Source: Anaerohalosphaeraceae bacterium
GTDB lineage: Bacteria > Planctomycetota > Phycisphaerae > Sedimentisphaerales > Anaerohalosphaeraceae
Direction of reading: 5' to 3'
Assembly: GCA_039679345.1 (NCBI GenBank)
Contig: JBDKVE010000298.1
Coordinates: forward strand, 3,221-67,220
Length of the DNA stretch: 64,000 bases
Shown here: positions 1 to 64,000 of the stretch, one piece after another
Layout: each line of letters opens with the position of its first letter
How positions within the stretch are numbered: the stretch's first letter is position 1
Notes under the pieces: generated by a model
What the model was told of the DNA's origin: nothing
The model's database searches: none
What the model saw: only the letters and a program-made list of their open reading frames with translations
Position numbers and translations under genes: made by a program

Positions 1-900
1 TCCGATGGCGATGCGAGGTTCATACGCCATTGCGACAGCAGTGGCTTTGCCGTAGCGTGAAAGCCCCTCGATGCCAATGCGTTTTGCATCCACATCCTTA
101 TCCGTTTCGAAATAATCGATTGCCCGGCTGGCTCCCCAGGCCCAGGCGCGGAGGCAGCCCCAGTCATCCGGTTTTCGCGGCTGGCCTTTGTTGACCAGGC
201 CAATAATTCCCTCGCGTAATCCGGCGCCGTTGTCGGCCTGAAAACTGACGGGGTTCAGGATGGCATAGCCCCATCCTTCCTTGAGCAATTGCTGTTTCCA
301 GGTCAACGTATTGCTGCCCTGCGGGGGCATACCGAAGCGTCCTGGAAAGTTAAAACCGAATTCCATGATCAGGGGGACGGGCTTGTCGGCCTTTGCAGGC
401 GTGCCGATGGTTAGTTGAATCACCACCTTGAGTGCCGGGTAAGAGGCATTATCGACAGTCCCCTGAAGCTGTTTTATTCTCACCGGGAAATCCCCGTCGG
501 TGGTTTCGTTCACGTCAACCACTTTCCAGGTTACCGGCGGAATCTGTTCCGGGAGCCGGCCATAGATTTCGCGGTCAAACAATTCTATAATTTCGGCCCG
601 TCTTGCCGGCCACTGCTGGGGCTTTGTCACTCTGGTTCCATCGTTAAATACCAATGGATCAGGGAGAAAATAGGGCAGGACATTTGCCTCCTCGGTATTG
701 GCGGCGTCCGGCGCCTGGGGATTTCCGGAGGGTCCACGCCGGATGGATTCAATGCCCAGCTTGTCCATCATCAGTTTGTGGTCTTCATTCGTCAATTTAT
801 TGATGCGTTCTCTGTCCTGCTGGGAGGCCTGGGCAAACACGGGGGAGGTTGTTAAAAGACATAATGAGATCAAAATCGCCGGCTTGATTAGTGTGTTCAT
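1..900 (-). CDS. Secreted alpha/beta-hydrolase, CE15 glucuronoyl-esterase-like (C-terminal part runs off window)
   Basis: My own minus-strand translation from the ATG at 900..898 gives MNTLIKPAILISLCLLTTSPVFAQA (signal peptide). It stays open for 300 codons to nt 1. GIEGLSRYGKATAVAMAY fits the G-x-S-R-x-GK nucleophile motif of CE15 esterases. It is absent from the ORF track because it is open-ended. Plus-strand ORFs 415..855 and 698..940 are its shadows. Confidence 0.75.
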   Translation of the reverse strand, partial: MNTLIKPAILISLCLLTTSPVFAQASQQDRERINKLTNEDHKLMMDKLGIESIRRGPSGNPQAPDAANTEEANVLPYFLPDPLVFNDGTRVTKPQQWPARRAEIIELFDREIYGRLPEQIPPVTWKVVDVNETTDGDFPVRIKQLQGTVDNASYPALKVVIQLTIGTPAKADKPVPLIMEFGFNFPGRFGMPPQGSNTLTWKQQLLKEGWGYAILNPVSFQADNGAGLREGIIGLVNKGQPRKPDDWGCLRAWAWGASRAIDYFETDKDVDAKRIGIEGLSRYGKATAVAMAYEPRIAIG

Positions 901-1236
901 TTTTGTTGGTGCTCCGTATTTTGAAATTATGTTATACTGATCCAGCTTGAAACTTTCCGTTTCAGTGTGGCTAAAAGAGCTTTCAGCCGCCAGCTTCGAG
1001 CAACATCTTTATTACCGAGGCGTGGCGTAGGACAACTTGATCCTATGAATACGTGCGGCATAATCATAGCCGCTGAGTTTTTCCGATTGCCTCTTCAGTT
1101 GCAATTATCCAGAGCTTCCTGTTTGTATGTATCTTAAACAAGTTTTGGTGTCAAAGCAATTCTTGCCAAAGTGTTTTCGTGATAAGTATTCGTGTTGATG
1201 CAGCATAGATTAAGCGGAAGGCGCGGAGGGATACCC

Positions 1237-1272
1237 AAAAAAGCCCCGTCGGGTGGGTGTGCTGGACGGGGC
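1237..1272 (-). terminator. Rho-independent terminator of hisI
   Basis: Stem gccccgtc (1243..1250) pairs with gacggggc (1265..1272). The A-run 1237..1242 reads as a T-run after the hairpin on the minus strand. It lies just downstream of the hisI stop. Confidence 0.7.
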
Positions 1273-1303
1273 TTTGATTGGCGGGGTAAGGGCCAGGCCA
1301 GGA

Positions 1304-1720
1304 TTATTTTTTTCCGTAGGCCTGTTCGGGGTCATAGACTTTCTGGGCGATGGTTTCCATTGCAGTCAGGGAGCCTTTTTTGACGGCCCGGTAGAAGCAG
1401 GACTGGTAGCCGACGTGGCACTGGCCTTCATCGACGAGGACTTTGAGAACCAGACAATCCTGGTCGCAATCCACCAGAACCTGCTGGACTTTCTGGACGT
1501 GGCCGCTCTGTTCGCCTTTGCGCCAGAGTTTCTGGCGCGACCGGCTGAAATAGACGGCGTTGCCGGTACTGAGGGTCAGGTCGAGGGCTTCCTTGTTCAT
1601 ATAGGCCACCATGAGGACTTCTTTGGTTTTGGCGTCCTGGGCGATGGCGGCGATGAGGCCGTTGGCATCGAATTTCGGGGTAAAATCCAGACCTTCTTCA
1701 ATCTGTTTATTGGCTGCCAT
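1304..1720 (-). CDS. hisI: Phosphoribosyl-AMP cyclohydrolase
   Basis: 138 aa. Contains LWRKGEQSGHVQKV..VDCDQDCLVLKV...GQCHVGYQSCFY, the typical HisI metal-binding Cys/Asp pattern. Confidence 0.9.
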   Translation of the reverse strand: MAANKQIEEGLDFTPKFDANGLIAAIAQDAKTKEVLMVAYMNKEALDLTLSTGNAVYFSRSRQKLWRKGEQSGHVQKVQQVLVDCDQDCLVLKVLVDEGQCHVGYQSCFYRAVKKGSLTAMETIAQKVYDPEQAYGKK

Positions 1721-1837
1721 AATTGCACTCCATGAAAATCAATCTTCTATTTTTGAAACCCTGGTTATCGTTTCCAGCCTCAATTGACGATATACAAGGT
1801 AGTGTAATTTCCCGCTGGAAATTCTTGCAGGGGGACT

Positions 1838-2941
1838 TTGTACACGGTATGCTTTGGAAAAACAAGGATTTTTTGGGATAGCTGCGTGACGCAGGACGAT
1901 AAAAATAAAAAAAACAGCCATATCAGTATCATTTTGCGGGGTGGAGTCGCCCTGATTGCCTGCTGTCTGATTGCCCGCGAGTTGAATTTCAAGGAAGTGG
2001 TAGATGTATTTTCCAACATTTCCATGTTGGTTTTGGGGGTTGTGGTTGCGGCGTTTCTGGTCAGCCAGACGATTTTGGCGTTTCGGTGGTGGCTGTTTAT
2101 GCGGAGTTTTGATATCCACATTCCAATATGGCCGGCCGTGAAGCTGACGTTTCTGGGCCTGTATTTTAACAATTTTCTTCTTGGCTCGATTGGTGGGGAT
2201 TTGGTGCGGGCGTGGTACGTCGCCAAGTACACCAACCGGCGGATGGCGGCGGTCGTCAGCGTCTTTGTGGACCGTGTATTAGCCCTGATAGCGACGATTT
2301 TGATGGCGCTGATGGGTTTTTTGTTTGCCGGACAAAAGGGGATGTTTGTCGCCAGCGACAAGAAAAAAGACTATCTGGGTCTTATTTCAGAGTATAAACC
2401 TCTTATTTTGACAATTCTTGCGGTCGGGGTCGTGGTGGTTGGGATACTGGTGGCAGTTCCGGCCGTTCGGAGCCGTCTTAAAGCACTGTATGGAAAGGCG
2501 TTACAGCATGCCAAGAGTGCTTTTGTACATGTGCTGGAAGCGGGGATGGTGTTTGTGAGGAAGCCGCTGGTTGGGCCGGGGGCGCTGCTGCTGACATTTC
2601 TGCTGCAAGGGATAGTGATTTTGTCAATGTGGTTTTTAGGGCTGGAAATGGGCATTCCTACGCCAATGGAGGGGTATTTCGTCTTTTTACCGGTGATGTG
2701 GGTGGTGAGTTCTATCCCCATCAGTGTTGCTGGAATTGGTATTATGGAAGGAGGATTAGTGGTATTGTTTACCCAGTTTGGCGGAGCATCGTTTGAAACA
2801 GCCACAGCACTTGCGATCTGTCAACGGGCGGTATTGATCATAGCGTCCTTGCCGGGGCTGGGGGTTCATTTGTCTGGAAAACACCTTCCCAGAGAGATTG
2901 AGGGGCGATTTTCTATTGACGACCATCAGGAAATAAACTAA
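1838..2941 (+). CDS. Flippase-like/lysylphosphatidylglycerol-synthase-TM-type (UPF0104) integral membrane protein
   Basis: Multi-pass hydrophobic protein. The motif LGLYFNNFLLGSIGGDLVRAWYVAK is characteristic of the UPF0104/LPG_synthase_TM family. The start is uncertain: TTG at 1838, or possibly GTG at 1886. Confidence 0.7.
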   Translation: MYTVCFGKTRIFWDSCVTQDDKNKKNSHISIILRGGVALIACCLIARELNFKEVVDVFSNISMLVLGVVVAAFLVSQTILAFRWWLFMRSFDIHIPIWPAVKLTFLGLYFNNFLLGSIGGDLVRAWYVAKYTNRRMAAVVSVFVDRVLALIATILMALMGFLFAGQKGMFVASDKKKDYLGLISEYKPLILTILAVGVVVVGILVAVPAVRSRLKALYGKALQHAKSAFVHVLEAGMVFVRKPLVGPGALLLTFLLQGIVILSMWFLGLEMGIPTPMEGYFVFLPVMWVVSSIPISVAGIGIMEGGLVVLFTQFGGASFETATALAICQRAVLIIASLPGLGVHLSGKHLPREIEGRFSIDDHQEIN

Positions 2942-3494
2942 AGTGTATAAGGTATAAATACCCGTTATTGATACGATTTAGCGACAATTGTCAGGTCTTT
3001 TTGTGCTGGAAAGGCATCTGCGGATGTCTAGCGATTTGACGTTCGTTGTAAAGCGCTTTTTAACCCATGAAACGTGTCGTAAAGACCGCCAAATGCAAGC
3101 ATTGAGATACTTCATGAGGCATCTGCCGGGGGGCAACAAGGCCAATGTGGCCGGCATTAGTCAGTCTGCTGAGTTGGCTAAACGGGTTTTTTCATCTATT
3201 TCATGGTCGAATGATTTGCTAATCGTTTGGATTGATCAGAAATACTGGCTTAATAATCCAATCCGAGGTATTGTCTGACTCGGATTAGGGCAGGAATATT
3301 TGTGTTTACCGGTCGAATCTATTGAACCCCGGCAGGATATGGGGAATAGAAAATTGACAGGAAAGGAAATAATTGAAAGTAATTAACACCATGGACATGC
3401 GGCCGGCAGCAACGCATGGCGTTGTTTGGGGGCTAAGTCAGACTCAACCAGCCATGGCCGCACCCTGTAGAACTCTTTTAATCAGGAGGTAGTT

Positions 3495-3824
3495 ATGTTA
3501 TTTACGATCAGCGGCAGACACATTGAAATTACAGATGCGATTCGCGCCCACGCCAAAGAAAAAGTAGAGAAACTGCCTCGGTTTTTTAATCAGATTTCTC
3601 ATATTGAAGTCCTTGTGGACGCCAGCCAGGGCGGTTTTCCCGTAGTGGAAATCATTGCCCGGGCGGAGCATTTTGGGGATCTAGTAGCCAAGGAAACCGG
3701 GCCGGATGCCTATACCTGTATTGATATGGCGGTCCACAAACTTGAACGTCAAATAAAGAAGATTAAAGAAAAACAGCGTGATAATAAATTTACCCCGCCA
3801 ACTGAAGCCCCTACCGTTGAGTAG
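3495..3824 (+). CDS. hpf: Ribosome hibernation promoting factor (short HPF/RaiA family)
   Basis: 109 aa, MLFTISGRHIEITDAIRAHAKEKVEKL.. is the classic HPF N-terminus. SD aggagg lies 6 nt upstream. Confidence 0.9.
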   Translation: MLFTISGRHIEITDAIRAHAKEKVEKLPRFFNQISHIEVLVDASQGGFPVVEIIARAEHFGDLVAKETGPDAYTCIDMAVHKLERQIKKIKEKQRDNKFTPPTEAPTVE

Positions 3825-3950
3825 TCGTCGGCTGTTTGCGGTCAAAGAGAATGAATTAGAAGCTTCGAGCTTGACAACGTTGTCATTTTCGTTGCAGGGC
3901 GAGGTAAAACCCTGACAAGCAGAGCTGGTGATTTTGTTTGAGAGGACAAT

Positions 3951-4424
3951 ATGAAACTTTCGGATATTGTATGTTCAGATGCAATTGTGGCTCGTCTTAA
4001 ATCCAAGCAGCGTGATGAGGCGATTCGTGAGCTGGTTGGTGCTCTTGGCAAGACGGGAAAGATTCCGAAAGGTTCAGTGGATGCCCTAGCCAAGCTGGTG
4101 GTTAAACGTGAAAGCGAGGCCAGCACGGGAATCGGCAAAGGCGTTGCGGTCCCTCACGTTAAGAGCACTGATATCAAAGAACCCATCGCCGCCGTGGGAT
4201 GTTCTGCGGAGGGGATCGATTTTGCGTCGCTGGATAAACAACCGGTGTACAGTGTGATTTTACTGATCAGCCCGACGGACAATCCGGATCGGCATTTGCA
4301 GGCGATGGAAACCGTGTTTAAGAATCTGCAGAAAGATGATTTCCGACGGTTTCTGCGTCAGGCGCAGACATCCAAGGAAATTGTGGAAATTATCGCGGAT
4401 GCCGACGGCAACGGAATGGAATAA
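3951..4424 (+). CDS. ptsN: PTS EIIA(Ntr)-type regulatory protein
   Basis: 157 aa. STGIGKGVAVPHVK holds the phosphorylatable His. The fold pattern and the position next to hpf match PtsN. Confidence 0.85.
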   Translation: MKLSDIVCSDAIVARLKSKQRDEAIRELVGALGKTGKIPKGSVDALAKLVVKRESEASTGIGKGVAVPHVKSTDIKEPIAAVGCSAEGIDFASLDKQPVYSVILLISPTDNPDRHLQAMETVFKNLQKDDFRRFLRQAQTSKEIVEIIADADGNGME

Positions 4425-4481
4425 ACAAGTTACTGGGCTGGAAGCGATGGTGTCCGGTCGTGTTTAAAGGTAAAATCTCCG

Positions 4482-4796
4482 GTGAGCGAAGCGGTTCATG
4501 AGATAGAAGTGGAAATCAGAAATGCCGAAGGTATGCACATGCGGCCTGCGATGCAATTTGTGGATTTGGCGGGAAGCTTCAAATCCGACATTTCGGTCAG
4601 TAATGAGATGACGACGGCTGACGCGAAAAGCATCATGCAGATGACCATGCTGGCGGCAACCTGCGGTTCGAAGCTGCGTGTTCGTGCCAAAGGGCGTGAC
4701 GCCAAGGACGCACTGAACGCGATTCGTGAGCTGGTCGAGGAAAAATTGTTTGGAGAACCTCCGGGCGAGAAAACCGCCAGCGTGCAAAAGGGATAA
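4482..4796 (+). CDS. ptsH: HPr/NPr phosphocarrier protein
   Basis: 104 aa. NAEGMHMRPA is the His-15 motif and DAKSIMQM is the Ser-46-like motif. GTG start. Confidence 0.85.
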   Translation: MSEAVHEIEVEIRNAEGMHMRPAMQFVDLAGSFKSDISVSNEMTTADAKSIMQMTMLAATCGSKLRVRAKGRDAKDALNAIRELVEEKLFGEPPGEKTASVQKG

Positions 4797-4805
4797 AAAC
4801 AGGAT

Positions 4806-6542
4806 ATGGAAATCAGGAAGGGAATCGGAGTGTCACCGGGCATCGCGATAGCGCGATGTATGGTCATTGACTCGAAAGACTACCGGATTCCCCGCCGCAG
4901 TATTCTGGATTCCCAGCGGGTCAAGGAAATTCTTCGTGTCCGCCGGGCGTTTGCTTTTGCCATCAAAGATTTAACCGAGTTGAGTACCCGCAAGGATTTC
5001 GAGGAAGGCAAGATCAAGGATATCTTTGCCGTCCACATGCGGTTTTTACGCGACAAGTCATTTCGCAAGCGCATTACCGATTTTATTGACAAGGAACGGG
5101 TGACCGCCGAGTACGCGGTATCCACGATTCTTCGGGAGATTGCATCCCACTTTGAAGGGGTTGATGATCCTTATATCAGTGAACGCGCGGCCGATATTTA
5201 CGATATCGAAAAACGTCTGCTGGTGCGTCTGCTGGGCAAGGTCAAGGAAGAGGTGGAACATCTGCGGGAGGAAGTGGTTATTGTAGCGCACGACCTGACG
5301 CCGACACAGACGGCCAGTTTCAACCGGACGTTTGTCAAGGGATTTGCGACGGAAGCAGGCGGGCGGACCAGTCATACGGCGATTATTTCCAAGACGATGG
5401 GGATTCCGGCGGTGGTGGCGCTGGGGGATATGACCTCGGGGATTAATTCGGAAAGCCTTGTGATTATAGACGGCAACCGCGGCGTGGTGGTGGTTGATCC
5501 GGATGAAGAAACGCTCAAACAGTACCGTCATTACGCCCAGCAGGTCAGCCTGTTTGTGCATCAGCTTGACGAGTTGCGGGATAAACCGGCCGTGACGCGG
5601 GACGGGGTGAAGATTCAACTGCTGGGCAATATCGAATTTCCGGAAGAGTCGGCGGTGGTTCGGGATAAAGGCGGCGAGGGGATTGGCCTGTACCGGACGG
5701 AGTTTCTGTATTTATACGGCGGGGTGGAACCCACGGAAGAAGATCACTATCAGGCCTACGCGCAGGCGGTGAAGGTTTTTCCGCACGAACCGGTGGTGAT
5801 TCGCACGATGGACCTCGGTGCCGACAAGCTGCCGCAGACGATTCGTCAGATACCGGAGGCCAACCCGGTTCTGGGGCTGCGTTCCATCCGTTATTGCCTG
5901 CAGAACCTGGGATTATTCAAGACGCAGCTTCGCGCGATTCTACGGGCGTCGGTGCTGGGCGATGTACGGGTGATGTTTCCGCTGATTACCAATCTCCAGG
6001 AATTGCGCCAGGCGAAGATGATTCTTCGGGATGTGATGGAAGACCTTGACGAGTACGCGGCGCCTTATAATGCGAAGATGCCGGTGGGGATTATGATTGA
6101 GACGCCCAGTTCGGCGCTGACGTCGAATCACCTTGCGGCGGAAAGCGATTTCTTCAGTATCGGGACCAACGACCTGATTCAATATACGCTGGCGGTGGAC
6201 CGCGGCAATGAACATGTATCGACGCTGTTTTCGGCGGCAGAGCCTGCGATTGTGCGTATTCTGCGCAGTGTGATTCACGATGCGGGCAAGGCGGGCATCG
6301 GGCTGAGCATCTGCGGCGAGGTGGCGTCGGATCCGGAATATATCATGCTGCTGCTGGGGATGGGCGTGCGGACGCTGTCGCTGGCTCCGCCGATGATTCC
6401 GGAGATCAAGAAAGTCATTCGTTCAGTCAACATGGATGACTGTAATATGCTGGCCCGTCGTGTTGCGACGCTGGATTCCCAGCGGCAGATCAAGAATCTG
6501 CTGCGGGATGCCGCCTGTCAGATATTGCCGGACCAGTTTTAG
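4806..6542 (+). CDS. ptsI: Phosphoenolpyruvate-protein phosphotransferase (Enzyme I)
   Basis: 578 aa. GGRTSHTAIISKTMGIPAV is the active-site His region. The C-terminal PEP-utilising TIM barrel is marked by GLYRTEFLY and FFSIGTNDLIQYT. There is no N-terminal GAF domain. Confidence 0.95.
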   Translation: MEIRKGIGVSPGIAIARCMVIDSKDYRIPRRSILDSQRVKEILRVRRAFAFAIKDLTELSTRKDFEEGKIKDIFAVHMRFLRDKSFRKRITDFIDKERVTAEYAVSTILREIASHFEGVDDPYISERAADIYDIEKRLLVRLLGKVKEEVEHLREEVVIVAHDLTPTQTASFNRTFVKGFATEAGGRTSHTAIISKTMGIPAVVALGDMTSGINSESLVIIDGNRGVVVVDPDEETLKQYRHYAQQVSLFVHQLDELRDKPAVTRDGVKIQLLGNIEFPEESAVVRDKGGEGIGLYRTEFLYLYGGVEPTEEDHYQAYAQAVKVFPHEPVVIRTMDLGADKLPQTIRQIPEANPVLGLRSIRYCLQNLGLFKTQLRAILRASVLGDVRVMFPLITNLQELRQAKMILRDVMEDLDEYAAPYNAKMPVGIMIETPSSALTSNHLAAESDFFSIGTNDLIQYTLAVDRGNEHVSTLFSAAEPAIVRILRSVIHDAGKAGIGLSICGEVASDPEYIMLLLGMGVRTLSLAPPMIPEIKKVIRSVNMDDCNMLARRVATLDSQRQIKNLLRDAACQILPDQF

Positions 6543-6718
6543 GCAGTCCGATATCGGATTTGTCTGCGGCCCCGGTGCGGCCGATCAGATATCCGGACGG
6601 ACGACCGTTGAGAATAACGGGAGCCTTCCGGCTGGAAAACCGGGAGAGGATAACAAAATTCGGAAAGCTGGAGTATTGCCGCCGGGAGGCCGGACGGCGG
6701 TACTTCAGAAAAGGACAC

Positions 6719-7471
6719 ATGCAGCCGATTAAAACACTGTTACTTTATTTTTCAATAACAGGGGGGCCGAGCTATTTGTCGCAGCAGGAAACGCTGACGA
6801 TGTGGGGTCGGGCTCTGCTGCGAGCCGGGATTGAGCCGGCCTATTCCCTCGGATTTAATCCGCATCCCAGAATTTCTTTGCCGCTGCCGCGTTCGGTGGG
6901 TGTTGATGGCGACCAGGAACTGCTGACGGTTCAGACGGAGACCTTTGCCGGGACGGCCGAGGAGCTTCAGCGCTGCATCAACAGTCAGCTTCCGGAAGGC
7001 TGTGTCGTATTCGGCACGGAGATTCTGGAGGGCAAGGCACGTCGCTATCCGGGCAGCATTCTGTATCGCATTCACCCTGACACGTCCTGCTGGTCGTCCG
7101 CACTGGAATCGCGACTGGAGGCCTGCCGCACCCAAATCGAGACATCCAGCCGGGTAGAGATGGTGCGTCAGCGGCCCGGGGAGCGGGTGGGGCGAACGGT
7201 GGATATCGGGGGGTATCTGCAGGCGATATGCTGGGGTGACGGGGAGCTTTCGATACGCTGCCGGTTCAGCGGTCAGGGAACGGTACGAGTGGATGAATTG
7301 CTGGAGTGGGTGGGTCTGCGTCGTGAAGATTTGCCCCGGCCGATTCTGCGGACGGGGATTGAATGGCTGACAGCGAGCTGGCCGGGAGAGTCGGCCGGGC
7401 CGGAGGCGTCCGATGAGGATGCCGCGGCGCCGGAGACGGCTATGGATGGACAGGATGAGAGTAGAAACTAG
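6719..7471 (+). CDS. DUF2344 (TIGR03936) family protein, commonly linked to RNase E/G
   Basis: The homologous part begins at MQPIKTLLLYFSITGGPSYLSQQETLTMWGRALLRAGIEPAYSLGFNPHPRISL. The ORF-track start at 6560 adds an Arg/Pro-rich extension that overlaps the ptsI tail region and is probably not translated. Confidence 0.75.
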   Translation: MQPIKTLLLYFSITGGPSYLSQQETLTMWGRALLRAGIEPAYSLGFNPHPRISLPLPRSVGVDGDQELLTVQTETFAGTAEELQRCINSQLPEGCVVFGTEILEGKARRYPGSILYRIHPDTSCWSSALESRLEACRTQIETSSRVEMVRQRPGERVGRTVDIGGYLQAICWGDGELSIRCRFSGQGTVRVDELLEWVGLRREDLPRPILRTGIEWLTASWPGESAGPEASDEDAAAPETAMDGQDESRN

Positions 7472-7489
7472 TCAAAGACAGGGAGAACG

Positions 7490-9013
7490 ATGAATATTGA
7501 AATGCTAATTAATGTCAGCGAGGGCGAAGAGTCCCGCGTGGCGGTGGTTTGTGATAATGTGTTGGAAGAACTTCACATTGAACGGGCCGGAACGACCAGC
7601 CTTGTAGGCAATATCTACAAGGCCAAGGTGATGAATATCGAGCCGGCGATTCAGGCGGCGTTTATTGATTTTGGTGTGGTGAAGAACGGGTTTCTGCACC
7701 TCAGTGATCTGCACCCGCGGTATTATATAGGTCAGAAGGAGACGGAAGAACATATCGGGCGCCGCAAGAGTGTCACTCAGCGTCCGCTGATTCAGCGATG
7801 TCTGAAACGGGGACAGGATCTGATTGTGCAGGTCATCAAGGAAGGCATCAATACCAAGGGGCCGACGCTGACGACGTATCTGTCGCTGCCGGGCAAATAC
7901 ATGGTCCTGATGCCGTGGATGAATAATATCGGCGTGTCGCAGAAGATTGAAGACGAGGCGGAACGCAAACGGCTGCGCGAGGCGGCCAACGGATTAAAGC
8001 TGCCGGCCAATGCGGGGGTTATTATTCGTACCGCGGCGCTGACGGCGACCAAGCGGGACTTGCAGAATGATTTATCCTACCTGAGTCGGCTGTGGGGGGC
8101 GATTACCAAACGGATGGAAAAGGAAAAAGCCCCTGCGGAGATGTACCGGGAATCCGACCTGGTGCTGCGGACGGTACGCGATATCTTTGATACGCGGATA
8201 TCCAAGATTGTCTGTGATAATGATAATATTGCCAAGCAAATCCGGGACTTTGTGTCGATTGTTCAGCCGAAGCTGAAAAGCCGAGTGTCGTTTTATGATC
8301 AGAAAACGCCGCTGTTTCACAAGTATAATATTGAAAAAGAGATTGAAAATATTCAATCGAGCCGGGTGGAATTAAAATGCGGCGGGTCGCTGGTGATTGA
8401 ACAGACCGAAGCGATGGTGTCCATTGACGTTAACAGCGGCAAATACCGCAAGCCCGACAACGCTGAGCAGACGGCACTGAAGATTAACCAGGAAGCTGCC
8501 AAGGAGATTGTGCGGCAACTGAAGCTGCGGGATATGGGCGGGCTGATTGTCTGCGACTTTATCGATATGCGGGAAAATAAAAACAAGCAGGCGGTGGAGA
8601 GGATATTTCGGGATGAGTTGAAGACCGACCGGGCGCGGACGCGGGCGCTGAAGATGAGTGCTTTTGGCCTGATTGAACTGACGCGGCAGCGGCTGAGGCC
8701 GTCGCTGCAATCGAGTACGACGTATCGCTGTCCGCATTGCCGGGGCACGGGGTCGGTCAAGAGTCCGGCGGCTCAGTCCACCGAAATTCTGCGGTCGGTG
8801 CGCATGGCGCTGAGTCGTGAGGAAATCAAACGGGTCGAGGCGACGGTGGCTATGCCGGTGGCCGAATACCTGCTCAATCAGCGGCGCAGCAATCTGATGG
8901 ATATGGAAAAGGAATCGGGTGTGCAGATTGTGATTAAATCCGATTTTTCAGCGGGATCACAGAGTCTGCAGATGGTTTGTTATGATGAACGGGGCAGTGT
9001 CGTCAAGGTGTAA
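7490..9013 (+). CDS. rng: Ribonuclease G/E family endoribonuclease
   Basis: 507 aa. N-terminal S1 domain (VGNIYKAKVMNIEPAIQAAFIDFG), catalytic core (GGSLVIEQTEAMVSIDVNSG) and Zn-link CPHCRGTG. Confidence 0.92.
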   Translation: MNIEMLINVSEGEESRVAVVCDNVLEELHIERAGTTSLVGNIYKAKVMNIEPAIQAAFIDFGVVKNGFLHLSDLHPRYYIGQKETEEHIGRRKSVTQRPLIQRCLKRGQDLIVQVIKEGINTKGPTLTTYLSLPGKYMVLMPWMNNIGVSQKIEDEAERKRLREAANGLKLPANAGVIIRTAALTATKRDLQNDLSYLSRLWGAITKRMEKEKAPAEMYRESDLVLRTVRDIFDTRISKIVCDNDNIAKQIRDFVSIVQPKLKSRVSFYDQKTPLFHKYNIEKEIENIQSSRVELKCGGSLVIEQTEAMVSIDVNSGKYRKPDNAEQTALKINQEAAKEIVRQLKLRDMGGLIVCDFIDMRENKNKQAVERIFRDELKTDRARTRALKMSAFGLIELTRQRLRPSLQSSTTYRCPHCRGTGSVKSPAAQSTEILRSVRMALSREEIKRVEATVAMPVAEYLLNQRRSNLMDMEKESGVQIVIKSDFSAGSQSLQMVCYDERGSVVKV

Positions 9014-9047
9014 GACGGCTCTCCGGAGAGAATGATAAGGGATTGTA

Positions 9048-10025
9048 ATGTTTGATTTAGAATATGCAAAGATGGTGTTGCGGGCGGAGGCGGCGGGGGT
9101 GGCTTCGCTGGAGCAGATTGTCGAACAGCCCGCGTTTGAGAAGGCTTGCCGGATGATCCTGGATTGCACGGGGTCGGTGATTGTGACCGGCGTGGGCAAG
9201 GCGGGGATCATCGGCAATAAAATCAGCGGGACCCTGGCCTCGACGGGAACGCCGAGCCATTTTCTGCACCCGACGGAAGCGGTGCATGGCGACCTGGGAC
9301 GGGTTCAGCGAAATGATATTGTGCTGGGACTGAGCCACAGCGGCAGCAGCGATGAGATTCTGCGATTGATTGAGCCGCTCAAACAGCGGGAAATACGCCT
9401 GCTGTCGATTGTCGGTGACAGTCAGAGCCGGCTGGCCAAACACAGTGATGTGGCATTATGCATGGGCAAGCTGACGGAGGCCTGTCCGCTGGGGCTGGCA
9501 CCGAGTGTTTCGACGACCTGTATGCTGGCGCTGGGGGATTCGCTGGCGCTGACGGTGATGAAGGCCCGGCAGTTCAGCACCGAAGAATATGCCCGGTTCC
9601 ATCCGGCCGGGGCCCTGGGGGCCAAACTGATTACAGTCGGCCAGACGATGTGGTTCAAGCCCGGTGAAACACTGCCGCTGGTCAAAGGCGGGCAGACGGT
9701 CCAGCAGATGCTGGATATCACCAGCCAGCAGAAACGACATGGGGCCGTGATGGTTATCAATGGCAATGGACAACTGGCTGGGATTGTCACCGACGGCGAT
9801 TTGCGGCGGGCGATGACGCGATTCGGCCGGGATGTATTCGGCAAACGTGCGGAAGAGATTATGACGGCCGGCTGCAAGCGGGTGCGGGAAGATACGCTGG
9901 CGGCGGAGGCGATGGCGATATTTCACCGGTACCGGATTGATGAACTGCCGGTGGTGGACGGTGACGATCGGCCGATTGGGTTGATTGACGTTCAGGATAT
10001 TGTTGCGATTAAAATTGTGGGATAG
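9048..10025 (+). CDS. kdsD: Arabinose-5-phosphate isomerase (SIS + tandem CBS)
   Basis: 325 aa. SIS motif VTGVGKAGIIGNKISGTLASTGTPS, plus a C-terminal CBS pair. Confidence 0.92.
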   Translation: MFDLEYAKMVLRAEAAGVASLEQIVEQPAFEKACRMILDCTGSVIVTGVGKAGIIGNKISGTLASTGTPSHFLHPTEAVHGDLGRVQRNDIVLGLSHSGSSDEILRLIEPLKQREIRLLSIVGDSQSRLAKHSDVALCMGKLTEACPLGLAPSVSTTCMLALGDSLALTVMKARQFSTEEYARFHPAGALGAKLITVGQTMWFKPGETLPLVKGGQTVQQMLDITSQQKRHGAVMVINGNGQLAGIVTDGDLRRAMTRFGRDVFGKRAEEIMTAGCKRVREDTLAAEAMAIFHRYRIDELPVVDGDDRPIGLIDVQDIVAIKIVG

Positions 10026-10043
10026 ATTCTCAGCGAGTGCGTT

Positions 10044-10568
10044 ATGTGTGCAGAACAGGCGGATTTGGGCCGGATTCAACTGCTGATTATGGATGTCGAC
10101 GGGGTCTTGACCGACGGCGGCATTATCATTCATTCGGATGGCTCGGAAAGCAAACGGTTCAATGTGCTGGACGGCCAGCGGGTGACGCTGTGGCATCGGG
10201 CGGGACTGGACAGCGCCATTCTCAGCGGACGCGAGACGGCGGCGACGACGGTGCGGGCCGAACAGCTTGGGATTAAGTATGTGCTGCAGGGCTGCAAGCA
10301 GAAACTGCCGGCTTTTGAGCAATTGCTGAAGGATACGGGATATACGCCGGAGCAGGTGGCTTATATCGGCGATGACTGGCTGGATTTGCCGCTGCTGCGG
10401 CGGGTGGGGTTTGCGGCGGTTCCGGCGCAGGGTGTCGAAGAGATCAAGCCGTATGCCCATTATGTGACGCGGGCTGCCGGGGGGGATGGGGCGGTGGCGG
10501 AGGTGATTGAATATCTCCTGCGTCAGACCGGGCGATGGGAGCAATTGATTGAGCGGTATCTGGTATAA
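10044..10568 (+). CDS. kdsC: KDO-8-phosphate phosphatase (HAD-IIIA)
   Basis: 174 aa. LLIMDVDGVLTDG is HAD motif I and AYIGDDWLDLP is motif IV. It immediately follows kdsD. Confidence 0.9.
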   Translation: MCAEQADLGRIQLLIMDVDGVLTDGGIIIHSDGSESKRFNVLDGQRVTLWHRAGLDSAILSGRETAATTVRAEQLGIKYVLQGCKQKLPAFEQLLKDTGYTPEQVAYIGDDWLDLPLLRRVGFAAVPAQGVEEIKPYAHYVTRAAGGDGAVAEVIEYLLRQTGRWEQLIERYLV

Positions 10569-10583
10569 ATAAGGATATTTAAT

Positions 10584-13544
10584 ATGGTGCGAAAGATGAT
10601 TATCGGCATAACGGCTTTGGTCGTTGTGGCGTTATTGTTTATGGGGTATCTGCAACTGACAGAAACCAAGGGGGTGAAGACTGCCGATGAATCGTCCGTG
10701 CAGGCGATTCCTGATCAGCCTGTTGATCCGCAGGCGCGGCAGATTGACCAGACGAAAATCATTGGAGTCAATCAGGCGCGTTATACGATCATGGATCCGC
10801 AGACGCGTCAGATTCGGCGTATTTTTGGCTTTGAGAAACTTGTCAATCCCGGCACGCAGTCCAATAACTGGCAGGTTCTAAAGCCGTATATGTATGTGTT
10901 CGAAGACCGGTTTCGGTGCCGGATGGATGCCGATAAGGGGGATATTCAGGTGGAAGACAGCGGCAGTACGCCGATTCCGCAGGATGCCCAGTTAACCGGC
11001 AAGGTGGTTATCCGGCTGCTTCCGGTCGAAGGTCAGAAGTTTACCGAGACGGTGATTCTGCTGGATGATTTGAATTACAGCAGCGAGCGGTCGGAGTTTT
11101 TTACCAACGGGCCGGTGGAACTGATTTCGGCACAGGCCCGGCTGGTGGGCAAAGGGATGCTGATGATGCATAACCCGGCCAACGGGCGGATTGAATATTT
11201 TCAGATTAAGGATCTGGAGTATCTGCGGCTGAAAAATGCGGTGTCGTCGAAATTGTTCGGCAGCGCTTCCGACGACCCGGCGGGGAAAGCCGATACCGGG
11301 ACAGCGAAGACGGAAAACGGTGATAAGCCTGCTCCTGTCAAGCGGGTCAGCCCGGACACAAAAGCTGTGGCCGGCACAGCACAGACAGAACCCAACAGTG
11401 CCGATTTGACGATGCCTCCATTGTTGTATCAATGTGCGCTGCACGATAATGTTGAGATTCAGTATGCCAAACAGGCGATCATCAAAGGGGCGCAGGAAAT
11501 AACGATTCTGAATATGCTGTTTGGGCCGCAGCCCGGCGGCGAGGCGTCCGGCGACACTACGGCGTCGCAGGATGCCGCGGCGACGGCTGAACCTGAGCCT
11601 TTAGCGGTTCAATCGCCGGGAACCCTGCTGGAAGGCGAATTGCCGTGGGAGCAGCGGACCAAACTGCCGGACGTCCCGGCCGATGATGATACGACCGATG
11701 TGATTGTGACCTGCGACGGCGGGATTGTGGTCAAGCCGATGGATAGTTTGTATGATGGAACGACGGCGGTTTCACTGGATGTGCAGGTGACCGGCAAGCC
11801 GCTACTGATTCAGCGGCTGGATGCCGCGGCCGGCCAGACGCCCTATACGATGGTGCAGTGCCAGAGTCTGCAATATACTCCCTCGCAGGATGTGCTGAAG
11901 CTGTTTGTCGGCGAATTTGAAAAAACGGTGCGGCTGAACATGAATGCCGAGGGCGGGTATCTGGAGACGACGGGCAATGTGCTGTGGGACCGCAAGAGCA
12001 GTTATGCGCTGGTGGATGGGCCGGGCAAGATGGTGCTTGAGCCTGTCGCCGACAAGGCGGAACCTACTGCAGGTTCAGGGACGGCTTCGCTTTCCGGGCC
12101 GGCACAGGTGACATTCGGACAAAAGATGGATGTATTTTTTGCCGAGGCGCCGCAATCGGCACAAGGCGAGATAGCCCTTGCCGCGGTCAACCTGGCCGGC
12201 GGGATGAAGGCGGTGATGAAAAACAGTTCGACGCTTCGGACACAGGCCGAATCAGCCCGGCTGGAATTCAATCCGGGCAACCAGCTTGCCCGCGTGGAAC
12301 TCAATGGCGATGTGCAGTTTGCTTCGGAAGCGGAACAAGGCAAATCTCAGGCGCAGTCGGATAATGCCGTGCTGAGCTTTGCGGCGGAAAATACCCTGAC
12401 GACGGCGGATTTCAAGGGCCATGTGGCGTTTGATTCCGAGCAGGGGACGTTTACCTCCGGCGATGCGAAGATTCAATTTGCCAAAAACGAGTCGGGACAG
12501 CTTGAGCCGGTGGCGCTGACCAGTACGACTGAGGCTGTGATGGTCAGCAAATCCACCGATGCCGAGCAGAAAACGGCACGATTTGAAGCCCAGCGGATTG
12601 ATTATGAACTGTCCAAAGGGTCGGCGGTGGCCCAGGGGCCGGTGGTGTTCAGCTTCTTTACGCCCGCCGATGCCAATGATCCGGGCTCGAGTCTGCCGGT
12701 GACGATCACAGCCCAGAAGAATGCGGAATTTATTACGGGGTCGGGCAAGAGCATTCGACAGGTGGTCTTTAACGGCAATGTGATTGGCGACGCCACCGAG
12801 GAAAAGCCGCAGGAAAAGACGATTCGGCGATTCTTTGGAGACAAGCTGACGGTGGACCTGGGAACAGATACCGACGGCCGGACGACGATCAGCCATGTTG
12901 CTGTGACCGACGGCAATGTACGCCTTGAGGCGCGGCGGTTTTTGCAGGAGGCACTGGTCAGTCATGTGAAATTGAGCTGTCAGCGGTTTGATTATGAACA
13001 TGCGGCGCGGCTGGTTGCTGCGGCAGGGCCTGGCAAAATCGAATTGAATAATCAGGACGTGGCAGCCGACCCCAATACCGAGGCGGGGTCGCTGGATTTG
13101 CGGCAGCCGTGCTATGCCCTGGTGGAAGGATTTAAGATGCTGACCTGGAAGATTCCGGAACAGCAAATCGTCGCCGCCGGCGGGGACAAGTCGCTATCGC
13201 TGGGATATATCACGATGAAAGACGGCAACCCGGACAAGGTGACCAAGGCTCAGTCGATGCATACGACATTGCAGCTTGCCAAAGATGCCACGAAGCGAAC
13301 GGTCCTGAGCGAATTGCTGGCTGAAGGTGGGATTTATCTGGAGCAGGTTGGCCAGCATGTTCTTGCGGGGCAGAAGCTGAGATATACCGGCGCGGATGGC
13401 TGGGTGCATATCGAAGGTAATGATGTTCAGCCCTGTTTTGTGGATGGCGTCAAAGTGCCGGTTGTGGATTACAACTTGCAGACGGGCCAGTTGAAGACCC
13501 AGCTTAGTACCTCGCCGGGAGCGATACCTGTTTCCCCCAAATAG
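10584..13544 (+). CDS. Membrane-anchored periplasmic protein with repeated OstA/LptA/LptC-like modules
   Basis: 986 aa. One N-terminal TM helix (IIGITALVVVALLFMGYLQL). Repeated strand patterns of the OstA type: ARLEFNPGNQLARVELNGDVQF, AVLSFAAENTLTTADFKGHVAF, VVFNGNVIG, ISHVAVTDGNVRLEA. It occupies the lptC-lptA slot directly after kdsD-kdsC. Confidence 0.55.
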   Translation: MVRKMIIGITALVVVALLFMGYLQLTETKGVKTADESSVQAIPDQPVDPQARQIDQTKIIGVNQARYTIMDPQTRQIRRIFGFEKLVNPGTQSNNWQVLKPYMYVFEDRFRCRMDADKGDIQVEDSGSTPIPQDAQLTGKVVIRLLPVEGQKFTETVILLDDLNYSSERSEFFTNGPVELISAQARLVGKGMLMMHNPANGRIEYFQIKDLEYLRLKNAVSSKLFGSASDDPAGKADTGTAKTENGDKPAPVKRVSPDTKAVAGTAQTEPNSADLTMPPLLYQCALHDNVEIQYAKQAIIKGAQEITILNMLFGPQPGGEASGDTTASQDAAATAEPEPLAVQSPGTLLEGELPWEQRTKLPDVPADDDTTDVIVTCDGGIVVKPMDSLYDGTTAVSLDVQVTGKPLLIQRLDAAAGQTPYTMVQCQSLQYTPSQDVLKLFVGEFEKTVRLNMNAEGGYLETTGNVLWDRKSSYALVDGPGKMVLEPVADKAEPTAGSGTASLSGPAQVTFGQKMDVFFAEAPQSAQGEIALAAVNLAGGMKAVMKNSSTLRTQAESARLEFNPGNQLARVELNGDVQFASEAEQGKSQAQSDNAVLSFAAENTLTTADFKGHVAFDSEQGTFTSGDAKIQFAKNESGQLEPVALTSTTEAVMVSKSTDAEQKTARFEAQRIDYELSKGSAVAQGPVVFSFFTPADANDPGSSLPVTITAQKNAEFITGSGKSIRQVVFNGNVIGDATEEKPQEKTIRRFFGDKLTVDLGTDTDGRTTISHVAVTDGNVRLEARRFLQEALVSHVKLSCQRFDYEHAARLVAAAGPGKIELNNQDVAADPNTEAGSLDLRQPCYALVEGFKMLTWKIPEQQIVAAGGDKSLSLGYITMKDGNPDKVTKAQSMHTTLQLAKDATKRTVLSELLAEGGIYLEQVGQHVLAGQKLRYTGADGWVHIEGNDVQPCFVDGVKVPVVDYNLQTGQLKTQLSTSPGAIPVSPK

Positions 13545-13577
13545 GAGGCATCGAATCCTTCGATGAATGTGACCCAA

Positions 13578-13619
13578 TAAAAACCCCCGGTTCGGAATCG
13601 AATCGGGGGTTTTCTTTTG
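13578..13619. terminator. Bidirectional hairpin terminator between convergent genes
   Basis: Stem acccccg (13583..13589) pairs with cgggggt (13604..13610). It is flanked by aataaaa upstream and ttttctttt downstream. Confidence 0.75.
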
Positions 13620-13636
13620 TCTGTGTCGGTTGTGTG

Positions 13637-15910
13637 TTATTTCTGTTCCACCAGTTCCATAATGCCGGCATCGATAAACTGACCGCCGCTGGTTTGCTTG
13701 CAATAGATGGCCAGGGTATTGGCGCCTTTTTTGAGGGCCTTTGACGCGGTTTCGGGCAGCATTACGGTATCATATTCACCTGTAAAGTCGGACAGTTCGG
13801 CGACCAGGGTGCCGTTGATATACACTTTGGCATCTTCGTCATGATGGATCGTTAGGGCGATATCGCCTTTGGGTGCATCCTTCAACTCAAAGGTTCTGCG
13901 GAGCCAGATTTCGCCGGTTTTCCATTCGGTGCCGACGACGGCGCCCGGAGTACCCTGTGTGCCAAAGCCGCCTTTGCCGGCGGTCCAGGCTGCATCATTA
14001 AATTGCGGCTGGAACCAGTTTTCAGCGGGGGCGGCGGTGGTGTATTTCCATGACTGAGCCTGCGTCTGAGAAGACGGCACGAGGGGCTGGACTTTGGGCA
14101 TGGGCAGATAAAGTTTCTTATGGGCCTTAATCAGGCTGGGCTTGTCCATCTTGAAGACTGCCCGGTCATAGGTCAGCAGGCCGTTGACTTCGACTTCCAC
14201 GTCGGAGGTCTGGGTATAAACGGCGGCGCTGAGGCCGGCGGCAATCAGGGGCCGCAGCATAGCCATCTGGTTCAGATAAGCGGTGGTCAGTTCCGCTTCA
14301 CTCTTGTAGCTGCGATAACCCCAGTTCTTTTCATCCTGCCAGGTGTGGCCTGGCAGCGGCAGACCCAGTCCGCCGAATTCGCCAAGCACCACGGCGCGGG
14401 CTTCTTCGACTTTGGGCATGGACGGCGCGGGGTAATGATGCATGTCATTGACATGGCCGACGCCGCGGTCTGACCAGCCGCTGGCATTATTGACCAGGCG
14501 GGTGGGATCGAGTTCTTCGGTCCATTTGACGATACGGGCCGTATCGAACTGGCCCCAGCCTTCGTTGAACGGAACCCACATCACGATAGAAGGAGAATTG
14601 TACAGGGCATTGATAATATTCTTCCATTCGGTTTCATAAATGGCGATGGATTCGGGTGTTCGTGTGATATCCGGATCGTTGGGGCCGATATAGCGGTCAC
14701 CGCTGGGCATATCCTGCCAGACGATAATACCGAGTTTGTCGCACCAGTAGTACAGACGTGCCGGTTCGGTCTTGACGTGCTTGCGGAGCATGTTCATGCC
14801 GAGTTCCTTGAGGATTTCCACGTCAGACTTCAGGGCCTCGTCGGTGGGGGCGGTATAAAGACCATCCGGCCACCAGCCCTGATCGAGCGGGCCGTACTGG
14901 AAGAGGAACTGATTGTTGAACATGACGCGGGTGATACCTTTTTCGTCTTTACCGAGGCTGATTTTACGCATCCCGAAATACGAATCCACGGAATCAACGA
15001 CCTTGCCGTTTTTCTCGATACGGACGGTCAGGTCATACAGGAACGGGCTGTCCGGGGACCAGAGTTTGGGATTCTTGACATCCAGCGTCAGAGTGCTGTT
15101 TGTGGAAGCGGCAGAGGCGGCAAAACCTTTGGCTTTGGATTCGATGGCATACGAGAGGCCCTGTGTATCACCGGCGGCATTGACCTGGACGGTTACTTTC
15201 TGTGCGTCCACATCGGGAGTCAGCTTGATGCTGCTGATATAAGTTTTGGCCACGGGTTCAGCCCAGACGGTCTGCCAGATACCGGTGACCGAGGTGTACC
15301 AGATGCCGTGCGGATTGTTAATCTGTTTGCCGCGGGGCTGAGTGCCTTTGTCGGTGGGATCCCAGACGCCCACGACGAGGGTCTGCGGGCCGGTGGGCTT
15401 CAGCGCGGAGGTGATATCAAAGAAGAACGGGTCATATCCGCCTTTGTGGCTTCCGACGAGTGTGCCGTTGACAAAGACTTCGCATTGCCAATCGACAGCA
15501 CCAAAATGCAGCAGGATGTTTTTGTCTTTCCATCCGGCCGGAGCGGTGAAGGTTCTGTGGTACCAGAGTTTATTGTCGGCTCCGACGGTCTTGCCGACGC
15601 CGGACAGGGCGGATTCAATGGCAAAGGGCACCAGAATCTGACCATCATATTGCTGAGGTTGTTGGGCGTCTTTGCTGACAATGGCATAATCCCATAAACC
15701 GTTGAGGTTTGTCCAGTCTTCGCGAACCATTTGAGGCCGCGGATATTCGGGCAGGACTTTATCCGGATTTACTTTTTTAGCCCAGGGGGACATGATTTTG
15801 CCTTCGACGGGCTTCCATGCGGTCTGAGCGGCCTGACAAGAAGTTGACAGACAGCAAATGGCTGCCAGCGTCAGGCACGACCAGACGGTGTTGCTTTTTA
15901 GATTGACCAT
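13637..15910 (-). CDS. Glycoside hydrolase family 2 (beta-galactosidase/beta-glucuronidase-like) with extra C-terminal jelly-roll module
   Basis: 757 aa with a signal peptide. LHFGAVDWQCEVFVNGTLVGSHKGGYDPFFFDIT is the GH2 sugar-binding domain. NMLRKHVK..WQDMP and VMWVPFNEGWGQ are the TIM-barrel acid/base region. Confidence 0.85.
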   Translation of the reverse strand: MVNLKSNTVWSCLTLAAICCLSTSCQAAQTAWKPVEGKIMSPWAKKVNPDKVLPEYPRPQMVREDWTNLNGLWDYAIVSKDAQQPQQYDGQILVPFAIESALSGVGKTVGADNKLWYHRTFTAPAGWKDKNILLHFGAVDWQCEVFVNGTLVGSHKGGYDPFFFDITSALKPTGPQTLVVGVWDPTDKGTQPRGKQINNPHGIWYTSVTGIWQTVWAEPVAKTYISSIKLTPDVDAQKVTVQVNAAGDTQGLSYAIESKAKGFAASAASTNSTLTLDVKNPKLWSPDSPFLYDLTVRIEKNGKVVDSVDSYFGMRKISLGKDEKGITRVMFNNQFLFQYGPLDQGWWPDGLYTAPTDEALKSDVEILKELGMNMLRKHVKTEPARLYYWCDKLGIIVWQDMPSGDRYIGPNDPDITRTPESIAIYETEWKNIINALYNSPSIVMWVPFNEGWGQFDTARIVKWTEELDPTRLVNNASGWSDRGVGHVNDMHHYPAPSMPKVEEARAVVLGEFGGLGLPLPGHTWQDEKNWGYRSYKSEAELTTAYLNQMAMLRPLIAAGLSAAVYTQTSDVEVEVNGLLTYDRAVFKMDKPSLIKAHKKLYLPMPKVQPLVPSSQTQAQSWKYTTAAPAENWFQPQFNDAAWTAGKGGFGTQGTPGAVVGTEWKTGEIWLRRTFELKDAPKGDIALTIHHDEDAKVYINGTLVAELSDFTGEYDTVMLPETASKALKKGANTLAIYCKQTSGGQFIDAGIMELVEQK

Positions 15911-16233
15911 AATACTCTCCTGAAAAAAATTAGTTTTCTATACCCAACGGGTATGATTATTCCGCGAGCAAAAGAAACAAGTGGTTGATGCCACTGTACT
16001 TAGCCGCGCCGAAACTGAAAATTTTAAATAGCAACAGAATAATAATACTCCGATTTTCGTTGCTGGGTTACATCTAAAGTTCCTATTTTACCATCAGCCC
16101 TGTGCCTATATAGATGCATTATTTTATACACAGGAAACAAGAAAAACTTACTATTATTTTATACGAATTGCGGATGTTAAGATAGGGAGAGTTTGCATTT
16201 CAATTAAATATCAAAAAATGATAAATTAAAATG

Positions 16234-16275
16234 AAAAAAGCACACATGGCTCCCTTGCAGGAAACCCTGTGTGCT
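16234..16275 (-). terminator. Rho-independent terminator of the GH78-like gene
   Basis: agcacaca (16239..16246) pairs with tgtgtgct (16268..16275). The A-run 16234..16239 is a T-run on the minus strand. Confidence 0.65.
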
Positions 16276-16304
16276 TCAAGGCAATCACATGATGCAACCG
16301 GATT

Positions 16305-18731
16305 TTATTTATCGGTAGTGCTGCCTGCCGCACCAGGAACGGGCAACTGAATTTTCTGATGGCCCGGATGCAGCTCAACGGATTGTTTGTTCCAGAGGAA
16401 TGTGCCGGTCAGATTTCCGGGCAAGGTGATTTGGGCTTCGATTCCTGTGATGCCTTTCCGCTGGAGGTGGACCTGGATTTGTCCCTGCGGATGCGGCATG
16501 GTTCCTTTGGCCCAGGTCAGCGGCCCCAGAGCCGGGGCAATCCTGACGGATTGGAAACCGGGCTTGGCCGGTTCGATGCCGCAGATGGTTGCCAGAAAAT
16601 CATAATTGGGGCTGGCGCTCCATGCGTGGCAGTCAGAACGGGTTGGTTCCGGCCGTTCGGCAAAGGTAGTCAGGCCCATGGCCAGCATGTCCCGCCAAGG
16701 CTGAAGCTGGGCGACATATTGTTCAGCAAGGCCTGCTTTCTTCATTGCCCGAATCAGGTAATATCGGTAATAGAAGGTACATTGAATCAGGCTCTTGTCG
16801 TCGGCCACCCGCTGAATAAACTCCGCCTGTTTTTCAGGGGGAACCAGATCTGTCAGAACCGCCATCACATTGGCGTGCTGGCTGAAAGCCTTTTTCTCAG
16901 GCGTATCGGCAAACAGCTTTCGATTCTCATCCCAACACAGACGCTGTGTGGCCTGCTTGAGCGATTCGGCCATGGCGCGGTATTTTTGAGCGGTATTGCT
17001 GTCCTGGAAAGCATCCATCAGGTCGGCGGCCTGAGCGAGGGTATAAGCCAATTGCAGTGTGATAATCGTGCTGTTGCCGTTTTCGGCTCCATCAGGGACT
17101 CCCCCGATATTAGCCTTGGTTGTCCATGCCCAGCTATCGGGCCAGTCCACGAAATTCCACCATTCCATCGGCCCCAGCATACCGTTGGCGTCAATGCGTC
17201 GCTTGTACCAGTCCAGCACGCCTCGTACTCCGATATCAAAGGATTGCACAAAGGCCGGGTCATCCACGTGCATCCAGTAATCATGGAGCATCGAAATCCA
17301 GAACAGGGAAAAGGTGGGAATCACCTGGGGCATGGACGTCGGATAGCGGCTGGAAGTCAGGCCGTCGGGGGTTCTTGAGTCATTGAAAAGCTGGATGGCA
17401 TTGCGCATGAGGCGGTCATCGCCGGCGACATAAAGAGAAATAAGAGATTGAATGCGAGTGTCGCCGACATACTGGAGCTGCTCGTAATAAGGGCAGTCGA
17501 AATACGTTTCGCCGGCGCAGAGCCGGGCCGTACGCCAGCCAACCTGCCAGATCGCATCCAGCGAGGAATCGCTGCAAGCAAAGGATGCTTTTTCCTGGAA
17601 GGGGTAGGCAGTGAAAATGCCCTGGAATTTTTCGAGGGTCAGCGGGTCTTTATCGGTGGTGATATCCAATTGGAGGTATCGCCAGGTGCGGAGCCATAAG
17701 GGGCGAAACAGGCGGTTGGTCCCGCCGTCGGCGGTAAATATATCAAAATATCCGATGATTTGTCGGCCTTCAATGGAATCCCGATTGCCTTTCTCGAATT
17801 TCTCATCCACCAATGCTTCCGCGTAGGTCAATTTTATCGTTGCCTCTTTGCCGCCGGAGACAGACAGTTCCGGATACCCCATTGTAAGATGGGTCTGATC
17901 CAGAAGGATGGAAACGGTTTTATTCGCCGGAATGGTCAGGGGCCGGCTGTCTTTGATAAAATCATCCGTGGCTTGGATATCCTGACAGCGGGCAATGCGT
18001 CCGAGGGAGTGCGGCGTCGATTCCATGACAGGGATGGTGCGAGGGATCAGCAGCCAGTGGGTGTTGGCATCATGCAGGCCGCGGGGGGCCGCACGTTCGA
18101 CGACTCGTGCCTGTGGCCAGTCTGAATCGTCAAAGTCAATTTCCTGCCAGCCCCAGGGATATTTTGCCCCATCGACCTGTTCGCCGGGGCCTACGGCCAC
18201 AAACGCCCGCAAGGACGTATCATGCACTTGAATCATGGAATAGGCCGGATTATGATAGACTTTCCATTCGGTGTTGGTGTTGACCTGTTTGGAAATCGCG
18301 TCATTACCCTGAAGCAGGAAGCCGGTATGATAGGAAATCTGCGCCCACGGTTTATCGTCGGCATAGTTCCAGACCACGGCGGCTAATACATTGGCGCCCG
18401 GTTTAAGGTGAGGGGCGAGATCCACGGTCTCGTAACGCCAGTGCCATAAATCGCCGCGTGCCGGGCCCTCACTGATCGGATTGCCGTTAATGAATAACCG
18501 GTACCGGTTGTCTGCGGACACATGCACAATGAATGAGTCGGGCTTTTTGTCGAGTTGAAATGATTTGCGAAAATGATACACACCAAACTCATGCACCGAG
18601 AGGGTGGGGTGAGCAATCCACTGTGCGGACCACGGCTGTTTGAGCAGGGTCGGGTTGATTGGGTCTTTCGCTGTTGCGGTACTGAACCCTGCCAGAGTGA
18701 CGGACAGGACAATCATCAATCGTTTGATCAT
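16305..18731 (-). CDS. GH78-like alpha-L-rhamnosidase family protein
   Basis: 808 aa with a signal peptide. N-terminal jelly roll (YHFRKSFQLD..VSADNRYRLFINGNPI). The six-hairpin region ETYFDCPYYEQLQYVGDTRIQ resembles the rhamnosidase catalytic domain. Confidence 0.6.
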   Translation of the reverse strand: MIKRLMIVLSVTLAGFSTATAKDPINPTLLKQPWSAQWIAHPTLSVHEFGVYHFRKSFQLDKKPDSFIVHVSADNRYRLFINGNPISEGPARGDLWHWRYETVDLAPHLKPGANVLAAVVWNYADDKPWAQISYHTGFLLQGNDAISKQVNTNTEWKVYHNPAYSMIQVHDTSLRAFVAVGPGEQVDGAKYPWGWQEIDFDDSDWPQARVVERAAPRGLHDANTHWLLIPRTIPVMESTPHSLGRIARCQDIQATDDFIKDSRPLTIPANKTVSILLDQTHLTMGYPELSVSGGKEATIKLTYAEALVDEKFEKGNRDSIEGRQIIGYFDIFTADGGTNRLFRPLWLRTWRYLQLDITTDKDPLTLEKFQGIFTAYPFQEKASFACSDSSLDAIWQVGWRTARLCAGETYFDCPYYEQLQYVGDTRIQSLISLYVAGDDRLMRNAIQLFNDSRTPDGLTSSRYPTSMPQVIPTFSLFWISMLHDYWMHVDDPAFVQSFDIGVRGVLDWYKRRIDANGMLGPMEWWNFVDWPDSWAWTTKANIGGVPDGAENGNSTIITLQLAYTLAQAADLMDAFQDSNTAQKYRAMAESLKQATQRLCWDENRKLFADTPEKKAFSQHANVMAVLTDLVPPEKQAEFIQRVADDKSLIQCTFYYRYYLIRAMKKAGLAEQYVAQLQPWRDMLAMGLTTFAERPEPTRSDCHAWSASPNYDFLATICGIEPAKPGFQSVRIAPALGPLTWAKGTMPHPQGQIQVHLQRKGITGIEAQITLPGNLTGTFLWNKQSVELHPGHQKIQLPVPGAAGSTTDK

Positions 18732-18862
18732 ACAGGCTTAATCTCCCATGCTATCCAAAGGTTCATCAATTGTATCTTGGAAACGATGGTTCACAGTATA
18801 AACGGCGGGTCCGATTGCTTCCAGCAGGAAGTTGAAATTTTGTTGTTGATAGCCGGGTAAAA

Positions 18863-18892
18863 GAAAAAAGCCCGAACAAAATTGTCCGGGCT
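18863..18892 (-). terminator. Terminator of the EF-G gene
   Basis: agcccg (18869..18874) pairs with cgggct (18887..18892). The A-run 18863..18869 gives a T-run on the minus strand. Confidence 0.55.
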
Positions 18893-18920
18893 TTGGAGAA
18901 ATCGTTGATCAGCGAAAGGT

Positions 18921-20963
18921 TTATTCTTCGGAGACCTGCTGGCGGTTCTTGGCGTACTGAGTGACGACCTGCTGCTGAATATTCGGCGGGGTCGTTTCGT
19001 AATGACTCAGTTCCATGGAGTATCTGCCCTGGCCGCCGGTGACACTTTTGAGCTGGCTGTTGTATTGTGAGACTTCCGACAGCGGGGCCTGGGCTTTGAT
19101 GACGACCATATTGCCCGGCAGCATATCCTGTCCGGTGACGCGTCCACGCCTCGAAGCCATATCGCCGGTGATATCGCCCATATTTTCAGCCGGGATGGTG
19201 ATTTCCATATTGACCACCGGTTCCAGCAGGGAGGGCTTGGCCTTCTGCAGGGCGTCAATGAAGGCGTTCTTTCCGGCGATGCGGAAGGCGACTTCCTTGG
19301 AATCGACGGGGTGATATTTGCCGTCATAAACGGATACCTTGACATCCTGCATCGGGAAGCCCGCCACGACGCCGCATTCCATCACATCGTGGATGCCCTT
19401 GAGAATGGCCGGTTCATATTGTCCGGGAACGGAGCCGCCGAAGATATCCCAGCTAAACACCAGCGACGGATCCGAATTGCGTTCAGCCGGTTCGACGCGG
19501 AGATAGACTTCACCAAACTGGCCGGCGCCGCCGGATTGCTTTTTGTGGCGATAGTGGCCGTCGCCTTTGGCGGTGATGGTTTCACGATATGGAATTTTGG
19601 GTGCCTTGGTGTTGACGCTGACTTTGTACCGATGTTCCATTTTGGCCAGCATCACCCGCAGATGCAGGTCACCGAGACCGTTGATGACCAGTTCCTTGGT
19701 TTGGGAGTCGCGCGTTACTTTGAAACAGGCGTCTTCTTCGGAGAGTTTTTCAAGGGCACTTCCCAGCTTGCTTTCGTCGTTACGGCTGGCCGGTTCAAGG
19801 GCCAGTGAGAACATGGGTTTGGGAATCGGAGGCATTTCGATTTTGCCTTCGAATTTGCCGTCATGAATGAAATCCCCAAGTCGGAGTTCTTCCAGTTTGG
19901 CCAGCGTGACCAGTTCACCTGCTGTTGAGGCCTCGATTTCCTTGCCCTCGTTGCCCTGCATGCGAAGCGGATGACCGACGCGAATGGCTTTTTTTGCATC
20001 GTTGACCATCAGGTGGGTCAATGCGCTCAGCGAACCGCTGAAGATGCGGATTGAGGAGTATTTCATTCCGGACCGTGAATCGAAACCGACGCGAAATACG
20101 ATGCCGGCGAGCGGTGCATTTGCATCGGGTTTGATGATTTCAGTTGTGCCGTCGGGCTTTTTGAGGGAAGAAAACGGACCGTCGGCCGGCGAAGGAGCAT
20201 AGGTGGTGATAAAGTTCAATACATCAACGACACCAATTTCCTTGCGAGCGTCGGTAAACAGAATCGGAACAACCGTGCCGGCAACCAGCGCTTTGACGAA
20301 GCATTCCTTGATTTTTTCCGGGGCAATCGTTTCGCCGCCGAGATAGGCTTCCATCAGGGCGTCGTCGGCCTCGACTACGCGTTCGATCAATTCCATGTTG
20401 GCGGAGGCCGCGTCCATCACCGGGCTTTCGCCCTGGGTGTTGTTGAGGCAGTCAATAATGCTCTGCTTGTTTGCTCCGGGAAGATTGACACAGCGGCACT
20501 GAGGGCCGAAGCTTTCCTGGATATGCCCAACCAGTTCCGTCAGATCGGCGTTTTCGGCATCCATTTTGTTGATGATGATCATCCGTGCCCGGTTGGCGGC
20601 AGTGGCGGCGGCAAACAATTTGCGAGTGTTGATTTCAATTCCCGATGAAGCGCTGATGACGATGACGGCAATTTCAGCGGCCGGGATGGACTGTAAGGCA
20701 CCGCCGATGAAGTCAGGGTAGCCGGGGGTGTCGATGATATTGATCATTTTGCCGGCGTGGGTAAGATACATCGTTGCGGAATGAATGGAGTGGCCTCTGT
20801 TTTTTTCTTCGTCGTCAAAATCGCTGACGGTATTCTTGTCGGTAACATTACCTAAACGATTGACGGAGCCGCACTTATGAAGCATTGATTCGACCAGACT
20901 TGTTTTTCCCGAACCACCATGTCCCAAAAGTACGATATTGCGGATATCGCTTACATTTGTCAC
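18921..20963 (-). CDS. Elongation factor G family GTPase (divergent EF-G2-type paralog)
   Basis: 680 aa, GTG start with ggagg SD. G1 is GHGGSGKTSL and G3 is DTPGYPDF (canonical EF-G has AHIDAGKTT and DTPGHVDF). Domain IV has YHPVDSKEVAFRIAG. Confidence 0.85.
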   Translation of the reverse strand: MTNVSDIRNIVLLGHGGSGKTSLVESMLHKCGSVNRLGNVTDKNTVSDFDDEEKNRGHSIHSATMYLTHAGKMINIIDTPGYPDFIGGALQSIPAAEIAVIVISASSGIEINTRKLFAAATAANRARMIIINKMDAENADLTELVGHIQESFGPQCRCVNLPGANKQSIIDCLNNTQGESPVMDAASANMELIERVVEADDALMEAYLGGETIAPEKIKECFVKALVAGTVVPILFTDARKEIGVVDVLNFITTYAPSPADGPFSSLKKPDGTTEIIKPDANAPLAGIVFRVGFDSRSGMKYSSIRIFSGSLSALTHLMVNDAKKAIRVGHPLRMQGNEGKEIEASTAGELVTLAKLEELRLGDFIHDGKFEGKIEMPPIPKPMFSLALEPASRNDESKLGSALEKLSEEDACFKVTRDSQTKELVINGLGDLHLRVMLAKMEHRYKVSVNTKAPKIPYRETITAKGDGHYRHKKQSGGAGQFGEVYLRVEPAERNSDPSLVFSWDIFGGSVPGQYEPAILKGIHDVMECGVVAGFPMQDVKVSVYDGKYHPVDSKEVAFRIAGKNAFIDALQKAKPSLLEPVVNMEITIPAENMGDITGDMASRRGRVTGQDMLPGNMVVIKAQAPLSEVSQYNSQLKSVTGGQGRYSMELSHYETTPPNIQQQVVTQYAKNRQQVSEE

Positions 20964-21149
20964 TGTTCAAAACCTCCATATAAAGAATAATTTCGTTTTG
21001 ACAGAATCCTTGAAAGTGCCGGATTTTACATAATTTAAATGATTCAGGCAAGAAGAAAAACCAATTATATGGTATACCAGAAATAAGATGTACAATAATT
21101 ATATATAGAAAAATTGGTTTATGGGAAGGCTGTCGCGTGTGAATCCAGC

Positions 21150-21178
21150 TTGACTTGAGGAGTCAACTCCATGATAAT
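21150..21178 (+). promoter_or_regulatory. Sigma70-like promoter for 21205 gene
   Basis: TTGACT (21150..21155), 17 nt, GATAAT (21173..21178). The palindrome ttgacttgaggagtcaa overlaps the -35. Confidence 0.5.
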
Positions 21179-21204
21179 AAATAAAAAAGAAGGGGTGGTG
21201 GTTT

Positions 21205-22137
21205 ATGACTATGCGTCTTGCGATATTAATATTGATGCTTTGCTGTAATTGCACCCTCGCATCAGAATTACCCCGGGAGATTGTCGTTCGTCCTGGCGCG
21301 GAAGTGATTGGTGCCGATAGTTTTCTCTGCAAGGCTATGGATAACCCGACATTAGGCCATGCACGGCTGCGCGTTTGGATTCGGGGGGTGGAGAAACTCG
21401 CTGATCCCAATACCCAAATAGCCGCTATTGATTTTCTTAAAGAAGCGTTCCATTCGGCAAAATCGGTTCGTTTGAAGAATATCCATTATAGTTTTGGTTT
21501 TCGAATCACGGCCGATGTCTGGGTGGATGGGATGCTCTTGTCAAAAAGGATGACAGCGCGAGGGATGGCAACAGATATTGACCAGAAGCCCGCCGGTGAT
21601 ATTCAGCTTGCCGGCAGCCAGGATGCCCAACCCCTGTGGATGATTCCGCGTCCTGTGGATCGACCCTCCAGGCCGGTGGTGCATCTACAGCAAATTAAAG
21701 TGGGTGATTTATTTAAAAAGCCGGTGGATTTGCGGGCGATAACCCCTCAGACCACGTTTTCCGAGGCGATTGATATTCTCAGTCGAGCCATCGAGCCGCG
21801 TCTGCCATTGATTGTGTTATGGAAGGATCTGGAACTGAATACGAATATTCAGCAGGATACGGAAGTGGGAATCAGCGGATTGACAACAATTCCTTTGGGG
21901 TATGCCCTGGAACTCATTTTGCGTTCAGCGGCCGGAAGCGGACCGAAACCGCTGATTGTTATTGAAGGCGGAGTTTTGACCCTTGGCAGCCAATCTACGC
22001 TTAGAAAACAATCGCAAAACAAGGTCTATTCTATACAAGATTTAATGAATCCTCAAAACCTGGATTTGGAATATGGCAGTAGTAATGGATACGGGAATTC
22101 AGGTCTCGGTCTGGGTGACATGGGGACAGGCAGGTAA
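21205..22137 (+). CDS. Hypothetical secreted protein
   Basis: 310 aa with a signal peptide (MTMRLAILILMLCCNCTLA), a Gly-rich C-terminal tail, and SD gaagggg upstream. I recognised no family motif with confidence. Confidence 0.6.
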   Translation: MTMRLAILILMLCCNCTLASELPREIVVRPGAEVIGADSFLCKAMDNPTLGHARLRVWIRGVEKLADPNTQIAAIDFLKEAFHSAKSVRLKNIHYSFGFRITADVWVDGMLLSKRMTARGMATDIDQKPAGDIQLAGSQDAQPLWMIPRPVDRPSRPVVHLQQIKVGDLFKKPVDLRAITPQTTFSEAIDILSRAIEPRLPLIVLWKDLELNTNIQQDTEVGISGLTTIPLGYALELILRSAAGSGPKPLIVIEGGVLTLGSQSTLRKQSQNKVYSIQDLMNPQNLDLEYGSSNGYGNSGLGLGDMGTGR

Positions 22138-22408
22138 AAAGCTCTATAGAATCGGGATTCATAGATAATGCAAGATATCTGTAAACAGATGTCTTTATTT
22201 CCAGAAAGTCCAAATAGGGTTGAATTTGTCTATAAATCACGAACAATAAGCAATTCACGTCCGATAATTCATTGAATATTTAAGATTTGTAAATAGAATA
22301 CGAATTTGCTCTTAAGATTCATGGAGATAGTACCGATGAAGTTGCGTAGTGGGATTGCCGGTGTAGGCAACCCGTGTGTAGCAGCATTATGTGTAAAGGA
22401 TGTTCGTA

Positions 22409-25024
22409 ATGCAAACGGTTCGTACATTTACTGTGAAGCCTTCATTGCCGGAGCCGCTGAAAGATTTAAAAGTCATTGCCTCGAATTTGTATTGGTCCTG
22501 GCATTATGACATTACAGATATATTTCGTCGCATCGACTATGATTTGTGGAAGCAATGCGCTCATAACCCGGTCAAGATGCTGGGGATGGTGTCGCAGGCA
22601 CGGCTGGAGGATTTGGCCCGGAACGAAGGTTTTCTGTATCAGCTTCAGCAGGCGAAAAAGCAGCTTGAAGAGACGGTGAATGCGCCGTCCTGGTATGACA
22701 AGATTTATTCGGCGAAAACCAAAAAGCCGTTGATCGCCTATTTCAGCGCCGAGTTCGGAACCCATGAATCACTGCCGATTTATTCGGGTGGTCTGGGGAT
22801 GCTGGCCGGCGATCATCTCAAGAGCGCTTCGGACCTTGGTGTTCCGCTGGCGGGTGTTGGCCTGCTGTATCAGAAAGGCTACTTCCGTCAATATCTGAAC
22901 ACCGACGGCTGGCAGCAGGAACATTATCTGGAAAATGATTTTTATAATATGCCTCTGGAGCAGGTGACCAAACCAAGCGGTCATCCGCTGACGATCAGCG
23001 TACAATTCCCGGCCCGGACCGTGGTATGCAATATCTGGAAGGCGTCCGTCGGGCGAGTCGGGCTGTATCTGCTGGATACGAATGTTCCGGCCAACAGTCC
23101 GGCGGATCGGACCATTACCCAGACCCTGTACGGCGGCGATAATGAAATGCGTATCTGCCAGGAAATTATTCTTGGCATCGGCGGCCTGAAGGCATTATAT
23201 GCGATGGGCCTGGAGCCGACGGTGTGCCACATGAATGAAGGACATGCCGCGTTTATGGCTCTGGAACGTGTTCGCAAGATGCGCAGCCTGCACAATATGA
23301 GTTTTGATGAGGCCGTGGAAGTGACCCGGGCGAGCAACATTTTTACGGTTCATACGCCGGTTGCCGCGGGTAACGATGAATTCCCGGTTGAAATGATGGA
23401 TAAATATTTCGGCCATTATTTCAGCAAGCTGGGTATTCATCGCGACCAGTTTCTGGCGCTTGGACGGATCAAGCCGACGGATCACCACGAAAGCTTCAAG
23501 ATGCCGGTTTTGGCAATTCGGATGAGCACCTCCCGCAACGGCGTCAGCCAGTTGCATGGTGAAGTGTCCCGCAAGATCTGGGCGGGCCTGTGGCCGGAAC
23601 TACCGATAGACCAGGTGCCGATTACGTCGATTACCAACGGCGTTCATGCCCGTACATGGCTGAGCGGCGAAGTCAATTCTTTATACGAACGATATCTGGG
23701 TGCGCGATGGTCGGATGAGATCGTCGATAAATCCATCTGGCACAATGTGGACCAGATTCCGGATGAGGAATTGTGGCGCATTCACCAGCGCTGCAAAGAA
23801 CGCCTGGTGGGTTTTGCCCGTGCACGGCTGAAACGCCAGTTGCAGCGGCGCGGGGCATTCCACACGGAACTGGGCTGGGCGGAAGAAGTGCTGGACCCGG
23901 AAGCATTGACCATTGGTTTTGCCCGTCGGTTTGCAACGTATAAACGCGGCAACCTGCTGCTTCGCGAGCCGCATCGACTGCTCAAACTGCTGAGCAATAT
24001 CGAGCAGCCGGTGCAGTTTATCTTTGCAGGCAAGGCGCATCCTCGCGATACGGCCGGCAAGGACCTCATTCGGCAAATTGTACATTTTGCCAGTGAAAAT
24101 CCGCAGATTCGCCGCAAGCTGGTTTTCCTTGAAGACTATGATATGGACATTGCCCGGTACATGGTGCAGGGCGTGGATATCTGGCTGAACAACCCGCGTC
24201 GTCCGATGGAAGCCAGCGGCACCAGCGGCATGAAAGCGGCGCTCAACGGCGTGCTGAACATGAGCACCCTGGACGGCTGGTGGTGCGAGGGTTATATTCC
24301 CGACGGCGGCTGGATTATCGGCGCCGGTGAGGAATATGATGACCTGAGCTATCAGGACCAGGTGGAATCGCAGGCAATCTATAATATGATGGAACAGGAA
24401 GTGGTTCCGCTGTTTTACTCCCGGTCAAAGGATCGGCTGCCGCGACGGTGGATTCGCCGGATGAAAAACACCATTAAATGGTGTGCTCCGCGGTTCAATA
24501 CCAGCCGCATGGTGGCTGAATACACCCGCAGATTTTATAATCCCGCGGCAATGAAGTGGGATGAACTGACGGATAATACGATGGAACGCGTCAAGGCGTT
24601 GTCGCTGTGGAAAGCCGCGACGCGCAATGCCTGGGGTGATCTGCAGTTTATGGATGTACAGGTTCAGACCAGCAGGGAAGAGCCGTTTGCAAGCTGGAAC
24701 GGTCACAAGCCGGAACTGATGGTTGGCGGCGAGTTAAAAGTCCTGTCGCAGGTTCGCCTGGGACGGCTGAAACCGACGGATATTTCCGTGCAGATTTATC
24801 ATGGCCAGGTGGATTCATCCGGCAAGATCGAAGGCGGGCATATCACCGATATGCAGTATGTTGAAAACTCTCTGAATCCCGATGGCGTGGCAACCTTTGC
24901 CGGCGAACTGCCGTGCCGGGTGTCCGGTCAGCAGGGCTTCAGTCTGCGAATTGTTCCCAAGCATCAGGACCTTGTCGAACCCTATGAGTCCGGGATGATT
25001 TTGTGGGAAAATGCCACTCGGTAA
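22409..25024 (+). CDS. glgP: Alpha-glucan phosphorylase (GT35, GlgP family)
   Basis: MQTVRTFTVKPSLPEPLKDLKVIASNLYWSW is the typical N-terminus. YSGGLGMLAGDHLKSASDLG is present, and EASGTSGMKAALNG is the PLP-Lys motif. ATG 22409 is preferred over 22400 on SD spacing. Confidence 0.92.
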   Translation: MQTVRTFTVKPSLPEPLKDLKVIASNLYWSWHYDITDIFRRIDYDLWKQCAHNPVKMLGMVSQARLEDLARNEGFLYQLQQAKKQLEETVNAPSWYDKIYSAKTKKPLIAYFSAEFGTHESLPIYSGGLGMLAGDHLKSASDLGVPLAGVGLLYQKGYFRQYLNTDGWQQEHYLENDFYNMPLEQVTKPSGHPLTISVQFPARTVVCNIWKASVGRVGLYLLDTNVPANSPADRTITQTLYGGDNEMRICQEIILGIGGLKALYAMGLEPTVCHMNEGHAAFMALERVRKMRSLHNMSFDEAVEVTRASNIFTVHTPVAAGNDEFPVEMMDKYFGHYFSKLGIHRDQFLALGRIKPTDHHESFKMPVLAIRMSTSRNGVSQLHGEVSRKIWAGLWPELPIDQVPITSITNGVHARTWLSGEVNSLYERYLGARWSDEIVDKSIWHNVDQIPDEELWRIHQRCKERLVGFARARLKRQLQRRGAFHTELGWAEEVLDPEALTIGFARRFATYKRGNLLLREPHRLLKLLSNIEQPVQFIFAGKAHPRDTAGKDLIRQIVHFASENPQIRRKLVFLEDYDMDIARYMVQGVDIWLNNPRRPMEASGTSGMKAALNGVLNMSTLDGWWCEGYIPDGGWIIGAGEEYDDLSYQDQVESQAIYNMMEQEVVPLFYSRSKDRLPRRWIRRMKNTIKWCAPRFNTSRMVAEYTRRFYNPAAMKWDELTDNTMERVKALSLWKAATRNAWGDLQFMDVQVQTSREEPFASWNGHKPELMVGGELKVLSQVRLGRLKPTDISVQIYHGQVDSSGKIEGGHITDMQYVENSLNPDGVATFAGELPCRVSGQQGFSLRIVPKHQDLVEPYESGMILWENATR

Positions 25025-25049
25025 TTCCGAAGACCTATTTGATATGCAA

Positions 25050-25078
25050 GGCTCCGATAGTTTATCGGGGCCTTTTTT
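25050..25078 (+). terminator. Terminator after glgP
   Basis: ggctccgat pairs with atcggggcc, followed by tttttt (25073..25078). Confidence 0.7.
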
Positions 25079-25517
25079 ATTGGCTGGTCAGATTCCGCCG
25101 GTTCAGCAGCAGGGCTCTGATTTCTTCGGGATTGTTCAGTCCGTACAGATAGCCTTCGGCTATTTGCTGGCCAGTGCCGGCGGTCTGAATATCCAACCGC
25201 CACAGGCCCAGCATCCGCAGCAGGGGGCCTTGCGTCAATACCAGGTCGGTGATGCGTTCGATGGGAATTGCTTTTCGTTTTAGAAAAATGACCCCCTGTT
25301 CGATATGCAGGGTACGTCCTTCAAGCCGGTACTGTAATGCCTCTGCCTGTTTACGGGCCAGCCAGGGGCCGAGTGTAAAGCAATACACGATTCCGAGAAT
25401 AATCCCAAAACCGAACAGGCATAATCCAAGAAATAATGCGGCGATACAGGCCGAGCAGTAAAAATACTTTTGTACTGCATCCCGGCGGATTTCGAAATGT
25501 ACGGTTGGATTGTCCAT
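25077..25517 (-). CDS. Bacterial PH domain (bPH_2/YdbS-like) membrane protein
   Basis: 146 aa. A two-TM hairpin, then LEGRTLHIEQGVIFLKRKAIPIERITDLVLTQGPLLRMLGLWRLDIQTAG, typical of bPH_2. Confidence 0.75.
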   Translation of the reverse strand: MDNPTVHFEIRRDAVQKYFYCSACIAALFLGLCLFGFGIILGIVYCFTLGPWLARKQAEALQYRLEGRTLHIEQGVIFLKRKAIPIERITDLVLTQGPLLRMLGLWRLDIQTAGTGQQIAEGYLYGLNNPEEIRALLLNRRNLTSQ

Positions 25518-25678
25518 CGCTCCATCCTTTCGGATAAGGTTATTTTTGTCAGTTTAATTATATCTCGCATGTCAGGGTGATTCAATCCTTTTCGGTTTTA
25601 ATTGCTTTTTTGGCGGGTTGGTATAGAATACCACCCTATGAGCAAAAGATAGAGATTATATTGAAATCGAGAGAACCT

Positions 25679-26632
25679 ATGCTGGGTATATTGATATTTG
25701 CAGTTGGATTGGTTTTGGTGATTAAAGGCGCCGATTTTTTGGTGGATGGAGCCAGCAGCCTGGCACGTCGATTGGGGGTGTCGGATCTGGCAATTGGGCT
25801 GACGGTGGTAGCGTTTGGAACGAGCCTGCCGGAATTGACGGTAAGTCTGTTTGCGGCGATTCAAAATCAGCCTGCTGTGGCTATCGGTAATGTGACCGGT
25901 AGTAACATCTGTAATATTCTGCTGATTTTGGGGATTTCGGCGTTGATCAGTCCCATGCAGGTTCAGCGTAGTACGGTGTGGAAGGAAATCCCATTCAGTC
26001 TGCTGGCCCAGGTGCTGCTGCTGGCGCTGGCGGCTGACCGGGTTTTGGATGGGATGGATGTCAATGTGCTGAGTCGGACGGATGGATTGAGTTTGCTGGC
26101 CCTGTTTGCGATTTTTCTGGCCTATATTGCCGGGATGGCCAGGGATTTGCCAAAGCAGGATGAGGAAGACGAATCGCATATTCTTACAATGAAAAAATCA
26201 ACAGTGCTGGTGGTGCTGGGTTTGATTCTTTTAATTATTGGCGGCAAGCTGGTTGTCAAGGGGGCGCTGGATGTCGCTCTGTGGCTGAAGATCAGCGAAA
26301 GTTTTGTTGCGGTTACGTTAGTGGCGGTGGGGACGAGTCTGCCGGAGTTGGCGACCTCCGTTGTAGCCGCTTATAAAAAGAAAGCTGATATTGCTGTAGG
26401 CAATGTGGTTGGCTCGAATATCTTCAATATCTTCCTGATCCTCGGTATCAGTTCCACCCTGCGGCAGATTCCTGTTCCTGCCGACCTGATGCTTAGCTTT
26501 TTTGTCGGGATTATCGCAACGGTGGTCCTGTTTCTCACATTATTCATCGGAAAACGGCATCGGATTGACCGCTGGCAGGGGGCGGTTATGCTGGGGCTGT
26601 ATCTGGTATATTTGATTATACAACCCCGGTAG
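25679..26632 (+). CDS. Ca2+/Na+ antiporter (CaCA, YrbG family)
   Basis: Two alpha-repeats, GTSLPELTVSLFAA and GTSLPELATSVVAA, followed by NVTGSNICNILLILG and NVVGSNIFNIFLILG. The start is taken at MLGILIFAVG. Confidence 0.88.
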   Translation: MLGILIFAVGLVLVIKGADFLVDGASSLARRLGVSDLAIGLTVVAFGTSLPELTVSLFAAIQNQPAVAIGNVTGSNICNILLILGISALISPMQVQRSTVWKEIPFSLLAQVLLLALAADRVLDGMDVNVLSRTDGLSLLALFAIFLAYIAGMARDLPKQDEEDESHILTMKKSTVLVVLGLILLIIGGKLVVKGALDVALWLKISESFVAVTLVAVGTSLPELATSVVAAYKKKADIAVGNVVGSNIFNIFLILGISSTLRQIPVPADLMLSFFVGIIATVVLFLTLFIGKRHRIDRWQGAVMLGLYLVYLIIQPR

Positions 26633-26777
26633 AGTGAGTTGGTAAACCTGACAATTGAATTGGACACCCAAGGTCCTGATCCCGAAATATTAAGATTGTT
26701 GTACTATTATGCTATCGCAACCCTGAAAATTAAATAGGCTATTGTACCTTTCTGAACAAAACCGCCGGGTTGTTTTG

Positions 26778-26806
26778 TTGACAACCAAGCGGCTGGGGTT
26801 TATGAT
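26778..26806 (+). promoter_or_regulatory. Sigma70-like promoter for phosphomannomutase gene
   Basis: TTGACA (26778..26783), 17 nt, TATGAT (26801..26806). This implies a leader of about 130 nt. Confidence 0.5.
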
Positions 26807-26945
26807 GCGAGTCTGAAAACAGGTCCCCAAATGAGCGTTCAATTGCAGAATCGGGAAGCTCATGTGGCGGTATTCCAGGTTACAAGACAAAAAGAGCATA
26901 TTCAGGATTAAAAGAATATAGAAATCTAAGTTTGGGAGCGGGACT

Positions 26946-28322
26946 ATGGACCCTTCAATCTTTAAAGCGTACGACATACGAGGAACGTATCCGGACCAGT
27001 TGGACGAGCAGGCAGCCTGGAAAATCGGCCATGCAACGGCTCAGTTTCTTCGGTCGCTGCTTCGGGGCTATGATCGCGGAATGGCTAATGCCCAGAGCGT
27101 CTGTGTCGGGCGGGATGTGCGAACGCACAGCCTGTCTTTGCGTAATGCCCTGATTGAAGGGATGAATACAGCCGGGGCGAATGTCATCGATATCGGGGTC
27201 ATCGATACGCCGCAGATGTATTTTGCGATCAATCATCTGGGAACCTGCGGCGGGGTGCAGATTACCGCCAGCCATAACGCCGCCCGCTACAATGGTTTCA
27301 AGATTGCCGGCCAGCAGGCCAAGCCCATTGGCGTTGATACCGGCCTGAAGGATATCAAGCATATTGCCACGGCCCTGCTGCATACGCTCGGCAAGCCGAC
27401 CGGCTCGGTGGAGCATTGTGATCTAACGCCGGAATACAAGAAGCACGTACTGAAATTCATCGAGCCGGGCCTCAAGAAGCTCAAGATGGTGATTGATGCC
27501 AGCAACGGCATGGCGGGCAAAATGGTGCCTGCGATTTTCGGTGAATTGCCGATTGAAATTATTCCGATCAATTTTGAACACAACGGTGTTTTCAAACATG
27601 ATCCCAATCCGCTAGTAATAGCGAATCAGGCTGAGGCAAAAGCCCTGGTTAAGTCCAAAGGCGCAGATTTTGGTGCCTGCTTTGATGGCGATGCGGATCG
27701 CCTGATGCTGATTGATGAACAGGGCAATACGATTCCCTGTGATATTATGACGGCGCTGATGGTGCCGTACTTCCTGAAGAAAAATCCGGGTTCGGCGGTG
27801 GTGTATGATTTGCGCAGCAGCCTGGTGGTGCAGGAAGAAATTCTGAAAAACGGTGGAACACCGCGCCGCGAGCGGGTGGGTCATGCGTTTATGAAAAAGA
27901 CGCTGCGTGACAGCCATGCCTGCTTTGGCGGCGAGTTGAGCGGTCATTTCTATTATCGCGACAATTACTTTGCCGATTCGGGTATGATTACGCTGGTGCA
28001 CATGCTCAACATCATCAGCCAGAGCGGCAAGCCTCTCAGTGAAATGATTGTTCCGCTGAAACGGTATTTCAGCAGCGGTGAAGTGAATTTCCATGTGGAA
28101 AATAAAGATGCGATGATGAAGGAACTGGCCCGCAAATACAGCCAGGGACAAGTGGATGACCTGGATGGGGTTACGGTTCAGTACAAAGACTGGTGGTTTA
28201 ATGTCCGTCCCAGCAACACCGAACCGCTGCTGCGGTTGAATGTGGAAGCCAAGAATGCGGATCTGCTCAAGGATAAGTTTGATGAATTGAAGGGGATGTT
28301 GGGCGAGCCGGTGGATCATTAA
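26946..28322 (+). CDS. Phosphomannomutase/phosphoglucomutase
   Basis: 458 aa. Active-site ITASHNAARYNGFK, Mg site FDGDADRLMLID, sugar-binding loop GGELSGHFYY. Confidence 0.92.
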   Translation: MDPSIFKAYDIRGTYPDQLDEQAAWKIGHATAQFLRSLLRGYDRGMANAQSVCVGRDVRTHSLSLRNALIEGMNTAGANVIDIGVIDTPQMYFAINHLGTCGGVQITASHNAARYNGFKIAGQQAKPIGVDTGLKDIKHIATALLHTLGKPTGSVEHCDLTPEYKKHVLKFIEPGLKKLKMVIDASNGMAGKMVPAIFGELPIEIIPINFEHNGVFKHDPNPLVIANQAEAKALVKSKGADFGACFDGDADRLMLIDEQGNTIPCDIMTALMVPYFLKKNPGSAVVYDLRSSLVVQEEILKNGGTPRRERVGHAFMKKTLRDSHACFGGELSGHFYYRDNYFADSGMITLVHMLNIISQSGKPLSEMIVPLKRYFSSGEVNFHVENKDAMMKELARKYSQGQVDDLDGVTVQYKDWWFNVRPSNTEPLLRLNVEAKNADLLKDKFDELKGMLGEPVDH

Positions 28323-28350
28323 AAAACCATAAAAAACACAATTTATCAAT

Positions 28351-28378
28351 AAGGCAGGTTAAGAGCTTGCCTTTTTTG
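28351..28378 (+). terminator. Terminator after phosphomannomutase gene
   Basis: aaggca pairs with tgcctt, followed by a T-run. Confidence 0.55.
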
Positions 28379-28491
28379 TTGTAACTATGGTGATGGGATT
28401 TTGTCGCAAGGTTGAGGAAGTGTCGCCGGGTTCAAGCCTTGCGGAGATGGAATGAGACAGGCGGCAAGCTAAAACGAGAAAGGAATGAATT

Positions 28492-31068
28492 ATGACAGGA
28501 AACCTGCGGATTTTAGGAGTGGCAATGCTATTGCTCGGTGCAGGCATGTGTAGTGCCGAAACACAAACGTCTGTGTCGCGTTATCCGGCATATCCTCTTG
28601 TTGCGTGTGATCCGTATTTCAGCGTCTGGTCGCCGGCCGATAAGCTGACGGATGCATCGACTTGCCATTGGACGGGCAAACGTCAGGCGTTGACGAGTCT
28701 GGCTCGGATTGACGGCAAAACCTATCGTTTGATGGGGGATGAGCCGGCTGATATTCCAGCGATGCAGCAGATTGATGTGCAGGTCTTGCCGACACGGACA
28801 ATTTACCGCTTTAATCAGGACAATGTGTCTTTGGAACTGATGTTCTTCCAGCCTGCTTTGCCGGATGATATTACCTGGATGAGCAGTCCCGTTGTGGCGG
28901 TGGTTTGGACATTCAAGTCGTTGAACGGTGCCTCGCACGATGTTCAGGTGTATTTTGAAGGAACAGCGGAGCTGGCGGTGAATGAACCTTCTCAGCAGGT
29001 GGAATTTTTCACGGAGCAGATGGGGCCGCTTTCAGTGCTGCGTACCGGCACGACCGAACAGCGTGTTCTGGGTCGCAAGGGCGATGACCTGCGGATCGAC
29101 TGGGGTTATTTCTACATGGCTGGCGATAAGGGCGGCATCAAGCAGGCCGTGATTACCGATGCCAAACAGGGTCGGCAGGCCTTTGCTCAGGGTGCTGAAT
29201 TGTCCGCCGCTGCGGCTTCAGCCGTGAGCGTGGAGAAGGCACCAGTGATGGCGTTTGTGTCGTCACCGATCAAGGTGGACAATGCCAGTGCCGCGGAGTT
29301 TAAGACATATCTGGCCTATGATGATATTTACAGCATTCTGTATTTTGGTCAGAAGCTGCGTCCGTTCTGGAAGCGAAACGGGGCCACGATTTCGGACCTG
29401 CTGCAGACGACACATAAGGAATTATCTTCTCTGTTTCATCGCTGCGAAGTGTTTGATAAGGAATTAATGAGTGATCTTACGGACGTTGGCGGCCAGAAGT
29501 ACGCCCTGGTCGCATCGCTGGCGTATCGTCAGTGCATCGCCGGCAATAAAATTGCTGCCGACAAAAACGGAATGCCCCTGGTATTCCCCAAGGAAAATCA
29601 CAGCAACGGCTGTATTGCCACCGTTGACATATTTTATCCGATGGCACCGCAGTTTCTGGTCCTGAATCCGACGCTGGCCAAAGGTTCGTTTATTCCGATT
29701 CTGGATTATTCAATGTCGGACCGCTGGAAATTCCCGTTTGCCCCGCATGATTTGGGCACCTATCCGTTTGCGACGGGTCAGGTGTATGGCGGCGGCGAAA
29801 CCGGTGAAGAAAATCAGATGCCCGTGGAAGAATCCGGCAACATGCTGCTGCTGGTTGCCGCAACCTGTCAGGTCGAAGGCAATGCTGATTTTGCAGCCAA
29901 ATACTGGCCGCTGCTGACCAAGTGGGCCCAGTATCTTGAAAGCAAAGGACTGGATCCGGAAAATCAGCTCTGCACGGACGATTTTGCCGGACATTTGGCG
30001 CACAATGTGAACTTGTCGGCCAAGGCGATTCTGGGGCTGGCCGCCTACGGCAAGATGGCCGAGATGCAGGGCTACAAAGACGAAGCGGATAAATATACCA
30101 CCATGGCCCGGAAGTTTGCGCTTCAGTGGATGGAGATGGCCGACGATGGTGACCATTATCGCCTTGCGTTCGATAAGGCCGGCACCTGGAGTCAGAAATA
30201 TAATATCGTTTGGGATCGTCTGCTGGACATGAAGATTTTCCCGCCGTCAGTCGTGAAAAAAGAAATGGCTTACTATAAGAAGATGCAGAACAAGTATGGT
30301 TTGCCGCTGGACAATCGCAGCAAATATACAAAACTGGATTGGATTGTCTGGACAGCGACGCTGGCCGGCAACCGGGAAGATTTCATCACATTGACCGACC
30401 CGATTTATACCTTCCTGAATGAGGCGCCGGATCGGTCGCCGATGACCGACTGGTATTGGACGCACGATGCCAAAAAAGTCGGCTTTACGGCCCGGCCGGT
30501 GGTGGGCGGCGTTTTCATCAAGATGATGGACGATGCTGCATTGTGGCAGAAGTGGGTGAAGAAGGCCCAGAATTTGACGGATCCCTGGGCGGCTCTTCCC
30601 AAGCCTCCGAAGGTGACGGAAATTATCCCGACTTCGGAAAAGCAGGCCTATGACTGGTTCTATACCTTTGAAAAGCCCGCTGACAACTGGACTGCCAAAG
30701 AGTTCCGTCCTGAAAACTGGAAGACCGGCCCGGCCGGCTTTGGCACCAAAGGCACTCCGAGTGCGGTGGTGCGTACCGAATGGAAGACCTCCGATATCTG
30801 GCTGTGGAGAGAGATTGAACTGCCGCAGGCGGTTATGAAAAATCCGCATCTGAAGATTCACCATGACGAAGATGCCCAGGTGTATATTAATGGCCAGTTG
30901 GCATTTAAACTCAGCGGGTATTCCTCCTCGTATGATTTTATTGAAATTCCGGCCGTCACATTGGCCCAATTAAAACCGGGCAAGAATGTGGTTGCGATTC
31001 ATTGTCATCAAACCGGCGGCGGACAATATATCGATATGGGAATTTGCGAATACGAAATTGTTGAGTAA
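28492..31068 (+). CDS. Glutaminase-A-like DUF4964/DUF5127/DUF4965/DUF1793 putative glycoside hydrolase with C-terminal jelly-roll module
   Basis: 858 aa with a signal peptide. Contains YPLVACDPYFSVWS, GCIATVDIFYPMAPQFLVLNPTLAKGSFIPILDY and HDLGTYPFATG. The last ~133 aa are paralogous to the C-terminus of the GH2 at 13637..15910. Confidence 0.75.
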   Translation: MTGNLRILGVAMLLLGAGMCSAETQTSVSRYPAYPLVACDPYFSVWSPADKLTDASTCHWTGKRQALTSLARIDGKTYRLMGDEPADIPAMQQIDVQVLPTRTIYRFNQDNVSLELMFFQPALPDDITWMSSPVVAVVWTFKSLNGASHDVQVYFEGTAELAVNEPSQQVEFFTEQMGPLSVLRTGTTEQRVLGRKGDDLRIDWGYFYMAGDKGGIKQAVITDAKQGRQAFAQGAELSAAAASAVSVEKAPVMAFVSSPIKVDNASAAEFKTYLAYDDIYSILYFGQKLRPFWKRNGATISDLLQTTHKELSSLFHRCEVFDKELMSDLTDVGGQKYALVASLAYRQCIAGNKIAADKNGMPLVFPKENHSNGCIATVDIFYPMAPQFLVLNPTLAKGSFIPILDYSMSDRWKFPFAPHDLGTYPFATGQVYGGGETGEENQMPVEESGNMLLLVAATCQVEGNADFAAKYWPLLTKWAQYLESKGLDPENQLCTDDFAGHLAHNVNLSAKAILGLAAYGKMAEMQGYKDEADKYTTMARKFALQWMEMADDGDHYRLAFDKAGTWSQKYNIVWDRLLDMKIFPPSVVKKEMAYYKKMQNKYGLPLDNRSKYTKLDWIVWTATLAGNREDFITLTDPIYTFLNEAPDRSPMTDWYWTHDAKKVGFTARPVVGGVFIKMMDDAALWQKWVKKAQNLTDPWAALPKPPKVTEIIPTSEKQAYDWFYTFEKPADNWTAKEFRPENWKTGPAGFGTKGTPSAVVRTEWKTSDIWLWREIELPQAVMKNPHLKIHHDEDAQVYINGQLAFKLSGYSSSYDFIEIPAVTLAQLKPGKNVVAIHCHQTGGGQYIDMGICEYEIVE

Positions 31069-31139
31069 ATAAAAGACAGTCAAGGTCTGAATGGCTGCTG
31101 AAACAGTTGTTCAGCCTTTTTCGAAAAATCAAAGATGGT

Positions 31140-31170
31140 ATCCGTAGCAATACGGATTCCATCTTTTTTT
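31140..31170 (+). terminator. Terminator of the DUF4965 gene
   Basis: atccgta (31140..31146), loop gcaa, tacggat (31151..31157), then a T-run 31164..31170. Confidence 0.7.
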
Positions 31171-31176
31171 ATTTTT

Positions 31177-31256
31177 CCTGTTCCATGGAAGCATTGATTT
31201 TGGCGTCTATCGGCATGGGGGTGGTAGGGCATCTCAGACGTCGGACGTTAATTTAG
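31177..31256 (+). pseudogene. Orphan, frameshifted PEP-CTERM tail (relic 3' end of a seventh paralog)
   Basis: Reads ..P V P then, in a shifted frame, EALILASIGMGVVGHLRRRTLI*. The PAPGA core is reduced to tggaa (4 nt short). No upstream ORF exists, because it starts right at the preceding terminator T-run. It is followed by its own terminator, which is homologous to the one after 32228. Confidence 0.7.
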
Positions 31257-31276
31257 ACATGTTGAATCTTTTTTAG

Positions 31277-31307
31277 GCCGCAGGATGAAAGTGCTGCGGC
31301 TTTTTTT
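31277..31307 (+). terminator. Terminator belonging to the relic PEP-CTERM tail
   Basis: gccgcag..ctgcggc followed by ttttttt atgcgc. This is nearly the same string as at 32273..32292 (ctgcggctttttttatgcgc). Confidence 0.7.
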
Positions 31308-31592
31308 ATGCGCTGCCAGGCGTGAGAAACTCAGAACTTGCTGAAAATAGGATTTTTGCGAGCGGACAAACCTTGAAAAAGGAGCTCCGGAAAATTACCG
31401 ATTGAAAATTAGGTGAAGATACCGGTGTTCCCCGTAACTGCCAATAAAATAAGGTTTTACAATCACCTGGTGCGGCAAATTTGGTGAAAAAAAGGGCAAG
31501 TCAAAGCCTAATCGGCAATTTTCTTGGACTTTGCCCGGAGCCGGCAGGTAAAATACAATCGTGAACTCTTGTAGAATTGGAAGGGAGAAAAT

Positions 31593-32228
31593 ATGAAGAT
31601 CAGGAAATGGTTCATTGTGGGGGTAATGGTTGCGCTGGCAGACTTCGCAAGTGCGTCGGTGACTTATGGATTTTACAACATCACAAACAACAATCCCGAT
31701 GTCGCAGGACAACTTTCGGTTGTATTGGAAGACATTGGGTCAGGTAAGGTTCAGTTTAAGTTTCTCAATGTTGGAATTGTTCAATCTGCGATTGATGCTG
31801 TTTACTTTGATGATCTCGACACTCCCATCCTGACGCCTTTTTTAGTGGTTGACAAAGATAATTATGGGGATACTTCAGTAGATTTTGAATTTGGTACGGC
31901 CAGTCCGCCTAATCTTCCAGGGTGGAATACGGTTAATCCCGATTTTGCAGCTGTAGCTATTGAATCTGCAGGTGCAGTTAAGAATAGTGATCGTGTCTAT
32001 CCGAGTAACTGGCTGGGAATTGTATTCACAGCTTCATATGACAACGTTGTATCTAGCTTAAATGATAAATCACTTCGGATCGGCCTGCATGTGCAATCTA
32101 TAGGTACATCTGGTGGTAGCGATTCTTTTGTCAATAATACTTGCCCAGTTCCCGCCCCCGGTGCAATTCTGCTGGCAGCCATGGGAACGGGGTTGGTGGG
32201 TTATCTGAGACGCCGGACGGTGATTTAA
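31593..32228 (+). CDS. PEP-CTERM-anchored secreted protein (family X)
   Basis: 211 aa with a signal peptide. The C-terminus is CPVPAPGAILLAAMGTGLVGYLRRRTVI. SD gggag. Internal motif LRIGLHVQSIGTSGGSDSF. Confidence 0.85.
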   Translation: MKIRKWFIVGVMVALADFASASVTYGFYNITNNNPDVAGQLSVVLEDIGSGKVQFKFLNVGIVQSAIDAVYFDDLDTPILTPFLVVDKDNYGDTSVDFEFGTASPPNLPGWNTVNPDFAAVAIESAGAVKNSDRVYPSNWLGIVFTASYDNVVSSLNDKSLRIGLHVQSIGTSGGSDSFVNNTCPVPAPGAILLAAMGTGLVGYLRRRTVI

Positions 32229-32254
32229 ATCCAATTATCGAGTCTCTTTTTGAA

Positions 32255-32287
32255 GCCGCGGGACGGAGTGAGCCTGCGGCTTTTTTT
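32255..32287 (+). terminator. Terminator after family X gene
   Basis: gccgcggg pairs with cctgcggc, followed by ttttttt. Confidence 0.75.
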
Positions 32288-32540
32288 ATGCGCACAACGT
32301 AGCCATGTGGGGGTATTTGTTAGCGTTGGATTAATTTTCGCAGAAAATTGAATGGCAGCCTTCAATTGCAAGTTTGCAGCATTCGCTGGATGAAGAGGTT
32401 TTGTGCAGGAATTGTTAAGAGTTGTTAATTTGCAGAAAATAGTGATTTCAATCAGAACTTTCCAAACACCGCAAATGTAGTTGGCTTTATGTAAATTCAA
32501 ACGGACATCAATCAGGTTCAGACTTTTTCTGAAATAACTG

Positions 32541-32569
32541 TTGACAATATAGGACCTGTAAGGTAGAAA
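32541..32569 (+). promoter_or_regulatory. Sigma70-like promoter for A1
   Basis: TTGACA (32541..32546), 17 nt, TAGAAA (32564..32569). Confidence 0.45.
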
Positions 32570-32619
32570 AGTTCGAGTTTATGGAGAAACCTGGAGAAAA
32601 CTGTTTAGGAGAAACAACG

Positions 32620-33261
32620 ATGAGTATGAAACAATTGGTGACTATTTTTACATTAACATTGATGGCCGGAGCGGTTTATGCGGCCCCCACAAAAATTAAA
32701 GCCATTGCCGATGGCGCTCCGTTGAGCCCGGCTTATGAATTCATGGTGACAAACGGAACGCTTGGAATTTATAGTGCACCTCAAAGTTTCAGAACTTTTT
32801 GTCTTGAAGCGGGTGAAACCTTTACCAATGGTGTGACTTACTTTGCCGTAATCAATACGGCGGCGGTCAAGGGCGGTACCGGCAGTTCGGACCCGCTTGA
32901 CCCGCGGACAGCGTATCTGTACACGCAGTATATGGCCGGAGCCTATGGCTACGGTTTTGATACCGAAAATGCTCTGCAGGAAGTCATTCATTACATCGAA
33001 GGCGAACGTTCAGCACTGTCGACCGACGAGGTTTGGTCGGAAAAAGCAGAAACATACCTGAAATATGCAAATAAAAGCGGCTGGACAACCATTGGCAATG
33101 TCCGCGTAGTCAATCTGTGGACCAATTATGATGAGAAGACAAATACCTTCAGCGGTTTTGCCCAGGATCAACTGGTTCTGGTTCCCGCGCCGGGAGCGCT
33201 GCTGCTGGCTTCCATTGGAATGGCTATCGTAGGTGGCTTAAGACGTCGTCAGTCAGTTTAG
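32620..33261 (+). CDS. PEP-CTERM-anchored secreted protein, family A (A1), single conserved Cys
   Basis: The start is taken at MSMKQLV (SD aggaga). Signal peptide; RTFCLEAGETFTNGVTYFAVIN; YLYTQYMAG; ALQEVIHYIEGE; tail FAQDQLVLVPAPGALLLASIGMAIVGGLRRRQSV. Paralog of 35767..36441. Confidence 0.85.
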   Translation: MSMKQLVTIFTLTLMAGAVYAAPTKIKAIADGAPLSPAYEFMVTNGTLGIYSAPQSFRTFCLEAGETFTNGVTYFAVINTAAVKGGTGSSDPLDPRTAYLYTQYMAGAYGYGFDTENALQEVIHYIEGERSALSTDEVWSEKAETYLKYANKSGWTTIGNVRVVNLWTNYDEKTNTFSGFAQDQLVLVPAPGALLLASIGMAIVGGLRRRQSV

Positions 33262-33283
33262 TTTTGTTTATCTTGTTTTTCAA

Positions 33284-33316
33284 GGTCGAGAGTTTTATGG
33301 ACTCTCGACCTTTTTT
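33284..33316 (+). terminator. Terminator after A1
   Basis: A perfect 10-bp stem, ggtcgagagt pairing with actctcgacc, followed by tttttt. Confidence 0.85.
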
Positions 33317-33417
33317 ATTGCATTTCGCAAGCAGGCGTTATAGTCGTTATATGCGCTACACACTGCACATTTTATGCACTTTTACACGATTGTGGATAGA
33401 TAACTGAGTTTCGGACC

Positions 33418-33446
33418 TTGTACCAAAACTCGTTTTTTTTTATAGT
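33418..33446 (+). promoter_or_regulatory. Sigma70-like promoter for B1
   Basis: TTGTAC (33418..33423), 17 nt, TATAGT (33441..33446). This implies a leader of about 160 nt. Confidence 0.4.
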
Positions 33447-33610
33447 AAGCTCACTGAATTTCGATGCGGCCCAAGAGAAGATTTGCTGCCGTATCAGAGA
33501 CATTCGACCTGGGGGGTTGAATTCGACTCAATCGTTTCTTTTGGATTTGAAAGATAACGCCGGATGGTGTTATCAGTCTACACTCTAAAAATATTTTTGG
33601 GGGATTTACT

Positions 33611-34300
33611 ATGAAAAAGAATGTGATTGCAGTACTGCTTCTGGTGATTGCTGTTTCTGTGCCGTGTCTGGCGGCCGAGACTTTAACCATTACGAATCTA
33701 AACTACGCAAATTATGCAAAAATTGTAAGCATTAAAAGTGACCTTTATACCGGCTCTCTCTATGCCGGCGGTTTGGTTTTGACAACTGATGAAGGTACGC
33801 TGTATGGTTTTTGTATCGATATGTATGATCATTCCAATACAGGTATTTTTGAAAAATCAAGCCTTGAACATGCTGCTTTGAGCGTCAATAACCCGAATGG
33901 TCCGATGTCGGCCGCCAAAGCGGATAATGTCCGCAGATTATACGATGTGGCGTACTATAATTATGTTCTGCCGGAAATGGAAAAAGCCCCGGCTGCCGCA
34001 AATAAGGATATTGCCGCTGCATTCCAGTTGTCGGTATGGAATCTGATTTATGATAATGATTTTTCGATAACCAACGGGGCCGGCAGTTTTTACGCCACCT
34101 CCAGTGGGGCCTTTGTAAGTCTGGCCAATACCTGGATGGGACTTTTGGGCAATGCCAGCCTGTCACCGGTGGGCGCGCTGCTGAATGATCGTTATCAGGA
34201 TTTTGCGGTCCCGGTTGCGGTCCCGGCCCCGGGAGCATTAATTCTGTCATCCCTGGGCATGATGCTGGTTGGATATCTCAGACGCGGTCGAACGATGTAA
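33611..34300 (+). CDS. PEP-CTERM-anchored secreted protein, family B (B1), single conserved Cys
   Basis: 229 aa with a signal peptide. GTLYGFCIDMYD; AAAFQLSVWNLIYDND; tail VPVAVPAPGALILSSLGMMLVGYLRRGRTM. Paralog of 36752..37453. Confidence 0.88.
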   Translation: MKKNVIAVLLLVIAVSVPCLAAETLTITNLNYANYAKIVSIKSDLYTGSLYAGGLVLTTDEGTLYGFCIDMYDHSNTGIFEKSSLEHAALSVNNPNGPMSAAKADNVRRLYDVAYYNYVLPEMEKAPAAANKDIAAAFQLSVWNLIYDNDFSITNGAGSFYATSSGAFVSLANTWMGLLGNASLSPVGALLNDRYQDFAVPVAVPAPGALILSSLGMMLVGYLRRGRTM

Positions 34301-34322
34301 ATCGATAAATACTCCAGCAAAA

Positions 34323-34349
34323 ACCGCAGTATAAACACTGCGGTTTTTT
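34323..34349 (+). terminator. Terminator after B1
   Basis: accgcagt pairs with actgcggt, followed by tttttt. Confidence 0.8.
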
Positions 34350-34456
34350 GCTATTGATGGAAACGAGAAAAAGTGAAAATGCCCGGCACAGGCTATGCAA
34401 TCGTTACAGGGCGACTCATTATAAAGAAATTATCAGGGATATTCAGTGAGTTCAAC

Positions 34457-34485
34457 TTGATTTTATACTCGTATTTTCATAGAGT
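34457..34485 (+). promoter_or_regulatory. Sigma70-like promoter for family Y gene (conserved with 35549..35577)
   Basis: TTGATT, 17 nt, TAGAGT. The -35 context caacttgatttt is identical to that at 35546. Confidence 0.55.
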
Positions 34486-34496
34486 GATACTTATGT

Positions 34497-34618
34497 ATGA
34501 AGTCATTTTGCGGTTTACCCAGGATGGGGGTTTTGATTTTTTGGGACAGCACAAAAATTCTATTTTGCATTATCAGAGGACTGTTTCATCTGATATGGAA
34601 TAATCCAAGGCTGGATTG
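34497..34618 (+). promoter_or_regulatory. Conserved non-coding leader element, copy 1
   Basis: It shares these ordered blocks with 35590..35713: atgaagt, tttgc, acccaggatgggggtt, ggacagcacaaa, tgtttcatctgata, ggattg. The reading frames across the blocks differ between the copies. The terminal hairpin aatcca/tggatt versus atccg/cggat shows a compensatory pair change. Confidence 0.55.
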
Positions 34619-34682
34619 AGAATTTAGACTTTGCTTTGGCTTGGCAAAGATGAAAGAACAACTATTTTTGAGAGAAATCAAA

Positions 34683-35471
34683 ATGAAAAAAATATCGATA
34701 CTCATGTTTGCGGTCGCCTTTCAGGCCGTGCTATTTGCAGGGCCGACACTGGATTTGAGTGCTGACGGTGCTTCAGGAAGCATTGATGGTGCTTACTTTA
34801 GACAGACGGCCGCACAATCCACCGGAACAGGCAGTATTCATGCCTTTGTTCGAATGGAAGATGACAATGATAAAGATGCGATTGAGCAGGGATATAATAC
34901 AGACCATCGTCCCCTGAACAAAGGGGCACAATATGATGAGAATTATTCGCCGACATTCACGCGATCTTTATTACTGTCGCTGGTTCCAACCATGAATATA
35001 AATGGAATACTATACAGGGAATTTCTCCTGGATATCAATGAATCTAACTCCGGAACTGAAAGTGAACTATCGCTTGATAATATTAAAATCTATCTGGCAC
35101 ATTCAGGGGATCTGTTCGGTAAACTTCCGCCATCCAATCCTGAAACAGGCGAAGTTGCGACATTAATTTACGACCTCGATAAAGCATCTGATAACTGGAT
35201 TAAGCTGGATTATAGTTTGAATACCGGCAGCGGCAGTGGGGATATGTTTGCCTATATCCCGGATTCTCTATTCAAGACTGAGAATGGGTCGTATGTCTAT
35301 TTTTACTCGATGTTCGGAGAGAATATTGCTGCGGATTCCGGTTTTGAGGAATGGGCGGTCCGACTCAATGTCCCGGTTCCGCCAGTGGCGGTACCTGCTC
35401 CGGGTGCTTTGATGCTGGCTGCGATGGGAATGAGCCTGGTAGGCTATCTCAGACGGGGTCGAAGCCTGTAA
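34683..35471 (+). CDS. PEP-CTERM-anchored secreted protein (family Y)
   Basis: The start is taken at MKKISILMFAVAF. Signal peptide; STGTGSIHAFVRMEDD..IEQGYNTDHRP; ILYREFLLDINESNSGTESELSLDNIKIYL; tail VAVPAPGALMLAAMGMSLVGYLRRGRSL. Confidence 0.85.
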   Translation: MKKISILMFAVAFQAVLFAGPTLDLSADGASGSIDGAYFRQTAAQSTGTGSIHAFVRMEDDNDKDAIEQGYNTDHRPLNKGAQYDENYSPTFTRSLLLSLVPTMNINGILYREFLLDINESNSGTESELSLDNIKIYLAHSGDLFGKLPPSNPETGEVATLIYDLDKASDNWIKLDYSLNTGSGSGDMFAYIPDSLFKTENGSYVYFYSMFGENIAADSGFEEWAVRLNVPVPPVAVPAPGALMLAAMGMSLVGYLRRGRSL

Positions 35472-35548
35472 ATGACTGTACAGGCCGTACAGACGCTACA
35501 AGAGGTCCGGTTTGGATGAAAAAAACAGGGATTGTCCGAGCTACCAAC

Positions 35549-35577
35549 TTGATTTTTAACCTGTTTTTTTGTAGAAT
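35549..35577 (+). promoter_or_regulatory. Sigma70-like promoter for A2 (conserved with 34457..34485)
   Basis: TTGATT (35549..35554), 17 nt, TAGAAT (35572..35577). Confidence 0.55.
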
Positions 35578-35589
35578 GAAACATACATA

Positions 35590-35713
35590 ATGAAGTTTTG
35601 CTTTGTGACTCACCCAGGATGGGGGTTGCGGTTTTCAGGACAGCACAAACACTTTTTATGACAAGGTCAGGTGATTGTTTCATCTGATATTAAATGATCC
35701 GGCGGTCGGATTG
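35590..35713 (+). promoter_or_regulatory. Conserved non-coding leader element, copy 2
   Basis: See copy 1. The same block order and similar spacing occur upstream of a non-homologous gene. Confidence 0.55.
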
Positions 35714-35766
35714 TTAATTGAAATTTACCTTGGTAAGGGTAATCGAATACTGTTTAAATGAGGGGA

Positions 35767-36441
35767 ATGAAGATGAAAACAAAATTGATGATGGTGGCGG
35801 TTCTTTTGTCATTGACGGCTCTGCCGGCGATGGCGGCAGTGAATCTGAAGATGCTTAACGACAGAACACCGGCGTACACGATGCAGGTTCAGGAACAGAT
35901 CGGCGATGTCAAGCCGGGTGTGTATACCTCGATTTGCATCGAGAAGGATGAGACGTTTACTCCTGGTGTTTCGTATTATGGGGTGATGAACGAGAAATTT
36001 GAAGCCAGGATGGGCGGCAATGTTTGGTCTGGCGAAATTGGCAAGAGTGCCGTGGTTGCATCAGGTGGAACGGATAAGCTTGATTATAGTTCAGCCTGGC
36101 TGTTCACCCAGTTTATTACCACGAATAACTATCAGGATGAGGCCGCACTTCAGAATGCGATTCATTATATCGAAGCTGAAAATACAGCCTTGACTGACAT
36201 TCTAATCGGCTCTGATAAGTGGCTTCCGTCTAAGAATCTGTGGCAGAAATATGTTGATGCCGCATTGGCTTCAGGTGCGAACAGCTACGGCGGAGTTCGT
36301 GTTCTGAATATTTGGAAGGATGATACAAAAAGTCAGTTTGCACAGGATCAGATCGTGTATGTCCCGGCCCCGGGAGCGATCGTTCTGGCCTCGATGGGCA
36401 TGGCCTTTGTTGGCTACCTGAGACGTCGCCAATCTATCTAA
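35767..36441 (+). CDS. PEP-CTERM-anchored secreted protein, family A (A2), single conserved Cys
   Basis: The start is taken at MKMKTKL (SD agggga). TSICIEKDETFTPGVSYYGVMN; WLFTQFITT; ALQNAIHYIEAE; tail FAQDQIVYVPAPGAIVLASMGMAFVGYLRRRQSI. Confidence 0.85.
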   Translation: MKMKTKLMMVAVLLSLTALPAMAAVNLKMLNDRTPAYTMQVQEQIGDVKPGVYTSICIEKDETFTPGVSYYGVMNEKFEARMGGNVWSGEIGKSAVVASGGTDKLDYSSAWLFTQFITTNNYQDEAALQNAIHYIEAENTALTDILIGSDKWLPSKNLWQKYVDAALASGANSYGGVRVLNIWKDDTKSQFAQDQIVYVPAPGAIVLASMGMAFVGYLRRRQSI

Positions 36442-36475
36442 GACGCTCAAACAATTTAGAAATTGTACTATCGCA

Positions 36476-36507
36476 AGCCGCGGGATCGAAAATTCCGCGG
36501 CTTTTTT
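36476..36507 (+). terminator. Terminator after A2
   Basis: gccgcgg (36477..36483) pairs with ccgcggc (36495..36501), followed by tttttt. Confidence 0.8.
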
Positions 36508-36751
36508 ATTAATTTTTGTTCAATTTTTACCATTTCTAATTTCTTAAGTCCTTTTTATAGAAGGACTTGAAATTTTACCGTCCAATAATAAGTAGTTCTA
36601 CGGATTGCAATTCTGGCTGGAATCTCCATAATGGATTATATAAGTCGTAGCGTGTGTAACGATATAGACTTTTGTGAGGGGAGAAATCCTACCTGAGTAG
36701 GAGGGTTTCTCCAAAGTAGAGAATACGATCTTTTTGGAAAGGAGATTCGAA

Positions 36752-37453
36752 ATGGAGAAGAAACTGTTTATTGTATTGACCTTGGCGGCCATCCTCGCCT
36801 GCCCAGTCATGGCTGGGCCAACCCTTGGAGACACAATTAATGTGGCGACATACAATTATAATGTCGGATTAGGAGTGACAATTTATAATCCTGTCACAGC
36901 GGCAAACCAAAGCACAATGGCTAGTATTTTTAAGCTTAATAGCAACTATGGAACCCTTTATGGTTTCTGTGTTGACTTGTATGACACTGCTTATGTACCT
37001 TCCAGCTATAAAGGTGTTGAGGTTGCGGAAGTTCCTTCGGATATGAACTTAGGGGCAGGGATGGGAGATGGTAATGCCGAGTTGATTGCGAAACTTTATT
37101 CAAAGGCTTATACAAACACTGTAACAACAAACAAGATTCAAGCCGCAGCATTTCAGTTAGCCGTCTGGAATATAATTTATGACGATGATTCTACAATTGC
37201 TGGTGGAAGTTTCTATGTGGTGAATCCGACGGGCGATGTAAGCGATGCAATAGATCAAGCAAACACTTGGTTAACAAACTTGTCAGATCACAATGGGAGT
37301 AGCAGTTTACTTGGTTTAAGAAATATTGATTCTACTTTTGGTGAAAGTAAATATCAAGATTATGTAATACCAGTTCCCGCTCCTGGAGCGATTCTGCTGG
37401 CTTCGATGGGTATGGGGCTGGTTGGCTGGCTGAGACGGCGTCAGGCTCTGTAA
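36752..37453 (+). CDS. PEP-CTERM-anchored secreted protein, family B (B2), single conserved Cys
   Basis: The start is taken at MEKKLFIV (SD aaggag). GTLYGFCVDLYD; AAAFQLAVWNIIYDDD; tail VIPVPAPGAILLASMGMGLVGWLRRRQAL. Confidence 0.88.
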   Translation: MEKKLFIVLTLAAILACPVMAGPTLGDTINVATYNYNVGLGVTIYNPVTAANQSTMASIFKLNSNYGTLYGFCVDLYDTAYVPSSYKGVEVAEVPSDMNLGAGMGDGNAELIAKLYSKAYTNTVTTNKIQAAAFQLAVWNIIYDDDSTIAGGSFYVVNPTGDVSDAIDQANTWLTNLSDHNGSSSLLGLRNIDSTFGESKYQDYVIPVPAPGAILLASMGMGLVGWLRRRQAL

Positions 37454-37487
37454 GCTGTTACTTTGTAAACGATTAACACGTGTTCAA

Positions 37488-37517
37488 AGCCGCGGAATGG
37501 ATGTCCGCGGCTTTTTT
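37488..37517 (+). terminator. Terminator after B2
   Basis: agccgcgga pairs with tccgcggct, followed by tttttt. Confidence 0.85.
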
Positions 37518-37961
37518 GTTTCTACAAAGCTTTGCCGGTATTCGGATTTTGGGTATTTCTTCATTGTCGTAAAAGCTCCTAATCTCCCTTTGATAAATGT
37601 GACTGCAGCATCCCGCTCTATTTTATGAATCAAGCCTGTTGGGTTATCGGACTGTTGTTGGATCTCAAGAGTCAGTCTCTATGCACCATTTAATGTTCGT
37701 AGGGCAATTTTGAGACGAGGGGGAATAAGGGATGTTACAAAAGTCATATATTTGCGTAATTTGGTAAAAATTCAGTCAAAAAAGCCGATTCTAAGTTAGT
37801 ATAGATGATAGAGGCAGATTGGGATTGCGGGGATGTTTTGTTTAGAAGCGGCTTAAGGATAAATGAATTGTATATAACTATTGTATTTATAACAGCTTGT
37901 AGCTTAATTCAGACATTGGGTTGAGACGTTCTTGTCTGACGGAATGGATAAAGGATTTAAT

Positions 37962-40900
37962 ATGGCTGTATTGTCTCAAAAAGCGACTAATAGACATAAA
38001 AGAACAAATGATCCATTGAGTCCGATGGGTTATTCCTTATGGATGGTTTTTGCCGGCCTTCTGTTCTTAACGTTTACTGTAAAAGCAGAAACATTGACGA
38101 TTACAGATGGCGTTGTGACATACAACAGCTTGTCCAATATGACGGTGAACATGAGTGGGGTGTCGGAATTGCATATTACCAGTGCGACAGCTCCGCTGGC
38201 CGGGTGCACGATTAATCTGGACTCTGTGGATTCATTTTTATTTCTGGAAAATGTCAAGCCTTCAACGGCAAACTCGACCTACCTGAGTCAGATTAAGTTC
38301 AACGGGGCAAACGCGGTTCTGGGGACCAATGTCCGGGTTGTGGAATATGCGGCTGGGGCGGTCATTATACCGCAATCCTCGGTCTTCCAGCCATTGCAGG
38401 TTTTTACGGAAGAGAATTTTCAGGGCAATTCCGCCTATTTAAATCAATACACGGCCTATAATACCAGTTCTCTGGGAACAATGGCATCATCGATCAGTTC
38501 TTTTATTTTAAAGCGGGGCTATACCGCGACATTTGCCCAGAATGAAAACGGCACTGGCTACAGCAAGAACTATGTGGCGCAGGACTGTGATCTGGAAATT
38601 GGTGTTCTTCCGGGCAAGCTCAACGATAAGATTAATTTTGTCCGGGTGTTCCCCTGGCGGTGGGTGAGCAAGAAGGGCATCGCAGGCAACATTGGCTCCA
38701 ACCTGAATATTAAGTGGTGGTATAACTGGAACCTCGACCAGAATTCAACCCTGGACAAGGAATATGTCCCCATACGTCAGAATCGCTGGTGGCCGGGCCT
38801 GAATCAGAATTGGCAGACGCGAGGCGCCAGTCATCTGCTGGGCTATAACGAGCCGGATAATTCAAGCGAAGCCAATATCGCCGTCAGCGATGCGATATGG
38901 TCATGGCCGGATTTGCTTGGGACGGGGCTGCGTGTGGGTTCGCCTGCGCCGACTGATGGCGGGCGGAGCAGTTGGCTGTATCCGTTCATCCAGCATGCGG
39001 ATGCTGCTGATTTGCGGGTCGATTTTGTGGCAGTACATTACTATTGGTGCTACAATCCATCCAATGCCAGCGGTGCGGCAACGCAAATGTACAATTTCCT
39101 TAAAGAGGTCCATGACAACACAGGCCGGCCTATCTGGGTGACGGAGTGGAACAATGGTGCCAACTGGACCGGATGCGGCGATCCGACGTATGCTCAGCAG
39201 GCGGCCGCTATTGGCGCAATGATTGATATGCTCGACAGTACACCGTGGGTCGAGCGGTATGCGATTTATAACTGGGTGGAGGACGTGCGGCGTGTGGAAT
39301 GGGATGACGGCTGGCCGACCGATGCAGGTGCTATCTATCGTGACCAGGTTTCTCCGATTGGCTACCTGCAGGAGGTTCCTGGTTCCGGACGAAGCACCAA
39401 CGCCATTTATTGCTTCGATGAGAATTTCCGGGACAGTTCAGGCAATGGCAACAATCTTCTGAGGTATGGAGCGCCGAAGCTGACCGCAGGACGGGATGGC
39501 AACGTCCTTGTTCTGGATGGGGCAGACGATTATCTGGTGCTGCCAACGCATATTGGCGAATGTGCTGATTTTACATTTGCCGCCTGGGTCTATTGGAACG
39601 GAGGCAATCCATGGCAGCGTATTTTTGATTTTGGAAACAATACAACACAGTATATGTTTTTAACCCCTTCCTCCGGCGGTAATACGCTCCGTTTTGGGAT
39701 TACGACTTCAGGGAATAGTTCCGGTGAACAGCAGATTAATACGTCCGGATTGACTGTGGGACAGTGGACGCATGTGGCCGTTACCCTGAACAGCAATGTC
39801 GGCACAATTTATGTCAACGGTACACCGCGGGCGACGAATGCCTCGATGACGATTAATCCATCCGATTTCCAGCCTTCCAAAAATTACCTCGGCAAGAGCC
39901 AGTGGCCTGATCCGCTGTTCAATGGGATGATGGATGATGTTATGATTGCGGATTATGCGTTGACTGCTGACCAGATTGCGGAGTTGATGACCACGACCCA
40001 GCCGGCTCAGTTTATTACGGCTCCTCTGAATATCATTAGTGTTGCTGCCGGTTCAGAAGAGTCAGGTAACCCGGCCGTCAATTCATACGACCGTAACCGA
40101 GGGACTCGCTGGGCCAATGATGGGACTGTTGCCAATGCCTGGATCAAATACGACCTGGGGGCTGTCTCTGAAATTGATCGCGTAAAAGTGAAATTGAATA
40201 GTGGTAATTCCCGCACCTATCCTGTTCGGATCGAGGTTGATGGTGTTCAAGTCTTCAGCGGCAATACGAATATGACCAGTGGATATTGGCAAACCTCATT
40301 TACACCCACCCGCGGCCGTTATGTTACGATTACCATGACAGGCAACAATAGTGCCGGCAGCGGATGGTTCAGTATTTTAGAGTCGCAAATTTGGAGTCCT
40401 CTCAATAAGCCGCCATTCTTCAATACAAATGCTTTTAACGAGGTTGACGCGACCGAGGGTGCTGTTTACAGCAGTACTCTGGCTGATAACGCTAGTGATC
40501 TAGAAAACGGTTTGCTGATATTCAGCAAAGACGCCGGCTCAGACTGGCTGATTGTATCGCCGGACGGTACGCTTTCAGGCATCCCGCAGGATTCAAATGT
40601 CGGAGCCAACGCCTTTACAGTTCGCGTTACCGACCCCAAGGGATTTTATGATACTGCCACGATGACGATTCAAGCAGCCAACGTCTATTCCGGGGTTCGA
40701 GGATTAGAGGACTTATACGGACTCGCTGCCCGGTGGTTGATGCAGAATTGTGTAGATACCCCTGCCTGCAATGGTGCTGATTTGAATGCTGATAGCAGTG
40801 TTGATATGTCGGATGTTTCGGTGTTGGCCAGTCACTGGCTGTCTGACGAAAATCTTCAGCTCCATTTCAAATTTGACGAAATGAGCGGCGATGCTGCCAT

Positions 40901-41483
40901 GGACGATTCAATCTATAAAAGATATGGCTTGCTTGTCAATGGTCCAATTTGGTCTCCGGGGGTTTCCGGCGGGGCATTGAGTTTTGACGGTGTAGATGAT
41001 TATGTGGTTGTTTCCGATTATCAGGGCATTGCTGGTTCTGCTTCCCGGACTTGTACGGCATGGATCAAGACTACACCTGCAAATATCGATCAGAATATCT
41101 TGTCTTGGGGTACGGCAGCGACCGGCCAGAAATGGATGTTCCGCACACAGGCCGGCGGTGGGGAACCTGCAATTGCGGTCTGGGGTGGCTACTGTAAGGG
41201 GAACACCTCCGTCTGCGACAATCAATGGCATCATGTCGCTGCGGTTCTTGTGGATGATGGGTCTGCAACAGTGAATGAAGTCCTGCTGTATGTAGATGGT
41301 CAACTGCAGGCACCCTCGTTTGTCAACACCCAGGCTGTGAATACTCTCCGTAACGATTCGCTTTATATTGGAGCCTTTGAGAACAACGGACTTTTGCAGA
41401 ATTTCTTCTGCGGACTCATTGACGATGTCCGGATTTACCACCGTGCCCTCGATGCAGAAGAAATCGCTGAAATAACAAAATAA
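37962..41483 (+). CDS. Secreted multidomain protein: GH128-like (Glyco_hydro_cc) catalytic core + LamG + F5/8-type-C/CBM32-like + Ig-like + dockerin-like + LamG
   Basis: KWWYNWN, LLGYNEPD, VGSPAP, DFVAVHYYW and PIWVTEWN match the glycosyl-hydrolase catalytic-core family. LamG: LDGADDYLVLP..FTFAAWVYW..QWTHVAVT..IYVNG..DDVMIADYAL. Discoidin-like: RGTRWANDG..AWIKYDLG. Dockerin-like: DLNADSSVDMSDVSVLASHWL. A second LamG sits at the C-terminus. The start is taken at ATG 37962 (the track uses TTG 37932). Confidence 0.8.
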   Translation: MAVLSQKATNRHKRTNDPLSPMGYSLWMVFAGLLFLTFTVKAETLTITDGVVTYNSLSNMTVNMSGVSELHITSATAPLAGCTINLDSVDSFLFLENVKPSTANSTYLSQIKFNGANAVLGTNVRVVEYAAGAVIIPQSSVFQPLQVFTEENFQGNSAYLNQYTAYNTSSLGTMASSISSFILKRGYTATFAQNENGTGYSKNYVAQDCDLEIGVLPGKLNDKINFVRVFPWRWVSKKGIAGNIGSNLNIKWWYNWNLDQNSTLDKEYVPIRQNRWWPGLNQNWQTRGASHLLGYNEPDNSSEANIAVSDAIWSWPDLLGTGLRVGSPAPTDGGRSSWLYPFIQHADAADLRVDFVAVHYYWCYNPSNASGAATQMYNFLKEVHDNTGRPIWVTEWNNGANWTGCGDPTYAQQAAAIGAMIDMLDSTPWVERYAIYNWVEDVRRVEWDDGWPTDAGAIYRDQVSPIGYLQEVPGSGRSTNAIYCFDENFRDSSGNGNNLLRYGAPKLTAGRDGNVLVLDGADDYLVLPTHIGECADFTFAAWVYWNGGNPWQRIFDFGNNTTQYMFLTPSSGGNTLRFGITTSGNSSGEQQINTSGLTVGQWTHVAVTLNSNVGTIYVNGTPRATNASMTINPSDFQPSKNYLGKSQWPDPLFNGMMDDVMIADYALTADQIAELMTTTQPAQFITAPLNIISVAAGSEESGNPAVNSYDRNRGTRWANDGTVANAWIKYDLGAVSEIDRVKVKLNSGNSRTYPVRIEVDGVQVFSGNTNMTSGYWQTSFTPTRGRYVTITMTGNNSAGSGWFSILESQIWSPLNKPPFFNTNAFNEVDATEGAVYSSTLADNASDLENGLLIFSKDAGSDWLIVSPDGTLSGIPQDSNVGANAFTVRVTDPKGFYDTATMTIQAANVYSGVRGLEDLYGLAARWLMQNCVDTPACNGADLNADSSVDMSDVSVLASHWLSDENLQLHFKFDEMSGDAAMDDSIYKRYGLLVNGPIWSPGVSGGALSFDGVDDYVVVSDYQGIAGSASRTCTAWIKTTPANIDQNILSWGTAATGQKWMFRTQAGGGEPAIAVWGGYCKGNTSVCDNQWHHVAAVLVDDGSATVNEVLLYVDGQLQAPSFVNTQAVNTLRNDSLYIGAFENNGLLQNFFCGLIDDVRIYHRALDAEEIAEITK

Positions 41484-41617
41484 ATGATATGCAATAAGAG
41501 GCAATTCAAGCGTATAATTTGTCTTGGTATAGTATGTATATATAATAACTGTAATATATATACAATTATATATTTATTTCCTTGCTCTCCTATGAGTTGA
41601 CATATCCGGCATTATTC

Positions 41618-41646
41618 TTGCAAATCCGGCGTTGTCGGAGTATAAA
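41618..41646 (+). promoter_or_regulatory. Sigma70-like promoter for prfB
   Basis: TTGCAA (41618..41623), 17 nt, TATAAA (41641..41646). Confidence 0.45.
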
Positions 41647-41691
41647 ACACCATAGTTTATTGTAGAAAAAAGACTTAAACAGTTTGGAACT

Positions 41692-42832
41692 ATGGAAAAA
41701 TCAGAACTTCGCCAATGGATCGAAACCCTGTCGGCCCGGATAATACATATTCGGGACTGGCTTTGACATACCCACAAAAATTGCACAACGCCAGGATTGT
41801 GACCAGAAAATGGCACAGCCGGGCTTTTGGGATAATCCCGAAAAGGCCAAATCTGTTGTAACTCAAATTAGCGCGCTTAAGTCTGTTATAGAGCCGGTGT
41901 TAGAGGCAGAACGTAATATTCAGGACATTTCGGACCTGTTTGATTTGGCATCTGAAGAAGATGATGTCCAAACACTGATTACGGTCGAAAAGGATCTGAA
42001 GGCCTTAGACCAGGCTTGTGAAAAGATTGAAATATCGGGGATGCTGAATGGGCCGGATGATATGCGAAGCTGCTTTTTCAGTATCCATGCGGGGGCGGGC
42101 GGTACCGAAAGCTGTGACTGGGCGAGTATGCTGTTGCGGATGTACGCCCGATATTTTGAACGAAATGGTTATACCTGTGAGGAGATGGACATTACCGAGG
42201 GGGAAGAAGCAGGAATTCGCTCTATAACACTGCGTGTGGCCGGCCCCTTTGCGTTCGGCAAATTATCCTGTGAGACGGGGGTTCATCGCCTGGTACGCAT
42301 CAGTCCGTTTGATGCCAATGCCCGGCGGCACACAAGCTTTGCGGCGGTGGATGTAATCCCCGAATACGACGATGACATTGAGATTGAAATCAAGGATGAA
42401 GACCTTCGGGTGGATACCTATCGAGCCAGCGGTGCCGGCGGTCAGCACGTCAATAAGACCAGTTCAGCGATCCGGCTGACGCACTTACCGACAGGTATTG
42501 TTGTGCAGTGTCAAAACGACCGCAGTCAGCATAAAAACCGTGCTGAGGCCATGAAAATGCTCAAAGGCAAGCTGTATATGATAGAGCAGCAGAAGCGCGA
42601 TGCGGAACTGGCCAAACTGTACAGCAGCAAAGGCCAGATTGCCTGGGGCAACCAGATTCGCAGCTATGTGCTCCAACCGTATCAATTAATCAAGGATCAC
42701 CGGACCGACCATCAGACCGGACAGGTGGATGCCGTGCTGGATGGCGAGATTGAAGATTTTATCGAGAGTTATTTGCGTTACCGTGCCGAGAAAAAACATA
42801 AACAGCAGGAAACCGTAAAGGTTAAGTCATAA
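41692..42832 (+). CDS. prfB: Peptide chain release factor 2, programmed +1 frameshift: join(41692..41763,41765..42832)
   Basis: Frame 0 gives MEKSELRQWIETLSARIIHIRDWL and ends at CTT TGA C (41761..41767). The +1 frame continues DIPTKIAQRQDCDQKMAQPGFWDNPEKAKSV.., with the SPF (RISPFDA) and GGQ (SGAGGQHVNKT) motifs. The ORF track only reports 41810..42832. Confidence 0.93.
41753..41767 (+). promoter_or_regulatory. RF2 autoregulatory frameshift site
   Basis: An internal SD-like GGGA (41753..41756) lies 4 nt before the slippery CTT, followed by in-frame TGA then C. This is the canonical CUU UGA C context. Confidence 0.85.
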
Positions 42833-44262
42833 TGGGCATTTCTCGCAGAATGTTTTTGCAGACGGCTGGGTTGCTGGGAATCGGGTCGCTTTTACCGAGC
42901 TGCAGTGCTTGGGAGTCAAACGGCCATCGCAGGCAGTCAAAGCCGAATGTGATTTATATTCTGGCTGATGATTTGGGGTATGGGGATTTGAGCTGTTACG
43001 GGCAAAAGCGATTTGCAACACCCAATCTGGATCGCCTGGCTCAGGAGGGAATGCGATTTACACAGCATTATGCCGGCAGCACGGTCTGTGCTCCCAGTCG
43101 ATGCTGTTTGATGACAGGACTGCACACCGGCCACGCCCAGATACGCGGAAACAAGGGAGTCGAGCCGGAAGGGCAGTATCCGCTGGCGGAGGGAACCTAT
43201 ACGCTGCCGCGGATGTTTAAAGATGCCGGGTATGCGACTGGCGCATTCGGCAAGTGGGGATTGGGCGGAACCGGCAACAGCGGCGATCCGAGCCGCCAGG
43301 GATTTGATTTATTCTTTGGCTATAAATGTCAGAGTCTGGCTCATTTTTATTATCCGAAGTATTTATGGCGCAATGAAGACAAGGTTGAATTGCCGGACAA
43401 TGACCCAAAGACACAGCAGGGACTCTATTCATCCGACTTAATTATGGATGAGGCGTTACAGTTTGTCCGGGCTAATAAAGATAAACCATTTTTTATGTAT
43501 TTGACGGGAACAATTCCTCATGCGGAATTGGCCGTGCCGGAAAAAAACCTGGCCGAATTCAGGGGGAAATATCCGGAAAAACCTTTTGCCGGCAATCACT
43601 ATGGTGCCCAGCCGACACCTCGTGCCGCCTTTGCGGCGATGGTCAGTAAATTGGATGGTGATGTTGGTCGGGTGATGGACATGCTGAGAGAGCTTGGTCT
43701 GGATAATAATACCCTCGTTATGTTTTCCAGTGATAACGGGCCGCATAAAGAAGGCGGTGCCGATCCGGACTTCTTCGACAGCAATGGTCCATTGAAAGGC
43801 TATAAGCGGGATGTGTATGAAGGCGGGATTCGTGTCCCGATGATTGCCCGCTGGCCCGGGATGATTGCCGCCGGAACCGTAACGGATCACATCAGTGCCT
43901 TTTGGGATGTATTGCCGACGTGTGCAGAGCTTGCGGGCGGCAACAGTCCTGCCTGTGATGGATTGTCGTTCCTGCCGACACTGCTGGGGCGGGACAAGGA
44001 CCAGAAACAGCATGAGTATTTGTATTGGGAATTTCATGAGCAGGGCGGCAAGCAGGCGATACGGATGGGCCAATGGAAAGCGGTGCGTCTGAATGTGATG
44101 AAGAATCCGGATGCTGCGATTGAACTATACGACTTGAGCAGTGACATTGGGGAGCAGAAAAATGTTGCCGCAGACCACCCCGATATTACGACGAAAATGA
44201 AAGCGATATGTCTTGCGGCCCATCAGCCGAATAAGCAATTTCCTTTTTTTAATAATGAATAA
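42832..44262 (+). CDS. Cys-type sulfatase (arylsulfatase A / N-acetylgalactosamine-6-sulfatase-like) with Tat-type signal
   Basis: MGISRRMFLQTAGLLGIGSLLPSCSA is a twin-Arg signal with a possible lipobox. STVCAPSRCCLMTG is the C-x-P-x-R formylglycine motif. The ATG overlaps the prfB stop (TAATG). Confidence 0.9.
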   Translation: MGISRRMFLQTAGLLGIGSLLPSCSAWESNGHRRQSKPNVIYILADDLGYGDLSCYGQKRFATPNLDRLAQEGMRFTQHYAGSTVCAPSRCCLMTGLHTGHAQIRGNKGVEPEGQYPLAEGTYTLPRMFKDAGYATGAFGKWGLGGTGNSGDPSRQGFDLFFGYKCQSLAHFYYPKYLWRNEDKVELPDNDPKTQQGLYSSDLIMDEALQFVRANKDKPFFMYLTGTIPHAELAVPEKNLAEFRGKYPEKPFAGNHYGAQPTPRAAFAAMVSKLDGDVGRVMDMLRELGLDNNTLVMFSSDNGPHKEGGADPDFFDSNGPLKGYKRDVYEGGIRVPMIARWPGMIAAGTVTDHISAFWDVLPTCAELAGGNSPACDGLSFLPTLLGRDKDQKQHEYLYWEFHEQGGKQAIRMGQWKAVRLNVMKNPDAAIELYDLSSDIGEQKNVAADHPDITTKMKAICLAAHQPNKQFPFFNNE

Positions 44263-44290
44263 GTGTGACTATGATAAGCAGGGAAAGATA

Positions 44291-45805
44291 ATGAAACCGA
44301 TAGTACAGATTGATGTCAAGGCGGTATGTGCGGAAATAACAGCGATCAAGACGGATCTTCTGGCGCTGGGTGTATGTGAAGGCAAACTGTCCGGCCCGGC
44401 TGAGCAGATTGATAAAAAACTCAACGGGGCGATTGCCGCCCTGGTCAAACTGGGTGATTTCAAAGGCATGTCCGGAACCACCGGTCTGATTTATTCGCAG
44501 TCCAAAATCGGAGCAGCCAGAGTATTGCTGGTTGGGCTGGGCAAATCCGACAAGGTGAATACGGATGTACTGCGTAAAGCGGCGGCGGTTGCCTCAGCCA
44601 AAGCCCTGGAGCTGAAGGCCCAGACGATTGATGTGTGCCTGCATCAGGTGGTACCGATTTCTGATTCTTCGACGGCGATCCAGGCGATTACCGAGGGCCT
44701 TTATTTTGGTTCTTACCAATACAGCGAATTTCTCAGTTCGGATAAGGAGAAGAATCACAAACTATCATCCATTAAGGCGTTTATTGCGGATGCCTCCAAG
44801 ACATTTGTTTCCACCGCCGCCAAAGCGGTTGCTGCGGGAACCATTTACGGCAGTGCACAAAACTATGCCAGAACGCTGGCCAATCGTCCGGCCAATGTGA
44901 TTTCTCCGCAGACTTTGGCCGACGAAGCAAAAAAAATGGCCCGGCAGTTTGGATTACGATGTACCGTGCTGGATGAAAAACAGCTTGCCGCCAAAAAAAT
45001 GGGGGGGATACTGGCCGTCGGTCAGGGGTCGGCCAATAAGCCCCGACTGATTATTCTGGAATATAAGCCTGCCAAAGCTTCAAAGAATGCCCCTGTAATC
45101 GGCCTGGTCGGCAAGGCGATTACCTTTGACTCCGGTGGTATCAGCATCAAACCCGGCGAAGGCATGCACGACATGAAATTCGATAAATCCGGAGGTATGG
45201 CTGTGCTTGGGGCGATGCAGGCGATTGCGCGTCTCAAGCCGACGGCGCGTGTGCTGGGGTTGATTCCGGCTGCGGAAAATATGCCCAGCGGATTGGCCTA
45301 TCGGCCCGGCGATATTATTACGACCTATAGCGGCAAGACGGTGGAAATTCAGAACACCGACGCCGAAGGCCGGATGATTCTGTGTGATGCACTGGCTTAT
45401 GCCGAGCAACTGGGGTGCAAGACGATTGTGGATGTTGCGACATTGACGGGGGCGTGCGTGGTGGCTATCGGACAAAAACGGGCCGGAGTCATGGGCAACG
45501 ACGAAAGTCTGATTGAACAAATAAAGGCGGCATCGCAAAAAACCGGCGAACGTGTCTGGCATTTGCCCTGTGATGATGAATACGTGGAAGCCATGAAAAG
45601 CAAGATTGCGGACCTGAAAAATACCGGCGGTCGCTGGGCGGCGGCGTGCACGGCGGCGGCGTTTTTGAGCCAGTTTATTAAAGATGCCAGGTGGGCTCAT
45701 ATCGATATTGCCGGCGTTGGAGTCTGGGGAGCCGATGAAGGGGCCGCTCCGGGATCCATTGGATTTGGAGTCAGACTGTTATCTTCTTTTGTGAGGGATC
45801 GGTAA
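44291..45805 (+). CDS. pepA: Leucyl aminopeptidase (M17)
   Basis: VGKAITFDSGGISIKPG and the NTDAEGRMILCDAL signature. The start is taken at MKPIVQID (SD gggaaag), not the track start at 44213. Confidence 0.92.
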   Translation: MKPIVQIDVKAVCAEITAIKTDLLALGVCEGKLSGPAEQIDKKLNGAIAALVKLGDFKGMSGTTGLIYSQSKIGAARVLLVGLGKSDKVNTDVLRKAAAVASAKALELKAQTIDVCLHQVVPISDSSTAIQAITEGLYFGSYQYSEFLSSDKEKNHKLSSIKAFIADASKTFVSTAAKAVAAGTIYGSAQNYARTLANRPANVISPQTLADEAKKMARQFGLRCTVLDEKQLAAKKMGGILAVGQGSANKPRLIILEYKPAKASKNAPVIGLVGKAITFDSGGISIKPGEGMHDMKFDKSGGMAVLGAMQAIARLKPTARVLGLIPAAENMPSGLAYRPGDIITTYSGKTVEIQNTDAEGRMILCDALAYAEQLGCKTIVDVATLTGACVVAIGQKRAGVMGNDESLIEQIKAASQKTGERVWHLPCDDEYVEAMKSKIADLKNTGGRWAAACTAAAFLSQFIKDARWAHIDIAGVGVWGADEGAAPGSIGFGVRLLSSFVRDR

Positions 45806-45874
45806 GAGTTATATTGAGGTTGATTGAATACAATAAAACTAAGGAATTTAAGATAAGAAAGAAATGGAGTAGAG

Positions 45875-47869
45875 ATGAGATCAGCAATATTGTCAGCGAT
45901 GGTGTTGGTGGTATCATGCGGGCTTGTACTTGCGGCAGAAAATAGCGTCCCTTCGGACATTCAGCGGGTCTGGCTGGATGACCTGGATTTAAGCAAGGCC
46001 ATTATCGGCTGGGGCCAGATTCAGAAGAATAAATCCGTGGACGGCAAGCCGCTGGCGATTTCGGGCAAGTCCTTTGAACGCGGCGTGGGAACCCATGCGG
46101 ATTCCCGCCTGGATGTGAAGCTTGGCGGCATCGGCGAACAGTTTGAAGCGTTTGTCGGTATTGATGATGAAATCGCTGGGTCGGATCAGGGCAAAGCCGC
46201 TGCCAGTGTGGAGTTTCTGGTGTTTGGCGATGGCAAGCTGCTGTGGCGCAGTGAGGTTATGCGGGCGGGCAATCCGGCCAAGGAAGTCAAGGTTGACATC
46301 AAGGGCGTTGATGTCCTTCGGCTGCAGGTTACCGGCGGCAATGATATCAACTATGATCATGCCGACTGGACCCAGGCTCAGATTACGTATCGTTTGACTG
46401 CGCCTCACACTATAGACGTCGTCATGCCGGCCCCGTATATTCTGACACCCAAAGCCGGCCCGGCTCCGCGGATTACCGGACCGAAGATTTTTGGTGTTCG
46501 CCCCGGAAATCCGTTTTTCTTTACCGTCACAGCAGTTGGCGACAGGCCGATGAAGTTTACCGTGCGCGGTCTGCCGGATGGATTGATACTCAATTCGGAC
46601 AACGGCCAGATTCGCGGTGCTGTGAAAAACGCCGGCGAATACAAAACCACGGTGGTTGCGGAAAATCAGCATGGCAAAGTCGAGCGTGAATTTAAGATTG
46701 TTGTCGGCGATACCATCAGTCTGACCCCCCCGATGGGCTGGAACAGTTGGAACTGCTGGGCCTGTGCGGTGGATGATGCCAAGGTGCGTGCCAGCGCCAA
46801 GGCGATGGTCGATAGCGGACTGCTCAATCATGGCTGGACCTATATTAATATTGATGACTGCTGGATGCGAAAAGAAGGTTCAAAGGACCCGGTGATTGGC
46901 GAGCCGGTGCGGGATAAGGATGGCTATCTTCTGACCAATGGCAAATTCCCCGAGATGAAGGGTCTGACCGATTATATCCATTCGCTTGGATTGAGAGCCG
47001 GGATTTATATCTCACCCGGCCCGAATACCTGCGCCGGATTTATCGGCAGTTGGGAGCACGAACAAAAGGATGCCGAGAAATTTGCGGAATGGGGATTTGA
47101 TTATCTCAAATATGACTGGTGCGGCTATTCGAGAATTGCTCCCAATCCCAATCTGGACGAGTTAAAGAAACCCTATGCCGTGATGCGGGATTGCCTGAAA
47201 AACACCGGGCGGGATATTGTTTACAGCCTTTGCCAGTATGGCATGGGTGATGTATGGAAGTGGGGTGCCGAAGTGGGTGGCAATTGCTGGCGAACCACGG
47301 GCGATATTACCGATAGCTGGGGCAGCATGGCGGGTATCGGGTTCAAGCAGGCCGAACTGTATCCGTATGCAGGTCCCGGTCGATGGAACGATCCCGATAT
47401 GCTGGTCGTAGGCAAGGTGGGCTGGGGACCCAATCTGCATCCGGCCCGCTTGACCGCCGATGAGCAATATACCCATATCAGCCTGTGGTGTCTGTTGTCG
47501 TCGCCGCTGCTGATTGGATGTCCGATTGAACAGATGGACGACTTTACCTACAGCCTCCTGACCAATGATGAGGTTCTGGATGTCAATCAGGATCCGCTCG
47601 GCCAGCAGGCTCGTAGAATTGCCCAGGCCGACGGCATTGAAGTCTGGTCCAAAGCGATGGACGACGGTTCGCGGGCGGTAGGCGTGTTTAACATGAATGA
47701 ATTTGAGACCAGAAAAGGAACAGTCAACTGGAAAGATATTGCGTTTGCAGGCCAGTGCCAGGTGCGTGATTTGTGGCGACAGAAAGACCTTGGCATGTTT
47801 GAAAACGAATTCAGCACGGATGTTCCGCCCCATGGTGTGGTTTTGATTCGGATTATTCCGGCAAAATAA
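45875..47869 (+). CDS. Alpha-galactosidase (GH27) with N-terminal NPCBM-like and Ig-like modules
   Basis: Signal peptide. NPCBM-like: WGQIQKNKSVDGKPLAISGKSFERGVGTHADSRL. Ig-like: LPDGLILNSDNGQIRG. GH27 core: PPMGWNSWNCW, YINIDDCW, YLKYDWCG. Confidence 0.88.
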   Translation: MRSAILSAMVLVVSCGLVLAAENSVPSDIQRVWLDDLDLSKAIIGWGQIQKNKSVDGKPLAISGKSFERGVGTHADSRLDVKLGGIGEQFEAFVGIDDEIAGSDQGKAAASVEFLVFGDGKLLWRSEVMRAGNPAKEVKVDIKGVDVLRLQVTGGNDINYDHADWTQAQITYRLTAPHTIDVVMPAPYILTPKAGPAPRITGPKIFGVRPGNPFFFTVTAVGDRPMKFTVRGLPDGLILNSDNGQIRGAVKNAGEYKTTVVAENQHGKVEREFKIVVGDTISLTPPMGWNSWNCWACAVDDAKVRASAKAMVDSGLLNHGWTYINIDDCWMRKEGSKDPVIGEPVRDKDGYLLTNGKFPEMKGLTDYIHSLGLRAGIYISPGPNTCAGFIGSWEHEQKDAEKFAEWGFDYLKYDWCGYSRIAPNPNLDELKKPYAVMRDCLKNTGRDIVYSLCQYGMGDVWKWGAEVGGNCWRTTGDITDSWGSMAGIGFKQAELYPYAGPGRWNDPDMLVVGKVGWGPNLHPARLTADEQYTHISLWCLLSSPLLIGCPIEQMDDFTYSLLTNDEVLDVNQDPLGQQARRIAQADGIEVWSKAMDDGSRAVGVFNMNEFETRKGTVNWKDIAFAGQCQVRDLWRQKDLGMFENEFSTDVPPHGVVLIRIIPAK

Positions 47870-47899
47870 AAGAGTTTATATACTGATCCTGAATGAAAT

Positions 47900-47985
47900 T
47901 GTCCGTCAGAGGCGCGGCTATGGTCCGTTTCGATGTGTTCAGTGGCCATCCTCGCGGCAAAATGATACTTGTTAAGTATATTAAG
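47900..47985 (+). repeat. Conserved intergenic element, copy 1 (contains palindrome ATACTTGTTAAGTAT at 47965..47979)
   Basis: It aligns with 58620..58700: tgtcc..cagag.cgcggctatg...tttcgatg...atcc....ggcaa....atacttgttaagtata. Confidence 0.6.
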
Positions 47986-48022
47986 ACAATGCAGAATGCA
48001 GAGTCGGTGGAAAGGAATTGTA

Positions 48023-48175
48023 GTGAATCGAGTTTTTGTAACTGGATGTGTGGCTATGGCATTATTACTGTCCGGATGTAAATGCGGATGTTTGATGGGA
48101 ACGAGCCCTGTGGATGATTCCACTCAAACCAGTCAGGTATCGGATGACACCCCCTTCCAGAGCAGCAAAGGATAA
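48023..48175 (+). CDS. Small putative lipoprotein
   Basis: GTG start with SD aagga 6 nt upstream. [19 protein letters not shown] has the lipobox LSGC. 50 aa. The stop lies 2 nt before the folE ATG. Confidence 0.4.
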
Positions 48176-48177
48176 TC

Positions 48178-48768
48178 ATGGAACAAAGTACGAGTAAGCC
48201 GGTGGAGTTGGAACGCATCGAAAAAGCCGTCCTGGAGATTTTACTTGCGGTAGGGGAAAACCCACAGAGGGAAGGCCTGCGTGATACACCCAGGCGAGTC
48301 GCCCGGATGTATGCTGAATTATTGGATGGAATGCGTCATGACCCTTCTGAACATTTAGGCAGTGTCTTTCACGAAAAGTATGATGAGATTGTTCTCTTGC
48401 GGGATATTCCGTTTTACAGTGTCTGCGAACATCACCTGATGCCGTTTATCGGCAAGGTCCATGTGGCCTATCTGCCGGATGGCCAGGTGCTGGGCGTTAG
48501 TAAACTGGCGCGGATCGTCGATATGTTTGCCCGCCGTCTGCAGTTGCAGGAGCGGCTGACCGACCAGATTGCCGATTTTCTGATGAAAAACCTCAAGCCT
48601 AAAGGCGTGACCGTAGTACTGGAGGCCAGCCATAGCTGCATGACTATTCGCGGCATTAAAAAGCCCGGTGCTGTGATGGTCACCAGTGCCCTGCGTGGTA
48701 TCTTCAAGAGTGATCCGCGAAGCCGTTCAGAAGTGATGATGCTGCTGCATGGCAACGAAAGGATGTAA
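48178..48768 (+). CDS. folE: GTP cyclohydrolase I
   Basis: 196 aa. Contains [22 protein letters not shown] and SHSCMTIRG. Confidence 0.93.
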
Positions 48769-49562
48769 TGCATAAATTAGCCCGGCAAATTCGATTTCAG
48801 ATTGACCCATTTGGGCGAAATGAATATGCCGGCTGGAATTCGTATGCAGCCAGACCCATCACGGAAGGGTTTGGCCTTTACCTGGCCCTTTGGGTGCACC
48901 TGAAATCCAAACTGCATGCGGATACCGGATTTGTGGTCAATGTGTCGAAGATCGACGCGGCGGTGCGGCAGGGAGTCATTCCCCATTTCCAGCGTCAGTT
49001 TACCGAATGGTTCCGGCAGCAGCATACCCCCCCGATGGAGGCGATTTATAAACTTATGCAGGATACCAAAGAGCAACTTGGGCCGGTATTCAAAACATGT
49101 TGCCTCTGGAAACTGGAACTGGAGCTGAATCCCTTTCGCCGGGTAGGAATTCAATGGGAGACAGATGAGATGGTGATCTACACGGAAAAGTTTGAATTTG
49201 CGGCCATGCACAAATTATGGAACGACAAATTCGATGAGAAGACCAATTTCGAGCTGTTTGGCAAATGTGCCAATCCTGCCGGACACGGTCACAATTATAT
49301 CCTGGAAGTATCGGTTAATCCCCCGGCCGGCAAATCAGCCTGGCTGGAGGGATTTGAAAAAACGGTTCGAGACCGCTTTGTAGATATAGTGGACCACAAA
49401 AACCTCAATTTCGATGTACCTGCTTTTTCCCGAATTAATCCGACCGTTGAAAACCTCTCTAAATTGGCATGGAAAAATCTCAAAGCCAAACTCAAGCCCT
49501 GTAAACTCGTTGAGGTCACGGTCTGGGAAAATGACCGGACCTATTGTCGATATAGCGAATAA
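48768..49562 (+). CDS. Tandem-domain 6-pyruvoyl-tetrahydropterin/6-carboxy-tetrahydropterin synthase (PTPS/QueD family)
   Basis: 264 aa. The C-terminal half has GKCANPAGHGHNYILEV (Cys and HGH zinc site). The N-terminal half keeps the T-fold pattern (GFVVNVSKIDAAV) but lacks HGH. Its start overlaps the folE stop (TAATG). Confidence 0.85.
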   Translation: MHKLARQIRFQIDPFGRNEYAGWNSYAARPITEGFGLYLALWVHLKSKLHADTGFVVNVSKIDAAVRQGVIPHFQRQFTEWFRQQHTPPMEAIYKLMQDTKEQLGPVFKTCCLWKLELELNPFRRVGIQWETDEMVIYTEKFEFAAMHKLWNDKFDEKTNFELFGKCANPAGHGHNYILEVSVNPPAGKSAWLEGFEKTVRDRFVDIVDHKNLNFDVPAFSRINPTVENLSKLAWKNLKAKLKPCKLVEVTVWENDRTYCRYSE

Positions 49563-49853
49563 TGAATTGGCGACGTCCGATAAGAACAGTTTTTGTGGTT
49601 GACAAAAAACGAACTATTTTGACAATAAGAACTTAATTCAATTCGGTTAAATATCCGATATTTATGATAGCCTTTCTTCAGTCAAAGAAACAGGATACAT
49701 GAGATACGGATTGGCGAAGGGCTTGAAAAAACACATAACTATTTTAAGCGTAAATCTTTAAGGGGAATCTGTTGTCTTTTTTAGACAACTGACGGGCACG
49801 GAGTGTAAGCTTTTGCAAAACGAAGCCAAAATCAAACAGCAATGGGCTAAATC

Positions 49854-51155
49854 ATGAAAATCACGGTCGTTGGAGTCGGTTATGTTGGATTGGTTGCGGC
49901 AGCATGTCTGGCCGATGGAGGCAACCATGTCATCTGTGTGGATACGGACGAAAAGAAGATCGAAGGCCTCAAGAAAGGCATCATCCCTATCTATGAGCCG
50001 GGTTTGGCCGAAATTGTCGCCCGTAATGAAAAGTCCGGCCGTCTGACCTTTACCACCAATTTGAAAGAGGGTGTGGATAATTCTCTGCTGATACTTCTGG
50101 GGGTAGGGACTCCCAGTGCAGCGGATGGCTCGGCCGATATTTCAGCGGTATTGAGTGCGGCCGGTCGGATTGCTGAAATTATGACCAGCTATAAAATTAT
50201 TGTGACTAAAAGCACAGTACCGGTTGGGACGCACAAGATTGTCAACAAATGGATTCAGTCCAAGACTGAAATCCCGTTTGATTATGTCAGTAATCCGGAG
50301 TTTCTTAAGGAAGGCTCCGCGGTTGAAGATTTTATGAAGCCTGACCGGGTTATTATCGGGACGACCAATCCGGCGGTGATGGAAATCATGCGGGAATTAT
50401 ATAATCCCTTCATGCGGAAAAGCAGCCGAATTCTGTTTATGGACCCGGCCAGTGCCGAAATGGCCAAGTATGCCGCCAATACAATGCTGGCAACCCGTGT
50501 TTCGTTTATGAATGAACTGTCGATGCTGTGTGAAAAGGTTGGTGCCGACATCGAACAGGTTCGGGCCGGCATGGGCAGCGATTCTCGAATCGGCAACGCT
50601 TTCTTGTTTGCCGGGGTGGGCTATGGGGGCAGTTGTTTTCCCAAGGATGTCCGGGCGTTGATTTATATGGGCAATCAGGCCGGCGTGCCGATGTCCATTG
50701 CTCAATCCGTACAAAAAGTCAACATGGACCAGCAGGCCCAGTTTGCCGACAAAATTATCAGTTATTTCAAAGGACAGTCCAATGTCCAGCTTGGCGTCTG
50801 GGGGCTTGCGTTCAAGGCCCGCACGGATGATATCCGTGAATCCCCGGCGTTATTCTGCATCGAAAAATTTCTGTCTGCTGGAATCAAGGTTGTGGCCTTT
50901 GATCCGGAAGCGATGGCTCCGACCCGCCAGAAGCTCGGAGATAAAATTTGCCTGGTGGACAATGGCTATGATGTTCTGGATGGTTCTGCTGCATTAGTGA
51001 TCTTTACTGATTGGCAGGAATTCCGAACCCCGGACCTGGAACAGATTGCCAAGCGGCTGCTGAAGCCGCTGATATTTGACGGCCGCAATCTCTATACCCC
51101 GACATTCGTCAAGCGATTCGGCATTGAATATCATTGTATCGGACGTCCCTGTTAA
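49854..51155 (+). CDS. ugd: UDP-glucose 6-dehydrogenase
   Basis: 433 aa. N-terminal MKITVVGVGYVGLV. Catalytic GGSCFPKD. Confidence 0.92.
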   Translation: MKITVVGVGYVGLVAAACLADGGNHVICVDTDEKKIEGLKKGIIPIYEPGLAEIVARNEKSGRLTFTTNLKEGVDNSLLILLGVGTPSAADGSADISAVLSAAGRIAEIMTSYKIIVTKSTVPVGTHKIVNKWIQSKTEIPFDYVSNPEFLKEGSAVEDFMKPDRVIIGTTNPAVMEIMRELYNPFMRKSSRILFMDPASAEMAKYAANTMLATRVSFMNELSMLCEKVGADIEQVRAGMGSDSRIGNAFLFAGVGYGGSCFPKDVRALIYMGNQAGVPMSIAQSVQKVNMDQQAQFADKIISYFKGQSNVQLGVWGLAFKARTDDIRESPALFCIEKFLSAGIKVVAFDPEAMAPTRQKLGDKICLVDNGYDVLDGSAALVIFTDWQEFRTPDLEQIAKRLLKPLIFDGRNLYTPTFVKRFGIEYHCIGRPC

Positions 51156-51165
51156 GGCAGTGTAA

Positions 51166-52119
51166 ATGAAAAAAATTCTGGTCACCGGCGCGGCAGGGTT
51201 TATCGGGTCACATCTGTGTGAACGACTCATCAGGGATGGTTTGACTGTGGTGGGCCTGGATAATTTCGACCCTTTTTATGATATCGCAATCAAGAAAAAA
51301 AACATTGCCGGCCTAATTCAGTCGTCGCGATTCAAACTGGTTCAAGGGGATATCCGTGACCGAACCCAGGTTGAGGCTGTTTTGCAGAGTGATACGTTTG
51401 ATGCAATTGTTCACCTCGCGGCCAAGGCGGGGGTGCGGCCTTCGATTGCCGATCCGGCCGGCTATGTGGATACCAACCTCAATGGTACAGTGGTCATGCT
51501 GGAAGCGGCCCGTGCGGCGAAAGTGAAGAAATTTATCTTTGCCTCCAGTTCGAGTGTTTATGGGAATAATCCGAAGACACCGTTTTCAGAGACGGATAAT
51601 GTGGATTTTCCGATTTCTCCGTATGCGGCGACTAAAAAGGCCGGTGAATTGATTTGTTATACCTTTAGCCATTTGTATCAGATGGATATGACCTGCCTGC
51701 GATTTTTTACCGTCTATGGTCCGCGTCAGCGGCCGGACCTGGCGATTCATAAATTTGCCCGCCTGATTGAACAGGGTAAACCTATTCCGATGTATGGCGA
51801 TGGCTCCATGGAACGCGATTTTACCTTCATTGATGACATCATCAATGGGGTGGTTGCAGCGATTGAGCGATGCAGCGGCTATCATATTTATAATCTCGGC
51901 GAATCGAGGCCGGTGCGTCTGGATACATTGATTGCAGAGATTGAAAAGGCCCTCGGCAAAAATGCCAGGATTGAATTATTGCCCGAGCAGCCCGGCGATG
52001 TCAAGCGGACCTTTGCCGATGTGGATAGAGCCGTTCGGGAACTGGGTTACTGCCCGAAGACACATCTGGCTGATGGACTGAAACAATTTGTTGCCTGGCT
52101 CAGGCAAGTGCATATCTGA
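51166..52119 (+). CDS. NAD-dependent epimerase, UDP-glucuronate 4-epimerase-like
   Basis: 317 aa. Contains VTGAAGFIGSHL, LDNFDPFYD and SPYAATKKAGE (YxxxK). Confidence 0.8.
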   Translation: MKKILVTGAAGFIGSHLCERLIRDGLTVVGLDNFDPFYDIAIKKKNIAGLIQSSRFKLVQGDIRDRTQVEAVLQSDTFDAIVHLAAKAGVRPSIADPAGYVDTNLNGTVVMLEAARAAKVKKFIFASSSSVYGNNPKTPFSETDNVDFPISPYAATKKAGELICYTFSHLYQMDMTCLRFFTVYGPRQRPDLAIHKFARLIEQGKPIPMYGDGSMERDFTFIDDIINGVVAAIERCSGYHIYNLGESRPVRLDTLIAEIEKALGKNARIELLPEQPGDVKRTFADVDRAVRELGYCPKTHLADGLKQFVAWLRQVHI

Positions 52120-52185
52120 ATGTCGCCATTTGATATGCATAATGCAGGTCCGAATGATGAAATCAATTTTCTGATAGCAAGTGCT

Positions 52186-52220
52186 CAACAACCAACAACT
52201 AAAAACTAAAACCAATAACC
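52186..52220 (+). repeat. G-poor A/C-rich leader tract with ACCAATAACC
   Basis: caacaaccaacaactaaaaactaaaaccaataacc ends 8 nt before the gmd ATG. There is no SD. Confidence 0.6.
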
Positions 52221-52228
52221 GTACCCCT

Positions 52229-53233
52229 ATGAAAAAAGCATTAATTACCGGCATTACGGGGCAGGATGGGTCGTATCTGACCGAGCTACTGCTGGCCAGG
52301 GGCTATGAAGTCTATGGCATCATCCGCCGGGCCTCGACATTCAATACCGACCGGATCGACCATCTCTATCAGGACCCGCACAACCAGCCAAAATTAAAGC
52401 TGATCTATGGTGACCTGACTGACGGCGGCAACCTGTCCACGATCTTAAACGATATCCAGCCCGATGAAGTCTATAACCTCGGTGCCCAAAGTCATGTCCG
52501 CGTCAGTTTCGACCAGCCAATCTATACGGCCAATGTCGATGCCCTCGGGACGCTGCGTCTGCTGGAAGCCCTGCGGATGATGAAGACCCCGCCGCGGTTT
52601 TACCAGGCCTCCAGTTCCGAGATGTACGGCAAAGTGGTCGAAACTCCGCAGACCGAGACCACCCCGTTTTATCCCCGCAGCCCCTATGCCTGTGCCAAGG
52701 TGTACAGCTTCTGGCAGACGGTCAATTACCGCGAGGCGTATAACCTGTTTGCCTGCAATGGCATCCTGTTTAACCACGAATCTCCCCGCCGGGGTGAAAC
52801 CTTTGTGACCCGCAAGATTACCCGTGCCGCGACCCGGATCAAGGAAGGGCTGCAAGATAAGCTCTATTTGGGTAATATTGATGCCAAACGCGACTGGGGC
52901 TTTGCCGGCGATTATGTGGAGGCCATGTGGCTGATGCTCCAGCAGGATAAGCCCGACGATTATGTTGTGGCCACCGGCGAGACCTATTCGGTGCGGCAGT
53001 TCCTCGATGAGGTCTTTGGCCACTTAAATCTGGATTGGCAGCAATATGTGGCGATTGACCCCAAGTATTTCCGTCCGACGGAGGTGGATTTGCTGCTGGG
53101 CAATCCCGCCAAAGCGAAAAAGCTGCTGAACTGGCAGCCAAAAGTCAATTTCAACCAGTTAGCTCAGATGATGACCGAGTCGGATTGGCGGCTTGCCAAA
53201 AAAGAACGCCTGCTCAAAGAGCACGGGCAATAA
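52229..53233 (+). CDS. gmd: GDP-mannose 4,6-dehydratase
   Basis: [22 protein letters not shown].. The [21 protein letters not shown] signature is present. Confidence 0.95.
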
Positions 53234-53240
53234 ACAAAGA

Positions 53241-55223
<1,983 letters not shown>

Positions 55224-55226
55224 TCC

Positions 55227-55889
55227 ATGAGCAATTATTTCGCCCACCAGAGCGCCTGTATTGACCAGCCCTGTACGATCGGGGACGGTACAAAAATCTG
55301 GCATTTTTGCCATGTGTGTGCCGGTGCAATCCTCGGTAACAACTGCAATCTCGGGCAGAATGTCTTCATTGCCGCTGGCGCCGTCATTGGCGATAACGTC
55401 AAGATTCAGAATAATGTCTCCGTCTATGATGGAGTCATCTGTGAGCAGGATGTATTTTTAGGCCCCAGTTGTGTCCTGACCAATGTGACCAATCCCCGCT
55501 CGCAGGTTAGCCGCAAGGGATTATACGAAAAAACCCTGATTCGTCGTGGTGCAACCGTGGGGGCCAATGCGACAATCGTCTGCGGCGTTACGATTGGCCG
55601 CTATGCCTTCATTGCCGCTGGTGCTGTGGTTACCCGGGATGTGCCCGATTATGCCCTGATAGTGGGGGTTCCCGGCCGGCAAAAAGGCTGGATGAGCCGT
55701 CACGGGATTTGCTTGCCAAAACCGGATCAAGACGGGATAATGATATGCCCGGAAAGCGGCTGGCGATATCGATGCGACGAGTCGGGTTTTCTTTACTGTC
55801 TGGATTGGAATGAAGAAAAACCGCTGTCCGCAGATAAAGCAGTCGGAACAGAATTGTATAGAATATTAAAAAATAAAAATGAACGATGA
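55227..55889 (+). CDS. wbpD: Hexapeptide-repeat N-acetyltransferase, WbpD/WlbB-like
   Basis: 220 aa of left-handed beta-helix repeats (IGDGTKIWHF.., IGDNVKIQNNVSV.., GATVGANATIVCGVTIG). Confidence 0.75.
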   Translation: MSNYFAHQSACIDQPCTIGDGTKIWHFCHVCAGAILGNNCNLGQNVFIAAGAVIGDNVKIQNNVSVYDGVICEQDVFLGPSCVLTNVTNPRSQVSRKGLYEKTLIRRGATVGANATIVCGVTIGRYAFIAAGAVVTRDVPDYALIVGVPGRQKGWMSRHGICLPKPDQDGIMICPESGWRYRCDESGFLYCLDWNEEKPLSADKAVGTELYRILKNKNER

Positions 55890-55952
55890 GAATGAATCTT
55901 GTTGAATTGAAGAACTGAATGTAATTCTCAATTCAGATTGTGGAGTATGTCA

Positions 55953-57053
55953 ATGCAGGTTCCATTGTTGGATTTAAAAGCACAGTACGCAACCATTAAA
56001 GACGAAGTCTTGGAACAGATCAATGAGGTTCTCGATTCCCAGCAGTGTATCGGCGGTCCCAAGGTTGCTGAACTGGAAAGCAAAGTCGCCGAACTGTGCG
56101 AATGCAAATATGCTGTGGGTATGTCCAGCGGCACCGATGCCTTGCTGGCCAGCCTCATGGCCCTCGGTGTTGGTCCCGGCGATGAGGTGATTACCACGCC
56201 GTTTACCTTCTTTGCCACCGCCGGCTGCATTGCCCGTGTGGGGGCCAGACCGGTCTTTGTCGATATCGATCCCAAAACCTATAATATTAATCCCTCGCAC
56301 ATCGAGTCGGTGATAACCAAAAAGACCAAGGCGATTATGCCGGTGCATTTGTATGGCCAGGTAGCCGACATGGATCCGATGATGCAGATTGCCGGCCAGG
56401 CCTCACTGGCGGTCATTGAAGATGCCTGTCAGGCAATTTCCGCGACGTATAAGGGTAAAAAGGCCGGTGCCATCGGCACTTGCGGCTGCTTCAGCTTTTT
56501 TCCCAGCAAAAATCTCGGCGGCATTGGGGATGGCGGCATGACCGTCACCAGCGATGAAGATCTGTATAAAATGCTGGTCTGGATGCGGAACCACGGCAGC
56601 GAACCGAAATATTATCACAAATATATCGGCGGCAATTTCCGTCTCGATCCGATTCAGGCCGCAGCGCTGCTGGTCAAACTGCCGCATCTGGACAACTGGT
56701 CTCAGAGGCGTCGTAAAAATGCGACCTACTACACAAAAAAATTCAAAAAGTCCCCCATCCAGACGCCGGTGATTGCTGACGATTGTGAATCGATTTTCAA
56801 TCAGTATGTCATCCGCGTTCCGCGGCGGGATGAATTGATCAAGCACCTGCAGGCCAATAAAATCGGCTGTGAGATCTATTATCCCGTACCGTTGCACCAG
56901 CAGGAATGTTTCGCTTATCTGGGTTACAAATCCGGCGATCTGCCCGAGGCAGAAAAGGCCGCCCGCGAAGTCCTCGCGCTGCCGATTTATCCGGAACTGA
57001 CTGATGAAATGAAAGATTTTGTCATTAAAACCATTCTGGATTTTTACAAATAG
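55953..57053 (+). CDS. wbpE: DegT/DnrJ/EryC1/StrS aminotransferase, WbpE/WlbC-like
   Basis: MQVPLLDLKAQY.. Contains GTDALLASLMALG and FSFFPSKNLG (PLP Lys). The start is taken at ATG 55953 after SD ggag. Confidence 0.8.
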   Translation: MQVPLLDLKAQYATIKDEVLEQINEVLDSQQCIGGPKVAELESKVAELCECKYAVGMSSGTDALLASLMALGVGPGDEVITTPFTFFATAGCIARVGARPVFVDIDPKTYNINPSHIESVITKKTKAIMPVHLYGQVADMDPMMQIAGQASLAVIEDACQAISATYKGKKAGAIGTCGCFSFFPSKNLGGIGDGGMTVTSDEDLYKMLVWMRNHGSEPKYYHKYIGGNFRLDPIQAAALLVKLPHLDNWSQRRRKNATYYTKKFKKSPIQTPVIADDCESIFNQYVIRVPRRDELIKHLQANKIGCEIYYPVPLHQQECFAYLGYKSGDLPEAEKAAREVLALPIYPELTDEMKDFVIKTILDFYK

Positions 57054-57139
57054 ACAATTGTATCTGAGGTTCGAGTAAAGCCGAGCTTCGGAAATTGGAT
57101 TTAAATAGACCATTATTCACATAAAACAGGAGGCTCTCT

Positions 57140-58453
57140 ATGGCGTCACTGGAGCAGAAAGTCGCAAAGAAAAATGTCCTTGTTGGGGTACTCGGCTTGG
57201 GCTATGTCGGTCTTCCGCTGGCACGGGAATTCGCATCTGCCGGCATCAAGGTCCTTGGCTTTGATATCGACGAAAAAAAAGTCAAAACACTCAACTCCGG
57301 CCGCAGCATCATCAAGCATATTCCTCATGAACAGGTTAAAACAATGGTTAAATCCGGCCTGTTTTCCGCCACCAGCGACATGTCGCAGATCAAAAAGCCT
57401 GATGCGATTTTGATTTGCGTCCCTACTCCGCTGACCAAAAACCGCGAGCCGGATATGCAGTTTATCGAAAGTTCTGCTCGTACGATTGCAAAATCCCTGC
57501 GGAAGGAGCAGTTGATTGTCCTGGAAAGCTCCACCTACCCCGGCACGACGCGGGAAGTCATGATGCCGATTTTGGAGCAGACCGGTCTTGTGGCGGGCAA
57601 AGATTTCTATCTGGCTTTTTCGCCGGAACGTGAAGATCCGGGCAATAAGAACTATACCACAAAAACCATCCCCAAGATTGTCGGCGGCCTGACACCCAAA
57701 TGCTGTGAACTGGCCCGGCAGGTGTACAGCTTTGCGATCCAGACCCTGGTGCCGGTCTCCTCCCTGGAAGCGGCGGAAGCGGCCAAGATTCTCGAAAATA
57801 CCTATCGCTGTATCAACATCGCGATGGTCAACGAACTCAAGATGCTCTTTGACCGCATGGGTATTGATGTCTGGGAAGTGATTCGCGCCGCCGCCACAAA
57901 ACCGTTCGGCTATCATCCGTTCTATCCGGGTCCCGGTCTGGGTGGTCACTGCATTCCGATTGACCCGTTCTATCTGACCTGGAAGGCCCGTCAGTACCAC
58001 ATGGCTACCCGCTTTATCGAGCTGGCCGGCGAGATTAATACCGACATGCCGCATTATGTGATTCATCGTACCATGGAGGCCCTCAACAATCGTAAAAAGA
58101 GCCTCAATGGAGCTAAGGTCCTGATTCTTGGCCTGGCCTATAAACCCGATATTGATGATGTCCGCGAGTCACCGTCGCTGGAACTGATTGAATTGCTTAA
58201 AGAGCGGGGCGCCAAAGTGGATTATAATGATCCGTATGTGCCTGCGACGCATAAAATGCGTGAATATGACCTGAAGATGACCAGCAAGAAACTGACGGCA
58301 TCTCTGCTGAAAAGCTATGATGTAGTGCTGATTTCCACCAATCACAGCGATTATGATTATAAGTGGATTGTCAAAAATGCCAAACTGGTAATTGACACTC
58401 GCAATGCCTGTGTTAATGTCAAGGCTGGGCGTAATAAAATCATCAAAGCCTAA
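57140..58453 (+). CDS. wbpA: UDP-N-acetyl-D-glucosamine (or -mannosamine) 6-dehydrogenase, WbpA/TviB family
   Basis: 437 aa. Contains VGVLGLGYVGLPLA and GLGGHCIPIDP. SD aggagg. Confidence 0.85.
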   Translation: MASLEQKVAKKNVLVGVLGLGYVGLPLAREFASAGIKVLGFDIDEKKVKTLNSGRSIIKHIPHEQVKTMVKSGLFSATSDMSQIKKPDAILICVPTPLTKNREPDMQFIESSARTIAKSLRKEQLIVLESSTYPGTTREVMMPILEQTGLVAGKDFYLAFSPEREDPGNKNYTTKTIPKIVGGLTPKCCELARQVYSFAIQTLVPVSSLEAAEAAKILENTYRCINIAMVNELKMLFDRMGIDVWEVIRAAATKPFGYHPFYPGPGLGGHCIPIDPFYLTWKARQYHMATRFIELAGEINTDMPHYVIHRTMEALNNRKKSLNGAKVLILGLAYKPDIDDVRESPSLELIELLKERGAKVDYNDPYVPATHKMREYDLKMTSKKLTASLLKSYDVVLISTNHSDYDYKWIVKNAKLVIDTRNACVNVKAGRNKIIKA

Positions 58454-58460
58454 GACAATT

Positions 58461-58513
58461 GCGTGTTTTCGTAGTTCTATGTTAACATTTAACGCTTAAC
58501 ATTAAACATTGAG
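58461..58513 (+). repeat. GT-rich box + TTAACATTAAACA tract
   Basis: gcgtgttttcgtagttc..ttaacatttaacgcttaacattaaacattgag. It shares the exact 13-mer ttaacattaaaca with 60496..60508. Confidence 0.6.
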
Positions 58514-58619
58514 TATGCTGGAAGCGGATAGCTGACCAGCGTCCTGATTCGGTGAATGCCCTGACAAGTTGTCCATGTTAAGATGTCTTGGCAGGCTTAT
58601 ACTAAACTTGTATGGAAGT

Positions 58620-58700
58620 GTGTCCCAGAGTCGCGGCTATGTAATTTCGATGCATGCTGTGACAATCCGCAGGGCAATATCATACTTGTTAAGTATAAAA
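58620..58700 (+). repeat. Conserved intergenic element, copy 2 (palindrome ATACTTGTTAAGTAT at 58682..58696)
   Basis: See 47900..47985. Confidence 0.6.
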
Positions 58701-58804
58701 GGGCTTCATTAAAAATATGGTGATTAAGCCGGGGCTGTCCCGGCTGTCTGCATGCGGACGGTGTTGTCCGCAGCGAATGACTATTTTAATGAATGGAGGT
58801 AACA

Positions 58805-60175
58805 ATGAAACGGTGTCTGATGATGTGCTGTCTGAGTGTCTGTGTCTCGTTAGTCAATGCCGATTGGCCCCGTATTGACGTGTGTATCAATCCTTCAAAA
58901 CAGGAAGGCCCCGCCATCGATGGCAATCTGGTGGCATGGTCGGATCAGCGAAGCGGAACACTCAATGCCGATATTTACGGCAGGCTGCTTCCTGATGTCA
59001 ACGAATTGCAGATTTGTACGGCCGCCGGCCATCAGACCCGTCCCGCCGTCAGCGGACAGCGGATTGTCTGGCAGGATGCCCGCAGCAAAAACAATGATAT
59101 CTATCTTTTTGATATGACTGCAAACGCCGAAATTCCCATTTGTACCGATGCCGCCAGTCAGGAAAACCCCGATATCAGCGGCAGCATCATTGTCTGGGAA
59201 GACTATCGTGGTGGCAATATGGATATCTACGGATACAACCTCAATACAATGACCGAATTTGTGATTTGTACAGATGCTGCCCTTCAGTATCAGCCCGTCA
59301 TTTCGGGGCATATTGTTGTCTGGACTGACCTGCGTAATGGTAATCAGGATATCTATGGATACAACCTGCTGACCCATCAGGAATTTGTGATTTGTACGGA
59401 TTCCGCTAATCAGCTCAATCCCGATATCAGCGGCACAATTGTCGTCTGGCAGGATGAACGAAATCAGGCATCTACCGGCCGGGATATTTATGGGTTTGAC
59501 CTGTCGGGTGCCGGCGAATTTGCAGTGTGTGTGTCTCCCGAATATCAGAATTTCCCGGCCATCTGCGGGGATTATATCGTCTGGCGTGATTATCGCAACA
59601 CCGCTGCCAGCGGCTATGACATCTACGGCCTCAATCGCAAGACACAGACAATCATGGAAATCTGCACCGCCGGCGGCGAACAGGCGTATCCCGTCGTTTC
59701 GTCGCGATATGTGGTCTGGCAACATGGTGAAGATGTTGTCGGCGCTGAACTGCCGATTCATTCGACCGTTACGGTGATCTATCCCAATGGCGGCCAGATG
59801 TTTCTGACCGGCTCTCTGCAAACGGTTCAGTGGAAGACCGAAGGGGACCCGATTGATGAAGTTCGGATCGATTTTTACGCTGACAACGGCCAGGGCTGGC
59901 AGATACTGGCAGAAGCTGTCGCCAACACAGGCACCTGTCAGATTACACTGCCGTCGGGGATTCATTCCCAGCAGTGTATGATTCGAGTGCGTTCAACGGC
60001 CAATCTGGATGTCAGTGACAGCAGCGATGCCGTCTTTACCGTATTTCAATGTGCCCAGACCCTGACGGCGGACCTGACCGGTGATTGTTTTGTCAATCTG
60101 GCCGATTTTGCCGTCTTGGCCGACCAATGGCTGACCTGCGGCAATCCTTACGATCCATCCTGGTGCCAACAGTAG
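58805..60175 (+). CDS. Secreted beta-propeller repeat protein with Ig-like domain and dockerin-like C-terminus
   Basis: The start is taken at MKRCLMMCC (SD ggagg). About 6.5 repeats of roughly 42-47 aa follow the consensus Q..P.ISG..IVW.D.R.GN.DIYGYNL.T..EF.ICTD. The C-terminus has ADLTGDCFVNLADFAVLADQWL. Confidence 0.85.
   Translation: MKRCLMMCCLSVCVSLVNADWPRIDVCINPSKQEGPAIDGNLVAWSDQRSGTLNADIYGRLLPDVNELQICTAAGHQTRPAVSGQRIVWQDARSKNNDIYLFDMTANAEIPICTDAASQENPDISGSIIVWEDYRGGNMDIYGYNLNTMTEFVICTDAALQYQPVISGHIVVWTDLRNGNQDIYGYNLLTHQEFVICTDSANQLNPDISGTIVVWQDERNQASTGRDIYGFDLSGAGEFAVCVSPEYQNFPAICGDYIVWRDYRNTAASGYDIYGLNRKTQTIMEICTAGGEQAYPVVSSRYVVWQHGEDVVGAELPIHSTVTVIYPNGGQMFLTGSLQTVQWKTEGDPIDEVRIDFYADNGQGWQILAEAVANTGTCQITLPSGIHSQQCMIRVRSTANLDVSDSSDAVFTVFQCAQTLTADLTGDCFVNLADFAVLADQWLTCGNPYDPSWCQQ
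58901..59752 (+). repeat. Intragenic tandem coding repeats (propeller blades)
   Basis: The blades begin at QEGPAIDG, QTRPAVSG, QENPDISG, QYQPVISG, QLNPDISG, QNFPAICG and QAYPVVSS. Confidence 0.8.
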
Positions 60176-60270
60176 CACGGAGCGCAAGCGACGTGATTTT
60201 AATTGAAAATCAAAAATTGTAAATCCCGTTAATCCTGTCAAAACGTATCGTATGATAGATTTGTCAGTGC

Positions 60271-60343
60271 ACCATGAAGTCCATGAAGATAGTGAGGGAA
60301 TAAAATATACAGTTCTCTTCCTGTTCTTCATGTCCTTCATGGT
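60271..60343 (+). repeat. 19-nt inverted repeat (accatgaagtccatgaaga / tcttcatgtccttcatggt) with 35-nt spacer
   Basis: Arms at 60271..60289 and 60325..60343, with 17 of 19 positions complementary. It lies about 100 nt after the propeller gene stop. Confidence 0.7.
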
Positions 60344-60463
60344 AAGAAACCAATAACCAACAACCAATAACACATTGCGTTGTTTATATTGGTGTGAAAA
60401 ATTAATTTCTCAATTTTCAATTTTAAATTCTCAATTACCTGTAGCTGTCTGCTGGAAACTCTT

Positions 60464-60530
60464 TTCGTAATGTTCGTGTCTTTCGTGGTAAAAAATTAAC
60501 ATTAAACACTAAACATTGAACACTAAAATC
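60464..60530 (+). repeat. GT-rich box (ttcgtaatgttcgtgtctttcgtggta) + A/C-rich tract (attaacattaaacactaaacattgaacactaaaatc)
   Basis: The GT box is about 70% identical to 60318..60345 (ttcctgttcttcatgtccttcatggta). The A/C tract shares ttaacattaaaca with 58496..58508. Confidence 0.6.
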
Positions 60531-60570
60531 TATAACTCTTAATCGCTCAAAGCTAAACAGGTTAATAACT

Positions 60571-61497
60571 ATGAGAGTATTAATCACCGGCGGTGCCGGC
60601 TTCATCGGCAGCCATATTGTTGAACATTTTCAGGGCAAGGCGGACATCGTCGTCCTCGATAACTTCCGCTCCGGCTTCAAAAAGAATCTGGCTGGCCTGC
60701 AATGCCGTCTGATTGAAGGCTCGATTACCGACCCCGCCGCTGTACGCCAAGCCGTTCAGGGGGTGGATTATATTTTCCATCTGGCCGCGATGATCAGTGT
60801 CCCTGAGTCAATGACCAAGCCGCGAGAATGTGTCGAGATCAACACGCAGGGCACATTGATTGTGCTGGAAGAAGCCGCCCGCGCCGGCGTAAAGAAGCTG
60901 TGCCTGAGTTCTTCCGCGGCTGTCTATGGCGATAATCCAAAACTGCCCAAAACCGAAGATATGCTGCCCGAACCGAAAAGCCCGTATGCCGTCACCAAGC
61001 TCGATGGCGAGTATTACTGTCGGATGTTTCACGATGAAGGCTGGCTCAAGACCGCCTGCATGCGGTATTTCAATGTTTTTGGCCCGCGTCAGGATCCCAA
61101 AAGCCAGTATGCCGCGGCCGTGCCGATATTCATTGATAAGGCGGTCCGAAATGACCCGATTACCATCTTCGGCGATGGCCTCCAGACCCGCGATTTTGTC
61201 TTTGTCAAGGATGTGGTCGCGGCCAATGTCTTTCTGGCGACCCGGCCGGACTTGACGGGCGTATATAATGTAGCCTGCGGCGGAACCATCACAATTAAGG
61301 AATTGGCCGAAAAGATTGTCGCCCTGACCGGCAGCCGTTCGGAAATCTGCTTCGCACCCGAGCGTGCAGGAGACATTAAACATTCAAAAGCGGATGTGAA
61401 TAGGATAGAATCAGCAGGTTTTGCTCCGATGAATCGATTTGAAGATGGACTAGGTCGGACAATTGAGTTTTTTAAACCAAAACCCCATCAAGATTAA
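60571..61497 (+). CDS. NAD-dependent sugar epimerase, WbpP/TviC-like (UDP-GlcNAc(A) 4-epimerase)
   Basis: 308 aa. Contains ITGGAGFIGSHI, LDNFRSGFKKNL and SPYAVTKLDGE. Confidence 0.8.
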   Translation: MRVLITGGAGFIGSHIVEHFQGKADIVVLDNFRSGFKKNLAGLQCRLIEGSITDPAAVRQAVQGVDYIFHLAAMISVPESMTKPRECVEINTQGTLIVLEEAARAGVKKLCLSSSAAVYGDNPKLPKTEDMLPEPKSPYAVTKLDGEYYCRMFHDEGWLKTACMRYFNVFGPRQDPKSQYAAAVPIFIDKAVRNDPITIFGDGLQTRDFVFVKDVVAANVFLATRPDLTGVYNVACGGTITIKELAEKIVALTGSRSEICFAPERAGDIKHSKADVNRIESAGFAPMNRFEDGLGRTIEFFKPKPHQD

Positions 61498-61596
61498 TGA
61501 TATAAGGATAGCAATCATCTTGTTATTTATTTCTTATAATTTAAAAAAGAGTCTAAACACAACTAAAATCAAGGAATAAATACAAGGTTTAAAACG

Positions 61597-63576
61597 ATGA
61601 ATCACAAAACCTTCAATGTTGCCGCCGTATCAGTATTAGTTGTCTCCACAGTGTTTCTTGGCGCGGTGTTCTTTTGGCCGGATTCGCCAAAGAATGCCGA
61701 TGCCTCTGTCCCGGCAGCCGTCGCTTCGCAAGGTTCCTCCAGCAAGCCCGTCGCGGTTTCTGAGCCGGCAGTGCTTGCCCAAAAGGATAATCCCGACATC
61801 GACCAGGTGCAGGAGGCGGTTGAGTATGCAGAGGACTACGCGGCACTGAATACTCTCAACGAATTTCCTGTCATCGAAATCAGCTCCGACGACTCCGGGA
61901 GTTCCTCTAATTATGCGTCTTCGCCGACCATAACAGACGATAGCTCCGGTTCGTTTTCGTTTGATGTCTCATCGTTGTCTTCCTCGGGCGGCTCTTCGGG
62001 CAGCTCCGGGGCGACTGCATCCCTTGCCACAGGCGGCGGCGGTGGTGGCGGCGGCGGCGGTGCGTCCTCCGGCGAATCCTCTGAAGGCGATGCGACCCAG
62101 CCCACAGACACCACCACCGATACCCAGCCGGATACACCTGCTGTTGATCCCGGCACGTCTGGTGGCGGGGGAGTCCCTGACACCACAAATGATTCTGAAC
62201 TTGCAAGTCCGGTTATAGCTCCTATTATGCATGAGGAGTACTTTGATGGAGAACGGGAATTATTTGGTTATTCGCCTTTTTTCCAACCTGGGGTTGTTAC
62301 CTTTGACACATCGAACAGGCCAACTATACGTTCTGGACAAGTTCTGCAAACACTACGAAACGAAGAATGGTCAGAATTTAATTGGTACAATAAGGCCGAT
62401 TATTTGGGGGCTGTTACTGGGCCTTTCGTGGATGAACGTGTCGTATTTGATAAAGAAGGCTGTGCATACACATTAGTCACTGGTGGAAGTTCTCAGTCTG
62501 GAAAAACAGTCTATTTACTCTTTTCACCTGACTATTCTTCAAATCCTGAAGCACCAACATGGATAAGATACAAAATTGCCACTGACAAGGTGGCAAGATT
62601 AGAATTTAATGATACTTGGAACCTGAAAGAGTATCCTCCTGCGATACTTCTCTATGAAGTGAAGAATGATACTGACATTTTGCAGTTTGGTTTAATTATT
62701 CCGAAAAAAACTTTCAATACACTTTCATTTGGCGAGTTCATACCAATAAGCACAACGTCGGTGTTTAACCTTCAGGCTGGCGGTGCAGGGAACTCGGTTG
62801 TATCGGTCGGAAACAAGATACATGTGGTTTATCCTGAGCAGGGGAAAAATACTCCTCAATATGCTCGCACGTATGATCGAATTCTAAAAACTCTTTCAAA
62901 TCCTGTTTTGATTGGTTATGGGTATACGAATAATGATGGATCGTCTGATCCCCACTGTATCCCCGTGATCTCGGCAGATAGTCATGGGTATTTACATGTA
63001 GTCACAGGTGCTCACAATGCCAAATTAACTTATACAAAATCAACGGTGGCCAACAGTACTCAGGATGGATGGTCTGTGCCTTACAACATAGGGGATGACT
63101 TTGATGCCGGGTATGTTGACTATTATACGTATGTTGCTATGGTTTGTGACAAAAACGATACCCTTCACATCGTAACGCGGTATTATGGTGAGGGGGGAGT
63201 CGGAGGCACTTACCATACGGGCAAATATTGTCTTGCTTATATTAGCAAAACAAAGAATGGACAATGGGAAAATCCGAAGTTCCTGGTTGTACCATTCCAT
63301 TATGCTTACAGTCATTATTACCATAAACTTAATATCGATCGCCAAGGACGGCTTTTTGTGAATTACTGGTACTATGCTGATAATTTTACACCTGAAGAAG
63401 TAATGGCTTATAGAGCAAAATGGCCTGACGAAAGGATTGTGCCCGAAAGCGATTTTGTTAGTGGAAGGCGTTATTATCAGGGGCAGACATGGCATGATCC
63501 GGTTATATTGATGTCAGACAATGGAGGGACTTTATGGCGTATTGCTGTTACTCAGGACTTTGATGAAAATTTGTGA
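61597..63576 (+). CDS. Membrane-anchored hypothetical protein: Ser/Gly/Thr-rich linker + C-terminal globular (possibly BNR_4-like propeller) domain
   Basis: 659 aa. N-terminal TM (VAAVSVLVVSTVFLGAVFFW). Low-complexity region of about 150 aa including G10. The C-terminal part contains HCIPVISADSHGYLHVVTGAHNAKLTYTKS. The family assignment is tentative. Confidence 0.7.
   Translation: MNHKTFNVAAVSVLVVSTVFLGAVFFWPDSPKNADASVPAAVASQGSSSKPVAVSEPAVLAQKDNPDIDQVQEAVEYAEDYAALNTLNEFPVIEISSDDSGSSSNYASSPTITDDSSGSFSFDVSSLSSSGGSSGSSGATASLATGGGGGGGGGGASSGESSEGDATQPTDTTTDTQPDTPAVDPGTSGGGGVPDTTNDSELASPVIAPIMHEEYFDGERELFGYSPFFQPGVVTFDTSNRPTIRSGQVLQTLRNEEWSEFNWYNKADYLGAVTGPFVDERVVFDKEGCAYTLVTGGSSQSGKTVYLLFSPDYSSNPEAPTWIRYKIATDKVARLEFNDTWNLKEYPPAILLYEVKNDTDILQFGLIIPKKTFNTLSFGEFIPISTTSVFNLQAGGAGNSVVSVGNKIHVVYPEQGKNTPQYARTYDRILKTLSNPVLIGYGYTNNDGSSDPHCIPVISADSHGYLHVVTGAHNAKLTYTKSTVANSTQDGWSVPYNIGDDFDAGYVDYYTYVAMVCDKNDTLHIVTRYYGEGGVGGTYHTGKYCLAYISKTKNGQWENPKFLVVPFHYAYSHYYHKLNIDRQGRLFVNYWYYADNFTPEEVMAYRAKWPDERIVPESDFVSGRRYYQGQTWHDPVILMSDNGGTLWRIAVTQDFDENL
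62042..62071 (+). repeat. (GGY)10 trinucleotide tract encoding Gly10
   Basis: ggcggcggcggtggtggcggcggcggcggt. Confidence 0.9.
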
Positions 63577-63646
63577 TTAATGATTAGGGGTTCCTTTAAT
63601 AATTCATTCGGAGGATAAAGGAATCCTCTTGCACTTGGTGGCCGTT

Positions 63647-63693
63647 GGCAAAATGAGCTTTATTATTCCAATAAAGCTCATTTTGCCTTCTTT
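63647..63693 (+). terminator. Strong terminator after 61597..63576
   Basis: A perfect 17-bp stem, ggcaaaatgagctttat (63647..63663) pairing with ataaagctcattttgcc (63671..63687), with a 7-nt loop, followed by ttcttt. Confidence 0.8.
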
Positions 63694-63861
63694 GCCAGAG
63701 GATGAAGATAGTCTCTTTGCCGCTCAATAGCATTTTTTAGAGCCACCCTTAAGCTGTCATTGGTACAAGAGTTATATTGAGGAGAATGTACCCGATACAT
63801 TATTCTTTGCTGAACTGCTTATGAAGTATATTTTGGATAAGGAATAACAGGAGGTCTTGTA

Positions 63862-64000
63862 ATGATTTGCGTTTTATTTTTACTTTTGCTTTTATCTTTT
63901 GGCGTACTGGTTTTTCAGACCGGTGTAATGTCGGCATTTTTGATATTTACAGCATTCATAGTTTCTCTTTTTGGGGGCGTAATTCTTATAAGGCGACAAC
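63862..64000 (+). CDS. Integral membrane protein, N-terminal fragment (runs off window)
   Basis: The ATG is preceded by aggagg. MICVLFLLLLLSFGVLVFQTGVMSAFLIFTAFIVSLFGGVILIRRQ.. is open to the window end. Confidence 0.55.
   Translation, partial: MICVLFLLLLLSFGVLVFQTGVMSAFLIFTAFIVSLFGGVILIRRQ

Follow-up and report, generated by a model that had tools for sequence, protein, structure and literature searches.

Within the window, the 64,000-nucleotide stretch of an Anaerohalosphaeraceae genome analysed here, the last gene of a kdsD-kdsC operon probably encodes an LptC-family protein that is anchored in the inner membrane and has a chain of about five jellyrolls as its periplasmic part. The explanation that we favor, and hold to be likely, is that this 986-aa protein is an LptC homologue that was covalently extended by LptA-like modules, and that it makes up the periplasmic LPS bridge wholly or for the most part. 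The features of the gene and of its surroundings are listed in Table 1.

Table 1. Genes, protein modules and other features of the locus, with positions in the window; residue numbers refer to the 986-aa protein.
Feature	Position	Strand	Basis or remark
hpf	3495-3824	+	upstream of the multi-module gene
ptsN (PTS EIIA-Ntr-like)	3951-4424	+	upstream of the multi-module gene
HPr	4482-4796	+	upstream of the multi-module gene
PtsI	4806-6542	+	upstream of the multi-module gene
kdsD (arabinose-5-phosphate isomerase)	9048..10025	+	Pfam SIS + CBS; KpsF/GutQ TIGR00393, 271 bits (cut-off 203.7)
kdsC (Kdo-8-phosphate phosphatase)	10044..10568	+	TIGR01670, 154 bits (cut-off 107)
Multi-module LptC-family gene, stop codon included	10584..13544	+	ORF, 986 aa
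N-terminal transmembrane anchor (residues 2-25)	10587..10658	+	AlphaFold helix 2-25
Module M1 (residues 47-222), LptC-type beta-jellyroll	10722..11249	+	Pfam LptC; Foldseek
Linker 1, disordered, Ala/Pro/Thr/Lys/Asp-rich (residues 223-279)	11250..11420	+	pLDDT ~25; conservation 0.25
Conserved beta-hairpin (residues 280-314)	11421..11525	+	strands 280-294 and 298-312, pLDDT 85-90
Disordered Pro/Ala/Asp/Thr-rich loop (residues 315-372)	11526..11699	+	pLDDT < 50; low conservation
Module M2 (residues 373-487), beta module	11700..12044	+	ten strands in AlphaFold model; self-hhalign repeat
Module M3 (residues 507-659), LptA/LptD_N-like	12102..12560	+	consensus matches Pfam LptD_N
Module M4 (residues 660-828), conserved Lpt-type jellyroll	12561..13067	+	consensus matches Pfam LptC
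Module M5 (residues 838-975), conserved C-terminal beta module	13095..13508	+	M4 repeat (self-hhalign); pLDDT 85-93
Intrinsic terminator hairpin, then T-run	13580-13613	+	15 pairs, 8 G-C
GH2 gene	13637-15910		convergent to the multi-module gene

The gene starts with an ATG 15 nt after the kdsC stop codon and is preceded by an AAGGA ribosome-binding site (9-13 nt 5' of the start). In Proteobacteria lptC lies directly after kdsD-kdsC, the same slot that this gene occupies. A first-pass annotation of the window had assigned the gene to that slot, which is confirmed. The hpf, ptsN and HPr genes that it had placed upstream are indeed there on the same strand; genes for PtsI, a DUF2344 protein and RNase G complete the interval up to kdsD, also on the + strand. 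The strong terminator, which marks the end of the operon, and the convergent GH2 gene agree with the proposal that a single gene follows kdsD-kdsC. In line with the first-pass annotation, neither an lptA-like nor an lptB-like gene was found downstream, either here or in 78 related loci. Across the 79 loci (1.3 Mb in total) we identified no other ORF with any module of this protein and no adjacent LptB-like ATPase.

Residues 5-23 make up the only hydrophobic segment of the protein. In this anchor R3, I7 and Y22 are nearly invariant, and no lipobox or signal-peptidase motif is present. The adjoining module M1 matches Pfam LptC with 27.8 bits (cut-off 21; aa 48-194), and matches to the same profile (E <= 0.01) were obtained in 33 of 40 and 34 of 52 relatives. 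Searching the whole protein with Foldseek recovered the LptC chains 6mjp_C, 6mit_C and 4b54_B, all with probability 1.00 (rmsd 3.3 A over 137 columns for 6mit_C). M1 is also the best-conserved part of the protein, with a mean column conservation of 0.62. The evidence thus supports M1 together with the transmembrane anchor as LptC-like, consistent with the LptC-like N-terminal anchor suggested in the first-pass annotation. The protein scores 25.7 bits against the NCBIfam LptC equivalog model TIGR04409, under the cut-off of 38, and is therefore described here as an LptC-family member rather than a certified LptC equivalog.

Following the disordered linkers is an extension of about 600 aa of all-beta structure, corresponding to about four LptA-sized modules (M2-M5). 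AlphaFold models M2-M5 as one stiff all-beta body; residues 278-986 modelled alone give a pLDDT of 81.5 and a pTM of 0.73. With this model, which excludes the LptC domain, Foldseek matched LptA (2r19_A and 2r1a_E) and LptH (4uu4) with probability 1.00 and TM scores of 0.58-0.69 (for the LptA chains 0.61-0.69, rmsd 4.8 A over 162 columns). Full-length LptD chains were matched with probabilities of 0.99-1.00 (0.99 with residues 278-986). Aligning the family profile with itself by hhalign revealed internal repeats, in which residues 666-970 align to 439-862 (probability 97%, E 8e-11); the C-terminal unit of M2 is a repeat of the start of M4. The OstA-like strand motifs picked out in the first-pass annotation fall within these repeated units.

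Profile searches point in the same direction for M3 and M4. The M3 consensus matches Pfam LptD_N with 22.7 bits (cut-off 20.4, E 1.2e-4), and the M4 consensus matches Pfam LptC with 23.1 bits (cut-off 21) and LptD_N with 16.9 bits. Taken together, the M3+M4 consensus scores 30.2 bits against LptC and 30.1 bits against LptD_N, both above the curated cut-offs. The first residues of M4, RFEAQRIDYELSKGSAVAQGPVVFSF, are similar to the LptA motif MHYELAKDFVVLTGNAYL. The native protein itself reaches 17.3 bits against LptD_N (PF03968; cut-off 20.4), and matches to PF03968 at E < 0.01 were seen in 2 of 40 and 3 of 52 family members. Among the members scanned (40 + 52), no Pfam families other than LptC and LptD_N recur. 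In a module-wise scan M2 and M5 had no Pfam match of their own. Searches of PDB sequences with the family profile (HMMER, E <= 10) and with the M3+M4 consensus (phmmer) returned nothing relevant, and none of the module profiles aligned significantly by hhalign with the E. coli LptA sequence. The LptA query was 100% identical to 2R19_A; a homologue search from it recovered enterobacterial sequences only, at >= 84% identity, and yielded no useful LptA profile. Overall, the structure models and consensus matches support a predicted Lpt-like fold for the extension, in keeping with the several Lpt/OstA-type jellyrolls anticipated in the first-pass annotation; the count is about five in this protein (M1-M5).

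About 60 disordered residues join M1 to the remainder of the protein, and a continuous groove from M1 to M2 across this linker is assumed in the bridge model. The conserved hairpin that follows contains the invariant residues Y282, C284 and V290, and the disordered loop behind it is bracketed by two invariant cysteines, C284 and C377. Residues 488-506 form a further Ala/Thr/Pro/Asp-rich linker, so that the linkers of this composition named in the first-pass annotation correspond to three segments of low pLDDT and low conservation (residues 223-279, 315-372 and 488-506). Cysteine co-occurrence across 106 relatives gave no clear pattern of disulfide pairing. The conserved C112 and C951 are without obvious partners; a bond between the two would imply a folded-back chain, which would count against an extended bridge.

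Homologues are numerous: 40 at E <= 1e-65, 74 species genomes that carry the family, all of them Phycisphaerae of the Sedimentisphaerales type, and at least 369 representatives of 50% clusters at E <= 1e-30. Thus, the gene is not a chance ORF. Of the 74 related loci with enough upstream DNA, 72 have kdsC as the immediate upstream neighbour on the same strand, and the kdsD-kdsC-multi-module gene operon is kept down to 26-30% identity. All parts of the first-pass reading that could be checked were borne out. Family members range from 643 to 1116 aa and comprise forms with 4 to 6 modules, with one copy per locus. The length differences reflect central modules that were gained and lost repeatedly. 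M3, for instance, belongs to the long forms of the family (31 of 105 relatives) and is missing from the forms of ~660-780 aa, a distribution that requires at least 7 gain or loss events. Conservation is high at the ends (transmembrane anchor 0.55, M1 0.62, M4 0.56, M5 0.54) and low in the middle (M2 and M3 0.31-0.34, linkers 0.16-0.30), a pattern that fits docking ends joined by a spacer.

Several apparent exceptions among the related loci were set aside. A 398-aa ORF (CP070806.1) that could have represented a short, unfused form is cut by a masked run of N. Judged from their coordinates, three loci with M1 only, two with incomplete genes and two with two ORFs apparently reflect contig ends or frameshifts rather than separate architectures.

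Like LptC of E. coli (YrbK; PF06835, TIGR04409), the protein combines a single N-terminal transmembrane anchor with a periplasmic beta-jellyroll recognised by the LptC profile; its gene has the same position after kdsD-kdsC. In contrast to LptC, which has ~190 aa, it is about five times longer, with four more jellyroll-type modules and two long disordered tethers after the LptC module, and unlike proteobacterial lptC the gene is not followed by lptA-lptB. The modelled extension shares its fold with LptA and LptH (PF03968; 2R19, 2R1A, 4UU4), and the strand motif x-D-Y-x(6-8)-A/L-x-G-N/P-V recurs in it as well as being found in those proteins. The M3 and M4 consensus sequences match the PF03968 profile, for which the native sequence stays below the cut-off. 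The E. coli bridge is a head-to-tail stack of LptA units. LptA is soluble, has a cleaved signal peptide and assembles non-covalently, whereas here covalent bonds link the units both among themselves and with LptC, a signal peptide is absent, and the strands, at up to 18 residues, exceed those of LptA/LptH in length. The N-terminal jellyroll of LptD belongs to the same fold family and Pfam family (PF03968), but the protein lacks the C-terminal 26-strand barrel of LptD, and its anchor lies in the inner membrane, whereas LptD sits in the outer one.

If the protein works in the manner of the Lpt bridge of E. coli, its transmembrane helix and M1 would bind the LptB2FG ABC transporter, which is the role of LptC there. 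Successive modules would offer a hydrophobic groove along which LPS, once drawn out of the inner membrane, is pushed; at the far end M5, the conserved last module, would dock edge-to-edge with the N-terminal jellyroll of LptD. The LptC polypeptide would in this way already contain the LptA part of the bridge, its module number being fixed, and M3 and extra M4-like copies could serve as central spacer cassettes whose number differs between relatives. From the comparison with E. coli we infer that the protein binds LptB2FG and LptD, that its cargo is LPS and that it can do without a separate LptA; the extended LptC may also be the sole bridge.

Other readings of this architecture need to be considered. 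The protein could be the LptC of the organism while the bridge is completed by a separate LptA from a gene elsewhere; on this reading the added modules would only lengthen or stabilise the part close to the inner membrane, or take on an accessory task, for instance in crossing the peptidoglycan or in controlling how the bridge assembles. In bacteria other than Proteobacteria the lpt genes do not usually form clusters (PMC8871954), so the missing adjacent lptA says little, and the lack of a profile match to M5 would also be compatible with this arrangement. We nevertheless regard it as rather unlikely, since the extension is LptA-like in fold, its approximately four LptA-sized modules already equal the bridge commonly cited in E. 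coli models (10.1101/2023.04.28.538765), and the C-terminal modules are conserved like M1, as expected of a docking end.

A bridge-like transporter of another cargo (a phospholipid or a different glycolipid) seems improbable. The AsmA-like proteins TamB, YhdP and YdbH and the eukaryotic VPS13, ATG2 and LPD-3/BLTP1 share the overall design, one chain with an N-terminal transmembrane anchor and a long beta-sheet groove between two membranes, and the Lpt likeness could stem only from such shared grooves. Foldseek listed the bridge-like lipid transfer protein LPD-3 (9cap) with probability 0.66, and Pfam YdbH-like matched approximately aa 492-653 below threshold (17 bits, cut-off 26.3), as it did in 1 of the 40 members, with no such match in the 52 further representatives. 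However, the M3 consensus, which covers the region of that match, is above threshold for LptD_N and not for YdbH. Matches to AsmA, AsmA_2, TamB and DUF3971 occur in 0 of 92 members versus LptC in 67 of 92. The AsmA-like and eukaryotic proteins share no significant profile match with the family. The fold matches are instead to Lpt jellyrolls (LptA, LptH and LptC at Foldseek probability 1.00), and the genomic link is to Kdo/LPS synthesis through kdsD-kdsC. More improbable still is a periplasmic repeat protein of a structural or adhesin-like kind that has no part in transport and bears an LptC-like domain by coincidence. Structural repeat proteins typically have repetitive beta modules, low-complexity linkers and a variable repeat number, all of which are seen here, and the best Foldseek E-values belong to Rhs/teneurin beta-shells, but with TM ~0.05 and probabilities of 0.4-0.8 we rejected these as generic long beta-sheets. 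The occurrence of the gene once per locus, within a conserved operon for LPS precursors, the inner-membrane anchor without a secretion or sorting signal, and profile matches to Lpt families only also argue against such a role.

The covalently extended LptC favored here is a variant of known Lpt components, and in the literature on multi-jellyroll or fused LptC/LptA proteins and on Lpt in Planctomycetes and Phycisphaerae we found no description of this architecture. Speth et al. (2012) reported LptD in all planctomycete genomes searched there, and LptA and LptC were not analysed in that study. How many LptA units make up the E. coli bridge is still under debate (PMC7347655); modelling assigns ~35 A to each LptA and, for one to five copies, places the two membranes 185-325 A apart (10.1101/2023.04.28.538765). 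The planctomycete periplasm has been reported as enlarged (PMC12673574). As a tentative proposal, which we put at somewhat below even chances, Phycisphaerae of the Sedimentisphaerales type could use one LptC-derived polypeptide as the whole bridge between LptB2FG and LptD, with no free LptA. The number of cassettes (4 to 6 or more, with at least ~10 gains or losses) would then set the length of the bridge and track the width of the periplasm.

For a family with hundreds of members, the annotation "hypothetical protein" is corrected by these results. If the proposal holds, covalently fixed LptA-like units that vary in number among close relatives would amount to a natural experiment on bridge stoichiometry, on the matching of bridge length to envelope geometry and on LPS export in planctomycetes. 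Were the whole bridge one LptC-derived chain, the question of how many LptA units are required for a bridge would have a natural answer that is genetically encoded, and such a single-chain bridge would suit structural work on a complete Lpt conduit.

The open reading frame proposed in the first-pass annotation was borne out. It starts 15 nt past the kdsC stop codon, with an AAGGA ribosome-binding site 5' of it. Genes encoding Hpf, a PTS EIIA-Ntr-type PtsN, HPr, PtsI, a DUF2344 protein and RNase G (window 3495-9013, +) lie farther 5' of kdsD on the same strand, and the earlier placement of hpf-ptsN-HPr 4-7 kb upstream was correct. We also agree that kdsD-kdsC are followed by one gene only, since a terminator and then a convergent GH2 gene come next. 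The order hpf-ptsN-HPr-ptsI-DUF2344-RNase G-kdsD-kdsC is kept across the clade (e.g., in the related loci L001, L003 and L004). Unlike in proteobacteria, where rpoN and lptB flank the nitrogen-PTS-type genes, both are missing from the cluster. Apart from the target gene, no ORF in the 64-kb window matched an Lpt family, and HMMs of the protein's own modules identified no second matching ORF there.

Features of the target gene, its protein and the window (nucleotides of the window unless marked as residues)
Feature	Position	Strand	Description
kdsD	9048-10025	+	SIS+CBS; KpsF/GutQ family, 271 bits
kdsC	10044-10568	+	TIGR01670, 154 bits; immediately precedes target gene
Target gene	10584-13544	+	ATG start; 986 aa
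Intrinsic terminator	13580-13613		Strong; 15-pair stem, T-run; 3' of target stop
Glycoside-hydrolase/Laminin_G_3/F5_F8 protein	37932-41483		1183 aa; 3' of six tandem ORFs
TM helix	residues 2-25		AlphaFold2 helix; sole hydrophobic segment
M1	residues 47-222		Beta module in AlphaFold2 model
Linker	residues 223-279		Disordered in AlphaFold2 model
Hairpin	residues 280-314		Conserved
Loop	residues 315-372		Disordered in AlphaFold2 model
All-beta body	residues 373-972		Nearly unbroken in AlphaFold2 model
M2	residues 373-487		Beta module
M3	residues 507-659		Beta module
M4	residues 660-828		Beta module
M5	residues 838-975		Beta module

The full protein was modelled with AlphaFold2 from a 40-sequence alignment (mean pLDDT 76, pTM 0.61), and the all-beta body was divided into M2-M5 on the basis of homology, the linkers and the arrangement of strands. 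Confidence rose when residues 278-986 were modelled by themselves (pLDDT 81.5, pTM 0.73), which suggests that M2-M5 form one stiff unit. Because about 60 disordered residues tether M1, its docking on the hairpin/M2 is only assumed. Conservation is 0.54-0.62 in the TM helix, M1, hairpin, M4 and M5, 0.31-0.34 in the variable M2/M3 and 0.16-0.30 in the Ala/Pro/Thr/Asp-rich linkers. Six cysteines are conserved (residues 112, 284, 377, 799, 843 and 951); C284 and C377 are invariant and the other four occur in 33-38 of 40 members. The likely pairs are C284/C377 and C799/C843, each of which borders a loop that it could close; C112 (M1) and C951 (M5) have no obvious partner.

Both profile and fold matches to Lpt proteins support the multi-jellyroll architecture read in the first-pass annotation. 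M1 matches Pfam LptC at 27.8 bits (gathering score 21), and this family was found at E <= 0.01 in 33 of 40 close and 34 of 52 diverse relatives. The NCBIfam LptC equivalog gave the protein 25.7 bits, under its stricter cut-off of 38. Foldseek searches of the full model against the PDB returned, all with probability 1.00, LptC (6mjp_C, 6mit_C, 4b54_B), LptA (2r19, 2r1a), LptH (4uu4) and full-length LptD. These matches could all stem from M1, so a model without M1 was searched separately. LptA (2r19_A, probability 1.00, TM 0.61; 2r1a_E, probability 1.00, TM 0.69, rmsd 4.8 A over 162 columns), LptH (1.00) and LptD (0.99) were again recovered, and thus the extension, as modelled, contains LptA-type jellyroll structure.

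In the native sequence, Pfam matches to LptD_N (17.3 bits) and YdbH-like (16-17 bits) are sub-threshold. Module consensus sequences, emitted from HMMs built on 145 cluster representatives, perform better (Pfam cut-offs 20.4 for LptD_N and 21 for LptC). The M3 consensus matches LptD_N at 22.7 bits (E 1.2e-4), the M4 consensus matches LptC at 23.1 and LptD_N at 16.9 bits, and M3+M4 together reach 30.2 bits for LptC and 30.1 bits, in four stretches, for LptD_N. The M2 and M5 consensus sequences had no Pfam match of their own; at the sequence level, what ties them to M4 is an internal repeat, significant in the alignment of residues 666-970 with 439-862 (probability 97%, E 8e-11). The repeated motif, e.g., IDYELSKGSAVAQGPVVF, resembles the classic E. 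coli LptA motif MHYELAKDFVVLTGNAYL (the LptA sequence was checked against 2R19_A). LptC and LptD_N were the only recurring Pfam families among 92 scanned members.

Our first homologue search yielded 40 sequences, 573-996 aa long, of which the shortest is apparently cut short. Every one derives from a metagenome or MAG, and those with names are Sedimentisphaerales or Planctomycetota. Searching 1.84 billion cluster representatives exhaustively with HMMER gave 1331 matches at E <= 1e-3, 369 of them at E <= 1e-30; the best 150 all have E < 1e-169 and 643-1116 aa. Where sources name these proteins, they are 'hypothetical protein'. The nearest relatives share 81-87% identity; among them is the isolate 'Anaerohalosphaeraceae bacterium U12dextr', from a family within the Sedimentisphaerales (Phycisphaerae, Planctomycetota). 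When one genome per GTDB species was scanned, 74 species proved to carry the family; the informative record titles read Phycisphaerae, Sedimentisphaerales, Anaerohalosphaeraceae or Planctomycetota. Many records bear the title 'uncultured Pirellulales', and the titles of two name Gimesia maris or Blastopirellula marina MAGs; we suspect that these labels are imprecise.

Exactly one gene with these modules occurs in each of 79 loci (1.3 Mb in all). Among the 74 with enough upstream sequence, kdsC is directly 5' on the same strand in 72 and within ~300 nt in the other two. The synteny from the LPG synthase gene through hpf-ptsN-HPr-ptsI-DUF2344-RNase G-kdsD-kdsC to the family gene is retained down to ~27-30% identity. 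The 3' neighbour varies by locus and is convergent in all three relatives examined. BLAST for an LptB-like gene near the family gene, with an approximate E. coli LptB query, gave a single match, a generic ABC ATPase that lies 5.5 kb off in one locus.

Architectures were counted among 106 relatives. M1-M2-M4-M5 is the form in 57 (633-854 aa, mostly ~660-780), 15 have one extra partial M4-like copy (793-925 aa) and one has two extra M4-like copies (894 aa). M3 is present, as in the window, in 22 (~946-996 aa), and is accompanied by a partial duplicate in a further seven, or eight with a variant bearing an extra weak M2-like match (883-1040 aa). A neighbour-joining tree built on the shared modules requires at least seven changes in M3 presence and at least four in M4-copy number; for instance, M3 is missing from the group immediately sister to the window's clade (749-759 aa). 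The two ends stay constant, and the central part acts like a cassette set. Three apparent short forms were rejected: a masked run of N interrupts the gene in locus L052 (CP070806.1, 10001-11197), and in L042 (9986-12195) and L062 (3732-5968) it is split into two overlapping ORFs by a frameshift or assembly error.

Elsewhere in the window, six tandem ORFs of 211-276 aa (31593-37453, +), ~300-350 bp apart, look paralogous; five carry a weak PEP-CTERM sorting motif at their C-terminus (best 22.1 bits, cut-off 20.7), and the stretch that holds the six is low in GC (0.42-0.47 versus 0.50-0.57 elsewhere). Glycan-degrading enzymes are abundant (13637-18731, -; 28492-31068 and 37932-47869, +) and include GH2, a GH78 rhamnosidase, a glutaminase-A-like six-hairpin protein, a sulfatase and an alpha-galactosidase with an NPCBM domain; such wealth is typical of polysaccharide-degrading Phycisphaerae. 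A sugar-nucleotide gene cluster (49854-61497, +) encodes two UDP-glucose/GDP-mannose dehydrogenases, a GDP-mannose 4,6-dehydratase, several epimerases, a GFO/IDH/MocA oxidoreductase, a hexapeptide acyltransferase and a DegT aminotransferase, and resembles a locus for O-antigen or surface-polysaccharide precursors. The window (1-64000) has positive GC skew in nearly all 2-kb bins and a steadily climbing cumulative skew, and most long ORFs at 21-64 kb are on the + strand, which suggests a position inside a single replichore whose leading strand is +.

The best-supported reading is that the protein is an LptC homologue with the bridge's LptA part built into the same polypeptide. It could instead be an LptC with an accessory extension that still requires a separate LptA, but we consider this rather unlikely. 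A transporter of another lipid, AsmA-like, would fit the sub-threshold YdbH-like match and the shared design; the Lpt profile and fold matches and the kdsD-kdsC linkage oppose it, and we regard it as improbable. That the protein is simply a structural repeat protein seems more improbable still.

The E. coli Lpt bridge, the analogy for an LptC carrying its own LptA part, is established knowledge. By this analogy (summarised in PMC7347655), the TM helix together with M1 would rest on LptB2FG, the M1-M5 groove would be the path along which LPS is pushed, and the N-terminal jellyroll of LptD would receive M5. LptD is present in all planctomycete genomes examined by Speth et al. (PMC3422733). All components are of known kinds, and the new element is their covalent, variable-number arrangement; no LptC of multi-jellyroll or LptA-fused form is described in the literature searched. 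It is a good hypothesis that the protein would be the sole bridge, matched to a wide periplasm. If each LptA-sized module spans ~35 A (10.1101/2023.04.28.538765), then by extrapolation rather than measurement forms whose extension has three, four, and at least five modules would match inter-membrane distances of ~260, 290 and 325+ A, respectively.

Follow-up and report, generated by a model that had tools for sequence, protein, structure and literature searches.

The closest known counterparts of the proteins described here are the thioester domains (TEDs) of Gram-positive bacteria, those of SfbI, FbaB, Cpa, CpTIE and SaTIE (PF08341; structures 5a0g, 5a0n, 6fx6 and 5dcq). Two other systems bear on the same locus. 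One is PEP-CTERM/exosortase protein sorting (TIGR02595, PF07589), reportedly set out by Haft in 2006; the other is the polymorphic surface-protein locus with conserved ends and exchangeable middles, of which allele replacement among pilins and adhesins is an example.

Three TED motifs were defined by Walden et al. 2015, the helix motif TQxx-hydrophobic-W being common, not universal, and TEDs were placed in Firmicutes and Actinobacteria only (PMC4450167). PepA of Zoogloea and Aquincola, which is associated with flocculation (NF033554), is a small PEP-CTERM protein encoded by a monocistronic gene with its own promoter and terminator; pepA is sigma-54 dependent, and when PepA is overexpressed, bound exopolysaccharide increases and the soluble fraction decreases (PMC9850573).

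Here we describe a gene array of an Anaerohalosphaeraceae planctomycete (class Phycisphaerae) within a 64-kb window (the whole stretch of DNA that was analysed); proteins identical to its products have been deposited for an Anaerohalosphaeraceae metagenome-assembled genome. Our best explanation, which we consider probable, is that its genes are separately transcribed, that their products bear sorting tails with the motif VPAPGA, that four of these products are TED-type adhesins, and that the cores in the first and sixth slots have been exchanged.

Layout and transcription of the array

The ORF list of the window contains six array genes, all on the plus strand and in the order X, A1, B1, Y, A2, B2; their likely start codons follow the gene calls made by NCBI and JGI for these proteins or their orthologues. 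These are X in slot 1 (31593..32228; 211 aa), A1 (32620..33261; 213 aa, the ORF extending back to 32581), B1 (33611..34300; 229 aa), Y (34683..35471; 262 aa, the ORF extending back to 34641), A2 (35773..36441; 222 aa) and B2 in slot 6 (36752..37453; 233 aa). An earlier note on this DNA had proposed six same-strand genes of 211-262 aa, each with a signal peptide, and both the ORFs and the gene calls agree. It had also described correctly the carbohydrate-active surroundings: the array is flanked by two glycoside-hydrolase-type genes, one of GtaA six-hairpin type (28492-31068) and one with Glyco_hydro_cc and LamG domains (37932-41483), and nucleotide-sugar genes begin downstream at 49854. The dN/dS values of the array genes, 0.14-0.35, indicate purifying selection and hence functional genes. 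A1, B1, A2 and B2 are the thioester-domain-like members; X and Y are two further, very widespread tail-bearing families distinct from them and without an assigned fold, X belonging to a large family whose function is not assigned and Y to a very large, well-conserved planctomycete family. The relic sorting tail that the note had reported is real and lies upstream of X on the same strand (31185..31256; it reads ...SCSMEALILASIGMGVVGHLRRRTLI / ...MEALILASIGMGVVGHLRRRTLI, each up to a stop).

Hairpin and U-run terminators, with folding energies of -17.5 to -22 kcal/mol and, in four cases, z-scores from -3 to -6.6, follow the relic tail (31275..31309; -17.5 kcal/mol), X (32252..32290), A1 (33282..33318; z -5.9), B1 (34316..34351; z -6.6), A2 (36475..36509) and B2 (37486..37520), all on the plus strand. 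Downstream of Y there is just a weak A/U stem with a long loop (z -1.4) and no strong terminator, so that folding energies and z-scores agree with the earlier view of clear terminators after five of the six genes and a weak candidate after Y. The intergenic spacers are AT-rich as had been claimed (GC 36-40%, against 50.6% for the window), although their length is 301-391 nt and not 350-480 nt.

When six genomes were compared, the long region upstream of every gene proved at least as conserved as the coding sequence; identity in the X-A1 spacer, for instance, is 84-87%, and in the A1 coding sequence 76-79%. A conserved element of ~100 nt occurs twice on the plus strand, in front of Y (34507..34606) and in front of A2 (35602..35700). 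Slot 6 has a conserved 5' leader of its own (36623..36751, plus strand) with an invariant hairpin at 36680-36712, for which pairing to the Shine-Dalgarno sequence is possible. The conserved upstream blocks of X and A1 resemble the sigma-70 type, a difference from the sigma-54-dependent pepA. With five strong terminators and conserved upstream regions, the genes look like independent, separately transcribed cassettes and not an operon, in keeping with what the note had argued.

A thioester-domain-like ectodomain in A1, B1, A2 and B2

The earlier division of the array into four sequence families has to be given up, in that A and B form one superfamily (hhalign E 3e-45, probability 100). Confident AlphaFold models were obtained for B2 (pLDDT 88, pTM 0.83) and A1 (pLDDT 89.6, pTM 0.81), and both have the predicted fold of TEDs, a beta-sandwich with a helical subdomain. 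The best four Foldseek PDB matches were all TEDs in either case: 6fx6, 5dcq D and E, and 5a0n for B2 (probability 0.94-0.98), and 5a0g, 5a0d D and A, and 5a0n for A1 (probability 0.99-1.0; target-normalised TM up to 0.57). The remaining matches of the two models had probabilities of at most 0.11. E-values in these Foldseek searches are modest, from 6e-4 to 2e-2, and TM-scores are 0.42-0.57. Sequence searches against PDB chains found no TED, and the PF08341 cut-off of 22 bits was not reached by B1 (15.3) or B2 (15.0-15.1), while A1 and A2 gave no match; sub-threshold PF08341 matches at E <= 1 were found in 12/49 homologues from the B search and 1/52 from the A family.

The three TED motifs are present in all four proteins, in the right order ([YFL]C-hydrophobic-polar, the TQxx-hydrophobic-W helix, then a hydrophobic-Q-polar strand), and the predicted secondary structure around them is as expected for TEDs. 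On the plus strand, the residues are Cys61 (32800-32802), helix Gln120 (32977-32979) and strand Gln182 (33163-33165) in A1, with VPAPGA from 33181; Cys68 (33812-33814), helix Gln139 (34025-34027) and strand Gln196 (34196-34198) in B1, with VPAPGA from 34220; Cys55 (35935-35937), helix Gln127 (36151-36153) and strand Gln191 (36343-36345) in A2, with VPAPGA from 36361; and Cys73 (36968-36970), helix Gln135 (37154-37156) and strand Gln202 (37355-37357) in B2, with VPAPGA from 37373. The Cys motifs, again in the order A1, B1, A2, B2, are FCLE, FCID, ICIE (Ile precedes Cys in A2) and FCVD, on a strand in the models; the helix motifs LQEVIH, FQLSVW, LQNAIH and FQLAVW lie in a helix; and the strand Gln motifs AQDQL, YQDFA, AQDQI and YQDYV place the Gln 6-8 residues ahead of VPAPGA. 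Conservation is near-complete for the Cys (52/52 in the A alignment, 45/49 in the B alignment), the helix Gln (50/52 and 43/49) and the strand Gln (51/52 and 45/49), and in a B-only alignment the Cys, Trp, Gln and Asp positions do not vary. Each mature protein has one Cys, which makes a disulfide impossible.

The ectodomains of A1, B1, A2 and B2 thus look, in their models and motifs, like a remote and hitherto unannotated relative of the Gram-positive TED. As with TEDs, these are predicted to be secreted surface proteins with a variable surface around a conserved reactive pair. There are differences: the host is a diderm planctomycete; LPXTG, isopeptide or ester stalk repeats and a multi-domain architecture are lacking; the TED here makes up the whole ectodomain, its last strand adjoining the sorting motif; and the helix motif has no Thr, with His replacing Trp in A1 and A2, and scores fall below the Pfam cut-off. 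Relatives also occur in Acidobacteriota, Armatimonadota and Syntrophia.

A possible objection is that we are dealing with surface or matrix proteins of the ordinary PEP-CTERM type, which share the TED fold and make no thioester, the Cys and Gln serving instead, for example, in metal binding, in folding or in some other modification. The similarity of sequence to TEDs does lie beneath every curated threshold, and the literature confines TEDs to Firmicutes and Actinobacteria (PMC4450167). Set against this are an unpaired invariant Cys and a Gln on the matching strand across families whose identity is otherwise 20-40%, the three motifs in order, and the agreement of two independent models whose best four structural matches are exclusively TEDs. 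We consider the objection unlikely to hold, if worth keeping in mind, and infer that a Cys-Gln thioester forms in A1, B1, A2 and B2.

Probable VPAPGA sorting tails

All six proteins begin with a hydrophobic signal-peptide-like segment (signal peptides were judged by eye and from the helix with which the models begin) and end, at the extreme C-terminus, in VPAPGA, ~14 hydrophobic residues, RRR or RRGR and then 2-3 residues; the tail of X spans 32148-32228 and that of Y starts at 35391. A six-frame motif scan found no further VPAPGA-type tail in the 64 kb. The resemblance to PEP-CTERM proteins extends from the signal peptide and tripartite tail (VP motif, membrane helix, Arg cluster) to the many paralogs per genome, which are small proteins of unassigned function, monocistronic and with terminators. 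The array tails differ in the fixed ending of RRR plus 2-3 residues and in reading V-P-A-P-G-A, with Ala in place of Glu; the Pro-Glu-Pro motif, near-invariant in PEP-CTERM, was found in none of the six, and it is this replacement that makes them non-canonical.

The earlier identification of these tails as PEP-CTERM therefore needs qualifying. Against PF07589 (cut-off 20.7 bits) X scored 19.0, B1 10.4, Y 16.4, A2 17.1 and B2 22.1, with no match for A1, so that B2 alone passes; none of the six passes TIGR02595, whose sole match was A1 (12.4 against 16), and no NCBIfam sorting-domain model reached its cut-off on the array proteins. The HMM check that the note had proposed was thus passed by one protein and mostly failed, while the homologues uphold the assignment. 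Pfam PEP-CTERM matches at E <= 1 were found in 49/49 homologues from the B search and 44/52 from the A family, and A-family homologues have VPAPGA (28/52) or VPEP (15/52) at the same alignment position, differing in the middle residue, Ala or Glu. This co-occurrence supports equivalence to PEP-CTERM, and the VPAPGA tail is best regarded, on these alignments, as a Glu-less, lineage-typical variant of that signal. The absence of the Glu makes exosortase processing of these proteins an assumption. Like PEP-CTERM proteins generally, the array proteins would also need a way across the outer membrane, which counts against our reading.

The tail could instead be a plain C-terminal membrane anchor, with no exosortase involved, that keeps the proteins tethered to the cytoplasmic membrane on its periplasmic side; their reaction partners might then be the cell wall or other components of the periplasm. 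The missing Glu, the five of six tails below the Pfam cut-off and the NCBIfam scores would suit such an anchor, as would the exosortase search: none of the 36 large ORFs of the window matched an exosortase family, as the note had anticipated, and a crude motif screen across 741 kb of related loci yielded none. A generic anchor would sit poorly with tails whose identity is 88-100% in alleles with cores only ~20% identical, conservation so extreme next to divergent cores that it points to a recognised signal; it includes the motif ahead of the helix and the fixed stretch of 2-3 residues that follows the Arg cluster. In addition, canonical VPEP, VPLPA-type or MYXO-CTERM-type tails are found in the same place on homologous cores elsewhere. 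We regard a plain anchor as improbable and retain the interpretation of the tail as a sorting signal.

PepA offers a further comparison. NF033554 matched over the core of A1 (27.8 bits) and of 19/52 A-family members (E <= 0.01, best 1.5e-9), and B1 scored 19.7 bits. These scores are far below the cut-off of 80 bits, so the array proteins are not PepA members, and any relation to PepA would be distant at most.

Exchange of cassette cores among relatives

The array is syntenic in five related genomes, and the comparison across them that the earlier note had called for reveals both changes in copy number and exchange of cores. In X and B2 the mature domain is replaced among relatives exactly between signal peptide and VPAPGA: DNA homology ends at 31655 (X) and 36813 (B2), the signal-peptide ends, and picks up again exactly where the VPAPGA codons begin, at 32148 and 37373. 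The X core is replaced by unrelated cores. The hypervariable core of B2 (36814-37372, plus strand) is replaced in four of the five relatives (L005, L006, L007 and L009) by A-like or other TED cores within identical slot-6 ends. Among slot-6 allele classes the cores are 17-27% identical and the tails 88-100%, and at least 12 slot-6 alleles share common ends, with core identities mostly 18-40%. At the protein level, 12 clusters have B2's ends; in 11 of these the core is 20-28% identical to that of B2, and neither the Cys nor the strand Gln is lost in any of the 12. No such sharing of ends with swapped cores was seen among close homologues of A1. The comparison genomes are, with one exception, metagenome-assembled genomes or contigs from metagenomes, and chimeric assembly could account for some differences; identical break points nevertheless recur across independent assemblies.

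Whole genes also vary. L005 lacks Y, and in L004 Y is truncated. L009 has an intact seventh gene (7945-8637; tail ...GMGVVGHLRRRAVI), of which the relic tail at 31185..31256 is the remnant. The locus is a variation hotspot. It resembles the polymorphic loci in having a conserved leader and signal peptide at the 5' end and a conserved tail and terminator at the 3' end around a divergent exposed domain, with many alleles, and differs in that variation was seen between genomes rather than inside a single one. The window was found to contain no silent cassettes, invertases or programmed-switching repeats.

The note had read A1/A2 (37.7% identical) and B1/B2 (36.8%) as diverged paralog pairs, which their identities bear out, left by an ancient duplication of a segment comprising A and B, which our comparison does not support: with slot 6 hypervariable and non-B in four of five relatives, the A-B-A-B order is limited to this lineage and one close relative. 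Such a duplication within an otherwise static, possibly co-transcribed paralog array could account for the repeated A-B order of pairs each ~37% identical, the ~100-nt element doubled upstream of Y and A2 and the lack of a strong terminator after Y, yet it is very improbable given the foreign cores within B2's ends, break points exactly at the signal-peptide end and VPAPGA, a dS mosaic against L009 (~1.0-1.2 for A1 and B1, 0.36-0.5 for Y and A2), five strong terminators and a promoter-like conserved leader before each gene.

A model for the array

We propose a common architecture for the array proteins: a signal peptide leads, a single ectodomain follows, and a C-terminal tail (VPAPGA, membrane helix, Arg cluster) would serve for sorting or anchoring. 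In the four TED-type proteins the single invariant Cys (F-C-[ILV]-[ED] strand) and the invariant Gln (Q-D strand) would form an internal thioester, over which the Q-x-A-[IV]-[WH] helix would pack. Once displayed on the cell surface, as we infer, the thioester would be attacked by a nucleophile (amine) of the target, which might be another cell, a polymer or a substrate particle, and the cell or its matrix would thereby gain a covalent tether to it. The effect of PepA overexpression on exopolysaccharide would, by analogy, fit such a tethering role. The mature-domain segments of slots 1 and 6 would be exchanged between strains at their conserved ends, most simply by homologous recombination, and whole cassettes would be gained or lost, as with Y and the seventh gene that is now a relic.

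Covalent 'chemical harpoon' adhesins have so far been described only in Gram-positive bacteria; four of the six proteins of this array are candidates for such adhesins in an anaerobic planctomycete.

Organisation of the array

The main additions of our analysis are the thioester-domain identity of four genes in this array of tandem surface-protein genes and the exchange of cassettes at its two outer slots. The six genes all lie on the + strand: X (31593-32228, 211 aa), A1 (32620-33261, 213 aa), B1 (33611-34300, 229 aa), Y (34683-35471, 262 aa), A2 (35773-36441, 222 aa) and B2 (36752-37453, 233 aa), with starts as called for identical or orthologous proteins in the databases. For a MAG of Anaerohalosphaeraceae (Sedimentisphaerales, Phycisphaerae, Planctomycetota), identical proteins have been deposited. 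A relic, the leftover sorting tail of a former seventh gene, lies 5' of X at 31185-31256, reads ...MEALILASIGMGVVGHLRRRTLI* and has its own terminator. RNA folding places strong hairpin and U-run terminators 3' of the relic, X, A1, B1, A2 and B2, and only a weak long-loop stem 3' of Y. The array described in an earlier note is real, and the description was accurate: the six + strand ORFs, the tails, the relic and the terminators were all found.

The spacers between the genes measure 301-391 nt and have 36-40% GC, against 50.6% for the window. When relatives are compared, invariant promoter-like and leader blocks appear 5' of each gene, and the spacers are conserved at least as well as the coding regions; the X-A1 spacer, for example, is 84-87% identical where the A1 coding sequence is 76-79% identical. 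This conservation, together with the invariant leader blocks, supports separate, regulated transcription units; with the terminators, it upholds the proposal that the genes are independent cassettes.

A Pfam scan of the 36 large ORFs of the window placed a GtaA six-hairpin hydrolase-type gene immediately 5' of the array and a Glyco_hydro_cc, LamG and F5/8 protein immediately 3' of it; the other genes have housekeeping functions or encode glycoside hydrolases, and nucleotide-sugar genes occur from 49854 onwards. None of the 36 ORFs matched an exosortase family in Pfam. A crude screen of the related loci (CSG motif plus at least four hydrophobic segments) yielded no exosortase candidates, a result without weight, since exosortases would not be expected beside their substrates. 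Elsewhere in the window, 58793-60175 encodes an exported 460-aa protein without a Pfam match; it has ~40-residue repeats, each closing in ...DIYG(Y/F)(N/D)L, and a C-terminal DLTGDCFVNLADFAVLADQWL stretch similar to the NADSSVDMSDVSVLASHWL stretch of the hydrolase at 37932-41483. By eye, both stretches look dockerin-like.

A1, B1, A2 and B2 resemble thioester domains

An end-to-end alignment of A2 with B2 shows 26% identity (E 4e-16), and hhalign matches the A-family profile to the B-family profile with probability 100 and E 3e-45, superimposing conserved Cys and Gln positions. By these alignments A and B are one superfamily, so the array holds three sequence families, one of them like the thioester domain (TED) of Gram-positive adhesins, rather than the four counted before. 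The Pfam thioester domain (PF08341) gave sub-threshold matches to B1, B2 and 12 of the 49 homologues from the B search. With the family alignments as input, AlphaFold gave confident models (pLDDT 88.3 for B2 and 89.6 for A1), and when they were compared with the PDB by Foldseek, the best four matches of each model were all bacterial thioester domains, namely those of Staphylococcus aureus TIE, Streptococcus equi FNE, a Streptococcus pneumoniae FbaB-like protein and Clostridium perfringens TIE. These had probabilities of 0.94-1.0, E-values of 6e-4 to 2e-2 and target-normalised TM scores of up to 0.57; all matches ranked below them had probabilities of at most 0.11.

Walden et al. (PMC4450167) define three TED motifs: a [YFL]C-hydrophobic-polar strand bearing the thioester Cys, a central helix with TQxx-hydrophobic-W, and a hydrophobic-Q-polar strand bearing the thioester Gln. 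All three are present in A1, B1, A2 and B2, in the same order and in agreement with predicted secondary structure, as F/I-C-[ILV]-[ED], [FL]-Q-x-[AVS]-[IV]-[WH] and [AY]-Q-D, the last lying 6-8 residues N-terminal to the VPAPGA motif of the tail. The thioester Cys is found in 52 of 52 sequences of the A alignment and 45 of 49 of the mixed B alignment, the helix Gln in 50 of 52 and 43 of 49, and the strand Gln in 51 of 52 and 45 of 49; in a B-only alignment the Cys and the strand Gln are invariant and the helix Gln nearly so. The mature proteins contain a single Cys each, which rules out a disulfide partnership.

Searches of PDB-chain sequences with B2 alone and with A, B, B-only and Y profiles found no TED or other credible relative; the relationship to TEDs is accordingly remote. 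We conclude that A1, B1, A2 and B2 are probably single-domain TED-like proteins, with predicted thioester pairs C61-Q182 (A1), C68-Q196 (B1), C55-Q191 (A2) and C73-Q202 (B2). The rival explanation that survives best accepts the TED-like fold and supposes that no thioester bond forms; the conserved Cys and Gln positions are what point to the bond.

The VPAPGA tail and the X and Y families

In all six proteins the tail consists of VPAPGA, ~14 hydrophobic residues, and RRR or RRGR with 2-3 further residues; a six-frame scan of the window found no further tails of this type. Pfam PEP-CTERM accepts B2 (22.1 bits, cut-off 20.7), scores X, B1, Y and A2 at 10-19 bits and does not match A1, and TIGR02595 and all other NCBIfam sorting-domain models fall below cut-off for all six proteins. 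Because the curated models miss the VPAPGA tail, A1 and Y bear the label 'hypothetical' in the databases.

In VPAPGA the defining Glu of PEP-CTERM has become Ala. Of the 52 A-core homologues, 28 have a tail of the VPAPGA type where 15 others have a canonical VPEP tail, in the same place of the alignment, and a few have VPLPA- or MYXO-type tails. Since VPAPGA and VPEP share one alignment position, we read VPAPGA as a PEP-CTERM variant, and it is best regarded as a lineage-typical variant of that class. The label PEP-CTERM used in the earlier note stands in this variant sense, given the VPEP tails of homologues, and fails in the canonical sense, given the loss of Glu and the tails mostly below cut-off. 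A second, less likely rival explanation takes the tail as a plain membrane anchor that leaves the protein facing the periplasm; the loss of Glu and the lack of an exosortase match among the ORFs of the window speak for it, and the VPEP tails on homologous cores argue for a sorting signal. PEP-CTERM proteins number in the tens of thousands, and hardly any has a known function.

X and Y might be thought degenerate TEDs, a possibility that we reject: in hhalign comparisons with the TED families the tail alone is held in common. The X family comprises 2236 cluster representatives at E <= 1e-3, with LRIGLHVQ among its conserved motifs. The Y family comprises more than 1100 proteins, ~50% identical across Planctomycetota, with invariant motifs GSGSGD, GFEEWA (FEEW) and YREFLLDIN; Y itself has no Pfam, NCBIfam or PDB-sequence match. 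Y is far better conserved than its TED neighbours, and in some family members CarboxypepD_reg or SdrD_B domains replace the tail.

Exchange of ectodomains at the outer slots

The array is syntenic in four metagenome contigs (L001-L004) and in the genomes L005 (Anaerohalosphaeraceae bacterium U12dextr), L006, L007 and L009; the flanking genes are alike in L009 and L001. At the stable slots A1, B1 and A2 the cores are 72-82% identical, apart from one A2 comparison (L009) at 66%. Values of dN/dS are 0.14-0.35 for these three genes, 0.10-0.15 for the neighbouring hydrolases and 0.03-0.04 for housekeeping genes, which places the array genes under purifying selection.

The outer slots behave differently. 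At slot 1 (X), DNA homology to relatives stops where the signal peptide ends (31654-31655) and restarts with the first base of the VPAPGA codons (32147-32149); across six genomes the cores are 17-50% identical, compared with 85-100% for the tails. At slot 6 (B2), homology stops at 36813 and restarts at 37373-37376, from where tail and terminator are 84-93% identical; there are at least three classes of core, 17-27% identical to one another, and the tails are 88-100% identical. Database matches of B2 repeat this pattern, with a signal peptide (76-90%) and tail (92-100%) common to 12 protein clusters, 11 of which have a core 20-28% identical to that of B2. The slot-6 alleles are mostly 18-40% identical to one another, with the Cys motif and the Q[DS] strand retained in every one. 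Conserved ends around a divergent core were not found among the close homologues of A1.

Gene content varies as well. Y is truncated in L004 and missing from L005, and in L009 slot 1 is preceded, 3' of the hydrolase, by a seventh gene (7945-8637) whose tail matches the relic of the window and whose core is 40% identical to X. An X-type core thus occupies slot 1 in the window and an extra slot 0 in L009; slot 1 of L009 has an unrelated core after a signal peptide resembling that of X. Compared with L009, dS is ~1.0-1.2 for A1 and B1 and 0.36-0.5 for Y and A2, and Y is 87-93% identical to its counterparts in L001 and L009 and 46-63% identical to those in L006 and L007. This mosaic suggests that neighbouring cassettes have different histories.

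The simplest reading of these sequence comparisons is that repeated homologous exchange has occurred at the conserved ends. A static duplicated array, the weakest rival explanation, could account for the A and B paralogues and sits poorly with the replaced cores of slots 1 and 6. The old segmental duplication of an A-B unit proposed earlier is likewise unsupported, because slot 6, where B2 lies, is hypervariable and has cores other than B in four of five relatives.

Upstream elements and leaders

A ~100-nt element (ACCCAGGATGGGGGTT...GGACAGCACAAA...TGTTTCATCTGATAT) lies 5' of Y (34507-34606) and 5' of A2 (35602-35700). Relatives conserve it too; L005, without Y, has a single copy, which joins B1 to A2. 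With just these two copies in the window we reject a dispersed repeat, and the best interpretation of the element is an upstream region that was duplicated or is shared; it could serve both genes as promoter or leader, or mark where Y was inserted or lost.

The slot-6 5' leader (36623-36751) is nearly invariant in six genomes. It has a potential 13-bp hairpin (36680-36712) and a possible long-range helix between GAATCTCC (36623-36630) and the Shine-Dalgarno stretch GGAGATTC (36741-36748), with one compensatory pair amid little variation among the six genomes, and may be a translational control element. Rfam gave no match in the window at gathering thresholds, this leader included, and at E <= 1 the array gave one terminator-like chance match and nothing more.

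Distribution and relation to known proteins

The A-family profile detected 43 loci in a scan of genomes, mostly in Phycisphaerae and other Planctomycetota, the remainder in Acidobacteriota, Armatimonadota and Syntrophia-type Deltaproteobacteria; every one of these lineages is diderm. In papers up to 2026, TEDs are described only from Gram-positive Firmicutes and Actinobacteria (including PMC4450167), and our literature searches found nothing relevant tying TEDs to PEP-CTERM, exosortase or Planctomycetes. Tandem runs of four to five tail-bearing genes, with one A-type TED each, occur in other Sedimentisphaerales (L016:6702-10495, L023:2262-5474 and L024:1777-4927), with much shorter spacers of ~70-320 nt; tandem tail-gene arrays appear to be a recurring organisation.

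A1 and 19 of the 52 A-family members gave sub-threshold matches to the NCBIfam model of the flocculation protein PepA, overexpression of which moves exopolysaccharide from the soluble to the bound fraction (PMC9850573). We take this resemblance as a lead, not as membership. Sigma-54 promoters, considered because of PepA, were not established; the blocks conserved 5' of X and A1 look like sigma-70 -35/-10 boxes.

Proposed role

We see the locus as a combination, in variant form, of two familiar systems, TED adhesins and PEP-CTERM sorting, with putative chemistry and a putative sorting enzyme. The proteins would be exported by the Sec pathway and retained by the C-terminal helix, after which an exosortase-type enzyme would cut the tail and transfer the protein, so that a compact TED would be displayed without a stalk. 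By analogy with the TED family, its thioester would react with a target amine to form a covalent tether. The pattern of ectodomain exchange is seen directly among the relatives; its presumed purpose would be to vary specificity. Tentatively, and with somewhat less than even confidence, we propose that these genes belong to a large unannotated 'chemical harpoon' branch of thioester adhesins in diderms (Planctomycetota, Acidobacteriota, Armatimonadota and Syntrophia), delivered by exosortase through the Glu-less VPAPGA signal and diversified by ectodomain exchange.

If this is true, small PEP-CTERM proteins, perhaps with the floc-forming PepA among them, would gain a chemical mechanism, covalent tethering of cells to polymers or to one another. 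A TED-type ectodomain joined directly to a PEP-CTERM-type tail would connect two research fields, and fixed ends around a swappable ectodomain would offer a natural scaffold for display engineering. The exact swapping of ectodomains marks the locus as a likely target of diversifying pressure, such as phage, grazers or changing substrates, and the tethering, if covalent, would be relevant to particle attachment by anaerobic polysaccharide degraders and to floc and biofilm formation.

Follow-up and report, generated by a model that had tools for sequence, protein, structure and literature searches.

Class I thioester domains (TEDs) combine a β-barrel with a three-helix bundle, with a Cys on strand C, a Gln on the last β-strand, a TQxxΦW motif on helix α2 and about 10 residues between α3 and strand P (PMC6194298). 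In TEDs of known structure, the TQxxΦW Gln and Trp make hydrogen bonds to the main chain of the thioester Cys and are neither the bonding partner nor essential for thioester formation (PMC4450167; PMC6194298). The Gln that does form the bond belongs to a weakly defined ΦQζΦΦ motif of the last β-strand, 129 residues from the Cys in CpTIE and 153 in PnTIE (PMC4450167).

Here we analyse a window of 64,000 nucleotides from an Anaerohalosphaeraceae bacterium (contig JBDKVE010000298.1). Four of its genes, A1, B1, A2 and B2, probably (at roughly 75%) encode exported, single-domain, class-I-like TEDs with a PEP-CTERM signal, in which a predicted thioester between a lone Cys and a Gln on the last strand would serve covalent tethering.

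Genes and protein features

All four genes lie on the + strand. A1 (32620..33261; 213 aa counted from M14) encodes a signal peptide, a TED-like domain and a PEP-CTERM tail with VPAPGA from 33181, and is 100% identical to P0014, an NCBI protein from an Anaerohalosphaeraceae MAG. Numbered from M14 (32620), its Cys61 (32800-32802) sits in FRTFCLEAGE, followed by the helix Gln120 (32977-32979) and the candidate bonding Gln182 (33163-33165). B1 (33611..34300; 229 aa; VPAPGA from 34220) has Cys68 (33812-33814) in YGFCIDMYD, Gln139 (34025-34027) and Trp143 in the helix, and the candidate bonding Gln196 (34196-34198). A2 (35773..36441; 222 aa in the NCBI annotation, ORF opening at 35758; VPAPGA from 36361) corresponds to P0076 and shares 43% identity with A1 in an alignment that superimposes all three motifs; its Cys (35935-35937; C60 of the ORF, C57 from M4) lies in TSICIEKDE, its helix Gln (Q132 of the ORF, Q129 in the preliminary description) at 36151-36153 and its candidate bonding Gln, Q196, at 36343-36345. 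B2 (36752..37453; 233 aa in the NCBI annotation, ORF opening at 36734; VPAPGA from 37373) corresponds to P0134 and has its Cys (36968-36970; C79 of the ORF, C73 from M7) in YGFCVDLYD, its helix Gln (Q141 of the ORF, Q135 in the earlier numbering) at 37154-37156 and its candidate bonding Gln, Q208, at 37355-37357.

An intrinsic-terminator-like hairpin lies 3′ of A1 (33282..33312, +) and similar hairpins follow A2 (36475-36503) and B2 (37486-37514), which suggests that A1, A2 and B2 are each transcribed as a unit of their own. Terminator-like sites numbered 14, against 6.8 expected from shuffles. The sorting signal takes the form VPAPGA...RRR in all four proteins, and the PEP-CTERM profile scores 22.1 bits on B2 (cut-off 20.7); no exosortase gene was found among the ORFs scanned in the window.

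Each mature protein contains exactly one Cys, in [FI]C[ILV][DE], because any further Cys falls within the signal peptide (C19 in B1, C23 in B2) or, in A1, precedes the probable start (C8 of the long ORF). The preliminary description had noted this Cys together with a Gln 59-72 residues further on, and every residue and coordinate that it gave matches.

Conservation of the Cys and Gln residues

The Cys is conserved in homologues: it is kept in 121/121 for family A (C61) and in 249 of 253 full-length homologues for family B, with C68 present in 99/101 and 128/130 members of two homologue sets and replaced by Ser or Val in a few members. The four proteins also share an invariant Gln on the last β-strand, in RYQDFAV, KYQDYVI, FAQDQLVL and FAQDQIVY, 6-8 residues upstream of VPAPGA. 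This Gln is found in all 121 family-A homologues (Q182) and in 101/101 and 127/130 family-B sequences (Q196). The helix Gln had been called invariant, a mild overstatement for a residue that is highly conserved, in 116/121 family-A homologues (Q120) and 243/253 full-length family-B homologues (Q139; 121/130 in a smaller set). Family B retains W143 throughout (101/101 and 130/130); at the equivalent position, the 121 family-A homologues comprise 77 with Trp, 42 with His and 2 with Tyr. The earlier concern that family A has His where Trp is expected therefore describes the A copies of the window but is resolved across the family. The second family-A candidate named earlier (YTQY/FTQF) is Gln in only 65/121 homologues. 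Conservation in both families indicates that the Cys/Gln motif is not a chance pattern.

Relationship to thioester domains

Against the Pfam TED model (gathering score 22 bits), B1 (15.3 bits, E 0.027, residues 67-151) and B2 (15.0 bits, E 0.033, residues 78-181, matching profile positions 3-97) fall below the cut-off, and the family-B homologue P0230, named ‘Cys-Gln thioester bond-forming surface protein’ by NCBI, exceeds it at 26.3 bits. Sub-threshold matches recur in 7/14 close homologues and in 38/130 cluster representatives (best E 4.7e-7), and family A is almost invisible to the model (1/36, E 0.11). The NCBIfam scan contained no TQXA-domain model among the matches listed up to E = 10, and profile searches against PDB sequences returned no TED. 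A comparison of the A and B profiles trimmed of the signal peptide and the PEP-CTERM tail was marginal (probability 37%, E 3.6e-4, 80 columns), the 99.6% obtained with the ends retained being inflated by those shared ends. Family B comprises 5,253 cluster representatives in Planctomycetota, Pseudomonadota and Armatimonadota. TEDs are described only in Gram-positive bacteria in the literature searched, so a PEP-CTERM-anchored TED is novel there, as had been claimed; in databases the novelty is partial, some members being already auto-annotated as TED proteins.

AlphaFold2 models of B1 (pLDDT 91.3, pTM 0.84) and A1 (pLDDT 86.3) were compared with 350,542 PDB chains using Foldseek. B1 matched only 4c0z (the Cpa N-terminal TED, probability 0.99) and 5a0d (CpTIE-TED) before the probability fell to 0.06. 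The best eight matches of A1 were all TEDs, led by 5a0g (E 1.9e-4, probability 1.0); 5a0g, 5a0d and 5a0n scored 0.99-1.0 with moderate TM-scores of 0.41-0.55, and the next match again had a probability of 0.06. In the B1 model, C68 ends strand 62-68, Q139 and W143 lie in the second of three helices (129-147), and helix 167-177 precedes strands 188-191 and 198-200, with Q196 in the loop between these strands, two residues before the latter. In the A1 model, C61 adjoins strand 56-59, Q120 is in helix 113-126 and Q182 is in the last strand, 176-187. Both modelled topologies fit the class I description. Sub-threshold Pfam matches, P0230 and Foldseek largely support the earlier view that the four proteins are TED relatives, and with it the choice of Cys, but the Gln then singled out belongs to the α2-helix TQxxΦW motif.

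The probable bonding partner and alternative readings

The preliminary description paired the Cys with this helix Gln (AAFQLSVW / ALQxxIH; Q139 in B1, Q120 in A1) in a half-size domain. Both residues are highly conserved and near each other in sequence, and the TQxxΦW Gln adjoins the bond in solved TEDs (PMC6194298). The pairing is nevertheless highly improbable: that Gln is dispensable for the bond in solved TEDs, where it contacts the Cys backbone (PMC4450167; PMC6194298); other residues take its place in 9 family-B (p = 0.15) and 5 family-A sequences that retain the Cys; and the modelled fold is that of a full-size TED, C-terminal strands included. The likely partner is instead the last-strand ΦQD Gln (B1 Q196, B2 Q208, A1 Q182, A2 Q196). 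Q196 is absent from just two full-length family-B members, and both belong to the four that lack the Cys (Fisher p = 1.9e-4, a statistic resting on two loss events, with two of the Ser variants mutually related). Mean-field DCA of family B (254 sequences with few effective, Meff 183; 15,225 pairs) ranks C68-Q196 27th and C68-Q139 165th; I69-A189, L57-F198 and G66-F198 rank 4, 5 and 6, and an antiparallel register with 66 opposite 198 places 68 opposite 196. At the sequence level, co-loss and evolutionary couplings thus support the C-terminal Gln as the partner of the Cys. The two are 121-136 residues apart in the four proteins (family B, median 124, range 105-147; family A, range 111-141), a spacing typical of class I TEDs and close to the 129 of CpTIE, which removes the earlier caveat that it was about half that of characterised domains.

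It is unlikely, though less so than the helix pairing, that a TED-derived fold forms no thioester and provides non-covalent binding or structural modules of a PEP-CTERM surface layer, its Cys being a free thiol or serving other chemistry, such as an intermolecular disulfide or metal binding alongside the invariant acidic residues of family A. The bond here is predicted from sequence and models, the proteins of the window score under the Pfam threshold, Ser or Val replaces the Cys in a few family-B members, and five acidic residues invariant in family A (E63, E66, E127, E129 and D183) fall outside the published TED motifs. However, the Cys and last-strand Gln are the two invariant positions over thousands of divergent members, as in proven TEDs (PMC6194298), they disappear together, and Walden et al. 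found the ~17 Da mass deficit of a thioester in all 12 of the TEDs that they had predicted from sequence and tested (PMC4450167). Least probable of all is a chance resemblance, in which ordinary PEP-CTERM proteins of unrelated fold carry coincidental motifs. The weak Pfam E-values of B1 and B2 would allow it, but the A and B models, built independently, each find nothing but TEDs before the probability drops sharply, the order of the three motifs, the secondary-structure elements that bear them and the distances between them are all as expected of a TED, and P0230 passes a curated cut-off.

In the thioester reading that we favour, the single Cys, which closes β-strand C, would, on folding, attack the side-chain amide of the last-strand Gln, releasing ammonia and leaving a buried Cys-Gln thioester, against which the Gln and Trp (or His) of the middle-helix QxxΦ[WH] motif would pack without taking part in it. 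Exosortase sorting may then display the protein on the surface, where an amine or other nucleophile on a specific target would attack the thioester and tie the cell covalently to it. These proteins would then be compact relatives of the ‘chemical harpoon’ TEDs of Gram-positive adhesins, joined without a spacer domain to the PEP-CTERM anchor of a Gram-negative.

Comparison with known systems

Complement C3/C4 and α2-macroglobulin (including the bacterial A2M of Gram-negatives) likewise use an internal Cys-Gln thioester for covalent target bonding, but differ in fold, motif and exposure of the bond by proteolytic activation. Their Cys and Gln are four residues apart in CGEQ. According to Walden et al., TED and complement/α2-macroglobulin thioesters evolved independently (PMC4450167).

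PepA, a flocculation protein of Aquincola/Zoogloea (NF033554), resembles the four proteins in having a signal peptide and a C-terminal PEP-type motif, transmembrane helix and Arg cluster, and PEP-CTERM/exosortase substrates of this kind are similarly small, with several paralogues per genome. Weak similarity to the PepA model recurs (27.8 bits for A1, up to 45.9 bits for proteobacterial relatives), in every case far below the 80-bit cut-off. PepA overexpression raises cell-bound exopolysaccharide (PMC9850573), a role that a covalent cross-linker could fill. No PEP-CTERM protein with a thioester was reported in the literature searched.

The closest relatives are the class I TEDs of Gram-positive TIE adhesins, here CpTIE-TED (C. 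perfringens, 5A0G/5A0D), PnTIE-TED (S. pneumoniae, 5A0N), the Cpa N-terminal TED (S. pyogenes, 4C0Z) and SfbI-TED. They share the fold of the A1 and B1 models (Foldseek) and the motifs [YFL]CΦζ, TQxxΦW and ΦQζΦΦ in equal order on equal secondary-structure elements, with Cys-Gln spacings of 129-153 against 121-136; the proteins of the window have no β-sandwich insert and are therefore class-I-like, not class II. Their sequences stay under the Pfam TED threshold, and the TQxxΦW Thr is Phe in family B and Leu in family A, with His for Trp in the two family-A copies. Unlike the bearers of Gram-positive TIE adhesins, the bacterium is a free-living anaerobic polysaccharide degrader and no pathogen, so a host-protein target cannot be assumed. 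The anchor is PEP-CTERM/exosortase in diderms rather than LPXTG/sortase, the genes are tandem, separately terminated paralogues, and the domain, without a stalk of isopeptide or ester domains, makes up the whole mature protein of ~170-180 residues, its candidate bonding Gln only 6-8 residues from the sorting motif.

Two single-cysteine protein families in a PEP-CTERM gene array

Six genes on the same strand form an array encoding small exported proteins, each ending in a PEP-CTERM-type sorting signal made up of VPAPGA, then a hydrophobic helix, then an RR(R/G) cluster. Two families are present in duplicate, A1 (32620–33261) and A2 (35773–36441), and B1 (33611–34300) and B2 (36752–37453); the array also contains two unrelated PEP-CTERM genes (31593–32228 and 34683–35471). 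A clear intrinsic-terminator-like hairpin lies 3′ of each of A1, A2 and B2, and a metagenome-assembled genome (MAG) of Anaerohalosphaeraceae (Planctomycetota) encodes a protein with 100% identity to A1. The array is flanked by glycoside hydrolases, a sulfatase and housekeeping genes, with a nucleotide-sugar/amino-sugar cluster downstream. The window ORFs that were scanned included no exosortase gene, and σ54 promoters, which have been reported for pepA, were not enriched (35 matches versus 37 expected).

The preliminary description of this region drew attention to a lone Cys and a downstream Gln in the two families, and its residues and coordinates for both are all correct. Every mature protein of A1, A2, B1 and B2 has a single Cys, within [FI]C[ILV][DE], and a Gln follows 59–72 residues later in the context AAFQL[SA]VWN (family B) or ALQx[VA]IHYIE (family A). 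The Cys pattern is not a product of chance: all 121 family-A homologues have the residue, as do 249 of 253 in family B.

Both families are predicted to have the thioester-domain fold

Structures of B1 and A1 were modelled with AlphaFold2 (pLDDT 91.3 and pTM 0.84 for B1; pLDDT 86.3 for A1) and compared with 350,542 PDB chains using Foldseek. B1 matched the N-terminal thioester domain (TED) of Cpa (4c0z; probability 0.99) and CpTIE-TED (5a0d), and A1 matched CpTIE-TED (5a0g and 5a0d; probability 1.0, TM-score about 0.54) and PnTIE-TED (5a0n). For both queries the next match had a probability of 0.06; TEDs were the sole matches with a probability above 0.1, at TM-scores of 0.41–0.55. Because only solved TEDs were matched with real probability, both families are predicted to have the TED fold. 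Both models lack the large β-sandwich insert that class II TEDs carry, and they therefore resemble class I.

Characterized TEDs carry a [YFL]CΦζ motif on β-strand C, which supplies the thioester Cys; a TQxxΦW motif on the central helix α2, the Gln and Trp of which hydrogen-bond the Cys backbone and adjoin the bond; and, on the last β-strand, a weak ΦQζΦΦ motif with the bond-forming Gln (PMC4450167; PMC6194298). The Gln and Trp of the helix motif are inessential for bond formation, and this motif is not universally conserved (PMC4450167; PMC6194298). In the array proteins the Cys motifs are FCLE, ICIE (A2), FCID and FCVD, the Ile of A2 being a conservative departure from [YFL], and the Cys is placed at the end of strand 62–68 in the B1 model and beside strand 56–59 in that of A1. 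The helix motif reads FQLSVW or FQLAVW in family B, with Gln and Trp kept and Phe for Thr (B1 helix 129–147), and LQEVIH or LQNAIH in family A, with His for Trp in A1 and A2 (A1 helix 113–126). This His had been entered as a caveat, which dissolves among the 121 family-A homologues: 77 have Trp, 42 His and 2 Tyr at this position.

Sequence profiles point in the same direction for family B. The Pfam TED model (PF08341), proposed earlier as a check, matched B1 (E = 0.027, 15.3 bits) and B2 (E = 0.033, 15.0 bits) in alignments that begin at the Cys, but under the gathering threshold of 22 bits, and family A, including A1 and A2, was not detected by it. It also matched 7/14 close family-B homologues and 38/130 family-B cluster representatives (best E = 4.7e-7). 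One Phycisphaerales homologue, P0230, exceeds the cut-off (26.3 bits) and is named 'Cys-Gln thioester bond-forming surface protein' at NCBI. The second proposed model, TIGR03934 (TQXA), was absent from an NCBIfam scan to E = 10 of all six PEP-CTERM proteins, a scan in which HMMER's filters remove most matches weaker than about E = 0.1, so that very weak ones would go unlisted. No TED was found among PDB sequences with B1, P0230 and four family profiles as queries; the matches returned there (such as glutamate receptors with 'FCID', papillomavirus E2 and T6 pilin) were rejected as spurious.

In profile–profile comparison of families A and B, the Cys and helix motifs align. The full-length score (probability 99.6%) was discounted because it includes the signal peptide and PEP-CTERM tail; with these removed, the core profiles gave a marginal probability of 37% (E = 3.6e-4), so the case for family A rests mainly on the structure model and the motifs. 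Taken together, we consider A1, A2, B1 and B2 to be TED homologues with a probability of about 0.9. No LPXTG sortase signal and no isopeptide- or ester-domain stalk was found in these four proteins, the mature form of each being one TED. Given the missed Pfam threshold and the lack of the sortase and stalk architecture of TIE proteins, we file them as divergent members of the TED superfamily and not as TIE proteins. The likeness to TEDs noticed at the outset is largely borne out by predicted fold, motifs and sub-threshold PF08341 matches, but the Gln chosen there is that of the TQxxΦW helix.

A C-terminal Gln is the probable partner of the Cys

All four proteins contain a third, ΦQζΦΦ-type motif 6–8 residues before VPAPGA (YQDFA, YQDYV, AQDQL and AQDQI). 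The candidate bonding Gln lies within RYQDFAV in B1 (Q196; 34196–34198), KYQDYVI in B2 (Q208 of the ORF; 37355–37357), FAQDQLVL in A1 (Q182, numbered from the start at 32620; 33163–33165) and FAQDQIVY in A2 (Q196 of the ORF; 36343–36345). It follows the Cys by 121–136 residues in the four proteins (family-B median 124), compared with 129 in CpTIE and with the distance of about 130–190 residues expected for a bonding Gln in TEDs; the earlier caveat that the Cys–Gln spacing is about half that of known TEDs is thereby removed. In the models, Q182 of A1 sits inside the last strand (176–187) and Q196 of B1 in a loop two residues before the final strand (198–200); the helix Gln is on the second of three helices in both.

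This last-strand Gln is conserved in 101/101 and 127/130 family-B sequences and 121/121 family-A sequences, and the helix Gln in 121/130 and 116/121, respectively. The bonding Cys and Gln alone have been stated to be universally conserved in TEDs (PMC6194298), and the conservation of the last-strand Gln fits this statement, which favours it as the partner. The only two full-length family-B members without the last-strand Gln also lack the Cys, a co-loss that is suggestive but low-powered (Fisher p = 1.9e-4). Mean-field direct coupling analysis of 254 family-B sequences (Meff 183), likewise suggestive and low-powered, ranked I69–A189, L57–F198 and G66–F198 fourth, fifth and sixth of 15,225 pairs, and an antiparallel register that pairs residue 66 with 198 sets residue 68 opposite 196; C68–Q196 itself ranked 27th versus 165th for C68–Q139. 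The pairing of the Cys with the helix Gln put forward in the preliminary description (Q139 in B1, Q120 in A1) is very improbable, as this Gln belongs to the second TED motif and is replaced in nine family-B members that keep the Cys. Conservation, spacing, secondary structure, co-loss and couplings instead favour the C-terminal Gln, and the predicted thioester probably forms between the Cys and this last-strand residue (C68–Q196 in B1, C61–Q182 in A1).

In four rare family-B variants (P0174, P0223, P0334 and P0349), Ser or Val replaces the predicted thioester Cys, and two of the Ser variants keep the C-terminal Gln, so that a Ser–Gln oxo-ester is conceivable. Family A has a set of five invariant or near-invariant acidic residues around the Cys motif (CLExxE; E63 and E66 in A1), on the helix (YIExE; E127 and E129) and after the candidate bonding Gln (D183, the D of QD). 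The four Glu residues are absent from the published TED motifs, and the set may constitute a metal, ligand or catalytic site.

Anchoring, and a possible link to PepA

A1, A2, B1 and B2 all end in VPAPGA(L/I)…G(Y/W/G)LRR(R/G), the motif being PAP and not PEP. B2 scores above the cut-off of the Pfam PEP-CTERM model PF07589 (22.1 versus 20.7 bits), and A1, A2 and B1 reach 8.5–17.1 bits. The B1 and A1 models show helices at both termini, and the features of a PEP-CTERM protein (PF07589 / TIGR02595) were all found: a Pro-x-Pro motif, a transmembrane helix, a basic cluster and an N-terminal signal peptide.

None of the named NCBIfam PEP-CTERM families reached its cut-off on any member tested. The model of the flocculation-associated PEP-CTERM protein PepA (NF033554) gave 27.8 bits with A1, 19.7 with B1 and 45.9 with the best proteobacterial relative, all under the 80-bit cut-off. 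Such sub-threshold matches recur in A1, B1 and proteobacterial relatives (loci L017–L076), some of them covering most of the domain, and PepA may be a remote relative of families A and B. PEP-CTERM proteins have been linked to holding exopolysaccharide on cells in flocculation (PMC9850573).

Family B is large and widespread in diderm bacteria

Of 1.84 billion cluster representatives, a family-B core profile without signal peptide or tail recovered 5,253 with E ≤ 1e-3, of which 2,068 reached E ≤ 1e-10; the 150 listed are nearly all 180–310 residues long. A pattern-limited scan of GTDB genomes confirmed 152 family-B loci. Their hosts are Planctomycetota (Phycisphaerae, Sedimentisphaerales, Pirellulales and Isosphaeraceae), Betaproteobacteria (Methyloversatilis and Paucibacter isolates, Gallionella, Rhizobacter and Rhodocyclaceae), the gamma- and alphaproteobacterial Thioalkalivibrio and Rhodobacteraceae, Armatimonadota and one Leptolyngbya MAG; cultured Methyloversatilis, Paucibacter and Anaerohalosphaeraceae strains are included. 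On translation, the Cys and helix motifs were present in 14/14 loci and xQD just before the PEP motif in 13/14, with SQT in its place in a Thioalkalivibrio MAG. Family A has at least 258 members.

Pairing of A and B genes was considered as a conserved feature and is not general: one homologue, P0011, is solitary, and the neighbour of P0230 encodes an unrelated PEP-CTERM protein without Cys. A metagenomic protein of 3,220 residues (P0246) combines 13 SdrD_B repeats, DUF11, SpaA-like domains and C-terminal RTX repeats with three stretches that match the family-B TED profile (E = 2.6e-35). This protein resembles a stalk-bearing form of this TED type, and its RTX repeats possibly indicate type I secretion.

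Possible traces of rearrangement in the array

The two unrelated genes interleaved with the TED genes (31593–32228 and 34683–35471) were considered as degenerate TEDs and rejected, having no detectable similarity to the TED families (hhalign probability <1%). One of their products has a single Cys directly before VPAPGA and the other has none. Upstream, a 23-codon ORF (31185–31257) consists of a sorting tail alone (MEALILASIGMGVVGHLRRRTLI, then a stop codon), a relic of a seventh PEP-CTERM gene. The 20-nt terminator segment after it (31294–31313) is identical to that behind the 31593–32228 gene (32274–32293), which, together with the relic tail, suggests a deletion inside a once-longer tandem array.

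Two stretches of about 100 nt with 71–79% identity (34507–34606 and 35602–35700) precede the 34683 gene and A2, the genes downstream being unrelated, and may represent a shared promoter or 5′ leader. Across the PEP-CTERM array (32000–38000) the G+C content falls to 0.42–0.45, versus 0.47–0.57 in most other 2-kb blocks of the window. The nucleotide-sugar cluster (49854–58453) encodes two UDP-glucose/GDP-mannose dehydrogenases, three epimerases/dehydratases (one of them a GDP-mannose 4,6-dehydratase), a GFO/IDH/MocA-family oxidoreductase and a DegT/DnrJ/EryC1 aminotransferase. This gene set could thus allow the cell to make amino-sugar polymers, a conceivable amine nucleophile for a thioester.

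Discussion

By homology with characterized TEDs, we infer bond formation, surface display and attack on a target. After export by the signal peptide, the domain would fold and, with no cofactor, the Cys thiol would attack the side-chain amide of the last-strand Gln, releasing ammonia and leaving a buried thioester. An exosortase would presumably process the PEP-CTERM tail, and the domain would be exposed on the cell surface, where a specifically recognized target could attack the thioester through a nucleophile (by analogy an amine) to yield an amide bond between cell and target. Walden et al. found the mass deficit of about 17 Da expected of a thioester bond in 12/12 sequence-predicted TEDs tested (PMC4450167). 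Without a stalk, and with the bonding Gln 6–8 residues from the sorting motif, the reactive site would lie close to whatever structure the anchor is joined to. As the host degrades polysaccharides anaerobically and PEP-CTERM proteins are linked to exopolysaccharide, plausible targets are amine-bearing polymers, particles and neighbouring cells.

A broader proposal, which we regard as speculative and rather unlikely, is that TEDs on PEP-CTERM anchors supply the exosortase system with a covalent 'glue', the thioesters reacting with amine-bearing exopolysaccharide, particles or neighbour-cell surfaces to cross-link flocs or fix cells on polysaccharide substrates. Were this so, PepA and other known flocculation PEP-CTERM proteins would be remote members of the same superfamily, a widespread and functionally obscure protein class would gain a chemical mechanism, and thioester adhesion would extend from Gram-positive pathogens to environmental diderm bacteria.

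The fold, motifs and chemistry are already known, and a minority of members pass the Pfam TED model and are automatically named thioester proteins. The novelty claimed earlier for a TED on a PEP-CTERM anchor is qualified by these database labels but upheld by a literature search, in which no paper connected PEP-CTERM, exosortases or any diderm phylum with thioester domains; published statements from the field confine TEDs to Gram-positive bacteria (PMC4450167; PMC6194298). What is new is a very large family that combines a PEP-CTERM anchor with the predicted TED fold and reactive pair. Should the bond form, adhesion by covalent linkage would be a general bacterial strategy and not one peculiar to Gram-positive pathogens. 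PEP-CTERM proteins, a class with a largely obscure molecular role, would gain a directly testable mechanism, and such minimal TEDs, about 170 residues long and without a stalk, could serve protein-engineering chemistries.

Families A and B share the predicted fold, the Cys and last-strand Gln motifs and the predicted chemistry of class I TEDs. They differ from the Gram-positive class I domains in their PEP-CTERM anchor, diderm hosts and non-pathogen ecology, and from Gram-positive TIE adhesins in having a single domain and no stalk. In place of the TQxxΦW of characterized TEDs, they carry an altered helix motif, F/L-Q-x-x-Φ-W/H.
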